A model generated the notes under the pieces. The model saw only the letters and a program-made list of their open reading frames with translations. It was not told where the DNA came from and did no database searches. This document shows, piece after piece, positions 1-64,000 of a stretch of DNA of 64,000 nucleotides (position 1 is its first letter; each line of letters begins with the position of its first letter). The DNA comes from Takakia lepidozioides (taxonomy: Eukaryota; Plantae; Bryophyta), in assembly GCA_030704615.1 (NCBI GenBank), contig CM060734.1, forward strand, positions 38,688,001-38,752,000, read 5' to 3'. Made by a program: the position numbers and the translations under genes.

Positions 1-153
1 AAAACCCTAATTCGAAATTGAAACAACCTAGCCAAACCCACCGGAAATGTGCAGTCGTTGCCTCCTCTAATCTTTGCATAATCATTGATCCTTCAAGCAT
101 CAAAGCGGAAACATGAACATGATTGTAAGCCAAGCGAGAGGGGAAGAGGCCAC

Positions 154-306
154 CTGAGGCACTTTGAGGAAGACAGAGCTAACAACAATGGCGTAGCCAA
201 GAAACTTGGACAGCAATGGAAGAACACATTCGTTCTCGGGGATCTGGTACTTCTCGATCGCATCAAAGACACAAGTGTAATTCATGCCTACCGATTCCAG
301 CTTCAT
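154..306 (-). CDS. First coding exon of a PQ-loop / mannose-P-dolichol utilization defect 1 (MPDU1)-like gene; rest lies beyond the window start
   Basis: MKLESVGMNYTCVFDAIEKYQIPENECVLPLLSKFLGYAIVVSSVFLKVPQ resembles the plant MPDU1 N-terminus (LLSK.LGY.IV..S...K.PQ) and is followed directly by a GT donor (cag|gtggcc). Confidence 0.75.
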
Positions 307-1439
307 CTTTTATTCTTGAACACACTCTGCTACTTCTCTCAGCCTCCCGCACCGTATACTAATTTTCGCAACTTAACTCTAATCACCCTCACTCTTTCTT
401 CCTTTATTCTTTCTTTCTTTCTCAGATCTTCAGTGCAGAATCTGACCCAAGCCAGAACGGAATTGATGGGGATGGAATCTGCAAACACGAAGAAATCTGA
501 TGCAAGTGAGGTTTTACAACGCTCTGGCAATCCGCGCAGCCCACAGCAGCGACCGCTCAGACACGTGGTACAATATTATTCGTTTTGGTTCCAGTTGGCG
601 CTCATTTGCTCAATGTTCGCTTTGAGGGCGCTTCTGCATTCTGCACCACTCGGCAACTCTCTACCCACCTGCGCATCTTGTGCGGTTCCAATTGCAAATG
701 ACCCTAGCTTCTAAAAACCCCTAAAAGACCACCATCTGCAAATTCAACTGGAACAATCTGCTGAACATGCCTCCATCAAATGGTGAATAAGATCTTGTGC
801 ACACCAGGCACATAGGTGATAGTTGTTTCACTGACTATTCTTCTTGCTGCAGGATTTCACCATGGGGACAGAATTGTGCCCCTCTGGCTGCAAAGGGGAA
901 AGGCAGAGGTCCCAATGCAAAAGTGGAAATGGGGGTGATTTGCTCAGCAAGGAGGCCAGTCACGTCAGATGCACGGGTGTCGTTAGTGGAGCAGGTGCGG
1001 AGGCTATCCTGCTCCTCACCAAATTGGGCAAGCTAATGATTGTTTCCTTTAGGGTTATAATTCTCTGCGTGCATGCATCGGAGTTCGCCGGTTACATGAA
1101 TTGACCTTTGGTCTCGTTGTGAGGGAATTGAATCACGTGAATCGATGACATGTCTGTTCTGCCATCTGTGTGTGTTGCTTTCCCTTTGACTCATCCTTTG
1201 AGCTTCCCTTAACGAAGTCTAAGGGTGGGGGACACTAATCTGGAGATTGGGTGAAATGCAACTCCAGCACTGTGTTTCATTTCTGAGGATCATATTTAGG
1301 CCCCACAGTTGTTTTGAACTCTGCTCTCACATTTCTGCCTTATTTGAAAGGGATTTTCAGACCTCCATCTGGTTTAGAGAACAGTGGACTTACAGCAAGA
1401 CTCAGTTGGTAAATTCGTTTGAAGGTGACTGATCCTTCA

Positions 1440-1790
1440 TGGTTAATTCTCGAGCAGATGGATTTGCTGCAGCTCCTTACATGGGAGCATGCAGAGAGAA
1501 CACCTGTAAATGTGCTACTGTTGGCTTCAGACCTTTCTGTCGCATTTGTCCAAATAGCTGTAGAGCCTCCCTGCCACAACCATCCTGGCCATATCCTGTT
1601 ATGATCGCATTCCATATCCTCACATCTCCTGAAGCCATATCCTCAAACACTTGATGCACATCCTTCATGCTCTTACCCTTGGCATACATGTTGACAAGGG
1701 CAGTCTCCACAATGATATGGCAGCTTTGATGATTTCGGCACGGACCTCTTTGCCCTTTTCCAGGGCTGCCAGGCTCACACATGAGAATCC
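1440..1790 (-). pseudogene. Degenerate PLS-class PPR fragment, paralogous to the downstream PPR-DYW gene
   Basis: Frameshifted pieces SLAALEKGKEVRAEIIKA / IIVETALVNMYAKGKSMKDVHQVFEDM / WNAIITGYGQDGCGREALQLF / VLSACSH closely match repeats of 2615-5044. Confidence 0.8.
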
Positions 1791-2614
1791 ATCGAGAACT
1801 TTGTGTTGAAGTGAAAACCATGAGGCCACTGGATGACCGCGTAGGCGTGTAGGGGTTAATGGTAGCCAAATCGCTTGAGCCACTCCCAACCTTATGATTG
1901 CTTGACTAAGAGTTGGGATGATAGAAACGCCATCCTAACTTTTGGCTGCTACAACCTGCCACATCGACATTGAGTTTTCCATTGAAAGCTAGTATCCATG
2001 AGCAAATTAGTCCAATGAACACATTTTGGGTGCTCCTTATAAAAGTGCCCTAACATCTAAGCCAACTTATCCCCAAAAAAATGGAATTTCACAAACAAAA
2101 TTACAATCCAAGGACAATATGATGCTAATGACTGTTCAACAAGGAAAAGTGCAACCCTGAGAGGACCCTCTAGGATGAACTTGGATTGGAGGAAAGAAGA
2201 AAGATGGCCCTATCGGTGGCTGTCGGCCTGTTACGAGCGAAAGAAAAACCTTGCCACAAAAGATCTGAGCGACAAGAAGCACCTCATCACATTGCCTTAC
2301 CCACAGATAGGCATCAAGCTTTTGCCCAAAATTTAAAGGAAAATGAATCGATGGGTTGCTAGTTACTACTGTCACCATTTGATGGAATCAGCATATCATT
2401 TTATCTTGTGGTTATGGTCTGGTTTTGGGATACTGGATGTTCCCCTAGTCATTCCAGAGAAAATGACCATCTGTACTACTTGATCCTCTTCGTTGAATAT
2501 ATGGTTCACAGAAAACTCCGCAACATTCAATGTGAACTTCTGTTTACAAGACAGAAACGCTTTGCCCTCGGATTTGAAGCGTAAAGACTTGTCTTTCACA
2601 CATGTTGCACATTT

Positions 2615-5044
2615 TCACCAGTAATCTCCACAAGAACAAACCCCATCTTGGAAGTGGTGAAACCTGTTGGTGTCCCGTACAACAATTGATCGGCCAACAA
2701 TCTTCGAGATGAACTTGGTAGCTGTGTGGCAATCACCACAGACCCGGAGGTTGTTGATGATGTGGAGAGGCATCCCAGGGGATGTGCTTATGAGCCCAAA
2801 AGCAATGGCCAGCTTCTCACTGTGGAAGCCAAGAGAATATTTTTTGTATTCCTCCTCCACATTATGCAATACAAACTGCGTATCTGGTGCATACCCAACC
2901 TCCCTCATCTCCCCAGACAATCTCTGTAGCTCAGCATAGATTGCATCAATTTGAGGATGCACTTTATCTTCTACATTGAATCTATGCACCTGGTTGTCCA
3001 CCTCAATGCAGCTGTGCCCTGACTCCTTTCTGATACCTCTGTCCTCCATTATTTTTCTCACCTGTGCTGCATCGTTCCATCTGCCAGCTGCAGCATAGAT
3101 GTTCGATAGTAGCACATAAGTGGCAGCATCTTCTGGATCCCACTCGACAAGCCATTTTGCTGCACGTTCTGCCACTTCCACATTGCCATGAACTCTGCAG
3201 GCCGCAAGCAAGGCCCCCCACACAGCAGCATGTGGTTCCATTGGCGTTTGGTTAATAAACTTCTCTGCCTCATCCAATCGCCCTGCACGGCCAAGAAGGT
3301 CCACCATACAGCCAAAATGCTCCACTGCAGGAGTGAGGTCATGATCTTGACACATGGAATTGAAGTAGTGACAACCTTCATCCACTAGACCCCCATGACT
3401 ACATGCAGAGAGAAGGCATACAAATGTGATACCGTTTGGTTTCAAGCCTTCCTCCCGCAGTTGTTCAAATAGTTCCATGGCTTCTATACCACACCCATGC
3501 TGAGCATATCCTGCGATCATTGCATTCCATGACACCACATTCCGGTGAGCCATATTGTCAAATACTTGACGTGCATCCTTCATGCTTCCGCATTTTGCGT
3601 ACATGTCAACAAGGGCAGTCTCCAGAATGATATGTGATGCAATTCCAGCTCTGACAATGTCAGCATGGACCTCCTTGCCCTTTTCCAGGGCTGCCAGGCT
3701 TGCACACGCATTAAGAACACAAATGAAAGTGACTCTGTTGGGTGATACCCCTTCCTGTATCATTTGCCTATAGCTTGTGAAAGCCTCCCTACCATACCCA
3801 TGCTGAGAATATCCTGCAATCATTGCAGTCCATGACACCACATTTGGCTTCACGCCTTCCTGTTGCATTTGTACAAATAATTCCATGGCCTCCCTATTAC
3901 ACCCATGCTGAGCATATCCTGCAATAACAGCATTCCATGAGACTACATCTCGCTTAGCCATTCTATCGAACATTTGCCGCGAAATCTTCATGTCCCCACA
4001 TTTGGCATACATGTCAACAAGGGCAGTCTCCAGAATGATATCAGGGACAATTCCTACTTTGATGATGTCAGCATGGACCTCTTTGCCCTTTTCCAGGGCT
4101 GTCAGGCTAGCACACGCATTGACAATGCAAATGTAAGTCACCCTGTCAGGCATTACCCCTTCCTGTATCATTCGCCCATACATCTCTAAAGCCTCCCTAC
4201 CACACCCTTGCTGAGCATATCCGGCCACCATTGCATTCCATGAGACCAAGTTTGGCTTCAAGCCTTTCTGTTGCATTTGTTGAAATAATTGCAGGGCCTC
4301 CCTAATACATCCATGCTGAGCATATCCTGTGATCATGGTACTACATGAGACCACGTCTTGTTGGGCCATCTTGGCAAACGCTTGATGTGCCTCCATTATG
4401 CTCCCGCATTTGGCATACATATTGACCAGGGCGGTCTCCAGAATGATATCTGGCACAACTCCAGCTTTGATGATGTCAGCATGGACCTTTTTGCCCTCCT
4501 CTAGGGCTCCCATGTTGGCACATGCATGTAGAATGGAAGTGAACATGACCATGCTGGGCGACAACCCTTCCCCTATCATTTGCTCATACATATCAAAGGC
4601 CTCCCTACCAAACCCATGCTTGGCATATCCTGTTATCATTGTACTCCACGTAAACATGTCTCGTTCAGCCATCTTGTCAAAGACTTGGCGTGCATCCACC
4701 ACACTCCCGCACTTAGCATACATATTCACAAGGGTGTTGAGTAGAAAGATGCTTGATGTGAATCCACTTAGGATGATGTGAGTGTGCACCTGCTTTCCCA
4801 CCTCTAGGTCTTTATTCTTTATGCACTCTCGCAAGAGACAGACATACGCATTGGAGTCTGCCAACATGCCTTCTCCGTTCAATATGTGCAACACCTCTTT
4901 TAGTCGGCCTGCCCTACATAGTGCCCTCAAATCCCAAGAACCAGAGTAGTTGATGTTGACTCCCTTTCTTGGTCCTGCTTGGAAAGTAGGGGTTGTGGTG
5001 GAGGTGCATGGTTCAGATAGTTGTGCCTGATTCTGCCCTGCCAT
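2615..5044 (-). CDS. PLS-class pentatricopeptide repeat protein with E and DYW domains (organellar C-to-U RNA editing factor)
   Basis: 809-aa uninterrupted ORF; repeated L/S/P motifs (ETALVxMYAKCG, VVSWNAMIAGYAQHG); E domain (WGALLAACRVHG); HSEKLA and CGDCH zinc ligands; ends CSCGDYW. Confidence 0.96.
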   Translation of the reverse strand: MAGQNQAQLSEPCTSTTTPTFQAGPRKGVNINYSGSWDLRALCRAGRLKEVLHILNGEGMLADSNAYVCLLRECIKNKDLEVGKQVHTHIILSGFTSSIFLLNTLVNMYAKCGSVVDARQVFDKMAERDMFTWSTMITGYAKHGFGREAFDMYEQMIGEGLSPSMVMFTSILHACANMGALEEGKKVHADIIKAGVVPDIILETALVNMYAKCGSIMEAHQAFAKMAQQDVVSCSTMITGYAQHGCIREALQLFQQMQQKGLKPNLVSWNAMVAGYAQQGCGREALEMYGRMIQEGVMPDRVTYICIVNACASLTALEKGKEVHADIIKVGIVPDIILETALVDMYAKCGDMKISRQMFDRMAKRDVVSWNAVIAGYAQHGCNREAMELFVQMQQEGVKPNVVSWTAMIAGYSQHGYGREAFTSYRQMIQEGVSPNRVTFICVLNACASLAALEKGKEVHADIVRAGIASHIILETALVDMYAKCGSMKDARQVFDNMAHRNVVSWNAMIAGYAQHGCGIEAMELFEQLREEGLKPNGITFVCLLSACSHGGLVDEGCHYFNSMCQDHDLTPAVEHFGCMVDLLGRAGRLDEAEKFINQTPMEPHAAVWGALLAACRVHGNVEVAERAAKWLVEWDPEDAATYVLLSNIYAAAGRWNDAAQVRKIMEDRGIRKESGHSCIEVDNQVHRFNVEDKVHPQIDAIYAELQRLSGEMREVGYAPDTQFVLHNVEEEYKKYSLGFHSEKLAIAFGLISTSPGMPLHIINNLRVCGDCHTATKFISKIVGRSIVVRDTNRFHHFQDGVCSCGDYW

Positions 5045-5409
5045 CCTGCAATACTGAAAACTCGTCAGAATCGGACTTGAGTAGCTCCTAAAACTTCAAA
5101 GAATGGTTCTTCATGAGGACAGCCTCCTTGCAACGTAGGTTTTGGGTTGGGCACCCTTCCAGGTGCACCGTCACAACAAATGTACCAACTCGGTCAAATA
5201 GAAGATCCATGTAAAACTAACCAATTGGGTGGAACTTGCTGCTCACCCTCCAATCTACTTTTCTGCTCCATGTGAGATGAAACTGTTGGTTCACAGCAAT
5301 AAGAACTCCCTTCCATCGAATATCAACAGGTGGCTCATAGTCTGTAAGATTGACAGTTAAGGAGACACCTTTGCACCTAGCAAAAGAAATTCAAAACGGT
5401 GGGAGGATC

Positions 5410-5585
5410 TTTTGAAGAGGAGTGACTGTCATACTGGAAATGCCCCGACCATCCCCATTCACCAGGCCTTGCCACGTACTTCCCCCTGGCTACTTGCAGA
5501 TCTGTTGAAGAGGAGGGAGTGCCATACTGGAAATGCCCCGACGACCCCCATCCACCAGGCCTAGCCACATACTTCCCCCTGGCTT
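5410..5585. repeat. Two-copy ~93-bp tandem duplication upstream of the PPR gene
   Basis: atactggaaatgccccgac...ccaggcct.gccac.tacttccccctggct at ~5431 and ~5524; reads ARGKYVARPG.WG.SGHFQY twice on the minus strand. Confidence 0.8.
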
Positions 5586-5589
5586 TTTC

Positions 5590-5700
5590 CAGATTCTCCA
5601 ACCAACCATCTGTTGACGCACGTTTTTTGCAGCTATCAACCCACAGTATCTCATTGGTGCTCCTGAGCTTAAAATCTGGTGGATGGATCTGCACCCAACA
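5590..5700 (-). other. Diverged OSB/PTAC9-type PDF motif just upstream of the PPR-DYW ORF
   Basis: WVQIHPPDFKLRSTNEILWVDSCKK...DGWL, homologous to the IHPRGPDFKL/HKIT.DSLW...KK..WVD.QL copies at 31.6-36.8 kb. Confidence 0.55.
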
Positions 5701-6464
5701 AAAGGAATAGATACTTCCCCTAGTCCTTTCTGGAATCCACAGCAAGCCCAGAGGCATGGCGTTAAGATTTGAATCATGATAACAATTGACCAAAAGTCAA
5801 ATCTATACTCCTAAACCAAGCACTTGTAGTATCCTACATATGTATACATAAAGGAAACTAGATTACCCTTAAAGCAATTTGCTTGAGGCGGATGAACTTC
5901 ACGAACTCACGCATATTTGAAAGCACCAAGATGTCCAAAAGGATGTCAGAGGCATCCCCTCCTTCTCTAGCCTATGGATGTTCTGCACAGTCAATTGATC
6001 CCACTCTATTCACAAATAACACTTTATGAGGAATCCAAAAGAGCAGAAATCAACCAAACTCAATCCCAGCCTCACAAGGGTGTGCATCCTCGACCATTTT
6101 ACTTCATGGTGCAATGCCAATAATGACCATTACATCAGCCCTGTAAATGAATTGGCATTGCCTGTGCAAGACAGTTCTGGTATATCTAGTTGAATTCACA
6201 CCCAGTAGGTGAGAACCCCACAGCCAACCAGTGGGTTACAGCTTACAGACACAGATATGTCCTAGCCGTAAGGTCCAAAAGAATAGGCAATGATTACCTC
6301 TTGCTGTCTTTCTATATGGATATCTTTTCCTCTATCTGAAAGTACACTTTGACTCTTCCACCAAAATTATCCACAACTTTACCCTCTCCCTATAAGCTGC
6401 GAGAAATACTTGTATACCAAGTCGTTTCCTCCCCATAGTGTATGAACAAGGAGAAGACATACAC

Positions 6465-6590
6465 AAGGCTTGATCGGCAGTAAGCCTGACATGCGCATCC
6501 TTCACCATTAACTTCCTCACGAAGTCCTAGTGTTGCTGAATGTTGACCATGGCTTCTCCCGAAGATCAGGCTTTTTCTTCAGCACCTAAT
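6465..6590 (-). pseudogene. Isolated calcium-dependent protein kinase (CPK-like) exon fragment
   Basis: KKKPDLREKPWSTFSN / FVRKLMVKDAHVRLTADQAL resembles CPK subdomain X-XI (KPDF..KPW..IS..AKDFV.KLLVKD...RLTAAQAL); frameshifted, with no other kinase exons nearby. Confidence 0.6.
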
Positions 6591-6871
6591 TGTCATAGTA
6601 GCAAACAAGAAGTTATGGACAACTGTCGAATCCAAGCCTATATGTGAACGCATGGGGGGGAGAGAGGACAACAGAGTAATCCACGCAATTGGGTAACCTG
6701 ATTCTTCACCTTGACATTCTACTACACATGCACATTGGTAGTTTTCACCTCTAAACCAACAAACCATCTTCAACATGTAATGAGACCAATACTCCACACA
6801 TCAGACTCAGGCCCTGATTTTCTCTTCACATGGTCTTATGGAGGAAGGCTAGTGAAGGCTCGCCATGCAGT

Positions 6872-6874
<3 letters not shown>

Positions 6875-6928
<54 letters not shown>
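6875..6928. repeat. (CT)n microsatellite
   Basis: ~27 CT units seen directly. Confidence 0.95.
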
Positions 6929-6930
<2 letters not shown>

Positions 6931-8084
6931 TTGGCATCCTAGGGCCGTAATAAAGTTTTTCTGTCTCTCCCCTTTTCTTGACTGCCAGAGCAATCATAGC
7001 CACAAATGTCATATTTGCATCAGATTGGAGACCTTACAGCAATTCAGTGTAACTGGCAAGTCGTTGGTTCCATACCTGGAAGCTAGAAACCCCACAACTG
7101 CCTCCATTAGGCCTGATATTTCAGGGAGACCATGCCCTGGAGGGTCGTAAGAGCCAACGTTCCCAGGGACTGTTAATGAGTACATCTCCCTCTTTCCCCT
7201 TTTCCACCCGTCAGTGAGACTGGCATTGGCACTTTGCACTGCTCCAGAAGAGCCACAGCAATGTGTGTCACGTCTGCCTTAACTGGCCTTCTAAACTAAG
7301 GAATCATCTGAAATGCTTGCACCTGGTGAAAATTGTGGCGAGGTAAGGTGGGAATTTTCCCAAAAACAGGTATTCCACATGGGCCTGGCCACATTAAACA
7401 ACGCATATAAGTTCCTCTCTCTCTCGTACAACGAGTGGGAAGACGATACATGTATCAGAAACTTCAGAAATTTCGGCAGATCATCAAGGACCTCATAGCA
7501 TATGACCAAGAGTGACACATTTCATCAATTCGTGCTGATATGTGCTCGAAAAATATGGAGCCTGCATCGCTACAGAATATGACACAGAAAGCAATCTCGC
7601 GCAAATTACCAAGTCCATACGTCCATACCTTTCTCCGATATGCCTGGCGGGTGGGCAGCGGCAGAGCCAACAGTTGTAAGAGTCTGGAGCCCGACATTGG
7701 CAAGCTTGCGGATACCCATTTCAACCCCACATCCTGGCGCGTCAATTCGCTGCAGGATGTGAGGCTTGGCGCCGATTCAGCGCAAGGAGATGAGCAGTCC
7801 TTGAGTGCGGCCTCTCTCGCAGGAGCTGCATAGCTCGTTGCCATCCTTCGCTCTTGCAAGACAGAAACACGAGAGTCACTTTTCTTCGATATATAATATT
7901 TGTTTATTTATTACTTTTTAGACAATCCGGGCCGGCCTTTCCAATTACATACAGATTGGAGTAATACAGATTGGAATATGCTGGGGATTGGAGCAACGCT
8001 CACATAGGTGAATGGATCTCTCTTTTCTTTCCCTGTCTCTTACAGTTTCCTTACAGTTTCCTTTTCTTTGAATGATGTTGCAAA

Positions 8085-8432
8085 TATGCCGACAGAACTA
8101 GTTCGTAGGGAAATGCAACAATATATTTGTCCGGATCCTGATATCGATGCTTTCATGAAGGTCAGAGCCTTTGAACTTTGTATCTGTCTGGGCAGTTGAT
8201 GTTGCTAGCATGCCTAGGGTTTGCATACTCTTCTGTGGCACAGCTACTAATGTGCAATACTTGGAACTTGCCTTCAAACTCAGGCGACCGCTGCACAAGG
8301 GAGCAAGCATAGTTTGTCAACTGGACTACATCATGAAGGTGCTCGGCCTTGAATTATGTGCTGATATTGTTGTTGGCGGTTCTGGAGATCAAAAGAATTC
8401 TGGAGATCAAAAGAAACGTGTGACCACTGGTG
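8085..8432 (+). pseudogene. Fragment of a PDR/ABCG full-size ABC transporter (two NBD1 exon remnants)
   Basis: ELVRREMQQYICPDPDIDAFMK followed by GT, then DYIMKVLGLELCADIVVG...SGDQKKRVTTG. The signature SGGQKKRVTTG is mutated and locally duplicated; the rest of the gene is absent. Confidence 0.75.
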
Positions 8433-8954
8433 GGTTCCCGAGCATCATGACCTCCATCACCCCTTCATCTTCCGCATGGAAGGCTCATGAAATCAAGCAT
8501 CATTGCTTGTAACCATTTTTAAATAGGCTAGCTAAATTTCTCTGCCTTGTTTTACCATCCTCATGATGATTTTGATGCAATTAAGACCTCTGAGTGATGG
8601 CCACTCCTGAAATTGAAGGGGAGAGGGGCTCCTGAAGGCATGAGATGGGAGAAGAGGGAGCAAAGCTGGCAGAGAGGAGAGTAGCCCGGTGAATCCCATT
8701 TGTAGAGAGGTAGGTGGGTAGAGGTAAATGGTTTTGGAAATGGTGATGGTTGGGGGCTGGGAAACTACCTGGACTACCGTAGTTTTGGTACAAAAGCTGA
8801 CAGGTTGAGGACTTCACCTAATAGGTGCTCCCCCCATTCCGGCCACACTCTCCTTTCTTCCACCATCGCATGTTTATAAGCTCCTAACTCTCATGCTTCA
8901 AAGCACTCTCTTTCATATGGTATCTCTTCCCGCCCACTCGCTCAACCCTCTCTT

Positions 8955-9240
8955 AGAACATTGTCCCTGCACCTCTGCTCACCAACTTTGAAAATCTTGA
9001 GGCTGAGCTTCAAGCCATGGCCCTGTTGGGCTCTAATTGCTGGGCAGATCACACGCATCAGGTTGATACTTGTGTGAAGGGCTTTCTAGAGATATCTGTA
9101 AAGCCCGCACTAATAGTCTATACCAAGGTATGTCACACTACTGGAGTGAGCTCCTCACAAAGGCAGTTTCTGATCCCTTTAGTTCCGCCCAAACTGGGCA
9201 GGACCACAAGGCTACGGCAAACATTGTCTTATGAGTACAT
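8955..9240 (+). mobile_element. 5'-truncated non-LTR retroelement tail (copy 1 of 3)
   Basis: Homologous to 46374-46702 and ~59576-59905 (tgtgtgaagggctttctaga.gatatctg ... ggctacggcaaac..gtcttatgagtac). Confidence 0.7.
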
Positions 9241-9819
9241 GCTCACCCTCTATTGACACGCAGGAACGTAGTGCCTGCACTGAACTACCCACGCTTAACC
9301 TGCACTACAGCAGCATTAGAGTTAGCTTTAAAATTTTCTAGTCTAACTATTAATGCTAACTGTAAGTGAGACACTAGACCAACTTGTCCCATTAGTCCCA
9401 AAATTAATCACTGGATTTCTAGAACATTTCGAGTACTCATGTCCTACAGCTGGAACAGTAGTCAGTCAAGCAACAATGAGCAAGCAACAATGAGCTGACA
9501 GGTATGAAATATTTTTTCCTTATAAGAGACAAGGGATTACACTTTCCCAATTGCATTGTAAGGTTTTTTTTAGGGATAGTACTGTTAGTCTGTTCACGTT
9601 AGCTGCATACACTATGAAAGAAACCACCACCCAAAAGTCCAATTCAAGGAAAAGAAAATGCCAATTTTACTTTGGGACCAACCAAAAGGTTAGCTTTTTC
9701 AATCTAAAAAATTAAATGGAAGACAACTACTATCTACAGGCCACAACATCTTCTACTACATAGATACGGTACACAGAGGAACACCGGAACACCTTTCTCA
9801 ACCAAGCATTACTTCCGTC

Positions 9820-12800
9820 TCACCATCGACCAACCCAAACATGGGTTTTATGGTGGCCAACTCGTACTCTGGAGCCTAAACCCTGAGGATACTGTAACAC
9901 CCTATTCATATGTGCCTTCTTCCATACGGAGGACAATGTCCCCAGAGAGGCTAAGGGTCCGACTAAGTTCCAGCCGGTATTCTAGCCCTCTCATATGGTG
10001 ACCCAGCAGCATACACCTGCTCAAACACAACCAACATTCCAGTTGAAGGGGAGTACTTTAACAAATCACCTAGAAAATGGCAGTTCACAGTTTTGAATCC
10101 AAGTCCAAGACCAGACAGCAAATGTGTATGTCTAACACACATACACTCAAACCTCTGCACCACAAGTTATGACCAAGGTGTTGACCGAAAGACCCACACC
10201 TAAAAGAAAGAGGCCACAATAGGGAAGGTAGACTGGAAGAACTGTAGCTAGCTCGTGGGCTACATTGGTAAAGAGACCAACATGTTGTAGATTGGAAAGC
10301 TGGAAGGAGGAAGGACTTTGGGGAGAGAACAAAGAGAGAAAGGGAGCCGCCGCTCCATATCTCTGCCAAGAGAACAAATCGAAGCCTTACCAGTGGTAGA
10401 GAGAGACACGATCTTACCACATATTCGCAGTTGTGGAGGGGTTTCAGCGACCTGCAAAGGACAACCCCTCACAGACAACCAAAAGACCTAGCCAACATTC
10501 TCCAGTCCTGGTTAGTAACTAGAGAGAATTAAGGTGGTGGATCAGGAAGGAAAGGAGATCAAGCTCGGTACACACCAGAAAAGGAGCCTTGCCAAGTAGT
10601 CTCGTGTTGCCGGTACAGTGGACTGGAACTGTAATGGAAAGTTGCCAATAAGTTCTGATGATGCTCCATCCTGCTCCCACGTACTGGTAATGCTACTGCC
10701 CGTTCCACTACCAAACTGAGGAGTCTTTGGGGACCTCTTGTTAGGGCATAGACTGCCCCATATGCCATTAATGACCTGTTTTATCACTTCCTCAACTTCT
10801 GAAGATGTCAGTCGGGATAGCTCTGCCACCTGGAAAGAGCCACCAATACCAAGGTGTATCAGCTTCCTTGTTCATTCAAACGGGTAATCAAATGATGCTT
10901 CCAGGTACATTTTCTATTATGCATTTACGGCAACTGATACACACTACTGCAGGCCTGGCCCACACAAGTAAGACCAGATCAAGCAGATCATCCAGGCCTT
11001 CAACCTACTTCCACTACTTCCAAGATACAAGGCCATGTTTTATTTGTCCTTGCTAAACTAAATTTGAAATCATAATGCCTCTTAATATACACAATAACAG
11101 CTGCCCTTGACACCTGCATAGGAAGACCACTGTAGGACCAGGAAGCTTTGCCACCAGCCCGTAAGTCGTCGTCTCTTAATTTTTACGGTATTGGACATAT
11201 CTTGCTTGATTGTTGATGTCCCAGCATTCCAAGCCAGGACAAAAGCAAGAGGAAGGAAAGCGAACCTTGTCAGGCTCCAGTGACCTTAGGTAATCCAACA
11301 GGTCATTCTGTTCGTCCCCTACCATGCGCTCCATCTCCAGCGCCGTTAAAGCACACTTGCAGTCATCCAGTTCCTGCAGTACAATACTAACTCATCTATA
11401 TTCTGTCTCTCTCTAAGTCCGGCAGATCCTAGGGAGGCGACATTAACAGTGTTTGGTGTTCTTAAACATTCCTTCAGATATGCGCTTCATGTCTTGCACA
11501 TCATAGTAAGCCTTTTGCCTTACAACATTTAGTAGACTCTGAACTAGCATGTAACCAAAGATTAAATGATACCCACATCCAAGGTAAAACAGAACAAAAG
11601 TAAGCACCATAAAAGAGTCTCCAGTTCTTTTAGCAGACAGCCGACCACTTACCGTAGTGGTTGCTGACAACTTTGCTTGCAACTGCTGGACGTAGTTTGC
11701 AACCTCTGGTGAAACAGAGCCCAGACCCTCTGGTAGCGCTACATCCTTGGCTTGCACAACTTCTTTAAGAAAAACTGATGGAGTACCTTCAGACGAGGGC
11801 TCCGTTTGCTCGCTCGTGACTGGCATCATCGCCCCCCTACTCCTGCCTTGTAAACCGTGCTCAACATCATGGCTGGGTGTCCGCAGCTCTTCAGCCATCT
11901 CCTCATCCTCAGTGAGGTCCAAGTTCCGTTGCAAGCAGAGCCGGTATTCAGCATTCCGTAATGTGTATCTGGAGGGTATCAACCCACTGTTAGTGGAAAG
12001 CCTGAGTAGAGCTAGCAATCAGCTGAGAAGATGTAGGTGGATCAAAAAAGGTTCCTGGAAGTTGCTGGAATTATGACTTCGCATTGAGCAATGTCCTCCC
12101 CTCAAACTCCAACAAAGGACCACAGAGATGCATCAGGTCCCAATTACAGTGAACAGTAGTTAGTAAATACTACATGCGAATGAGTCACACTTGTATCCAA
12201 AGTTATCAAAAAGTAAAAAGATCAAAACAGCCAGTTATCAGCATAGATTTATTGTCATCACTCATCTCAAACAGGTATAACCAAGGAGCAATTCAGCCAC
12301 ACCTTGATGTTGACACAAACAACCATAAGAAAGTAACTATACACATAGGACATCTTAGTTCATACTTCACAATCTTGATAATGGTCTAACATAATATCAC
12401 AATATCAAACCCCCAGCCCTTCAGGCTCCCAGCATTTTGGCAACCTTATTCAAACAGCACATTAAGTGAGTTGTTCATAGTGACAATTGTTAACCAGCTC
12501 ATACCAGACAAGGCAAGAAATGGTTGCAAAATTTCAGCTTTGTTGTTCCCCCCTTCCATATAAATATGTTGCAAGTACTTACCCAGTCATCATTGATGAC
12601 ACCAACAACCGCGCGAGAGGCTCACGAGAAACTTCTATCATAACTTGAAACTGGTCAGAGGGCAGCAGGCCCAGCATGCCCGATATGGTTCGCTTCATTG
12701 CATCCACACTGTCAACTGAGGCTTCTTTGCTGATGTGACTTACATCCAGAGGCTCAATCTCCTGAATCAGGCTAAGCAGCACTGATGTATCCTTCCGTGA

Positions 12801-14205
12801 ACATAGACAAGCAAATTGCCTCAGTTGAACATAGAGGTGTTTCCAGAAACCAGTCAGCTCTTAGACATTTCTAGTAGAGCAATACAGATCACTTAGTTTT
12901 CAAAAAAGCATCCATAATTGCTCCAACTTGGTATGCACAGCTAAATCAATGTGCTTCTTAGATACCACGTTAGGTATCAAGAGGTCCTACATGCTCACTT
13001 AACTGTTTATCACAGTATATTTCATAAAATTGGAACACATTAGTCCTACCAAATGAGCATTGACCAAACTGTGGCTAAGGGAGGGCCAGAAAACCTGAAC
13101 AAATATGACATTTGTATATACCCTGGCAATCCGCCAGTAGTAAGAAGTTATTAGGGCTAAGTGCTCATGCCCCTAATTAGCTGAGTCTAGTCCTCTTGAA
13201 AAGAAGCTCTGAGAAGACTACAGAAGGACTGAGTCATGGGAAGTTTCAAGCCAATAGAGAGTAGCTAGTCTGGGGAGTCTTAACCATTCCATCGGCAAAA
13301 CCATTGTTGTTCAAGACAACAAGACCAAAACGGTTGTCAATGCAACAACATAAACACTGGGGGTCAGAGGCAAGAGAGCAGGGAAACCAAACAAAAAACT
13401 ATCATCATGGAAGGCACCTAAAGTTGGACTGGAGGTCAGGCAAGAGAAAGAAGTCAAAAAAAGGAGCTGATAAGGGAATAAAAGATGGAACTGAATTTCC
13501 ATTCTATCACAACGGGGATTTAAACAATATAGTTGAAGACTAGAGAGAGTATGAAGGTGAACAAAACTGACAACCCGAAGCCTGTCCTGGAGACAGCTGT
13601 AACATCGAATATTAATGTGTTCCGAGGCAGTAAAAAAACTTTTAGTATTGTGCACCATTTCAGCCAACAGCCCTTTCGGCATGGGGTAGTTTTGCACACA
13701 GTTTCGGAGAGTTTAACCAGGTTATGCACAGGAATCCGGTGAAAAACGAGCCACATTGTCACGGTAGAATGAAGTCCGAAAGAGGTGTCAGGAATTAAGA
13801 AACACAGCATACCTTGGTGAACAATCCCTCCTTGGCTGCCACATGGTCGTTAGCTGCGCTTTCACTGTCATCCCCTTCCCAAAACGCCCCTGATATTCCT
13901 CCGAAGAGACAGATAGGCCCGCTCCCTGGCGTGTCCTTCCGATACGAAACCACAGAATGCAGTGTAATTAAGGCAGATCGTCCAAGGTCAACATGGAACC
14001 AGGCCGATCCTCCATTCTCACACTGCAATTTCCTTAACCTATTTTTTCTCAACCTCTGTGCCCATCCTCCTGTACCACTGCTACTACATGTCACCGCCCC
14101 CGCCGCATGTGTGACTCTCCCTTGGTCCCCATCCTGCAGCCCGGCCACACAGCCGCCAACCACCACAGCTCTGGCTAGCGTTGTAGAGTACGCCATCCCC
14201 TCCAC
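9820..14205 (-). CDS. DUF760-family protein (UV-B-induced At3g17800-like), ~6 exons: ~14205-13814, ~12792-12583, ~11969-11652, ~11374-11266, ~10829-10573, ~10016-9820
   Basis: Exons encode LIQEIEPLDVSHISKE...AMKRTISGMLGLLPSDQF...LLVSSMMTG / YTLRNAEYRLCLQRNL / NDLLDYLRSLEPDK / TRDYLARLLFW / CMLLGHHMRGLEYRLEL, separated by GT-AG introns. Confidence 0.88.
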
Positions 14206-14554
14206 GCTGCTGTTAGGTACCAGAATCGCACCCGCAACACTGCTTCCCCGGCCTCATGAGGCCAGGAAAGGCCAAGGCATATCTTCCAAGCCCCAACGCA
14301 GAATTCCAAAGAGAGAGAGACCGAGAGAGAGAGAAGACAGGGAGCTGGGCCCACCCCTATCCTCGCGCCTCATCCATCCACTTGGCCTTCTCTCCTTATT
14401 TTCTTCTTATTATATTTCTCCCAATTTATATATTCGTTATTAATCCTTAAAAATATTAGGAAAACTGGCCCGTGCGCATGACTTTGGAAGGAAAAACGCG
14501 TTAATAAATATATATATATATATAAAAGGACTGTCACTGCTTCAGACTTCTCGT

Positions 14555-14556
<2 letters not shown>

Positions 14557-14588
<32 letters not shown>
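14557..14588. repeat. (CT)n microsatellite
   Basis: Seen directly. Confidence 0.9.
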
Positions 14589-14590
<2 letters not shown>

Positions 14591-16734
14591 CCAACCCTTT
14601 TGAAGTATTCACCCTCATTCAGCTTGTTAAGTTAGGTACACCAAAACTCTAACTGTCAAGTCTTGCACAGCTGATGACCAAAAGTCATGTGCACAACGCA
14701 AAGATGACCTCAAATGGGAGCAGTCATGCTGGTGAGAGGTCGCAGAAGTTACACCAATTGTGACCTGGACCATAAACCATCAACTTTTGTGAAGTTTGCG
14801 CATGGAACAAATTATAGAAGGCTCCACCCATTATAGAAGGCTTTACAAGTTTTTTTTTAAAAACAGGCTCCATTCTCCATTCCTCACAAATGCACATCTC
14901 GATGCACGGCACCTTTGTGTGGAATGGAGTTTTTTCTTTTTCTTTTAAAGGGAAACTTGGGAGTACCTTTCCATAGGAGGGAGGAAAATTAACCCCCTTT
15001 CATATATAGGCCATGAAGCATAGAGGAGATGCAATCCCCAAACTGACCGGCCATGAAACCATACCACAGAGGACAAGTAGCAGGATATGTGCTTCAAACT
15101 AACTCGGGTGACAGGATGGGCACTCTCCAACTTTGCTACCGGCTGCTGGTAGCCTTCTACAATCAAAAATATATATTGAATCAGAATCATAAAAATCATC
15201 AGTTGCAAATGGTAATGGTATAACTTATATGGCACATGGTGTTAGTACAATAAAGGATGTTTATGTGTTTCAAGCCAATGATGGGATAGTGCATGTTTTA
15301 TGAACTAGATCATGTTGCTGCCGCGTCATATTGTGCATACTACCAGCAAGCATGACCATACATGAGCTTATAATTACTCTGCGGTTTCAACCCACTACCA
15401 ATTAGGAGATGCATTCCATTCACATTAAGCATATATGAAATATTATTGAGGATTCCTATTATTCTTTATAAATACAATAAAACATCTAGTTTTCATCCAA
15501 AAAGGCTCGGGATCTTGAGGGCATCAAATTCACTCAGGGTCAATGAGATTTATAGGAAAACGTGTGGGGGTGACTAGCTGTAGATTATGGGTGATTTCCG
15601 CTGTCCAATCTTGTAATATTTGAGCTTTGCAAGATCAGCACAATGCGTCAATTTGACCTTACCCAAATCTTAATATTCCCGAATAACAAGGCCGCCCCGC
15701 CACAGATTCCTTCTAAAGTTTAACCCACATGGTGGCCCTTTTCAATTAATTTGGGGGTTTAAAAAAATGACCTCCAAGCAATTGGCGCTAGCGGTAACAA
15801 AGTCAGTTTAGCCTTCTAAGTGGTAGGTGGAAGTACCTTCAATGTCCAAAATTGGTGTAAAGAGTCTCTATGTAAATTGAGGAAATTTGCACGCTCCTCT
15901 AAAATCTAATATCACAATCTCCAAATCAACCCAAGTAATCAAATCCCCATGGTATATATATATATATATAGTCAGATTGTAGTGTTTTCTATTCATATTC
16001 ATCTCATAAACTTCTTAAAATCAAAGTGATATGACATCCGATCAAACAAAAGATGTCTCAAATAAAAGATGTGTCAATTGTGTAAAATATGGTGTATCTT
16101 GATCCCAAATAGCAGTTGCATTCTGAGGAACATGGACACCTTTATGACATATAGCGTGTGGTTTTAAGTTTCAACCCACAACCACTAGTAAAGTGATGTC
16201 TGAGCTAAATGTTGGTTGTCCAACAAGTTGTACATCTATCTCCCACCTGCAATTGCAGCCATGTGGGTCTGCTTAAAATTTACTAACATCTTGGTGCATC
16301 TACTCACAATAGTCATGTGCGATTTGCATGCAATCGCCCGCAACCATGCAGTCACATGTAGGCCTCTTGGCTATTGAGTCGAGACAAGTTGTTACGTGTC
16401 AATTTTTTCTTTGTTTACATGCCCCAAGTTGTTAGAGTACAATTGCATTTTCGAGCAACTTGCTACATGTCAATTTTTAATTCATTCATTTTCTTTTTCT
16501 TTTGCACTCCAACTTCTTGGCATTCGATTATCCATGGGAACAAACCATTCAGTTTTTCGGTCTGACATTCTGTCACAACCCCCAATTTGAGCAATCCATG
16601 GTGCACTGTAGTAGGATACAGCCAAAACTTACAGACATCAGCCATAACATGTGTAGCAGGGTTTGTAGTGAATCTACCAACCGGGATCCACTAATTTGGT
16701 CGATTTCCAAATTGACAACACTGTGTATATATTC

Positions 16735-17215
16735 AAAATCACAATGTAAGAAAACCAAATACCTTTTATGCAAGGCATCTTTGCCATCAATCCCAAAATA
16801 TGCTTAGTGTGTCTGTCAAATTAACAACACTGTGTATAAACAGATTGAGAGTATGCAGTTGATGGCACACCTGGGATCTATTGCTCTTGGAAAACGGGTT
16901 AGTTAGGGAAGACAAAACGGATGGTAGAGTCTATTGGACTATTTAGTCCCAATGGAAGGAAGCGAAGGGTAGAGATATCGAAAAGTTCAATGTCCATGCA
17001 GGATTTGTGTGAGCATAAAGTAGAGAACCTTGAAACACCTGAGGGCTCAACATCACGGCCATGTGAGGATGAGGTCTTTGTCCACAAAATCGATGGATGT
17101 TGCTAGAGTTGCGATAGCTAGCCTAGATTTCAAAGTCACAATGTAAGAAAACCAAATATGTTTTATGCAATGCATCTCTGCTATCAATCCCAAAACCTGC
17201 TTAGTGTGTTTGTCT
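16735..17215. repeat. Pair of ~83-bp direct repeats ~400 bp apart
   Basis: caaa.tcacaatgtaagaaaaccaaata..ttttatgcaa.gcatct.tgc.atcaatcccaaaa..tgcttagtgtgt at ~16735 and ~17131. Confidence 0.75.
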
Positions 17216-17665
17216 AAGACTTCTTAGTCAATCGCTCATCTAAGAGCTCTCTAGCAAATCATGTGTCATCCGAAGCATCCATGACTTGCCAGCACCTAGA
17301 CCATAGGCATAACCCGAATTCATTATCCCTCTCATCCGTAACAATCGATCTATGCTTAGTTTCTGATGTATGAGGCCATTCGCCTTCAAATATGCTCCAA
17401 CAATGTCAACAAGGCCCGCTCCATCAGGAATGGATTCCTTAGCATCCACCGTTTATTGCAATGTCTTCACATAGGTTTCGTTTGCCCGCTCGTTACGAAG
17501 TAAGTCCTTTATTTCCTTGATAATATCGTCTTTCAAACATGTGCGAGGTAGGGACTTCTCACTTGCGGCTGTGACGTAAGCCTCACTTACAGCTTTGGTA
17601 AGAGATTGCACCACACCTTTCACGAACTGATCTTGATTGTCCACATGTCAATAATGGAGCAAACA

Positions 17666-18972
17666 TGTCGCGCACCTCACTTCGGTAAGCTCCCCTTCAC
17701 ATCATAGTTACTCGCTTTGATGCGCGCGCCTAACTCCCAAACTGGCTGCCAGGCCAACTCGGAGCTTCGGCTGCTCACCAGGACATAACGGTCTCCTTTT
17801 GCTCCTCCACAAGACCCTCGCTCACTTTGGGCCTAGTGGAAATTCCTTTTGGTTGTTGGCAGCCCGGAACAGCTCCCCACACCTTGGTCGCTTTCCGGCT
17901 CAACACGCTTACTCACTAGTTTTTGGTCACCAACGGGCTTGCACCGTTTTCGGGGTTACTACTCCCTATATATACTTCTGTGACTGTCCGCGGGGGTTTC
18001 ACAAACAACACCGTCTTTTTATGGCGAACCACCACGAAGACCCTTGACTCCCGGTGATGAGTCGCAGTGAGTCTTGGCCCACCCACCACGGCCCCAATGG
18101 ACCGTGATGAGTCCCAAGACTCCCCACGACTCCCACCATAAGGTCTCCGCCCCATGGTGAGTCTTATGCGCCTCCGCCTCCTTGAGTGCCTTGGGCACTC
18201 AAGGGTGCTTCAGCCCCTGTACCTATTGTTGTCACTGCCCCCACCACAAGAGCAGCCCCTCTTGTGTCCCGACCCATTGCACTCAAGACAAAGGGCCACG
18301 ACACACACCTCTACCAACAGGGAGTCGATGTCATCATCGACTTGTCCATTTTGTAGAAACTAACATCCTAGTTGTGGCGTCCCACATCAAGGAGTTTGTT
18401 TCCGTACCATGGCGTCCCATGGCAAAGAACCAAACCCCCACTTGACTCTACTCTCCACTAGCTAGTTCGGCCGACTTCCTCCAAGTCTCGGCCAAGGGTG
18501 GAGCCTCTCTAGCTCCATCCAATGCACTCTTCTTGGCCCACTTCAAGGCCAAGGAACGATCCTCCCCGAGGATCAAATCGCCCTACTGCAACAACATTGC
18601 TTGCGATCGCTCATGATGCCGCTTTTTGGCATCACCTTGAGCAAGGGTTCACCTTGAACCCTTTTTGACTAGGAAGATAACCTTGAACCAACCGTGCGGC
18701 CTAATCACTGCAATTGGGTCCGCCTTGGAATGCTGGCCTGAGGTACGGGAGCACGCCGAAGCCGCACTATGACTTCGTCCTCAGGTTATATGATTATAGT
18801 ACGTGAACGGAAGCACGTAGCTTCCGCGTTAGCCCGCACTACAAGACAACCCCCTCGGTAGCGCAATTATAGTACGTGCACGTGCCATGTACGCACTAGC
18901 ACGTGAACTCCCAAAGAAGGCGCAAGTTTCATTGCCCTTTGGATGGGAGTCACCCGATTTCGGCACTACGCA
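17666..18972 (-). mobile_element. Probable solo LTR of the chromovirus family also present at 37858-39655
   Basis: 17666-18300 is highly similar to 38426-38930 plus 39520-39655; TG...CA ends flanked by aaca on both sides; the right boundary is less certain. Confidence 0.7.
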
Positions 18973-19364
18973 AACACACGATTAATCCAATTTACATCTC
19001 TCACTTTTGTAAGCTAACATCCTTGGGGATGTACTCTTCATAAAAAGACCATATCATGTGCGTGCATCAGCCAATAAACAATACCCCTGTATATAGCTTA
19101 ATTCATGAATTTATCATATGTATACATATTTTTAAGACTTTATTAAAATCCCTAAAGTATTTATATATAAAAAAATTAATAAATAATAATACCCAATTGT
19201 ATGTATTCATGTGTTCATTGAGAATATAAAAACCCTTTATTTATATATAATTTTTAATACAAAATTATGGACAAACTATAGATCGGATCTAAAAAAAATC
19301 AAAATAACTTGTGTAACCAATAAAAATTAGTATAAAATTTATTTTCCGTTTATAGAATTGTTAA

Positions 19365-19455
19365 AAACATGCTGAAATGTGTTGAGAAAAGTGCCTTCAT
19401 AAGCAGTGCCTTGTTTTATCAATTGTGCTGCACTGCCGCTGCTGTTTCCACTTAG
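19365..19455 (-). repeat. Fragment of the PDF-motif-associated repeat
   Basis: gaaatgtgttga..aa.gtgccttcat.agcagtgcc...ttttatcaattgtgc matches 31860-31945 and 36110-36190. Confidence 0.65.
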
Positions 19456-19639
19456 GCCAAAACAAGAAGTTTTTTTCTTAAAGAAATGTGGGGGGATTTG
19501 TGTGCAGCAGCTGCTGTTCCTCCTCCTCTCACCCTCCCCCATTTTCCTTGGCCTAAGTAGGGGGGAGAGAGACAGCAGTAACAGCTGTTACTCTCTCCAT
19601 GCTTAGGCAAACAAAAGGAAAAAAAACAATAATAATAAT

Positions 19640-19949
19640 AACAGATTCGTTGCTCCCACATTTGACATATATGTTGACGTGGGTACTGTTCAGAATGACA
19701 CCTGATATAACCCTAGCTTTGACAACATCACCATGGACCTCTTTGCCTTTTTCGAGGGTTGCTTGCATGGTTGTTCATGCATTATAAACACAAACGAACA
19801 TGATGATCTGGTCCAACTTCAAGCCTTCCTGCATCATTTGCTCATAGGTCTCTATGTCGAAGTCTTCATGCCGCACCCCTCCTATGCATATCTTGCATTC
19901 ATCACGTTCCACAACACCACATCTCGTTTAGCCATATTGTCAAAACACT
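19640..19949 (-). pseudogene. PLS PPR pseudogene, left part, interrupted by the Gypsy element
   Basis: ATLEKGKEVHGDVVKARVISGVILNSTHVNIYVKCGS plus degenerate P/S motifs; the PPR sequence resumes at ~30547 after the element. Confidence 0.75.
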
Positions 19950-20344
19950 TGTCATGGTTTTAGTCATGGTTAACTAGAATTACCTACTTCTAGTTAACTA
20001 TGACATTTTGGATATTTATATTTGTATTTTGTGTGTTGAGACTTCATTTGGTCTCACATGCCAAGTGAGGTGTCAAACCTCACTTGGGACATGGGGATGG
20101 GTTTTCCCCTTGTGAGTGTTGAGGAGGGCTCATCTTCTTGTAGTTGAGCCTCCATGAGCCTCTCCCACCTCCATAGCTCTAGGTATTGAGAGGGAATGTG
20201 GTGAGGGCTTTGTAGGGTGGATTCCTTTAGCAAAGGTGTCATTGGCTTGACTTAGTTTATGTGATTGAGTGGATTCATGAGTGGAGTGTTTCCATTGTGT
20301 GTTCACATCCATTATCACTACAAGAAGATCACCTTATGCTTGTG
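19950..20344 (+). repeat. Terminal repeat A1
   Basis: Near-identical to 30080-30454 apart from a ~17-bp indel; not followed by repeat B. Confidence 0.92.
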
Positions 20345-21810
20345 AGTGCGGAGTGTAAGGATTAGTTTTAGCACTTGTGTTGGTGTACACCGAGGAGTGA
20401 GAGAGCTAGGAAAGCTCAAGTATCTCACAAGGCTTGTAAGGTGCTGCAAAGAGGAGTGTTTTTGCATTGCATCAAAGAGGTGGAGAGCTCAAGGAGAGAG
20501 CTCTTGAGTTACAAGACTTTGCAGAGGTGGAGAGCTTAAGGAGAGAGCTCTTGTATCACAAAGCTTACATGGTTTTGCAAGGTAAGTGTTTGTATGTGCT
20601 CTGAGGGTTTGAGAGCTTGGAAAAGAGCTCTTGCATCACAAGAGAAACGTCTTGTGTGTGGAGAAGATAAACACTAGGGTTTCAAGAGCAAGCTCTAGTT
20701 GTTCATGGTGTAAAAGAGAAGCCAAAGAGCGGCACATGCTTGGGTTGGAAACACCATAGAAGGCGTACAACAAGGGTAGCTTGAGGAGTATTGAGTAGCT
20801 CAAGAGAAGCTAAGAAGTGGTTGTTCTATCCATGGTGAAATGAAGCCAAGTGGGGTTTTATTTGGTTGACAAACAAACAAACAACCAAAGACGGCGCTAG
20901 AAGGGAGTGATTTTGCTAGTTCTATGAGTTCTTGGATTGCTCTTGGTGAAGCAAGTGATTGACCAAGCAAGTGGCGCATGTGTGGAGCATGTTTTCCAAG
21001 TGTGGCTTCTAATTCAAGCTTGAGGAGAGCTAGAAGGTGAAGTGAGCAAGTTCATTCCTTGTGTATGAGGTGGTGCATGTTGTGGAAGAAAAGCCAAGGA
21101 GCTACATAGGCTAGGGCTTGAAGACAACAAAAGCAACCACTTGGAGAGCATCAAGAAGCTCAAGATGACTCCAAAGGGAAGCATGTGGGTAAGAATTCTA
21201 TCCATGATGATGTGAAACCAAGCCTAAAGTATTGAAGAGCTTGGAGCACATGTGGGAGATCATTGGAGGTGGTCTTCATGAATAAAGAAGATTGTGGCTC
21301 ACGACATGCATAGCAACTTCAACCATACATTAGCATGTAACAAGACAAGGAAGGGGAAGGTGAAGCTCATGTATTCATTCCCTTTTTACTTAAGTTTTGT
21401 GGTGGATGGTTGATCAAGCAAGTGATGCTTATGTGGAGCATGCTCTTTAGGGCTTGTGACTTCAAGTTTGAGAAGATAAGCTCTTGAATAGAGGTGTGGA
21501 TACACATTATGATGAATGAAAAGAACACCTAGGTTAAGAGGTGGAAGTGTGTGTGACTAGCCCATGCAAGGGAAAGCACATGGAAGATGGCATACAAAAT
21601 TCAAATTCAAGCAAGGCTTGGTGCTTGTCATTGGGCACATTAGCTTGCTATGAGTTCCAAGGAGATCAAGAGGAACTTGTCAATTTGGGATGAGTGCATT
21701 GCAAAGTAAGATAATGCAATCTTGCATGCATGTTAGGGGGGAAGATACCATGAAGAAGGTGTTTCTTACTATACTCTACAAACCCTAGTCTCCATACTCT
21801 TCAAGAAACT

Positions 21811-21985
21811 GAGTATGGGCTCCCTCTGCCCATCATACACTTTTTTGAACAGTGTATGGAACCCCTCTGTCCAACATACTCTTTTGTGAACAGAGTATGG
21901 GCCCCCTCTACCTAACATACGTTGTTTCGAACAGTGTATGGGCTCCCTCTGCCCCCATCATACACTTTTGTGAACAGTGTATGGA
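21811..21985 (+). repeat. ~41-bp tandem repeat (4+ units) in the element's 5' leader
   Basis: Units ag.gtatgg..cccctct.cc.a.catac..tt.t.gaac repeated four times, each with inverted gtatg/catac. Confidence 0.8.
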
Positions 21986-23002
21986 TACAAGTGGAGAGAC
22001 TTTGCCTACCATACGTTTTCATTAAAAGTGTATGACATCTAGGGTTAATCTGGAGGAGTATTGCCTTTTGAGGATCTTTGGGGGGTCCTTTGAGGAGCTT
22101 TTGTAGGACACTTGAAGAGCTCTTGAAGGGGTGTTTGGAGGACTATTTGGAGGACTATTGGGGGTCCTTGTAGACCAATATTTGGCAAACATTTGGAGCT
22201 TTAGAGGGCTATTTGGAGGACTATTTTGGGATCCTTGGAGGCTAATATTTGGCGAGCTTAAGGAGTCTTTGGCAACTTGTCTGAAGGACTTTTTGGGGTC
22301 CTTGAGGGCCAAGATTTGGCAGGCTTTGGGGGCCTTAGTGAGATTGTTTGAGAGACATCTTGAGGGCTCTTGGAGAGTTATTTGAGAGACCCTGGAAGGT
22401 AGTTATGTCTGTTGGTCATGAGCAAGAGCGTTTAGAGATAGGGGGAGACTAGTGGGATGAGAGCATTCTGGGATTAGGAATTGCTTTAGTCTCTCTTCCT
22501 CGTAGTCTTCCACCCTCTATGTAGGCCAAAACCTTTCCGTAGGTGGAGGCAAGAGTCAGTCCGGGTTTGGGCTGGGGTGTTCTTGCAGGAGCGACACTGT
22601 GGAGTGTTATTTTTGGTGTGGGGGAGTTCCTGTCTTGATTTTCTTGTGTTTGGATCCCCCCCACACCTGCGTGCTTGACTGTGCACCATGTCAGTTTTGT
22701 GTGGGCACTTGTTTTCATAGGAGGTTGGTCCGGATTTGATCACCGACCAATCCTAGAGCATGCTGTCGGTGGTGAGGCTGGGGTGATGACCAGTCAGACC
22801 ACCATTGTTTCTCTTATGGTGAGACTGGGTTGATGACCAACAGACCATATGAGTGCTTGCAGTGGATGCAGGTGCAGGTTTATGTTACGAACCTAGTAGT
22901 CTAAGCCATAAGCCGCAACAGGTTCTCTACCCAGTTACCTTGTGGAAAGGGGGATTAGAGACAGGTTTACAACAGGTGTGGTTGTGAGTTTTCATCACGG
23001 AG

Positions 23003-24691
23003 GTGCCACCAGTTGCTGAAGAGAGTGCCGGTACGAGCACCAACGATATTAGTGGGTATACAAGACGAGGTGTGCGGTTTAGGCCACCTTCACCTTTAGT
23101 GTCTTCCGAGGAAGGTTCAGACTCAGAGTTAGGAGGATTCTCGCCGAGGTTGCAAGCCATTTCCGTGCCATTGTTGTGGGATACGATGGAGGAAATGTAT
23201 GGAGCTACCAAGGGGCCACGTCGGTACTCTGGAGCTGTGGGCACCATCGAGCTTGATGATTTTATACAGGAGTTTGATAGTTGGTATGATTTGCAGCAGA
23301 TGCGCAATCCACAACTGTTTACGCCTTTTATGGCGTGGAAGGGACTGTTTCAGCACCTTGAGGGGCCGCCCATGGATGACTACCATGAGTTTAGGCGGGG
23401 ACATGAGGTGGAGATTGAGGAATGGTGGGTGTATTGGTCACCTGACTATGTCTCCATTACTAGAGGCACAAGGGTAGTGGTGACACCGACAGCTACACCA
23501 GCAGTTTCTGCAAGCAGCAGTGGGACGTCAAGTGGAACAGGAGCTGGGAAGTCCACCCAAGTTCCTGCTGCAGCACCAACATCCGTGCCTCCCTTTAACC
23601 CAGTTGTGGAGTTCTTCGAGGAGTTGAGGAGAAACTACCAAGGGATAAGGACAGAGAAGTTGCGGGGCTTGCAAGAGTTCCAACGAAGGTCTACTGAGAG
23701 TTTGAGGGAGGCTTTCACTCGCATGAGGCGCTTGATAAACGTAACCCAAGGGGTTACAGAAGCTCAGGCAGTCCAGTTCTGGTATGGGATCCTGGACAAG
23801 GAGCTGAGGAGAAAGGTGCGGGATGCAACTCTCCTACAAGTGGACCAACCTACCTTAGCAAATGTGTTTTTGCTGGCAGAGCGGATAGAGCTCAATATGG
23901 TGGAGGAGCGAGTGGTCATGGTGGGGTTTGGTCAGGAGACACAACGAAGTGGAGCTCTTAGCCAACAACAACCACTACCCCAACGTGCTCAAGGCAATAA
24001 GGGGGCTCAGGCAAAGCCCAGGGAAGGGCCGAGAGGATCTCAATTGCAGAGGTCACTTCCTTCATTCTCAGGCCAACAACAGTCAGGTGTGATATGTTGG
24101 GATTGTGGATGACCCCATGTTAAGAGAGATTGTCCGGAAAGAGGCAAAGGGCCGGCACAGGCACAACCTACACAACTACAATGTGGGCATTGTGGCAAGA
24201 ATGGGCATGAAGAGGCCCATTGTTATGACTTGCATCCTGAGCTACGGCCAGGCCAGTTCCAAGGGAACAATGGTGGCCGAGGACGAGGCAATGTAGTCCA
24301 GAGAGGTAGAGGAGGCAGAGGTCGAGGTGGAGGACGTAACCAAAACCAAGGAGCACAGGGTCAGGGTCAAGGTCATGACCAAGGCATGGTGGATAGACTT
24401 GCCCAGCTAGAGCAACGTCTTGCTGCCATGGCCACTACTCATGTTGCGCCAGCTCCAAGGCTTGAGGTTCAAGCCCCACCTGCACAACCTCCTACGCCTA
24501 GGGAAGACCAGATTGGTATGGGCTTCATGTGTGGAGCCGCACTTGCAGGACCATTGCATGTGGAATCTGCAGCTGCTGTCACTCGAGTAGCAACGCGTGC
24601 TCCTAAGCCAAGAAGAGCGGATGTGGATTTTGATCCACAAAGAGGGGAAGCAAGTCGGTTCAGAAAAGGCACGAGGGATTACACGCCATGA
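23003..24691 (+). pseudogene. Gypsy gag with two CCHC zinc knuckles and an RGG-rich tail
   Basis: 369-aa ORF continues in frame past a TGA at 24110: CWDCG*PHVKRDC, CGHCGKNGHEEAHC, GGRGRG repeats. Confidence 0.85.
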
Positions 24692-24737
24692 GCTCTTCAT
24701 TCGATTATAACCAGATCATCCTACAGATGGCTCTATC

Positions 24738-24870
24738 ATGAGAGCTAAAGTCATTGTTACGGACGCAATGTCTTATGATGTGCTTGTTGGTGGGGCTGTG
24801 TTATACCCGATGGGCTTTACTCTGGACTTTTGGGAAGAAACGACATCCTATAGGCCGGAATGGCAGTCAA
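24738..24870 (+). pseudogene. C-terminal remnant of retroviral-type aspartic protease
   Basis: VIVTDAMSYDVLVGGAVLYPMGFTLDFW resembles the YD(I/V)LLG...L....ID(F/W) protease C-terminus; the catalytic D(S/T)G is not seen and was probably deleted. Confidence 0.55.
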
Positions 24871-25259
24871 GGGATGGCCGACGTGCACTACTCCCAGTGC
24901 GGTTTATTGGGAATGTAGCGGTGGATCATAGGAACATGATGCCCATATTTGCTGCATTCTCAGGGGTGGTGGTTTGGGGTGGTGAGCTCTTGGAGGGCAA
25001 TAGCCATGCAGATGATAGGCCACCACCTGATGAGGACAAACAATTGGCATACAAGGCTGATTTGCTTCCTCATGTGCTTGTGCATATTCCACTGTGGGGT
25101 ACGGTTGGGTGCACCAATTTGCAACGAGTAGCAGGCGAGAGTGTGCACCAAGCATGGCAGGAGGCCTTTCCATTGATGAGTGAGGGAAGTTCAGTGACAT
25201 CACCTGGACCTCCTTAGTTAGCTCCTTTGGACATAGTGCCCATTACCTGGCAACCACCT

Positions 25260-26225
25260 GACTCAGGGATTTGTTTGCTAGATCTGTTTGGAGGCATGAG
25301 CACTGGGCTTGCAGGAGTATTGCAAGCTGGGATTAAAGTACGCAAATACTTATATGTGGAGAAGGATGAGATAGCTCGGCGTATTTCTATGCGCCACATC
25401 GCCTTGCTCACACACCGGTATCCTGAGTTGTTGCCTCTCTCAGCAATTTAAGGGTATCAAAAGGCCTTGCCAGTAGACATTACCTTGCTGGGGGCGGATG
25501 ATTTGGACCAGCATGGTGCCATTGACTTGGTGATAGCTGGATGGCCTTGCCAAGGACACTCTCCCGCAGGTCATGGGAACGGCTTGCATGATGCACGATC
25601 GCATTTGTTTTGGGAGATGTTGAGAGTGTTGCGTGACTTGCAGACGAGGCAAGTGCAACCTCTAGCCTATATCTTGGAGAATGTTCCTCTTATGGGGGAC
25701 TCTCGGGTCAGGGTTATGGCCACTGTGCATCAGGTGCGGTCTTGGATTGGATCGGCGGTGCTATTGGATGCAGCAGCGGTGGGATCACGAGCGCATCGAC
25801 CTCGATTGTGGTGGACCAATCTTGCACCACCAGAGCTGCTCAAGAGAGCATACGATTCCATTCAACGCCCACCCAATCTCACAGTTCAGGGCATTTTGGA
25901 CCAAGGGAGGCAACCAGAGAGGGTGCGACATGATGACCGTCCACCTCTAGCAGTGGTAAATCGAGTGGGGCAGCCACGTGCGGCCTTGCCTACGCTCATG
26001 AGCTTTCCCTCGTCTCATGCTTTTTGAGACAATGGTCCTGGGTTGATTTGGGACAGTGTGCTACAGCAATTGGAGGAGCCAATGCAGATGAGCGAGAGCG
26101 GGCAATGGGATTTGCCACGGGCACTATAGCTGTGCCAGCTCTGTCAGAGGCATCACGCCGACATGTGTTAGGTCAAGAAATGGATCTAAATTGCTTGACA
26201 TGGGTCATTGGCTTGTGCATGGCTG
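25260..26225 (+). pseudogene. C5 cytosine DNA methyltransferase domain (DNMT3-like) inside Gypsy pol
   Basis: Motif I LLDLFGGMSTG; II YVEKD; IV DLVIAGWPCQG; LFWE; VI YILENV; VIII AHRPRLWWTNL; IX ERERAMGF; X RRHVLGQEMD. Two in-frame stops (~25449, ~26025) and a frameshift near 26070. Confidence 0.92.
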
Positions 26226-26749
26226 AGCAACGGAGGTTGCAGACAATGGTGGCTACTTCTGCACTCCCATTTGGTATTGTATCCCCTCTGCCAACCGGGA
26301 CGGTTGAGGCAGTGAGTGGGGGCGAGCATAGGATCATGGGGTGCAAACACCCATGGCAGATGTGGGATGAGATGCGGAAAGAGAGAGTCATTGGATCTCT
26401 CAAGCAGCAATATGAGGAGTGGGGAGAGCCATACACTGAGGATCAGTTGGAGGCCAAGGTGGCCAATGTCTTTGAAGAGGTTGAGAATGTTTCTTCCCCA
26501 GAGGATGTTCTCAAGGTGGTTATGGCAGAGCAAGTGGAGGCTACGCCACAGTCAGATTGGGCGGACAAGGCCCAAGAGTTTGCTATCTAGCAACCAAAGG
26601 ATTCGTCTCCTACCCCCAAGCCTGATGTACCTAAGGTTGCAGTCACTGAGGACAATTGGGAACCAGATGTTGGACCTACAGTCACCAGAGGAGAGAGACG
26701 GAGGATCCAGCGATTTCTAAGGGCTTATAGAAATTGCTTTGCCTTCGGT

Positions 26750-28162
26750 TTGAAGGATTTTGGGAGTTTGAAGGGTCAGGAGATTCGTATTGATTTGGCA
26801 AGTGACACGCCAATCCTTCGAAGGCCCTACCGGTATAGTGACATGGAGAGGTCATTGATCCAGTCACGGACTATGGAGTTGTTCGGAGCTGGATTGGTGG
26901 AAATGTCAGGCGGGGAGTATGCCTCGGCAACGGTGATGCCAGCTAAGAAGGATATCTATGGCAATTGGACAGAAAGAAGGATGTGTGGGGACTATCGTCC
27001 TGTGAACCGTCAGACTAAGTCCGATAGATATGCCATGCCAACTCCAGAGGAAATCTTTGATGCCATTGGGCATGCGAAGGTGTTTAGCACATTGGACTTG
27101 CGATCCGGTTAGCACTAGTTGCCAATCAAAGAGGCTGACAAGCAAAAGACGGCATTCTAGGGGATTGATCAACATGGGAAGGATTGTTTGTACCAATGGC
27201 GCTTCCTACCGTTTGGGTTGAATAATGCTCCTGCAGAGTTTCAGAGGGTTATGGATAAGATTCTCGCGGGGCTAGACTTTGCCCGGTGTTACATTGATGA
27301 CATCATCGTCTTTAGTGCTACGGTTGAGGAGCATCAGAGACACCTTCAGGTGGTGTTTGAGCGCTTTGAGAGCGCATGGGTTGAAATTGCACCCTGGGAA
27401 GTGCAAGTTCTTCCACAACCAGATTGAGTATCTGGGCCACATGATATAATACCGTGGAGGATTGGGTATTCAAAAGACGAAGGTGGAGGCCATTGCACGC
27501 ATTCCATGCCCCATAGATGTTAGCAGAGTCGTGCTTTCATGGGGTTGACAAACTACTATCGATGGTTTGTCAAGGGATTTAACAGCATTGCAAAGGCTCT
27601 TACTAAGTTAACCAAGGTGGGTCAGGAGTGGCAGTGAGAGAAGAAGCAGGTGGAAGCCTTTGAGGAACTCAAGGCTCGATTGACTTCTGCACCTATTCTG
27701 AGGCGGCCTATTCGGGGGCGGCCTTTCCAGCTACATACGGATTGGAGTATGCTTGGGATTGGAGCAGTGCTCACACAGGTGGATGATGAGGGAAGAGAGT
27801 TCGTAGTGGCATATGCTAGCCGCTCAAACAATGATGCCAAGGCGAAGTAAAGTTCCTATGAAGGGGAGTGTCTAGCTGCGGTATGGGCAGTGGCACATTT
27901 CAGATGCTACCTCTATGGCAATCTCTTCACCCTTGTCACAGATCACCAACCATTGAAGTGGTTGATGGAGTCAGACAAGCTTACAGGGAAGCTTGCACGG
28001 TGGGCACTTATGCTTCAAGAATACGACTTTCAGGTGGTGCATCGAGCCGGTATTGTCAATCGGGATGCAGATGGATTGACTCGTAATCCATGCACGAGCG
28101 AGCATGATGATACTGGAGCTCGGTGGCATGGTGAGACGGATGAGGAGATGGTGCCAGGATGA
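26750..28162 (+). pseudogene. Gypsy reverse transcriptase and RNase H
   Basis: RMCGDYRPVN, FSTLDLRSG, LPFGLNNAPAEFQRVMD, YIDDIIVFS; RNase H LHTDWS...AYASRS...TDHQPLKWL...ADGLTR. Confidence 0.95.
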
Positions 28163-28474
28163 CATGCATCTGCTTTTTTGTGCATCTTAGCAATGGGAGC
28201 TCAAGCTGGTCCATCCCATAGCATTGGTCATGTAGATGGTATGCATGACGATCCGGAGATCAGTGAGGAGCTTGGTGGTGCTAAGGATGTGCATGAAGAT
28301 GCAGCAGTATTGGCCTACCTTCGTACTAGAGAGACAGCAGCCAGTGTGACTGCTAAGGAGAGAGATCAGATCCTACAACGAGCCAAGAGGTTCAAGTAGG
28401 AGGGGACTCACCTACTCCGAGTATGGGAGGATGGACAAGTGAGGATTGTGCCTCATCCAACACAATGAGCGCGA

Positions 28475-29530
28475 TTGGTACGCCATGCCCATGAGGAGTT
28501 GGGACATTTTGGGATGCGGCGCACTCATAGTTTGCTGCAAGGACAGTACTGGTGGCAGGGCATGCATACGGATGTGCAACAGTTAGTGGCAAGGTGCATG
28601 GTGTGTGATAGAGTGCGAGTTTCTTTCAATGCACCTACTCCACGATTGCATCCTTTACCCATTATGGGTTTGGGCTATCGTTGGAGTCTTGACTTCGCAG
28701 GCCCATTGCCACTAACAATTCGCCATAACAAGTATGTGCTGGTGATGGTGGAACATTTCTCCAAGTGGATTGAACTGGTGGCATTGCCTGACAAGGCAAG
28801 TGAGGGGGCTGCGTATGCATTCTTAGATCGAGTGCTTAGCCAATTTGGTGCTCCAGCCGAGGTACTCACGGACCAGAAGAGAGAGTTCTTGGGGGAGTTT
28901 TAGGCTTTCTATGAGCAAGCCTTGATAGATCACCGCACTACTTCTCGGGATCATCCCGAGGCTGATGGCCTGGCAGAGAGGGTTGTACAAACAATCAAGC
29001 GAGGCTTGCGCAAGTATGGCTTGTAGAAGGGACACTTAGGAGATTGGGACCTTCAGCAACCTTGGTTGGCCGTGGGCTACAGGTTTAGCAAACAAACATC
29101 ACTTCCCTCGTTCTTGCCGTATTTCCATCTCTTTGGCCGAGAGCCAGATTTGCCTGCATCTATTCGCAGGGAGACTGCAGTAGTTCTCAACCTTGATGAT
29201 TAGGATGTGTGGACACAAGCATGTGCCCAGCGGGCAGAGTTGTTCAAGAAAGTCATGCCTATGGCTTTTGAGAACCTTGCTATTGCCCAACACCGAGACA
29301 CATTGAGGTATGCCACTATATGTAGAGGGGGATATCGGCCAAGTGTTCGGCGTTTCCACCCTGGGGACTATGTGTATCTGCAGTAGACAACGCCTACGAC
29401 TTTGGATGTCACAGCAGGGCGTGTGATTCTAATGGTCCGGGAGGTGTTGCCTTCAGGAGTGTTGATTCTGGAGGGTCGAGATGGCATGGTATGGAAGGAC
29501 CGTGTGCGCAATTGTGCGCCATGTCACCTT
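28475..29530 (+). pseudogene. Gypsy integrase (HHCC zinc finger, DDE core)
   Basis: HEELGHFG...CMVC, WSLDFAGPL, VEHFSKW, VLTDQ...EF, HPEADGLAER. Confidence 0.93.
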
Positions 29531-29533
29531 TGA

Positions 29534-29737
<204 letters not shown>

Positions 29738-29985
29738 TGGGCATGACAATGGTGGAATTGACAAATGATCCAAGGTCTAGCTGATGGGAGCTCAACACCA
29801 TGGATACTTAATTGAAGATCATGGATTGCAGGAAGGCGAGTAATGATGGGGGCTACTTTGGCACCCGGCCTCTTGATCTATTGACTTTAGATATTGGGAC
29901 ATATGCGATTGACCAAGCGATGCCTTTATTGAGATGTATACTTGTCAGCTATCCGGTGTTAGAGAGACCTAATCACTAGCTAGGA

Positions 29986-30546
29986 GGGCGATTGTGGCAT
30001 AGCTTTCTAGGATTGTGTGCTTAGAATGTATGGTGGACAACGATGTATGTTGTGGCACAATGCTTAGGTGCACGAGAGCTGTCATGGTTTTAGTCATGGT
30101 TAACTAGAATTACCTACTTCTAGTTAACTAAGAAATTTTGGATTTATATTTGTATTTTGTGTGTTAGGACTTCATTTGGTCTCACATGCCAAGTGAGGTG
30201 TCAAACCTCACTTGGGACATGGGGATGGGTTTTCCCCTTGTCAGTGTTGAGGAGGGCTCATCTTCTTGTAGTTGAGCCTCCATGAGCCTCTCCCATCTCC
30301 ATAGCTCTAGGTATTGAGAGGGAGTGTGGTGAGGGCTTTGTAGGGTGGATTCATTTAGCAAAGGTGCCCTTGGCTTGACTTAGTTTATGTGATTGAGTGG
30401 ATTCATGAGTGGAGTGTTTCCATTGTGTGTTCACATCCATCACCTATGCTTGTGGGGCGATTGTGGCATAACTTTCTAGTATTGTGTGCTTAGAATGTAT
30501 GGTGGACAATGATGTATGTTGTCGCACGATGCTTAGGTGCACGACA
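29986..30546 (+). repeat. 3' terminal block B1(29986-30077)-gc-A2(30080-30454)-B2(30455-30546)
   Basis: 92-bp B (gggcgattgtggcata...gcttaggtgcacga(g/c)a) occurs on both sides of A2. Confidence 0.9.
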
Positions 30547-31640
30547 CACTGCATCTAGTTAAACCACCTTGCTGCACCCGCTCTTGAATTACATGTCCAC
30601 CCAAGGTAGGGTTCAGAATGACATCTGATACAATTTCAGCTCTTACGATGTCACCATGGACTTCTTTGCCCTTTTCAAAAGGGTATCAGGAGAGAAAGAA
30701 CTCCCTCTCTCTCTCTCTATCTCTCTCTCTCTTCCTTAAGCTCCCGACGCGATGAATTCGAGGTCAGATGGTGGGGTCAGCTGCAACGTATGACTAATAC
30801 CCGATATCCTAAGTTAATCGACTCTATATCTTGGAAGCAGGACTGCCCAGTAGATTTCAAATAGTTTGGATTCTAATTTAATGTCCCAGTAGCTATATAA
30901 ACTATTCTAAGTGTCAAATTGGTTGTACGAGGAAGAACAAGCTCATATGAAATGTGATGGGACATACAACTTGTTGTTAGGTGCTGGTAAAATGCAGGGA
31001 GAACATTCTACTGTTCGGATGGATCCCACCTGCCAGCTGCAGCATAATATTTGATAGCAACACATAAGTCGCGGCATCCTATTCATTCGACGTGAGGATA
31101 GATGTTGCCGCACGTTCAGCCATCTCCACATTGTCATGGATTCTGTAGGCACCAAGCAAGGCCTTCCACACCACAACATCTGGATTGATGGCATTTTATT
31201 AATTAGGTCCATTGCCTCATCCAGTTGTCCCGGTCCACGAGGGTATTGTTTAGAATCACATCTGGTACAATTGTACCAGATGTGATTCTGAACAAAACCC
31301 TCGTGGACATATATTGATTGAATTGATATGAATTGATTCCAGCTTTTGCGATGCAACCATGCACCTCTTTGCCCTTTTCCAGGGCTGCCAGGCTTGCACA
31401 CGGACTGCAACCGCACACAAATATGATGAGGTCGGGCTTCACCCCTTCCCCCATCATTTGCTCATAGGTCTCCAAAGCCTCCCTTCCGCGCCCATGCTGT
31501 GCATACCCTGCAAGCATCGCACTCCACGACACCATATCTCATTTAGCCATAGTGTTGAACACTTTCTTTTCATTCTCAAAGCACCCACATTTGACATACA
31601 TGTCCACCAAGGCAGTGTTCAAAATTATATCTGGTAATCT
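30547..31640 (-). pseudogene. PLS-E PPR pseudogene fragments (right part of the interrupted copy plus a second degenerate copy)
   Basis: NTALVDMYVKCG, VSWSAMLAGYAQHGRGREALETYEQM, ASLAALEKGKEVHG, GQLDEAMDLINKMP and E-domain remnants; frameshifts. Confidence 0.8.
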
Positions 31641-34600
31641 GACAGGCATTCACATTTTTCCCTTGGTTGTTCCACCATTGACTGGGGTCAGAAAAGTACT
31701 CACTGCATAGCTTCTCCTCGTCTCTGCTACCTGTTTCTGGATACTTTCCTATTGTCACATTGGCAGTATCATGTCAAAGCCACTCCAAATTAACTCAACC
31801 AGCTAACTTGCAGAATTCAACATGAAATTTTGGGGCCGATTCTGATAAAAGGGAAAAACAGGGTGAACGGTGTTGAAGAAGGTGCCTTGATTAGTAGTGC
31901 CTCATTTTATCAATTGTGCCTCTGCTGCTGCTGCGGCTTCTAGTTGACCATCTACACACACTACAAGAGATGAGCGTTTTTAGGACTACGTCTTTGGCGG
32001 AGTCATAAAAACTGCACTAGGTAGATGACTACAGAGCGTTGAAATGCATTGCAGTCATAGTTTTATGACTTTGTAGTAATGGATATCACTACATGACTCC
32101 GGAAAGTTAGGGAGCATTGGTCAAACATTGTTGACCATGATGACAGGGATGGTTTATATGACTAGTGTGATATGTTTGACTACACGTGGACGACGTTTCA
32201 TGGAATCTTATGACTCCATGACTGAAGATGGTTTCACAGCTCTATTTATACGACTACATCACTACACGTGTTCATTTTGAAGGCACATATAATGCAAATA
32301 AGGTTGCCCATTAGGTTTAAAAAAAATAAAAAATTGCTAATAAGGTTGCCCATTAGGGTAATCGTGAACAGAAAGGAGGGCTGGGACTTGGCGTTTTTTT
32401 GTCTCCTGCGCCACACCACATAGCCGAGGGATGGAACGCGATGATAGCAGGATATGCAGGGGCGTGGGATGGAGGCGTTGAGCAAATGATGCACGAAAAA
32501 GAAGAAGAGGAGGAGACGAGACGAGGAGAAGCGAGCTCGCCGTTCTTGGGAGAGTCAGCTTGGTCTTAGCATGCGTGTTTCAATCTCTGACTACTCAGCT
32601 ACGCCGTAGTGGTTCGATCTCACAGACCAATCCGACATTACCTGACTACAGACACAAGCAGCACACACAAGAGGTCATTTTAGGTTGATGGTCGGTCAAA
32701 TCCTCCATGGGTCAGGACAGGTCAAGGACAATGTGGTAGGGTACCTTCTTCTTCAACCTATTTCAGCCTGTGTTGCCCTCTCATCAGACTCGGCCGCAAG
32801 ATGCATATTGAAATATGTAAGTTAGGTCATTGGGTAGATCTGTGGTGGTTTGGAGTGACTTTGGCAAGTTACTGCCAGTGTGGCAGCATGGAAGTATCCA
32901 AAAATATATAATAGAGGTGAGGAGAAGCTTTGGGGTGAACACTTTCCGGCCCCAGTCAATGGTGGGACAATAGAGACAAAAAAGCGAATGCCTGTTGGAC
33001 TACATAGAGAAGCAGATGCATTTCAGATTGTGATAAGTAGGGTTGGGGTGTTTTGGGGAAGAACTCCACACCAGTATGGTTGGGGTGTTTGCTGGTAGAA
33101 TTCTAGGCTGTCAGAGGCATGGATAGCTGAAGGAGCAGGGATAGAGTGTGGGTCCAGATTCATCCAAGAGGGCTGGATTTCAAGCTCCACATTACCTATG
33201 ATTCCCTGTGGAAGGATAGCTACAAGAAACCTACATGGGTAGATGGTCAACTGGAAGCGGCAGCAGCAGCGGCACAATTGATAAGGTCAGGCACTTCTAC
33301 TGAAGGCACCTCCTTCAGCACATTTCACCCTGTTTTTCCCTCTTATCCGTTTCTTGCGAGCTGTCTTCTCTTATCTGTTTGTCTGCCCAGTCTTCAGTGA
33401 ATGCGTCAAGGCTTTGTGTTTTGGCTTCTTCCTCGCTTTTGTCATCCTCTCCCATGAATATCTCTGGTGCGCTCAAACCCTGCTGAGCTGTAGATGTTGT
33501 CCATGCCAATGCATTCTTCTTCACCAAATCCATGTTTTTGCCCTAAATCCTTGATGTCTTGGCTGGATTTCTGCAGAATAGGCATCCCATCCCCTATTTT
33601 GGCCTTCTTTGCACTTCCCCGTGTCAACATGTTGATGTGGGGTGTTGTTGTAGTCTTATTGGAGTGTGATCACTTATATGGTATATCTCGTCCAACTCAT
33701 CCAGTGCCTCCAGCTCATTATGAGTGAACTGACATGATACTTGTGTTGTTGGTTGCATCATGTACTCCGTGCTTGGCAATGGGTAAGCTTCTCCTCCTTC
33801 CACGTACTCATTGATCACTGCAAAAGGTACTCCATACATCTTCCCTTGAGGTCCTGCCCCTTTTTTTGCTTCTGTGATTGGTTCAGCTTTGCTGGAAGTT
33901 TGCCAAGATCCATGTTGGGTTAGTGTGTGACGACTGTGTCTCATGTTATTACAGATTTTAGACAATGTTCTTTGTTTGGGCCTTCTAATGCCTTGTCTGA
34001 TGGACTCAGGTTTGTCAAAATCAACTTGTATCCACTCTGCTTCCATGTTGTTGCTGTCAGTAGCTTGTTCTTTTGCCAGCTGAACCCCGACAGGGCCTGG
34101 GTCTTCCCTTCTGCCCGCATCAGAGCATTTCGCAATGTCTATAGTTGCTTCATCCTTCCTCAACTCCGCCCTCTCTTTGGCAGGTTGCGCACCTTCACCA
34201 CCTTTGTTGTTTTTTTATTTGCACATGGTATCTGCTGCTTGCGTATCCTCATTGTAGTATTGAATATGCCCTGTAGGCATTGGCCTTACAAAGCCATTGT
34301 GCTCACTCTGGGTTTGGGTCATAGAACTTGGTTGTCATTGTCAGCTGCTAGCAGCAAGGCGAGGATGTATGCATGATTTGTGCAGGGGCATGGATAGCTG
34401 AAGGAGCAGGGATAGATGTGTGGGTCCACATTCATCCAAGAGGGCCGGATTTCAAGCTCCATATTACCTATGATTCCCTATGGAAGGATAGGTACAAGAA
34501 ACCTGCATGGGTAGATGATCAACTGGAAGCCGCAGCAGCAGCGGCACAATTGATCAAATCAGGCCGTAAGTATTGCACTGTTTAACAGGGTCCTTGATTC

Positions 34601-37220
34601 TAGTAGCACCAGAACAAACTAGTATTACAACAATTCAGCCCATGTGTGGGCTTGCTTATTTTTTGCTTACTGGACCTTTTCAGGCATGGATTTTTGGACC
34701 TTGTGACCTTTGAGGTGTCCATTGGGACATTGGTCTCATTTGGATTTTTGTAATATAATTTACAGGGCGTGTATTTCCCTGTACTTGTCTATTTTGAATG
34801 TCCTTGTGGTTGCTAGTATGCAAGAGGGGTCCATTCTATTTTTATATCAGAATTTCACCATATAATGAAGAATTTAAATTATTTAATCTATTTTTATTTT
34901 ATATAACATTATTAAATTAAACATTAATACCATTTAATAAAAAATTCCAAGCTGCTATCCCCTTATTTCAAAAATAAAATATAAATTTAAGAATTTAAAA
35001 TTACAAATATAACTATTAAATTATTTTCAGAGACATTCTTGATGACACGTGGCATAAACCCTGCCATATATGCTAGTCATATATTATGTCTAAGTGCCAC
35101 ATCTGAAGTGCAACAGGTGTCGTGACGTGTCGCTTGCGCAGTGGTGTACGTGTTCCTCTAAAGCCTCTCCATGTAGGCAACGCTCATCAGACAATGTAGT
35201 CATATAGTTAGTCGTATGTAAGTCATAGAGTTGTAACTACATCACTCTCTTATGCATGACTCCAGGTGCCACGCACGCAGTCACGGCTATCACTTGCAAA
35301 ATGCAGTCCTAAAGACTAGTCGCTATGACACGGCTTTTTTCACTATAGAGTGATGTAGTCATGAACGCATATAGGACTGAAAAAATAGTCATATGTGCAG
35401 TCATAAAAACGCTCATCTATTGTAGTGACATGCAAGTATCTTGTAGCTATCCTTCCACAGGAATCAGAGGTAATCTGGAGCTTCTAATCCGGCCCTCTTG
35501 GATGAATCTGGACCCACACTCTATCCCTGCTCTTTCAGCTATCCATGCCTCTGCACGAATCATGCCTACATCCTTGCCTTGCTCCCAACCATACTTCTCA
35601 CACTAGTTTCTATGTTGACTTGCATCTGCTTCCAACATACATTCACCGTTTTGCCTCGATTGTTCCACCATTGACTAGGGTCGGAAAGTTACGTGTTCAT
35701 TCCAGAGCTTCTCCTCGTCTCCGTTATCTGTTTTTTGATACTTTCTTGTTGCCACATTGCCAGTAACATGTCAAAATCACTCCAAAACCACCATAGAGAC
35801 GAGCTAACTTGCAGAATTCAGCATGAAAATTTAGGGACGACTTTGATAATAGGGAAAAACAAGCTGAAATGTGTTGAAGAAGGTGCCTTCATTATACTCA
35901 ATTGTGCTGCTGCCGTTGTTGTTTCCAGCTGACCATCTACCCACACAGATTTCTTGTAGCTATTGATCCACAGGGAATCAAAAGTAATCTTGTGTTTGAA
36001 ATCCAACCCCCTTGGATGAATCTGGACCTCTATCCTTGGTCCTTCAACCAACTAACTTGCAGATTTCAACATGGAAATTTAGGGCCGATTCTGATAAGAG
36101 GGAAAAACAGGGTGAAATGTGTTGAAGAAGGTGCCTTCATTAGCAGTGCCTGATTTTATCCATTGTGCCACTGCTGCTGCGGCTTCCAGTTGACCATATG
36201 CCTTCCACATCATAGGTAATCTGGAGCTTGAAATCCGGCCCTCTTGGATGAATATGGGCCCACATTCTATCCTTGCTAGCAGCTGAAGCAGCTGACACTG
36301 ATGGCATGAAGTTCTTCCAGCAAACACCCCAACCCTACCTATAGTAACATGTCAAAATCACTCCAAAACCGCCATAGATCCACCAACGAGCTTCTCCTCA
36401 TCTATGTTATCTATTTTTTGATATTTTCATGCTGCCACATCGGCAGTAACTTGTCAAAGTCACTCCTAACCATCACAGATCCACCCAACGAGCTAACTTA
36501 CAGAAATCAATATGCATCTCAAGGCCGAGTCTAATGAGAGGGTAAAACAGGCAGAAATAGGTTGAAGAAGAAGGTTCCCTCACCACATTGTCCTTGACCT
36601 TGTGTCATGACCCATGGAGGATTTGACCGAACATCAACCCAAAAATGACCTCTTGCGTGTGCAGCTTGTGTCTGCAACATTCAAAATGAAATCTGGTAAT
36701 TTGACAGGCAATCACCTTTTTGCCTCGTTTGTCCCACCATTGGCTGGGGTCAGAAAATATTCATCCCACAGCTTCTCCTCATCTCTGTTACCTGTTTTTG
36801 GATACTTTCCTGTTGTTACATTGGCAGTATCATGTCAAAGTCACTCCAAACTACCAAAGGTTCACTCAACCAGCTAACTTGCAGAATTCAACTTGGAAAT
36901 TTAGGGCCAATTCTGATAAGAGGGGAAAACAGGGTGAAATGTGTTGAAGAAGGTGTATTCTCCTCACCTATGTTATCTGTTTTTGGATACTTTCCTGCTG
37001 CCACATCGGCAGTAACTTATCAAAGTCACTCCTAACCACCACAGATCCCCCCAACGAGCTAAAGTAAAAAATTCAATATGCATATCAGGGCCGAGTCTAA
37101 TGAGGGGGCAAAACAGACTGAAATAGGTCAAAGAAGAAGCTGCCCTCACCACATTGTCCTTGACCTTGTGTCATGACCCATGGAGGATTTGACCGACCAT
37201 CACCTCTTGTGTGTGCTGCT
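31640..37220 (-). repeat. Scrambled array of OSB/PTAC9-type PDF-motif fragments and flanking modules (several partial copies)
   Basis: Repeated EEKL(W/C).EYFSDPSQWW(D/N).R.K (~31680, ~35670, ~36740) and IHPRG(P/L)DFK(L/H)(H/K)IT.DSLW...KK..WVDGQLEAAAAAAQL (~31930 continuing at 35430, ~35950, ~36200). Confidence 0.75.
31959..35427. mobile_element. Non-autonomous CACTA (En/Spm) element with captured sequence
   Basis: TIRs CACTACAAGAGATGAGCGTTTTTA / TAAAAACGCTCATCTATTGTAGTG; 3-bp TSD ACA; subterminal gactac/gtagtc repeats; no transposase visible. Confidence 0.92.
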
Positions 37221-37890
37221 TGTGTACCCTCCCAAGAACTTGATAAACATCAGGAAGAGTACGCACAGGAGCCAAGAGCGCGTAGCAGAAGTGGGAGCAG
37301 CAGCGAGTACCAACAGGAGCCAAGAGCACGCAGTAGAAGTGGGAGAAGGTGCACGCAACGGATGATAGGGCTTAGTGAGGCGGAAAAAAAACAGACGCAA
37401 AAGGATTTGAGCACGCAATGGCGCGGCGGGTAAGTAGAGACCTTACCAGTACGGTACATACAAACATATGTAACTTACCTCCAGATATATATATATATAT
37501 ATATACATATATTTTAGGGATTCTTCAGCCCCTTTCTATATACTTCCAAATAGATTAAATGTATTCATAAATTTAACGAAAAGATGGATTGTGTCTCATT
37601 TTGATGCATCAAGCAAATTTGGATTATAAATGTTGTTTAAGAAACAAATCTATTTTTTGGTCATTTATGTAATCTCGTAAATAGGTTTTCATGGCTAGCA
37701 TGCATTCTACACACTAGCCAACCATACCATGCATCACCATTCCAAACAAAATAGGACGCACAACATTTGGAAACCATTTCATTTATAAACAAAATTTGTA
37801 CAACACAAGTTTTTACAGTCGGATTCCTGAGCTAGCTAAGCCGGACTAAGCATGCATTTCCTTCCCCACGATCCAAGGTTGATGTCCCCA

Positions 37891-38370
37891 TCAACGCTTC
37901 TTCCGCTTCCGAGGTCGCCCTTCGAAAGCTGCAACCGCCTCGGATGCGTTTCCCATTTCTGAGGCACGCATCCAAGTTGTCTCCACTTGATGATAGCCCT
38001 TCCATTTCACGAGATATTCCGTTTCGTGATTTTGGATGTCCTTGAAGGTGTCGGGTTCCTTAGGCTTCACCTTAAATTTTGCCTTAGTGGAAGTGGCATT
38101 AGCCGCCCTCATCACGTCTTTCAACGTCCCGCCAAACTGCGCCAACAACCCTCCCCAAAAGGCTGCAGACATCTGTTGGTCTGGCAGAGCCTCTGGGAAG
38201 TCATCGGGCTCCGACTCCCCAAATTCCTCCCGTTCTTGAGCGGCCTCGCTTTCAGAAGCATAAATTGTCTCTTCCAATTGCCACTTCGGTGACATGTCGC
38301 CCCCACCGGGCTCACCAGGATCATCATCTTTTGGGCCGTTCTGCTTTCGTTTTGTCTTGCCCGACCCCAT
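37891..38370 (-). CDS. Gag N-terminus fused in frame to a partial chromodomain (~159 aa)
   Basis: ATG at 38370; ...KVKPKEPDTF joined to KDIQNHETEYLVKWKGY...TW; open to the stop at 37891. Confidence 0.55.
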   Translation of the reverse strand: MGSGKTKRKQNGPKDDDPGEPGGGDMSPKWQLEETIYASESEAAQEREEFGESEPDDFPEALPDQQMSAAFWGGLLAQFGGTLKDVMRAANATSTKAKFKVKPKEPDTFKDIQNHETEYLVKWKGYHQVETTWMRASEMGNASEAVAAFEGRPRKRKKR

Positions 38371-38979
38371 GATGAGGCCGATCTCAAGGACGATCGCGTA
38401 CTGAACTCTAAGCTCTGATACCAAGTGTGGTGCACCTCACTTCGGTAAGCTCCCCTTAACGTCATAGTTACTCGCTTTGATGCGCGTGCCTAATTCCCAA
38501 ACTGGCCGCCGGGCCAATTCGGAGTTTCAGCTGCTCACCGGGACATAACGGTCCCCTTTTGCTCCTCCACAAGACCCTCGCTCACTTTGGGCCTAGTGGA
38601 AATTCCCTTTGGTTGCTGGCAGTCCGGAACAACTCCCCATACCTTGGTCGTTTTCCGGCTCACACACTTACTTACTAGTTTTTGGTCACTAACGGGCTTG
38701 CACCGTTCTTGGGGTTACTACTCCCTATATATACTTCTATGACTGTCCGCGGGGGTTTCACAAATAACACCATCCTTTTATGATGAACCACCACGAAGAC
38801 CCTTGACTCCCGGTGATGAGTCGCGGTGAGTCTTGGCCCACCCACCACGGCCCAATGGACCGTGATGAGTCCCAAGACTCCCCACGACTCCCACCACAAG
38901 GTCTCCGCCCCATGGTGAGTCCTATGCCACCCCCACTAAGACCCACTAAGCTACCACCACCCCTCGTGGAACCAAATTG

Positions 38980-39455
38980 GTATCCTTCTGCCATGCTCCC
39001 CTCGGGCCTTGCCATGTTTCTTACGTAGCCCTTCATATCTTTCATTGCCCGCTCCATGGGGTACATCCAACGAGATGCTACGGGCCCGCATAAGTACAAC
39101 TCATCCACTAGGTGAACAACCAGATGTGTCATCACATCAAAAAATGATGGTGGGAACTCCTTCTCTATAAGACACAAAGTGAGAACTGCTTCAGTTCTCA
39201 ATTCCTCATACTCTACAGGATTCACCACTTTTGCACACAACTTCTTAAATACACGACATACTCGCAAAATGGCCCTTCGAGGACCACTTGGCATGAGCCC
39301 ACGGATAGCAAGCGGTATAATTTGCTGCATGAGCACATGATAGTCATGTGATTTCATGCCAGACAACTTCTTCTTCACCACATGCTTTTTGAAAGCTGAT
39401 GCGTAGCCTGTTGGCACTTTCAAGTTCTGCACAATCTCCAGAAAAGACTTGTAAC
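38980..39455 (-). pseudogene. CACTA transposase (TnpD, DUF4218 region) fragment embedded in the chromovirus LTR
   Basis: LKVPTGYAS...GMKSHDYHVLMQ...EKEFPPSFFDVMTHLVVHLVDE...GPVASRWMYPMER..K.MKGYVRNMARPEGSMAEGY. Confidence 0.9.
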
Positions 39456-40539
39456 TCAGCCTCAGTGAGGACATAAGGGGCAGGAGGTCGCAACCCGGTA
39501 TGCGGGGCTCCACCTAGTGAGCGCCTCCGCCTCCTTGAGTGCCTTGGGCACTCAAGGGTGCTTCAGCCCCCGTACCCATTGTTGCCACTGCCCCCACCAC
39601 AAGGGCAGCCCCTCTTGTGTCCCGATCCCCTGCCCTCAAGGCAAAGGGCCGCGACAAAACGGCCACTGCATCATGAAGAGAGTCGAGAAGAAAATAGTCT
39701 TGTGTCGTCATGAACAAATTGTTTTCGACTTTGAACTTATCGATAACGTGGCTCAATAAGTGTTCCATGCCACTATCTATGTGCGAGAAAACAAGAGCGG
39801 CTACACGAGGATCTGAAAGAGAATGGCTCAAGCTGTACAACTCACCCTCAACATTGGCAGTCTTTTGTTTGCCGAGTTTTGTGCCTACACCTCTTGTGTT
39901 CTTGGCTGTAGATGCATTTGCGTAGACATGTTTAATGACCTTTTCTGATTGCTTTAGATGGGAAGGTGGACATATTTATGGCATCCAATATAAAGTTTGA
40001 ACCCAAAACCATTGGTGAGGCAACATGTGCTTTTACAATTGGATTATATGTTGGTTTGATGCATCTTAAATGTATGGCTTGGTGAGTGGAGGTTGCTAGG
40101 TTGATGATGGCTTGAATGACATAGCGGTCGAGGTTTTGGTCATGTGAAGAGGGGCGAGCTAGGTGATTGCGGAGGAAAAATAAGGAGGTAACATTGTTGG
40201 TGAAAATTTAATGAGGTGGAGGAATCAATGGAGCACGTTGGATGCCTCGTATATAGCCATAAGTTCGGCTCGGAGTATAGTTGGGGGCCTGGTAGGCGGT
40301 GTGATGTTCCTTGGTTAGTAGCAGCTTGCAATACTTCATACCCTACTTCAGAGTCGGCTTGAGATCCATTGGTGTTATAGTGTGGGTTGGAGGGGGAATA
40401 CTGGAGTGCTATTCTATGTGGATATGTAGGAAAAGTTGGTAGCACTGGGGGAAGAAGATCTAAGCAAGGACGCAGAGGCGCCGTTGCCCAGGATGGTATA
40501 GAATTGTGCTTCACCAAACACAGCGGATACGGTTGGTGC

Positions 40540-41915
40540 GACATATTCATCAAGAATTGAGGCATTTTGGGATACGATGCACCCACAGTCTACTGCAATG
40601 ACATTATTATGGGTGACGCGATATACACACATAAATGCATCAATTCGTGGCTAGGTGCATGTCGTGTGACATGATGCATGCTTCGTTCAAAGCCCCTACA
40701 TCACAATCGCATCATCTTCTTATCATGAGATTACCTACAGTTGGAGTCTTGACTTTGCCTAACAAGGCTAGTGAAGGGGCTCCGTATGCATTTCTAGATT
40801 GTGTGCTTAGTCAATTTGGTGCTCCAGCTGAGATACTGACGGACCAGGAGGGAAAGTCTTTGGGGAAGTTTTAGATGTTGTACAAAAACACCTTAATAGA
40901 CCACCACACCATTTCTTGGGATCATCCCGATGCCGATGTTCTGGTAGAGAGAGAGAGTTGTACAGATGGTTAAGAGGGGTTGGCGCAAGTATAGTTTGCA
41001 GAAGAGACAACTTGGAGATTGGGACCTTAAGCTGCCTTTGGTTAGCCATGGGCTATAGGTTCAGTAAGCGGACATCACTTTGTTTCATTCTCGTCATATT
41101 TCCTCTTTTTTGGCCGATAGTGTAGTTATTCGTAGAGACATTACTATAGTCCCTAACCTTGACGATTCGAACGTATGGACACGTGCATGTGATCAGCACG
41201 CTGAGTTGTTCAAAAAAGTCATCCCCATGGTTTTTTCGAGAACCTTGTTATCCCACAACACCGTGATATATTGAGGTACGTTAAATTATGTTGAGGTATG
41301 CTACTATGCGTAATGGAGGCTATCGGCATGGGATCTGGAGGTTTAACATTGATGACTATGTTCATTTGCAGCAAATGGCTTCTCCGACCTTGGATGTCAT
41401 TACATGACGTATTATTCTGAGGGTTCGAGAGGTATTGCCATCGACATGAGTCTTGATCTTGGAGGGTCGAGATAACATGACTTGGAATAACCATGTACAC
41501 AATTGCGCACCATGTTACTTTCTCAATGTTGATGGTAGGATTGACCAAAACTTGTAGTGGTACAACGTACATGTAGGTTGGAAATGCATGTTGTGTGGGT
41601 GTGATGAAGGAGCAATCACCATACTGGTGTGTGATCAAAGCTTAAGAAGTTGACACATTAGATATTTAACACCACCTCTTAAGAAGGTTCATAATGGGAA
41701 TTGGTTGTATCCACGTTGCATTGAACTGTGGTAGTGGATACAACCATGGAAGACTAACAAGAAACACAAGGCCAATCTAACAAGAAACACACGGTCAATC
41801 TATTATATCAAAACCAATACACGAGATACCTAGCTTAAGTTTACGGATTGCAAGAATACGACTATGATGGGGCTTCTTTTGTACCTAACATCTTGATCTA
41901 TCGAGTTAGAATATA
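40540..41915 (+). mobile_element. Older, heavily degraded relative of the DNMT-Gypsy family (integrase, PHD, 3' UTR only)
   Basis: QFVARCMSCD..., LPNKASEGAPYAFLDCVLSQFGAPAEILTDQEG and a PHD remnant (CMLCG...LVCDQ...WLYPRC), collinear with 28480-29900. Confidence 0.85.
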
Positions 41916-42029
41916 ATATGAATTGTGATGGAGAACCTAAGTCGGAAGGCAGTGCACTCCCTTTAAGAAGAATCGCAAAGTTCACAAAGCTTGTCTAGAT
42001 GATTTTGCCATATTGGTCATAAAAAATTA

Positions 42030-42300
42030 AGTGTAGAATCAGCTTCAGATGATGGCACTTTGGTTGTGCCCTAGGATAGTCTTTCCATCGTGTAAGATTT
42101 ATACAGGTAAAGTACTGCCATGATTAGTGTCCAGAGTGCACAACACAACACCATGCCATGTGTACTTGTTTGTCAAGAAATGTAAGTTTTGATTTATGGA
42201 TGTTTAAGGGAGCACATGACACACTTGTTCTTGTCATGAATTTCTTGATGGTTGATTGGAAGACCAACCACGTTATAACAGTTGGCATGTTTGTTTCTTC
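42030..42300 (+). pseudogene. hAT-like transposase fragment
   Basis: SFDLWMFKGAHDTLVLVMNFLMVDWKTNHVITVGMF resembles the hAT D-x-W first catalytic block. Confidence 0.6.
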
Positions 42301-43667
42301 TTGATCGTCAGTAAACTACTTTTTGTGATTATGATTAATAGATGAGTCACTTATGCTTCTCTATCAATTTTGGATGTAGACATGATGTTTGAAGATGCGA
42401 CAATATTTAGGGCTCGAATTCATATGTGTTATGGTTGGCAAACACTTGCCCTAATGGCTTAACACTTGACACCTACATCCACTTACAAAAAATGAACCCA
42501 ATTCACCCTAGATATGGGAGATTATAAGATTTCTATTGTGCAATCTATAGAGGTTGTACACCAGCACGACAATTGTGAAAACACCCTCACCCATTGCCAC
42601 GGCGTGGAATTCAATATTATTGAGCTCCTCAAATATGTTCAACTGTGATAAAGTTTAGGTCAAATTATAGTTGAGTAATGTTGAGCTCATCAAATCGATT
42701 TTTCAAATTTGTGATAAAAAATAAGGTTGGATTAATTAGAGCTTGCCGAGAATATGTAGTAAGCCAATGTGTAGGTTGCAAGAGGTTGAAGCAACATCCC
42801 CATGTTTTAGCCTTCTATATTTCGAGATTTAAAGGGCACACAGATTTTTAACTTCGTTATTTATGATGGTTTTTCATTTTTTGATATTTGAATGGAAACT
42901 TATCTACAATAGATAATCTTTGAACACTAATCTACCATAATAATTGCAATTATTTTCATGATTATTTTTAATTCTTGGACTTTGTTTGATACCCGGATAC
43001 TAAACTCTCAGAGATCATCCAACATAAATTCCATATGTCCAGAACCGTATATCTATGCTTCAGATTTATATATGTTGCCGATCACCAAGAAATAAAACGA
43101 TAAAGCCCAAGACCCCACAAATCCAACAAGTTAGATCTTTGTAATTGGCTGATATTAAAAAAATCAAATGCTACATAATATTTACCTACCTACATATGCA
43201 CTACAATAGATAGTCAAATGGGTGTTTTGTGCATTGCCTATGCATAACATAGATCAATGGTTCTAAGTATTCCAATACACTTGCATAAACAACTCTGATA
43301 ATATCTTCTTTGGTAAGTACATGCATCCCTAGTAGTCTATTGTTTGAATACCTCACTCATCGCAATTCCATACATAAGTCACTTCGTATTTGCGATGTGT
43401 TTGTATATGTGCCAAATATTTTCCATAGAAAGAGAAAATGACCTCTCAATGGATCCTTTGCTATCTTGATCTCCATTGTTTGTGGATGATGGCGCTTTTG
43501 AAATAAAGTCCACCATTCCCTAGGATTCCATTTGTATTGGATTTGGTTTATCAACCATCAAAATTTTCATTCGTTCCTACAACATAGGTGGCATTACACA
43601 ATTATCATGGATTACGAATGATTTTTAATAAAAGTCCACTAATATACAAATATGCTTCTCATTTAAC

Positions 43668-44254
43668 AATAATAGGATCATGAATGCCCGCACATGTGGT
43701 TGCGGTGGGGCCCGCGTGTGGCAAAGGGGTCGCGGAGGGTGGGAGCGTGTACCCGGACCCCGCCAGTCTGCTTGTTGGGTCTGGCCGGCAAGTTGGGGCC
43801 CACAAAACACATGAGCTAGTCTGCTGGGGCCCACAATATGCACATAAAGTATTAGTTATTGCTAAGGTTTGCAGAAAGCGGTGGGTAGTGTGGTGGTTAA
43901 GAGCAATGAATGATAAACACAAGGTGAGGTGTTTAAATCTCGTTACGTTGTACCGTGGCAGTAATGTGTGTTATCAAATATATATTTTGTCGAAGGGTCT
44001 GCCGGTCTGCTGGAGGGGGTTTGCCCAATCTGCTTGAGAGGTGCCAGTCCGCTCGTCGGTCTGGTCTGCTAGAAGGTTGGAGTTGGTCTGTTGGAGGGTC
44101 TGCCAAGTCCGCTAGAAGGTTCGCCACGGTAGATTAGCAAGGTCTTAGAAAAATTTCAGAATCTCGCCGACCCGGTGAATAGGCGGTGGGCTTATGAGCT
44201 CACCCCAAGGGTCATACTGGCGGGGCCCGCCCGTGCATTCATGACCCTATTATT
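43668..44254. mobile_element. MITE-like element with ~23-bp terminal inverted repeats
   Basis: aataataggatcatgaatgcccg ... cgtgcattcatgaccctattatt; GC-rich noncoding interior; TSD and superfamily ambiguous. Confidence 0.6.
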
Positions 44255-45735
44255 ATACAATGAGAGGCTACAAATATCATTAGCAATGAGGGTGGAGATT
44301 ACTTTGCCCAAGAAGGTGCAGCCCAAACCTCCTCTAGATCCCAATGCGGACCTAATTCACATTGCACACACCTACCCTTGGCTTATGTATACCCCCCCCC
44401 CCCCCCCCCCCCCCACAGGATCTAGGCGTATCGGTAATCTAAACACCATCCTCACATAATTGCTCCAAGAAAGCCCACTTTGCTATTTTTGTAATCTCCC
44501 TTGTCAAGGCTTCATATATTGATATTCGGCTTTGCTATTTTTTGCGAATTTTCAGTGACCAAAAGCACTTGAAATTCCAAATCTCCCACATGAAGGGTCA
44601 ATGATTGCTCCAGGAAAGCTCGCTTTGCTATTTTTCCCGAGTTTCAAGAGACTAAAAGTACTTGAAATCCCACATCTCCCACACCGTAGGTCCAAAAATC
44701 ATGAGACCAAGCTGGTGCACCCCTCCTCATCGATGGCTTTCCAACGGTACCAAGCAAGAGGGTTGGGGCCCCGCGGTTTGGGACATCTTAACGCTACAAA
44801 ACAATCAAACAAGCCTCAAACAAAACAAACAAACAAAACAAAACAAAACAAACAAGCCTCAAACGGCAATTGGCTCTCTTGCTTTCCTTTGGCACAACAT
44901 AAGAGGACGGTAAGACTAGGGAGCATGACTCAGCACAATACACCAATCAGCGCTTGACACGGTGTAAGGCACTTTGACCACATTTTCTCCATTGACTTCA
45001 ACATGATGCAAAGTCAAGAGAGCCAACAAACTGGCTTCCTTCATATATTGATACCATGTGTATTGTCCTTGTTTTTGCCCATAATACAGGTATTGCCCTT
45101 ACATTGCATTTGTCAATACCAGCCTATGTAGGGTGTTGACCTAGGTGGTTCGGTTATTAACCTACTATTACAACAGCCAATACCAGCCGGGTCGTTTATT
45201 TCATACCCGGCCAAGCCCCCCTTATCTACCAGTCTAACACTGGTACTTGCTCAACCATCATCTAATTAAAAAATCTCTTACTATGCAACAATACAACAAT
45301 ACTACTGCATCTTCTCTTCAATTGAACAATCGGAACTGAAGGTAATATTAGTAACTACAATGAAACATCAGTTCTCAAACATATGCCCAATTTCTTTTCC
45401 CTCACCTAAACCTGGTCTTCTTGGGCACTCAATGGAGTGCCTGCAATTCTCTGTTGTCCCTCTAAATCTCTGCCTCTAGCAAAAACCTGGATTTACCTTT
45501 AAAATCTTTGCCTGTGAGGTGTACATCCTCACTGAAGACTTCTTATATACAAGCAATTTTTTCAGAACCCCACTCACTGCCTTTTAACTTGACCTTCTCT
45601 GGATATTTCATTCCCCCTCCCCCTTCCCTGCTTCTGTCTCTCCTCTTTGGCCAATCAAAAGCCGTGTGTGTAACATCGTGGAAGAAATGTGTCGAAGTCC
45701 AGTTCATGTTAGCAATAGGCCAACTATTTTCAGCA

Positions 45736-48700
45736 TCATCCAAGGCGCACAGCCATTTCTTGCAGCAGAACTCGCTTCTGGGCAGATGTTATCAGGCCAC
45801 TGCACTTGGCATTTTCCAGTACCTCCACCATTACTGCAGCAGCATGGCCCATGGGTTCTTCTGCTATCCTCTTCAGCATGAAAGCCTTCCACACACAAAC
45901 AGGCCCGATAAGCAAAACAACACCCAGAGAAAGACATTATACGAAGTGAAATGCATCAGCCTTTAACTCTGTATGTGTGCATAGGATGTTGCCTGAGGAT
46001 GTTGCCTGTGAGGTACCCTAGAGGTCAGCGTCCCCTGGGATATTACACCCTGCAGCAGCATATGGCTAGGAAATTGCATTAGAACTGGCAAACAGCAGAT
46101 GCCAATAAGGGAATTGACCGGTTGATGTGTGGGCGGATGTTCACATCATGTTAGAAAATACACATGTATGATTCCAGCAGTGCTGCTCTAGCCCAAATCC
46201 ACCAGAGATATGTCAGCCTCGGGGGAGAGAGAGAGAGGGGGAGAGATGATACACACTTTAGTTGCCACAGGCTGGCCATAGATATTGAGGCCCAGAAAAG
46301 TGGATGAGGGAGGGCATGGAAGGAGAAGAAACCCAAAGCAGAAGGCTCTCTGGGAATTTCACTTGCATTAAGATTGTACTCATAAGACGTTGTTTGCCGT
46401 AGCCTTGTGGCCATTGACCCCGCGCCCAGTTTGAGCGGGAACAAAAGGGACAGAACCTACCTCTGTCAGGGGCTGACGTTGGTAGTGTGACTTACCATCA
46501 TATATAGAATTAATCCGGGTTTTCCAGATATCCTCTAGAAATCCCTTCACACAAGCATCAATCTGCTGTGTGTGATTTGCCCAAAAACTAGGCCTCAGGA
46601 GGGCCTGGGCTTTTGGCTCAGCCTCGAGACTTTCAAAGTTGTTAAACAGGGGTACAGGCACAATTCCCTTGATAGAATTGAAGAGAGCGTCTCTTTGGTG
46701 AGATTTCACTTGCATTAAGAAATGAATCTACAGAATTTCAAAGTCTTGGGTGTTGTATCAAGCCTCCAAATGAGATGCAATGAATAATTCATATGCTTTC
46801 GAAGAGGGCCTCAAATTTATAAGAGTATCCATGCATCAAAAGCAATCTCTAGTTATTTCCAGAAAGTGGGCTCAAAAGGTTCCCTGTTTCACAGACCCCA
46901 ATAGCAAGAAGGAAACAAACTTCAGCATCATGGCATACTAAGAGAGCTTATAGGACAACAAAACACAGAATGGATAGGATACTTGGTCCCCAACAACTAA
47001 CCCCCACCAGAACCGTAAGACTACTACTCCACTCAGGTGGTGCTTTAAGTTGGAGATCATCATGTAGACACTTGGTGCAAGTCGTTTCTGACAACAAAAC
47101 AAGAGGTCCTCGGTCTCCAGTTGGCATGATTAGCACAAACAGGGCATTCATTCAGTTTGCTGCAGCCTGTCCTGACAAAATGTGATCAGACCCTAATTCT
47201 TTCCAAGTGCCCTTAGAAGAGATGGAGATAAAGATGTAGTCTGGTTGGGCTTATCTCAGAGGCCGAGAACAAATCCTCATCAAACTGGACGCTCTCTGAG
47301 CCAGAGAGAGGAAAGAAAAGGAAGGAACTTTACAACATCCACAGGAAGCTCAAAGACCTTATAAGACAAAGGAAAAAAGCAAACAAGACAGAAAAGAGAA
47401 GTGGCGCCTGAATCGATCAGAACCACAACCGGAAACTACATTTCAAAAGATTCTCTAAGGTGCAGAGCCTCATGCACATATGCCGTGAGGAATCTGTGAA
47501 GCACACAGCCCAAAGAGCTCATGAAAGAAAGACTGCAAAATGGAAGGAGAGAAGGATGGACCCATTGACCCTTCCCAGTCTGAAAGCTCCGGGGTTGACA
47601 ATACCTAGCAGCCATAAGAATGTCAACTTAAGCAAGTAGTAAATCCTTGCGGATGTGTGTGTGTGTGTGTGTGTGTTGCGCAAGAGAGAGTGGGCACAAC
47701 AATTAAGAGGTACCTGGCCATGGTGGGATATCTCCAAGGTAGCAGGCTGCTGAATCCAGGGCTCCCCATCTACTTGCACAGGATAGGTTGAGGACATCCA
47801 TACTTTCATGGACTTGCCCTGCCCGAGCCTCCGTGCCCTTGAAAGACCTACCTGTAAATTTCACCCTCCATGCTATGTGAGATCAAAACCCCTACATACA
47901 TGAAGAGTTACAGTTCTGCCGAGGCACATACTATCTATGTGAACATGATAATCTAAATATGCAACTCACTGACAGGTTCCTGCGACATTGGCTGTAAAAA
48001 ATGCTTGAGAGCCCACTCCTTACATTATGAAGATGACCCTCAGGTTTAAACCCCCTAGCTAGGTTATGAGGATCAGCCATAGCAATACTGCAGAGGCCAA
48101 GTGCAGGAATCATATCAATTGAAGGGCAGCATCTGGCTGTGGTTGCCGAACAAGTCATATTCATGTGAGGATCGAAGGAATTCTAGACCTGGAGCTTTCC
48201 GAGGTGCCAGGTGCCACAAATGCCAACAACCTCCAGTAGTTTATCATGCATTGCTTGTGAATCCAACTCATCCTCATGTTCCTCCTCATTTTGCCACAGG
48301 TCCACCCCTCCCATGTAGCTCCCTATATTCACAATAATAATGCCTTCGATATCCTGAGACATGGAAAACGCATTCACAACCAGTTATGGTCTGAACAGAT
48401 AGACTTCTGTTGCCTTCCCTGAAAGACTAGTCTCGTTACGGACAGCAGAGTGATAAATTGCTTCTTAAGCTGATGCCTAAGCCTTCAGCATTTCATCTCT
48501 CCAACTTGTTTTCAAAGTCTAAGGATTCATTTGGACCTTACGATGCACAACTAGGGCTACAGCGAAGCATACCTCAGGAATTTCAATATCAACACCATCA
48601 ACCTCGATACGTAGCTGCCATGGCAGATCTGCACACGTCCTATCCATCACTTCCTTGGCACCCTCCTTGGCGTACAACATCTTGTTCATAAACTGCACTC

Positions 48701-51700
48701 CCAGCAAAAGCGTCAGTACCCAGTAACTTCATGTGTACAGGCCTTTTAAGAAGTATGCTTGAATGTCTCAGTAAATTTCACTGGCAGTTCCCGTGGGTTT
48801 CAAAAGTGACTGGTCAAAGCCTGTTAGGTGGCCTTCAGACAAGTTACATCTTATGCTCAGGCTTCTTCTGCACACACCTACCAATCACATTGTTGATGGG
48901 ATGGGGTGCTTGGGCCTAGGAGCCAATGCTTCATGCATGGATGAAGGTGATACTTGGAGATTCTTGACATCCATTTGATATTTCTTAGCCTGTACAAGAC
49001 AATGCAAGAGGTAGTACGACTACCAATAATCCCAACGGCAACACCATTGAATCCATAGGGCAAGCATATGATAGTTTGGTGGGCAGTAATTAGGTACCTC
49101 ATGGCAGTTCATGCGTACCAATTACAATTCTGTTTCAGTGAAAGGTTGAACTTCAATTGCATGGAGTTCAAATGTGGACATTTGACATTTTCAGGAAAGG
49201 AGTTCAATTCCTGTCACTTTCCTCAAAAATTAAATTCTTTATACAAGGTGACAACAATTCCTTCCAGCAATATGCACCTCATTGATAGTATGCAATTTCC
49301 TAAACATAATGTGAATGCAAGGTAAAATCCCAGAGATGGGACAGTTTGATCATAAGAAGTAAGAGAGATGGAGTACTTGGTTGTAGAACTTCTGAGGACT
49401 CTCCTCCCGAAGCATGTGGATATCCAGAGCCACCTTTGCATCACATCCAATGCCTGTAGATCAGAACAAAGACATACAATTCTCCTCTTTTCCATCAATC
49501 TATTTGTTCCAATTTCCCCACGAGTGTTTCTTCTCAACAACTAATCTACTACAAGGAAAGTTACATTTCTTTCATTTCTTGGAGGAAATTCCTTCAAATT
49601 TACACCTTGCATCACCTGAATAATAATGTGTGCAAGTCTAGACAGGGAGATCGCCCACCTCCCTCACGCTAGTCCACCAGACAACAATAAACGGCCATGC
49701 AGCCATGCTTGACTTTCACGCCTACATAAAGACGTGTCCACTATACCACTCACCATTTATAGCTGCAACTAGGGTAGTTGGAGGCACAAATAATTTGTCA
49801 GCAGAGACAGACAATAATGCATAGGCTTATGCTCCTCCTCTCCTCCTTTCTCCCGCCTCTCTCATCGTGTCTCATTTCTCCGTAATGCTCTCCTCCTTCT
49901 ATTTCAACCCTTTTCCTTTTTTCTCGCTAGAATACCTTCCTAACTTCTATGTGCTCCTTCCAAATTGAACAGTGTCTATAGTGGTATTGAGACTTACCCA
50001 GGTAGTTGTTCATGAACTTGCTTAGGACTTTCGGTTCTGACAGTGGCTCCACCAGCTTGACAGCCAACTTTTCTGTGATAGTGACACGCCACCGATCAAG
50101 CATAGTGACTGCTGAATGGTCAATGTGGTGAAGGATCATGCTGAGACCTCCCTGGCGCTCAACAGCTCCATAGCCACCTCCCCAACCAAGAATCCTTGCC
50201 AAATCGTTGCCGGTTCCACTGGGTAAAATGGCAACTGGTGGTGGGGACTCATAGTTGCGTTTGTCAATTTCGTCCAACACCCACCCTACCGACCCATCGC
50301 CGCCACAAACTAATATTTTGAAGTGCCCAACCCCATTGAAGAGGGACAGCCCGGCTTCTGGCCTATTGTCTGCACTCAGCTCACACACCTACCAAGAAAC
50401 AAATACAGAGACACATGAGAGAAAGGAAGATACTTCAACGTCTACAGGGCCCCAGAGGGCGGAGAGAGAGATAGAGAGACAACGCAGCTGGAGTATAGCA
50501 CCACAACTGCATGCACAGAAGTTGGATACCAACCCTGTGATTACCCTGGTCATCTGAACAGCAGGAGAAGGAGAGTAGAATTTAAAAGAGAGGAGGACAA
50601 AGAACTATCTCACATGATGACTTTATCGTTAGCTTGAGGATTGGATCTATGTCAAAGATTTGGAACTTCTCACATTGGAAGCCAGAGGGGCTGAAGATAA
50701 CTTGATGGAAACTGTTGTGGATCGTGTGTGCATGAGCTATGTGGTTAAAATCCACACCTCAGCCTATTCAGTTACTCTTCATATATATGTCATGGAATGA
50801 ACAAGATTCACTACATCTCAAGCTTTTTATCAAGCAACACTCACAATACAATAACCACAGCAAATAGTTTTTGGAGTTCCATAGTTACCAGCAACTAGAT
50901 TGCCTCAGAGACTTAAGGACGTAGTCTAAGGCTCAAGTCCTTCATCAGCTTCTTTGAATCAGCTTCTTTGGACAATTGAGGATAGAGACAGTTAAGGGAT
51001 ATGTAAGCATACCCACCTGGAGCGGATTCAGTAGCATGTTAAAACGCCGTTTCAATGCTCCACCATGCTGCCCACCACTTTTTCGGTTGATAAACACCAA
51101 GAGCGGTCTCGCATCTTCAGGTAAATCAACTACTACATACCTCGATTTTATACTCCCTAGAATCAGGCCACCTGTCAGGTGCTGAAGATCAGAAGTGCTG
51201 CCATTGCCGTTCATGTGTCCGTTGCTGTTGTTGCTTCCTGAGAACTCTGTCCCTCGTTTCCCTCTCTTCTTGCTCCGTTTTCGAATCTGACCCCTCACTG
51301 ATGATGCAATATCATTGGCTCCCTGCGTTATGGAGCTCAAAATCCCAGAAGACAAGCTTTTCCCACCAAGCTCTCGAACATGCAGGGGTGACAAGAGAAG
51401 CCTCTTATAAGGCCCTAAATCACAGATCTCATCAGATGCTTTTGACAGCTTTGTATGGCATTGAACGTGGACCAACCTCTGGCACCAGACACACCTCCAA
51501 AGGGGTGAGCGTGATCCAAGAAGAACTGTGCCATTGCAGGGTTCTTCACAATGCATGCAAAATGCTGGGTCATCGGCAATATCTTCCATATCCATCCATC
51601 CCTCCACCCAATGGTGCGGTACATGGGACCCTGTCAGAGAAACAGGTTTGCAATCCTTGGTTGCCTGCTTACAGCATGATGAATGGGCTGCCACCCCACA

Positions 51701-53013
51701 GACCACACAGCGATGGACAGAGGTCAGGGATGCAGCTATGGGGGGAGCAAGGGAGCTCAAGCACACACAGCATGTTGTAGGCCCTCCTTTGTGTCCTGAT
51801 TCTTGCTGCCAAGTATGAATTGCCCCCGCATCCCTTACCTTCGCAGTAGATCTGTGTCAAGTACACTGGTACATTAACAATGAATGATTGACAGCAGCAT
51901 ATGAATGGACAACAAAGAATGTGCCAGATCGAAGCTAAATAAAATGAATTAATTAGACCATGCTTTGCATAGCTTTGTGGCCAAACACCATGTTGGTTTC
52001 CCTAGAAAGGGTGAGGGAAGTGCAGAAGAGTTCCCAATTACCATGACTGCAGCTCACTTGAAACACTGGAGTTATTTGTGTATACATATTTTTATAAGCC
52101 TCACTCCAATGGTTGAACTTACCTTTGGTGGGACTTATTCACCTTCCTAAGTTTACCAATATAAGGCCATTGCCAAAATGTTTTAGGATACTGATCAAGA
52201 CTGAAAAAAAGTTCTGGGCTTCATACAAACAGAACTTATTTGACATTGAATTGACCACGTTGATGCACCATGGCAGAAACAACCGGTGAAGCAAATTGTT
52301 ATGGTCATTGACTCTACACTTGTATGGTATGATAGGTTGCTAAGTCGAGAATTTTGGCAAAAGACCTGTCTATGGGCCCATGCATGAACCAAGGCCAAAA
52401 TGGTGGCATAGTGCTGACTGAGAACATGCAGATGACCCTCACTCAGCCACCAGATTTAACTACCTCACTGTTGATGAGCACTGAAAAGGACACAAGTTCG
52501 TGCCAACCTTTTTCGACGAATTGGATAATACTGAGCTTTCTCTAAACTGCAGCTAAGGGGCCCTCACACAAATAAAGGACGTTCTATAATATATTGCAGC
52601 AGGAGAAGTGCTGTTAATGGAAGCCTAAAGAGGCACATCCCAGTTCAGCTGCAAAACTCCAGTTACAAGCAGCCCCTTGGAACCTTTCTGCTGTTCTGAA
52701 GGCTCGATACCAGCTAGAAACACCCTAGAACATATTTGCAGCTGTACATGCCTGTTATGTCCTGTAACGTGCATGTCCGCGGGGAGGGAGAGAGACCAAT
52801 TAGGGAGATGAATTGTTACCTCCGCTTGGCAAGGGCAGCCTTCTTCATCCAGTGGATAGACATCTTGCGTTGCCATTGCACGAACACGTAGAGAAAAGAG
52901 AGCCCTCCAAAGAAGCCCACAATCACCAGCCCCAAAACTTGAGGATTGTCCACATCCACGCTGGGGAAGTGGTATTGGAACAGCTCACGGAGGTCGCGAA
53001 CCGAAGTAATCAT
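45736..53013 (-). CDS. Diacylglycerol kinase with N-terminal TM segment and two C1 domains (plant cluster I, DGK1/2-like), 8 exons: ~53013-52818, 51851-51016, ~50388-49998, ~49455-49380, ~48691-48573, ~48354-48190, ~47851-47714, 45885-45736
   Basis: [21 protein letters not shown]; C1 domains (HTW...CCVC...[14 protein letters not shown]; HHW...CMHC...CVWC...HVQC); [12 protein letters not shown]; [12 protein letters not shown]; [10 protein letters not shown]; SYMGGVDLW; QVDGEPWIQ; final exon AFMLKR...QEMAVRLG*. Confidence 0.93.
46374..46702 (-). mobile_element. 5'-truncated non-LTR retroelement tail in the last DGK intron (copy 2)
   Basis: Flanked by an exact 18-bp TSD ATTTCACTTGCATTAAGA (46356-46373 / 46703-46720); homologous to the copies near 9.0 and 59.7 kb. 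Confidence 0.88.
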
Positions 53014-56000
53014 GGAGAGAGACAGGGCATACGGACTCCCCTCACTCCAGTTGAGGTTTGAACAAAATGTGAAGACTCTACTTCAAATCAATCCAAAAGA
53101 CGCAAAGAATTCTACTGTGATCCCGATCTACGAATGCCGATCTACAATTACATTCTCTTCCAAATTCACCGGGACCCGAAAGGTATTGAGAAGTGAACAA
53201 TTCCACTTGGTTCATAAAACGACTGCATACTTAACGTAACGAAGCATAGATGCCTAGGAAGCGAAATTTAGCAAATGACTTCACAAAACAAAAACTTATG
53301 ATCTTAGGACAATGCAAAATCCGGGGTGAGTTTCGTTGGCGCTCTCGCTACCTATGGACCATCCATACTTTGTCACATATCTCCTGGATGTTTACCGAAT
53401 CGAAAACCTATCGAAACGTACTCCGCAACACCCTCTCTTTCCACCACCTCAACACAGTCCGCCAGGCTTCAATGCTACATCTAAAAGAAAAATGGAGATC
53501 GATGAGAAATCTTCCCTCCCTAAACCGGCCTGATTCCGAGATCTTCAAACCCTAACCAAGGGAGCACCGACGATGTGCTGTTACATTTCATGAGCTCCCC
53601 GATCAAACGAAAGGATGCCCGCAGTCAGTCGCGCCTTCTGACGACGCTTTGTAGTGTAGCAATTCCACGACTCCGATCCAAGCGCTCAAACCAATTCCCT
53701 AATTGATCCGTGAGATGAACTAATTAAAACTGGATCAGAGCCGATCCCCGCTGCGCACCACAATTCGGGCCCGGAGATCCCGAATGAGGCACAATTCAGG
53801 GATTTCCACAACAGCTGAGCCTAATTTACGAAGCAAATTCCGTCATGCAACGACAATGGGAAACCCTCGAGAACCTCGAAACCCTCTCTCTCTCTCTCTC
53901 TCGGAAGCAGAGTGTGGAGCGAGAACAGACAGGAGATCCCGAAGTGGAGAGCCAACACTGTCGAGCTTGCCTTTGTATGCCCTAGCCTTCTATGGCTATT
54001 CCTGAATGACAATATTGTGGCTAAACTCAATTTTCCGTCAAATGTTTGTATTTCAAGGGAAAATGGGTCCAAGATTCGATTCTGTCAGTTGACCCCGCGT
54101 GATATTGCCGTGATGGATGAAACCACCAGTCACGTTCATCGGAAGTTTTGAATTTACTTCCAAAAAGAAATTTGGCGAATGAGGTGGTCTTTTGGCGACT
54201 GAGGAAATTTGGCGATTTGGTTTTTTGCAGTTCGAATACCCATCGTCCGATGGGACCTAGAGCGGACGGTGTGAAGGTGGTCGGCCGGGATTCGGAGCGC
54301 GTGACGCGGGCAGCTGTGAATCCCTGGCACAGATTCTGCGCTCCAGCGACGATTCTGAGGGACATGCTTTACCTCTCTCTCTCTCTCTCTCACTTTTGTA
54401 ATCTACCCTTACTAGTGTGAGAGAAGCAGGCATGGAGTGTTGGCAAGCAGCTGTAGAATGCACGGCAAGCAAGCTTTCCTCGGCGCTTTCTTTGTAGGAA
54501 GTGGGCCCTTGACGCTGAAATGAGGCGTTAGAGCGGGACCCTGAAAGGTATCGCGTGCTTTGTATTTTACCTGGGCGTAAAGCAGTGTGTAGCTGGAAAT
54601 GCCTGCACAATGGTCGGTGAATGCACAATGGTCGGTGTCTCTCATTCACGATGAGTGTGCAGGTTTCGATTTTGCAACCTGCACACCTCAACTCATGGCC
54701 CGTGAATGTCTACATATTGCAGGGTGCCTTCTTCGGAGAAGTGAAATGCAAAGAAATCTAGACTATGATCATCATCAGGCTGCAGCCTGTTGTGGGTTGC
54801 CATTGACGCTATATCGCTTTGGCGTGATATTACAGTAGATCGACTTCCACCAGATTGATCATGCCGTGATGAGACTGCTCTGCCTTACTGATGTCTCAAG
54901 CCTTGGAGAACACAGGCTGATGGACTAGGTACCATCGGCAATGGCAGCCGCCGTTGCAGGCTGCCGTGTGTGCCGCAGTTCCTTTGTTGTTAACGCACGA
55001 AAAAAAAAGGTTTAGGATGGGGCAGCGCGTGTAGGTAGCCTGGTGCAGAAACTGTACTTTTAAATCTAGTATCAGTATAATGTATTCGTACGACATTAGT
55101 ATAAATATCTAATACATTGCAGCATACACAGGAAGCTATCATTGTTCATGTTGCAGAGTTTATGTGCACAAAAACATCTTGTATAGATTTTGCATTCAGC
55201 AATTTCAGGTTGAGCAAGGGTAAGAAGATGATGTAAAGCTTAGAATCTTCAAAAAGAGTGTGTCCAAAACAAAGAATCCACAGGATCATCGAATGGCGCG
55301 CTGGGAATTGGCTTTATGTTGGGACCACTGTGCATACTTGTCGAGTGTAGGAAGAGAGACAGGCTGGGGTGTGGGACGCTCCACTAGCATGTGAACATGT
55401 ATGCAGTCGTGGGATTTGACTGCGGAGGCAGCGCAGATGGAGGGAGAGAATAGGGGGGAGCATGACAAGTGTGATTCATGTTTGAAGTGTCTGTAAATTT
55501 GAAGAGAGAGTTCTAAAATGAGGACTGCGGATCTACAGTAGTAAAAGGTCCATATTGCCCTTTGATGCTTGACTCCGAGGGACAATAGAGCAATTTGAAA
55601 GGTGGACGGTAGGGGAACTTTTTCGTCAATCAACGATGACCATTTCTTGAACTCAAAGTCCAGTTGATTAGCCTTGCTGACAGATCACAGTTGTACCTTA
55701 TGTGTTGTTAGATCTCGGTTCTCACGTTTGGTGGATGAAAAAGAGTTCAAATCGCTCCATCTCCCTCGGACCTCGGTGTGGCAACAACTATTGCACACTG
55801 TATGAAGAAGATGGCCATGCATTAACGCCACCATAAACCTGTAACGCAACGTGAAAGAGAGAATTTGAGAGAGGTAAAGAGAGTCTAGACTCAGGACTGA
55901 CAAGAAAATCCTTTGCATGATCCTCTGACTCTTCCGTGTAAATTACTGGTGTAAATGCATCGCCTGCTCTGGTGGGGAGGATGGCACGTGTCTGCACAAC

Positions 56001-56504
56001 GAGGGAAGAACATTGCAGTGCGGAAGTTTTCAATCCTCATCAGTGCCAACACCCACAATCACAGACAACCTGACCATTAAAAGCAGGCCTCCAGTGCGCT
56101 GACAGCAGTGTAAACGTGTGAACACTGACACTCGGCAGTTGCTGGATAGTCCAGGTGCGCAGACACGAGACCCGAGTACCCACATTGATCGGACTTCTGG
56201 GTTGGTAGAAGGCATTAGGCCTACCAAGTGTGAGTTGTCAGTCCATGGGACCCAATTAGCTTGAAGACAACGGAAAGGACCAGAGTAACAATGGCCACCT
56301 GGGCTGGGATTCGGGATGCGCAATCAACTCAGCCACCTTTTTATTGCTAGCCAGACTCACTATTAAATACCATGCATGAGGCGCTTTTCGCTCATGAACA
56401 GAGATTCACTGTTGAAGGAGAATGTTTATCCCACCTCATATCAGCATCGGTAGGGCTAGATTCTTCAAAGCTCATATCTACGTATTAATGTCCAGCGATT
56501 CCCA

Positions 56505-56665
56505 AAGCAGTGATCTGCTCTCCAATGACCCTCAGGAGACAGTTCAATTGAAAGCAAAGATACAATAGAAGGACCCTTGATTTCCAAAGCAGTGTTTTTG
56601 CTCTCCAATGACCCTCAGAAGACAGTTCACTTCAAAAGCAAGATACAATATGGAAGAGGACCCTG
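56505..56665. repeat. Two-copy ~83-bp tandem duplication
   Basis: tgctctccaatgaccctcag.agacagttca...aaagca.agatacaata occurs twice. Confidence 0.7.
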
Positions 56666-57279
56666 CACGGGGAAGTAAAACCCAGATATCTGTTGCCGTC
56701 TTTGGGAGGAGATGCCTCACAAACAAATTGCTCTTTGATTGAAATTCTAATATACCAATCCTGAAAAGAATCTGTACAGTCAAATCAATGGGTGTTGCTT
56801 CAGACTATCAGTGAGTCAGCCAAACCCTTCTACAGTCAGTTCTAAGCTATTCCGTAAGGCAGGGACAGTCCAATCACAGATGATTGACTTATGGCCAACT
56901 TACAGCTCTCAACTGCTATATGTACAGTCAAGGGTCTTAGACAAGCTACCCTCAATGTCAAAGTGTGTAATGGATTGTGATCTAATGGGGAGGATATAGA
57001 TTCACTCAATTCCAGCCATCCTTCAGCCTCTTTCGTACAACCTTTTGTCTTTTGATTCCCTGTACATTGAATTCGTCCACCTGCATGGTAATTGTCCACC
57101 AGCTCCAATGTCTGAACTATGCTCACGTCTCCTGCCGCTCGGTCAAAACTTGGTGCAGCTTCAAATGGCCACAAGGCTATAGCAAAACCGTCAGAAAAAG
57201 CGCCACTTCTTCTCTTTCAGAACAAGAAGATTGCATGCAGCTGGACAACAACTTGATGCATCTTTGATGACCAACGAAT

Positions 57280-60200
57280 TCAGAAGCACTTGGCAACTTT
57301 GCACTTCCCGCCCCGACCAATACGGCTCTCACAAGCCTCAAGGTCCAGCCAACCATCAGGTGCCTCATCAGCATAGGTCTCTACAGTGGCATTCACCTTG
57401 GCCCGGGCATAATACCTACTGTATCTACACTGAAGCCCTGCTGCATGGTTGTCTTGAAGAAGTCCTTCAATCACAGCTTCATCCATCATATGCTTGTTAC
57501 TGGATAGCTTGTTGGCAGCTGGTATCTTCCTGAGCTGAGATTGTACAATTTCTTCGGCACGCCGATGTGCGAGCCGGAGCCGAAACACAGCAAGACTCCA
57601 GGTTGACTGCCCACTGCCAAGAAAGACTGCTGCACGAGTGCATAGCTCTTGCTCAACCAGAGAAATCTCCTGGCTGCTAACCTGTGAGGTAATATGGAGG
57701 ACCATACTCGTTGAATATATGAAGATAGATTGTTATGATTATATTGGTTGAAAGGTCATCAAGATGGATACACATCACCATAATACAAATGTTGCACTCT
57801 AGGTTGATGGCTGCTGCTCTGTTCTGTCAACTTTGATCCAAGGGCAGAGCATTGCCCAACAAGCACATCTCTCTTTCTCTTGGCCAGAATCTCCCTTTCC
57901 CGACTGGACTCCCAAAAACCCAATTTTAATTCAGTAAATCAAACTGTGTACATGACTATTACCTGATTCCTTTCTCCCAGTGTTGACTTGGGATCGTAAT
58001 ACTTGCCATCGGAGAAGTTGGGCAACCCTTCAATTTTCCATAGGCCAACAACAGCAAGGCCACGTCTCCGTAATCTCTCAACAACCTGGAACAGAGACCA
58101 AGGAAACCCAAACTCTTGTAAGTTAAGGGTGGTCTGTTAAGTGTAGCCTCCTCCCCACTCCCTTCGCAAAAATTAAGCTGAGTAAAACTCCCTCTCACCT
58201 CTTTGACAAGTGCAGCGCCTTCAGGACCTCGAATCGGCATCCACCCATCTGTCGCCAGATAAATAGTCTTCAGTTCTCTCCTGGTTGCACGGTCGTAAAG
58301 GGCATCGATGACATCATCCTTGTCAACTGCCACCCCACGAAAATGCCCTTTGTCCTTGCACTGATCCTTGGAGAGCTCCAGCCACTCACGGGCCGAAGAA
58401 TGAAGACCTGAATCAATGACAGCACCATCGCTGCATCGTACAAAACACAGACCGATATTGTGGCGACCGCACTCTGACTCCTCAAACCTCCAATGAACTG
58501 CCACAGGTTTCATATCAGCTTCAAAATTTAGCCATTACAGAATGAAAAGGGATAGAGGAACAAGAATCCTTTTTAACAGATTATGGCCTAATCCTTGCAC
58601 GTACATGAAATATAATTGATTGGAGACTTCATTATACCACGAAACCTAGACTTGTCAAGGAGAGAAAGGAAGGAAACAAAGAAAAAAAGAGAAAAACGTA
58701 ATACATCCACTGGAGGGCTCATGGGACACAGTAGAACAACAGAGCTAGAGAGAGAATGTGATGAGTTGCAAGTACCTGCCAGATAGGGGGTTTTCCTTCC
58801 AATTGCTCGTTCTTGCAGAGCATTTGTCACATCAGCTATGTGCTTTGAGGGCTGCAAAAATGCAGAGACACTTAGAAATGCCCCTCTCCACCTTAGTCCT
58901 GGAAATAAGCCCCCTAACCCGACGCAGCGGTCGTTGACGTTATTCAGGGCCTGAGTTATGTCAGATGATGATTGCCATCTCACAAATGACCAATCGAGAT
59001 TCCATGCCTCCTGCCATTAACACAGGAAAGCACATCAATTGATGCTGTGCAAACAGATGTCTTACATGTACAGATAATGCCAGAAAATCACTTTGTGCAA
59101 ATTCACAAGTGACTGTCTACATTAAGATAAAGGTTTCAATTGTAGGAAAAGGAGGAGAGGTTGTAACCCACATTGTTAGGGGGTACATAATCCCAGTTCC
59201 GCACAAGAGGTTCCCGGCTAGGCTTCAACAGCCAACTAGCATCCAGCCTTTTGTGGCACTGTTTTAAGCAATTGTCCAAAGAGGAAACCCTCACAAATCT
59301 TGAGAGTGTTTCTGCATCATAACGATCCTCCCATGCCAATCCACGACGACTCGCAGAAGAAAGCCCTGGAACGCAATGTTCAGTCAATGTTCAGTCCTTA
59401 GTGCCTTCTACCCTTTTCTGGGCCATTTCCCCACTGTGAACAAATAGGTAATATACAATTGCAAGTACTCATATTTTACAGCATGCACGACAAAAACTTG
59501 GCCGACTTGACTTTAAGTGGAACATACAAGAATTGTGAGTACTTGTCTGCAGGTGGTCAATTTGGAAAGAGAGAATGTGCTCATAAGACGTTTGCTGTAG
59601 CCTAGTGGCCATTGACCCTGCGCTCAGTTTGAGCGAACAAGGGACAGAAAGTACCTTTGTCAGAGGCTGATGCCGGGAGTATGACTTACCTTGGAACAGA
59701 ATTGATCCGAGTTTTCCAGATATCCTCTAGAAATCCCTTTACACAAGCATCAAAGTGCTGTATGTGGTTTGCCCAATAACTGGGCCCCAAAAGGGCCTGG
59801 GGCTTTTGGCTCAGCCTCAAAGCTTTCAAAGTTGGTAAACAGAGGTACAGGCACAATACCCTTGATGGATTTGAAAAGGGCGTCTCTCTGGTGAGAGTAC
59901 CCGGCAACAGAGAGAGAGAGAGAGAGAGAGCAGTACCAGAGTGTTTCGTGGGACCCGAAAAGAAGGGTGTGAGACAAAGAGTGCGATTGAGCGCATGGGC
60001 AACAACAGCAGCCGACATATACTCCATCAGCTGATTGCCAGAGCCCACCTGGAAACTTAGGATAGGCATCAAAAACTTTTCCTCAGCCTTGTGTGTTTCC
60101 TGCAAATTGAAGGGCAACACAAGAATGAGACAGATAGTAACAGGAAGAAAGATGAGTCACCAATGCCAGCTCTCAGGGGAACAGACCTGCCAAATCCTTG

Positions 60201-61719
60201 GGTCCTAACCCACCCCGGTCTAGCTATCACTTCTTGCCATCTGGTGTTGTGGAAATCACTTGCGGAGGACGAGACAGCAAGTCTACAGGTAGCCAATCTT
60301 GAGAGAGTTACATTGATCCTTGCTTGCTCCAGCCTCGTGGCTGTAAACCCCACTGATGGTAAACAATGCACTTGCTTTTGTACGGATGGGGGGATGGGAG
60401 GGGAATGTGAGGAGGGCAGCCTTATTGGGCTGGACTCAATTTGTGCATGAAATAATCTTGCATCCAAAATCTTCAAAAGAACGTACTTTAAATGCATAGC
60501 ATCCATTTGCGCTAGAGATGGAGACAGAAACTATTTGAAGTTGGCCTGTCCCTGAGAAGGAACGGAAGTCCTTCTTATCGGATCCGGGCGAGGATGCAGA
60601 CGTAACTCGGTCATGGGTAGTTGCGAGGAAGCTACTCCTCTCAAGGCGGTAGTGTTTGTAATACGAGCGAGAGAGAAAAAAAGGAGAAGAAATCTTTTGC
60701 TTCCGGGGGAGGCCCCAGAGACCCAAGAACAACAACAAACTCGAAACCATAGACAACAAAACCAGAGAGGGAGGATTGCTTACATGATCTGCCGCACCAT
60801 GGAGCAAGGGGAATTGAGCACTTGTGGGCTTGGTGGGCTTGGTGGCGCTCCTGTTAGAGAGGTTCGCAGTAACATTGTTGGTGACAAGTGCGCCATGGAT
60901 TGAAGGCAGTTCGGCACTAGTAGGATTGCTGGCGACGGGAAGCTGAGTGGTAGAGGCATTCTTGCCTTGGATAAGAGGCGGTGCATCACTTGCTGCTTCG
61001 GTGACGGGGAGCTGAGTGGTAGAGGCCTTTTCGCGTTGGATGGCAGGCAGTACATTCCTTACTGCTTCGTTGACGGGGAGCTGAGTGGTAGAGGCATTCT
61101 GGCGTTGGATGGCAGGCAGTGCATCCCTTACTGCTTCGTTGACGGGGAGCTGAGTGGTAGAGGCATTCTGGCGTTGGATGGCAGGCAGTGCATCCCTTAC
61201 TGCTTCGTTGACGGGGAGCTGAGTGGTAGAGACATTCTGGCGTTGGATGGCAGGCAGTGCATCCCTTACTGCTTCGTTGACGGGGAGCTGAGTGGTAGAG
61301 GCATTCTGGCGTTGGATGGCAGGCAGTCCATCCCTTGCTGCTTCGTTGATGGGGAGCTGAGTGGTAGAAGCATTCACGCCTTGGATAACAGGCAGTGCAT
61401 AAATTCCTGCCTCGTTGACAGGGAGCTGAGTGGTAGAGACATGCTCGCCTTGGATAACAGGCAGTGTATCACTTGCTGATTTGTTGGTGCTGACATTCGC
61501 TCCTTGAACTGAAGGCCAGTCACCACTAGATTGCTTGTTCGAAAAGTCTGTTGAGAGACTAGTGGCATTCAAAGTTGGTCGAAAACTCACGTCTCTCCCA
61601 GAACTCGGTGACACAGAGAACGTCGTTGTGGATAGGATGAGGCACACAGAGCCCAACAGAAGGGCTGCCTGAAGTGGCACTGAAGGAACCACGGACAACT
61701 TCCATTTGAATAATTCCAT
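57280..61719 (-). CDS. Type II membrane O-fucosyltransferase-like glycosyltransferase, multi-exon
   Basis: N-terminal signal/anchor LQAALLLGSVCLIL; GSGNQLMEYMSAAVVAHALNRTLCLTPF; PYLA|VHWRFEE; IYLATDG; VEQELCTRAAVFLGSGQSTWS, typical of the O-FucT (POFUT-like) fold; exon structure approximate. Confidence 0.78.
59576..59905 (-). mobile_element. 5'-truncated non-LTR retroelement tail in an O-FucT intron (copy 3), next to an (AG)n tract
   Basis: Highly similar to 46374-46702; translates FESFEAEPK / [30 protein letters not shown]. Confidence 0.8.
60935..61490 (-). repeat. Coding 69-bp (23-aa) tandem repeat, ~8 units
   Basis: gagctgagtggtagag recurs every 69 bp; unit STTQLPVNEAVRDALPAIQRQNA. Confidence 0.95.
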
Positions 61720-64000
61720 TGTTCTTCCCTCTGAGGGAGCCCAGTATCTATATCCTACGCATATCTGTTAGAATGACAGCAAAGCATGTCTCATCAGATA
61801 AGAAACTAGAAGCAGACAGAAGGTCCGGGGAGAACTAGTAAAAACTTCAGGCGATCAAAACAGTGTAGTCTACCAAGTGAAAGAGAGAAAGAGCGAGAAG
61901 CTCATTGAGATTCGAAGGGCTCAAAGGATGGGGGGAGAGATTCTGGGACCTGGAAATATATATGGCAGAATAGGACCAACTTTCGCCCGACAGGCTAGTA
62001 CAACGTCTTGAATGGGAAATTTCAGACGAAGTATTGTCTAAAGAGCTAAGAACTATACAAGATGGTCTTACAGTACGTGTACTTCATTTATCTAGAAGAC
62101 GTAATCGTAAAAAGTAATCCAGAGTGGGAGAATAGTTGATGGCTACACAGGTTGCAGACTTTCGTGATTCATCCTGCTTGCAAGATGCATCTCCTTGTCT
62201 GTAACACAAAATAGCAAAAATGTAGTAGACTGTCGACCTTGAAAACTGGCACTTTGACGAGGTACTGCACGATTGGCCAGGTGACGAGAGATCAACAAGA
62301 TTCACTCTGAAGCTCTTGAACATGACTCCAGTCTTAGCACAGAGCGAGCTTTATATTTTCAAGTTACCAAAGGCGAAGAAAAATAGTGACAGTGGGGCTA
62401 GCTGGTTCATGAAGTCTGCGGAACATAAGCTGCCTCGAATTCGCAATACCCATGACACCTAGGGACAAACTCACACAAGGGAATGATTGCTATGACCATA
62501 GAGAGTCCACAGAAGAAAATGGTAAGGAAAGAAAAAGCTGTATGAGTTTACTTTCGACCAAAACGCAGGTTGTTTGCAGTCGCGTGTCTAAGTATTGCCC
62601 GTCGTTGGTACACACTTATACTGAACTGATCACTGTCCATGACATCTCGTATAGATCTACCTCTCCTTACAACTGCGTCGTCTCCATCAGAGCCCCCCCT
62701 CCCTCTCTCTATATCCTCTGGGCCTCCCGCAGACCACACATTTTCGTCTTTCTCCCTCCTTTCTCCCTCCTTTCTCCTCTCTTCTCCCTCAGCAATCCAC
62801 TGTCCAGCAACCGGCATCCTATCTCCCCCAAAACATCGTGTACGTCAACAATCCAGCGGCCATTCTATGCATGTAGCCCACCACGAGTATCCTCAGTATC
62901 CCTCCTGAAATCTAGCCGCTCCTGTAGGCCCTGCAGCAGCAATGCAGACCTTCCGAAGCAGTGCATGACAGCGCCCACTCCCTGTATCGACGTGGCCTTG
63001 CAAAATAAGAGACGCGAGCAAAGCACTTGTATAATATAATAGCTCGCGGTGTTAGGCGGGAGTCAGGACCGAGCTGTTGTCGGTTCCTGTCCACCCTTTC
63101 TTTGGAGGGCCCCCCTCCCTCCTCTCCTTCTCGGGAGTCGGCACCATCACTTTTGTTGCACACGCACACCGTGGATGCTCTCAACTGCCCGACTCATCAT
63201 ACTATCCGTGTTTCCTCGCAACGAATTTCTGTCTACTTAAACATTGTAGTTGGGACTCCTTTGAAACAAAAAACGAAAGAAAAAACAAAAGAAAAAACAA
63301 AAATATAGACATCAAGACATTTGACCAGAGGTGAAAGTCTGAAAGTCTGGTGAGGGATAAAGATAAAAAAGATAAAGTTTCTTTAACGTGAGGTGAGGGA
63401 GAGAGAGTAAGTCTGCAGGAGGTAAGGAGTAAATGATCATTAGTATGCGGTGAATTGCGTTAGATTATGGTGATGAGGAATATCGGAAGTTTAGAAGCCC
63501 GCACAATTATGTGTGTACGCAGTACTGGGAGAGACATGGCCTGGATTTGAGTCATGGAGTGTTGGGCAATTGCAGCATGTCTCGTACTGCCACATCAATC
63601 TCCAAGTGTGGGTCCTCTGCTACCAACTTTAAGACGCTGAGTGAACGTGTGCGGGCCATATTGTATGCGAGGTCCGAGCGTGAGTGACAGGGTCCACCGA
63701 TTTCCATGCAATCATAAACTTCAAATGTCGCATAATTTGTACTGGCCATGTGATCCCGAGATGGCCGCAAGCAGTCCAAATGTCTATATGCGAGATCTGT
63801 CTAAACTCGAAAAGTGGCTGATCAGATTGCCTTTTACATTCAGGTTTGGGCAATCTAGCCAGAGTGCAAAGTTTCCAATTCAGTATTTATGAGTTTCTCA
63901 TCACAAATAGTCTCGAAGAACAAAGAGATGCCACCTAGCTCACCAGCCATCATTCTTCTGCTTTATGTGGGCATCGAAAACCCACCAAATATTCTAGCCT

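Follow-up and report, generated by a model that had tools for sequence, protein, structure and literature searches.

The element and its surroundings

The window, a 64,000-nt stretch of DNA, contains a Ty3/Gypsy element (Table 1) in which Pfam matches give the domain order gag, protease remnant, DNA cytosine methyltransferase (DNMT), reverse transcriptase (RT), RNase H (RH), integrase (INT) and PHD finger. The protease-RT-RH-INT order and the DDE integrase that characterize Ty3/Gypsy elements are both present, and the termini TGTC...GACA with a short target duplication agree with the TG...CA ends of this class. The gag part gives a weak match to Pfam Retrotrans_gag (E 0.004), has its likely start codon at 23186 and carries a single premature stop at 24110.

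Table 1. Features of the element, in window positions
Feature	Position	Strand	Remarks
Left target-site duplication, CACT	19946-19949	+	Same bases at 30547-30550
Whole Ty3/Gypsy element	19950-30546 (10.6 kb)	+	Complete but decayed
Repeat A1, left end	19950-20312	+	Starts TGTC; 97% identical to 30080-30440
5' leader, long	20313-22987	+	Without a stop-free frame of at least 150 aa
41-bp tandem array inside 5' leader	21807-21984	+	
gag, two zinc-knuckle-like motifs	22988-24657	+	Aligns with gag part of related loci
Protease remnant and linker	24658-25214	+	tblastn match begins at 24660
DNMT3-like C5 cytosine methyltransferase domain	25263-26225	+	Pfam, PDB matches, motifs I-X
Family-wide in-frame stop TAG CAA CCA, likely readthrough signal, ORF1/ORF2 boundary	26588-26596	+	
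Reverse transcriptase with stops and frameshifts	26780-27530	+	RVT_1 E 5e-20
RT connection and RNase H	27533-28102	+	RT_RNaseH E 7e-34
DDE integrase with H2C2 zinc finger	28433-29092	+	Integrase_H2C2 E 8e-15, rve E 4e-12
C-terminal PHD finger, end of ORF2	29588-29737	+	PHD E 2e-10
Repeat B1, internal copy of right end	29986-30077	+	94% identical to 30455-30544
2-nt spacer, B1/A2 junction	30078-30079	+	
Repeat A2, internal copy of left end	30080-30454	+	
Repeat B2, right end	30455-30546	+	Terminates GACA
Right target-site duplication, CACT	30547-30550	+	

Two complete LTRs are absent from the element, which instead has split direct repeats in the layout A1...B1-NN-A2-B2. A1 and A2 differ in 12 of 363 columns, and a weak similarity between them may extend to about 20345. 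Neither a tRNA primer site (TGG after A1) nor a polypurine tract before A2 was seen by eye in the window and three relatives. DIRS elements use a tyrosine recombinase; the Pfam matches of the window and of a related locus, L048, include no family of this hallmark type, and an rve integrase is found instead.

The insertion site is a minus-strand PPR pseudogene; when its two halves are aligned with the PPR gene at 2615-5095, a distance of 38 nt separates them. That gene, also on the minus strand, is intact and single-exon, and its E, E+ and DYW domains are those usual in factors that edit organellar RNA; further PPR fragments are found at about 1500-1800, 19600-19945, 30550-30700 and 31300-31650. 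A second, older related fragment at 40491-41907 on the plus strand runs from the integrase to the PHD end at about 71% DNA identity to 28440-29740, with no DNMT or RT match adjoining it. On the minus strand lie a chromodomain ORF (37894-38436) adjoining a DUF4218 transposase-like ORF (38761-39513), this region (37891-39513) being bordered by repeats common to 17666-18303; diacylglycerol kinase exons with C1 domains (49927-51856); and an ORF at 60436-61767 with seven copies of a 69-nt (23-residue) tandem repeat downstream of a signal-anchor-like stretch. At 31600-37200, direct repeats and inverted ones, 60-245 nt long, are interleaved in a cluster; they are probably small non-autonomous elements.

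The preliminary description took the host to be a land plant and named an algal contig as the alternative. The neighbouring genes side with the former. Among the matches listed for the diacylglycerol kinase exon, 21 kb away from the element, Sphagnum is closest (71%), followed by Marchantia (60%) and Calypogeia (58%), with Riccia within the 57-60% group and vascular plants lower, and no alga is named among the best 120 of 209 matches; the PPR gene with its E, E+ and DYW domains points the same way. Judged from these sequences, the host is a land plant and likely a moss other than Sphagnum. In public runs from the same species, matching contigs fall in all 30 bins along the element (49,494 of them from run X1), and some span the protease-DNMT boundary. 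As the contigs cover the whole element, we take the family to be abundant in this species, although the summed contig depth of the same-species runs does not equal a copy number. Two runs guessed to be RNA yielded a few contigs, which give no basis for claiming expression.

The copy in the window had been called dead, and rightly so. It has 17 premature stops in four frames, not counting the TAG at 26588 and the terminal stop, and frameshifts besides; within the DNMT domain the lesions are stops at 25449 and 26025 and a frameshift near 26078. A deletion at 24657 has taken out some 200 residues, the D-S-G motif of the protease among them, as estimated from the distance in the Marchantia protein P0128. 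Since same-species contigs with loose ends at 24657 enter the missing piece from either side, this deletion is likely specific to the window copy. What does not belong among the lesions is the TAG at 26588, which is common to the family.

The DNMT3-like domain and its relatives

Between the protease remnant and the RT lies, as the preliminary description had it, a C5-methyltransferase domain with unpermuted motifs. In the translation of the window, motif I (DLFGGMSTG, 25281-25307), the motif II Glu (25359), motif IV (GWPCQ, 25539-25553), motif VI (ENV, 25677-25685) and motif VIII (RPRLWWTN, 25797-25820) share one frame, which is also that of the protease remnant, as had been stated for the main part of the domain; motifs IX (26090-26113) and X (26156-26191) follow in the next frame, after the frameshift. 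The comparison with Pfam DNA_methylase that had been proposed as a check gave a match that scores 51 bits, with the cut-off at 22 (E 1.7e-13).

The likeness to DNMT3 rather than to the permuted DRM type also holds. Among sequences of solved structures, DNMT3A is the top match (E 1.5e-11), then DNMT3C and DNMT3B, and further down come bacterial enzymes near 1e-4 and DRM2 at about 1e-3, the DRM2 alignment being limited to the first 144 residues of the window domain. The circular permutation of DRM, with motifs VI-X before I-V, is absent from the window domain, in which the motifs run from I to X. The AlphaFold model of a relative, P0006, which is 68% identical to the window domain and stands in for it here, has a pLDDT of 85, and its top Foldseek match is DNMT3A over the whole catalytic domain (E 1.5e-18, TM 0.81 by target); the rows listed for this model are DNMT3 structures exclusively. 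The resemblance to the catalytic domain of mammalian DNMT3A/3B thus lies in motif order and fold, whereas identity is about 21%, the element domain comes without PWWP or ADD, and its motif VIII-X spacing of about 125 residues is somewhat longer than in DNMT3A. Across related loci the motif I Phe (74/75), the motif X Gly (70/71) and the E (75/81) and N (81/81) of ENV, which was not a search seed, are conserved; the catalytic Cys is found in 80 of 80, but since WPCQG served as a search seed this count carries a bias.

Protein searches returned 142 relatives of near equal length and 55 longer ones. The named ones come from Marchantia, Calypogeia, Sphagnum, Closterium and one bacterial metagenome-assembled genome (MAG), and vascular plants are absent among the named rows of the 175 matches listed, most of which carry no species name. 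The MAG protein, P0036, is assigned to Obscuribacterales (cyanobacteria-related), sits on a 2.4-kb contig and likely reflects eukaryotic contamination. In metagenomes 114 loci were confirmed, of which the best 80 were kept. Among these 80, RT lies downstream of the DNMT in 54 of the 58 loci with at least 900 nt of downstream sequence, the protease lies upstream in 56 of the 63 with at least 800 nt of upstream sequence, and all seven domains are present in 21. The preliminary description proposed that a DNMT-carrying Gypsy lineage exists in an embryophyte genome, and this is supported by the land-plant host, the recurrent DNMT-RT order and the relatives named from Marchantia, Calypogeia and Sphagnum.

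Selection and tree comparisons had both been suggested at the outset. For the DNMT, five comparisons between lineages, made on near-intact rows with finite dS, yielded dN/dS of 0.11 (window-L001), 0.10 (window-L005), 0.16 (window-L048), 0.12 (L048-L057) and 0.20 (L001-L005), ratios that are rough because dS is near saturation (1.3-3.2). The pair window-L060 gave 0.20, two others were saturated, and values within a decayed close group were 0.51-0.78. This pattern shows purifying selection on the DNMT between lineages at a dN/dS of about 0.1-0.2. Trees of the DNMT and of RT plus RNase H, built from the same 31 rows, agree in their nested groups, the RT tree being a quick one without bootstrap and host DNMT3 being absent from every tree.

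The quick DNMT tree places the window in one group with Calypogeia, Marchantia, Sphagnum and two loci (support 98). Within this tree the Sphagnum and liverwort elements group together with the window's likely-moss element outside, at supports of 88-92; this arrangement is not firm, and it would correspond to old parallel lineages or to transfer between bryophytes. A protein of the alga Klebsormidium nitens, P0460, has the protease-DNMT arrangement and is 35% identical over 278 aa (E 3e-44); in the quick DNMT tree, which lacks host DNMT3, its branch is long and its position unresolved.

At E values up to 1e-30, a profile search returned 590 clusters (50% identity). In many of the best 150 the DNMT stands between RNase H and integrase (32 of them, for example, are RT-RH-DNMT-INT-PHD); a smaller number carry it behind the protease, and the names among the latter are Closterium and Klebsormidium nitens (20 of the 150 were looked up). 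The RNase H-DNMT-integrase proteins (P0159, P0160, P0172, P0175, P0387 and others) make up a large sister group, one member of which is named from the chlorophyte Scenedesmus. As this group is separate in both the DNMT and the RT trees, the domain was either moved once or gained twice. The ESM Atlas added one Streptophyta DNMT cluster and two viral clusters, and among 27 candidate stretches from viral contigs one is a distant phage DNMT.

The conserved stop and the split repeats

In L048, one of the relatives with least decay, ORF1 encodes gag, protease and DNMT (1369 aa; Pfam gives protease and DNMT only) and is followed, after one stop and in the same frame, by ORF2 encoding RT-RH-INT-PHD (1047 aa). 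L057 and L001 are arranged identically, with a single in-frame stop after the DNMT. The RT start could be aligned in the window and in 57 loci (58 copies, after two secondary RT matches were dropped), and of these copies 53 have a stop at the ORF1/ORF2 boundary, which is TAG in 40 and TAA in 13; four of the remaining five lack a homologous in-frame stretch and one has a sense codon. Decay stops, by comparison, reach a maximum of 16 of 46 in any column. The preliminary description had the DNMT inside pol, and this applies to a likely readthrough product only, since the DNMT closes the gag-protease frame and a stop separates it from the RT.

The six bases 3' of the stop read CAACCC in 46 copies, CAACCA in 3, CAGTTA in 2 and CAATCA and TAGCCA in one each. 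CAR YYA after a stop is the type I readthrough motif of tobacco mosaic virus, UAG CAR YYA, according to the text of PMC2754532. The TAG CAA CCA of the window fits this consensus, as do five further stops of the 53 (L001, L022, L046, L048 and L057), whereas 46 of the 53 family stops are one base off it. In these CAACCC copies an in-frame ATG comes next, so that reinitiation is possible there; the window, L001 and L048 have no in-frame ATG after the stop. Since the CAACCC copies form a single close group, the stop is represented by no more than about five independent lineages, and two proteins, P0157 and P0402, have DNMT and RT within one open frame. A pseudoknot or stem-type readthrough signal finds no support, as the sequence 3' of the TAG does not fold stably (z 0.03). 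Judging from conservation and context, we suggest that the stop is likely a programmed readthrough signal. Because the DNMT ends the gag-protease frame before the stop, it would be produced in the same amounts as Gag.

The split repeats, too, recur in relatives. The full A...B-NN-A-B layout is also found in L053, L058, L063 and L070, and B-NN-A-B in L013, L041 and L077, while several loci show A...B only, which may reflect recombination between B copies or assembly collapse. All 11 B/A junctions seen have a 2-nt spacer. Even L048 and L057, with a DNMT of only 48% identity, retain the junction sequence CACGACA-NN-TGTCA, which looks like two integrase attachment ends joined via a shared dinucleotide. 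Nine elements have both ends, and in seven of them the 4-bp target duplication is exact, the exceptions being L022, in which 3 of 4 bases match, and L063, which is truncated and unscorable. The window and L070 are compatible with a duplication of 5 bp, but L053 and L058 are not, and the length of 4 bp is therefore retained. An insertion that leaves a 4-bp target duplication is integrase-like behaviour. In all three groups where the 3' end was seen, split repeats and DNMT occur together. We point out that such elements would escape detection tools that need two full LTRs.

A 17-bp hairpin in A1 has a z of -5.4 and its L057 counterpart one of -3.4. A conserved self-priming hairpin at the start of A is unsupported, as the window A2 junction, L005, L053 and L048 reach z values of only -0.6 to -1.9.

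What the methyltransferase may do for the element

An element of this kind has been described from Klebsormidium nitens (PMC5890265). KnitGypsy-Dnmt3 is reported in that text to combine Gypsy domains with DIRS-like repeats and to carry a Dnmt3-like domain, intronless and unpermuted, under purifying selection below about 0.2; we find the same domain type, split repeats and selection in the window family. We infer that P0460 is this very element, and the relatives in Marchantia, Calypogeia, Sphagnum, Closterium and Klebsormidium place the window element with the KnitGypsy-Dnmt3 kind. The two differ in that KnitGypsy-Dnmt3 is from an alga and the window family lives in land plants, and in that the text of PMC5890265 places the DNMT in the Pol ORF whereas in the window family it closes the gag-protease frame, ahead of a conserved stop. 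That text makes no mention of a PHD finger, a target duplication or a 2-nt junction, although its figures may show them, and its survey table lists Physcomitrella and Selaginella and no Marchantia. SymbioDIRS-Dnmt3 of Symbiodinium likewise is a retroelement with a Dnmt3-type domain, reported there as an independent capture, but it is a DIRS element and the window element has a DDE integrase. The EpiLTRs/DAM-LTRs (bioRxiv 10.64898/2026.05.21.726589) are also Ty3/Gypsy elements with methyltransferase and chromatin-reader domains; as described in that preprint, their DNMT is sister to DNMT4 and is accompanied by an adenine methylase and a chromodomain, and its authors set them apart from streptophyte Gypsy-DNMT3.

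In the openly available article text that was searched, we found no description of the element in land plants, of its stop or of its target duplication, and the portions consulted of PMC12344493, bioRxiv 2021.11.30.470311, PMC11982613 and PMC9940879 contain no bryophyte description of it. The term streptophytes, as used in PMC12344493 and bioRxiv 10.64898/2026.05.21.726589, may already include bryophytes. The family was published from one green alga and is found here in mosses and liverworts, including Marchantia.

We lean towards the reading that the window holds a decayed land-plant Ty3/Gypsy element whose DNMT, ending the gag-protease frame, would likely be packed with Gag and would likely methylate the new cDNA at about the time of integration. 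In such a cycle most ribosomes would halt at the TAG to give Gag-PR-DNMT (PR, protease), and a minority would read through, adding RT-RH-INT-PHD. The protease would release the DNMT inside the particle, where it could methylate the cDNA and thereby tag it as self or pre-set its chromatin state. The internal B-NN-A junction could serve as the template for rebuilding both ends, an idea borrowed from general retroelement biology, after which the DDE integrase would insert the linear copy, with the PHD finger guiding targeting. If the enzyme is active, the methylated context is probably cytosines in CG, by analogy with the SymbioDIRS-Dnmt3 domains, which methylate CG in yeast according to the text of PMC5890265.

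Decay transitions in 72 copies amount to 0.208 in CG, 0.245 in CHG and 0.065 in CHH, and a CHG signature as strong as that in CG is consistent with host silencing while being uninformative on self-methylation. Inserted copies are not protected by carrying a DNMT, since the decayed ones show these CG and CHG transitions. The CpG observed/expected ratio (0.28-0.70) does not separate intact from decayed copies.

Other readings have to be weighed against cDNA methylation. The preliminary description considered the DNMT to be part of the polyprotein and not nested, and this stands. Bryophytes do have host DNMT3 genes, as reported in PMC5890265, from which a processed copy might have been captured, but a nested insertion or captured gene peculiar to this copy or species is highly improbable given the identical placement of the DNMT in 54 of 58 related loci, the congruent trees, the same-species contigs that bridge the protease-DNMT boundary and named relatives from Klebsormidium to Marchantia. 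A fixed and selected DNMT might nevertheless act in trans or on chromatin, at the insertion site, on older copies or on competitors, and so limit copy number or harm. Purifying selection fits this equally well, an amount of enzyme at Gag level would exceed the need for one cDNA, and such roles are listed in the text of PMC5890265. We consider it rather unlikely, as Pfam finds no separate targeting domain in ORF1 of L048 and as the abundance of the family (the contigs of one same-species run) gives no hint of strong self-limitation.

It could also be that the DNMT is kept for a non-catalytic or RNA-directed role, for example binding genomic RNA or cDNA ends for split-repeat replication. The domain does close the Gag frame, it is accompanied by split repeats in all three groups where the 3' end was seen, and the Klebsormidium enzyme was negative for methylation in yeast, a test that its authors deem inconclusive (PMC5890265). 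The retention of SAM-binding and catalytic motifs (motif I Phe, ENV, motif X Gly) makes this improbable in our view, and we favor methylation of the element's own cDNA.

A wider picture, which we put forward tentatively and hold to be doubtful as a whole, is that of an old group of green-plant integrase retroelements that do without paired LTRs and a tRNA primer site, rebuild both ends from a single internal B-NN-A junction and make an active DNMT3 at Gag level by readthrough, so that copies would arrive methylated; such elements would be abundant in mosses, with near-intact copies in Marchantia polymorpha. The conserved stop predicts that the DNMT is abundant in particles, and the split repeats together with the integrase-type duplication point to replication by a route that the textbook LTR scheme does not cover. 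The function of retrotransposon DNMTs was left open in the text of PMC5890265. In Marchantia polymorpha we find stop-free gag-protease-DNMT gene models (e.g., Mp4g09160, and several 1280-aa cluster members). A paper on the Marchantia methylome puts the number of DNMT genes at five in its text and leaves these models unmentioned (PMC5784723). These gene models bring the question of what a retrotransposon does with a DNMT into a genetic model plant.
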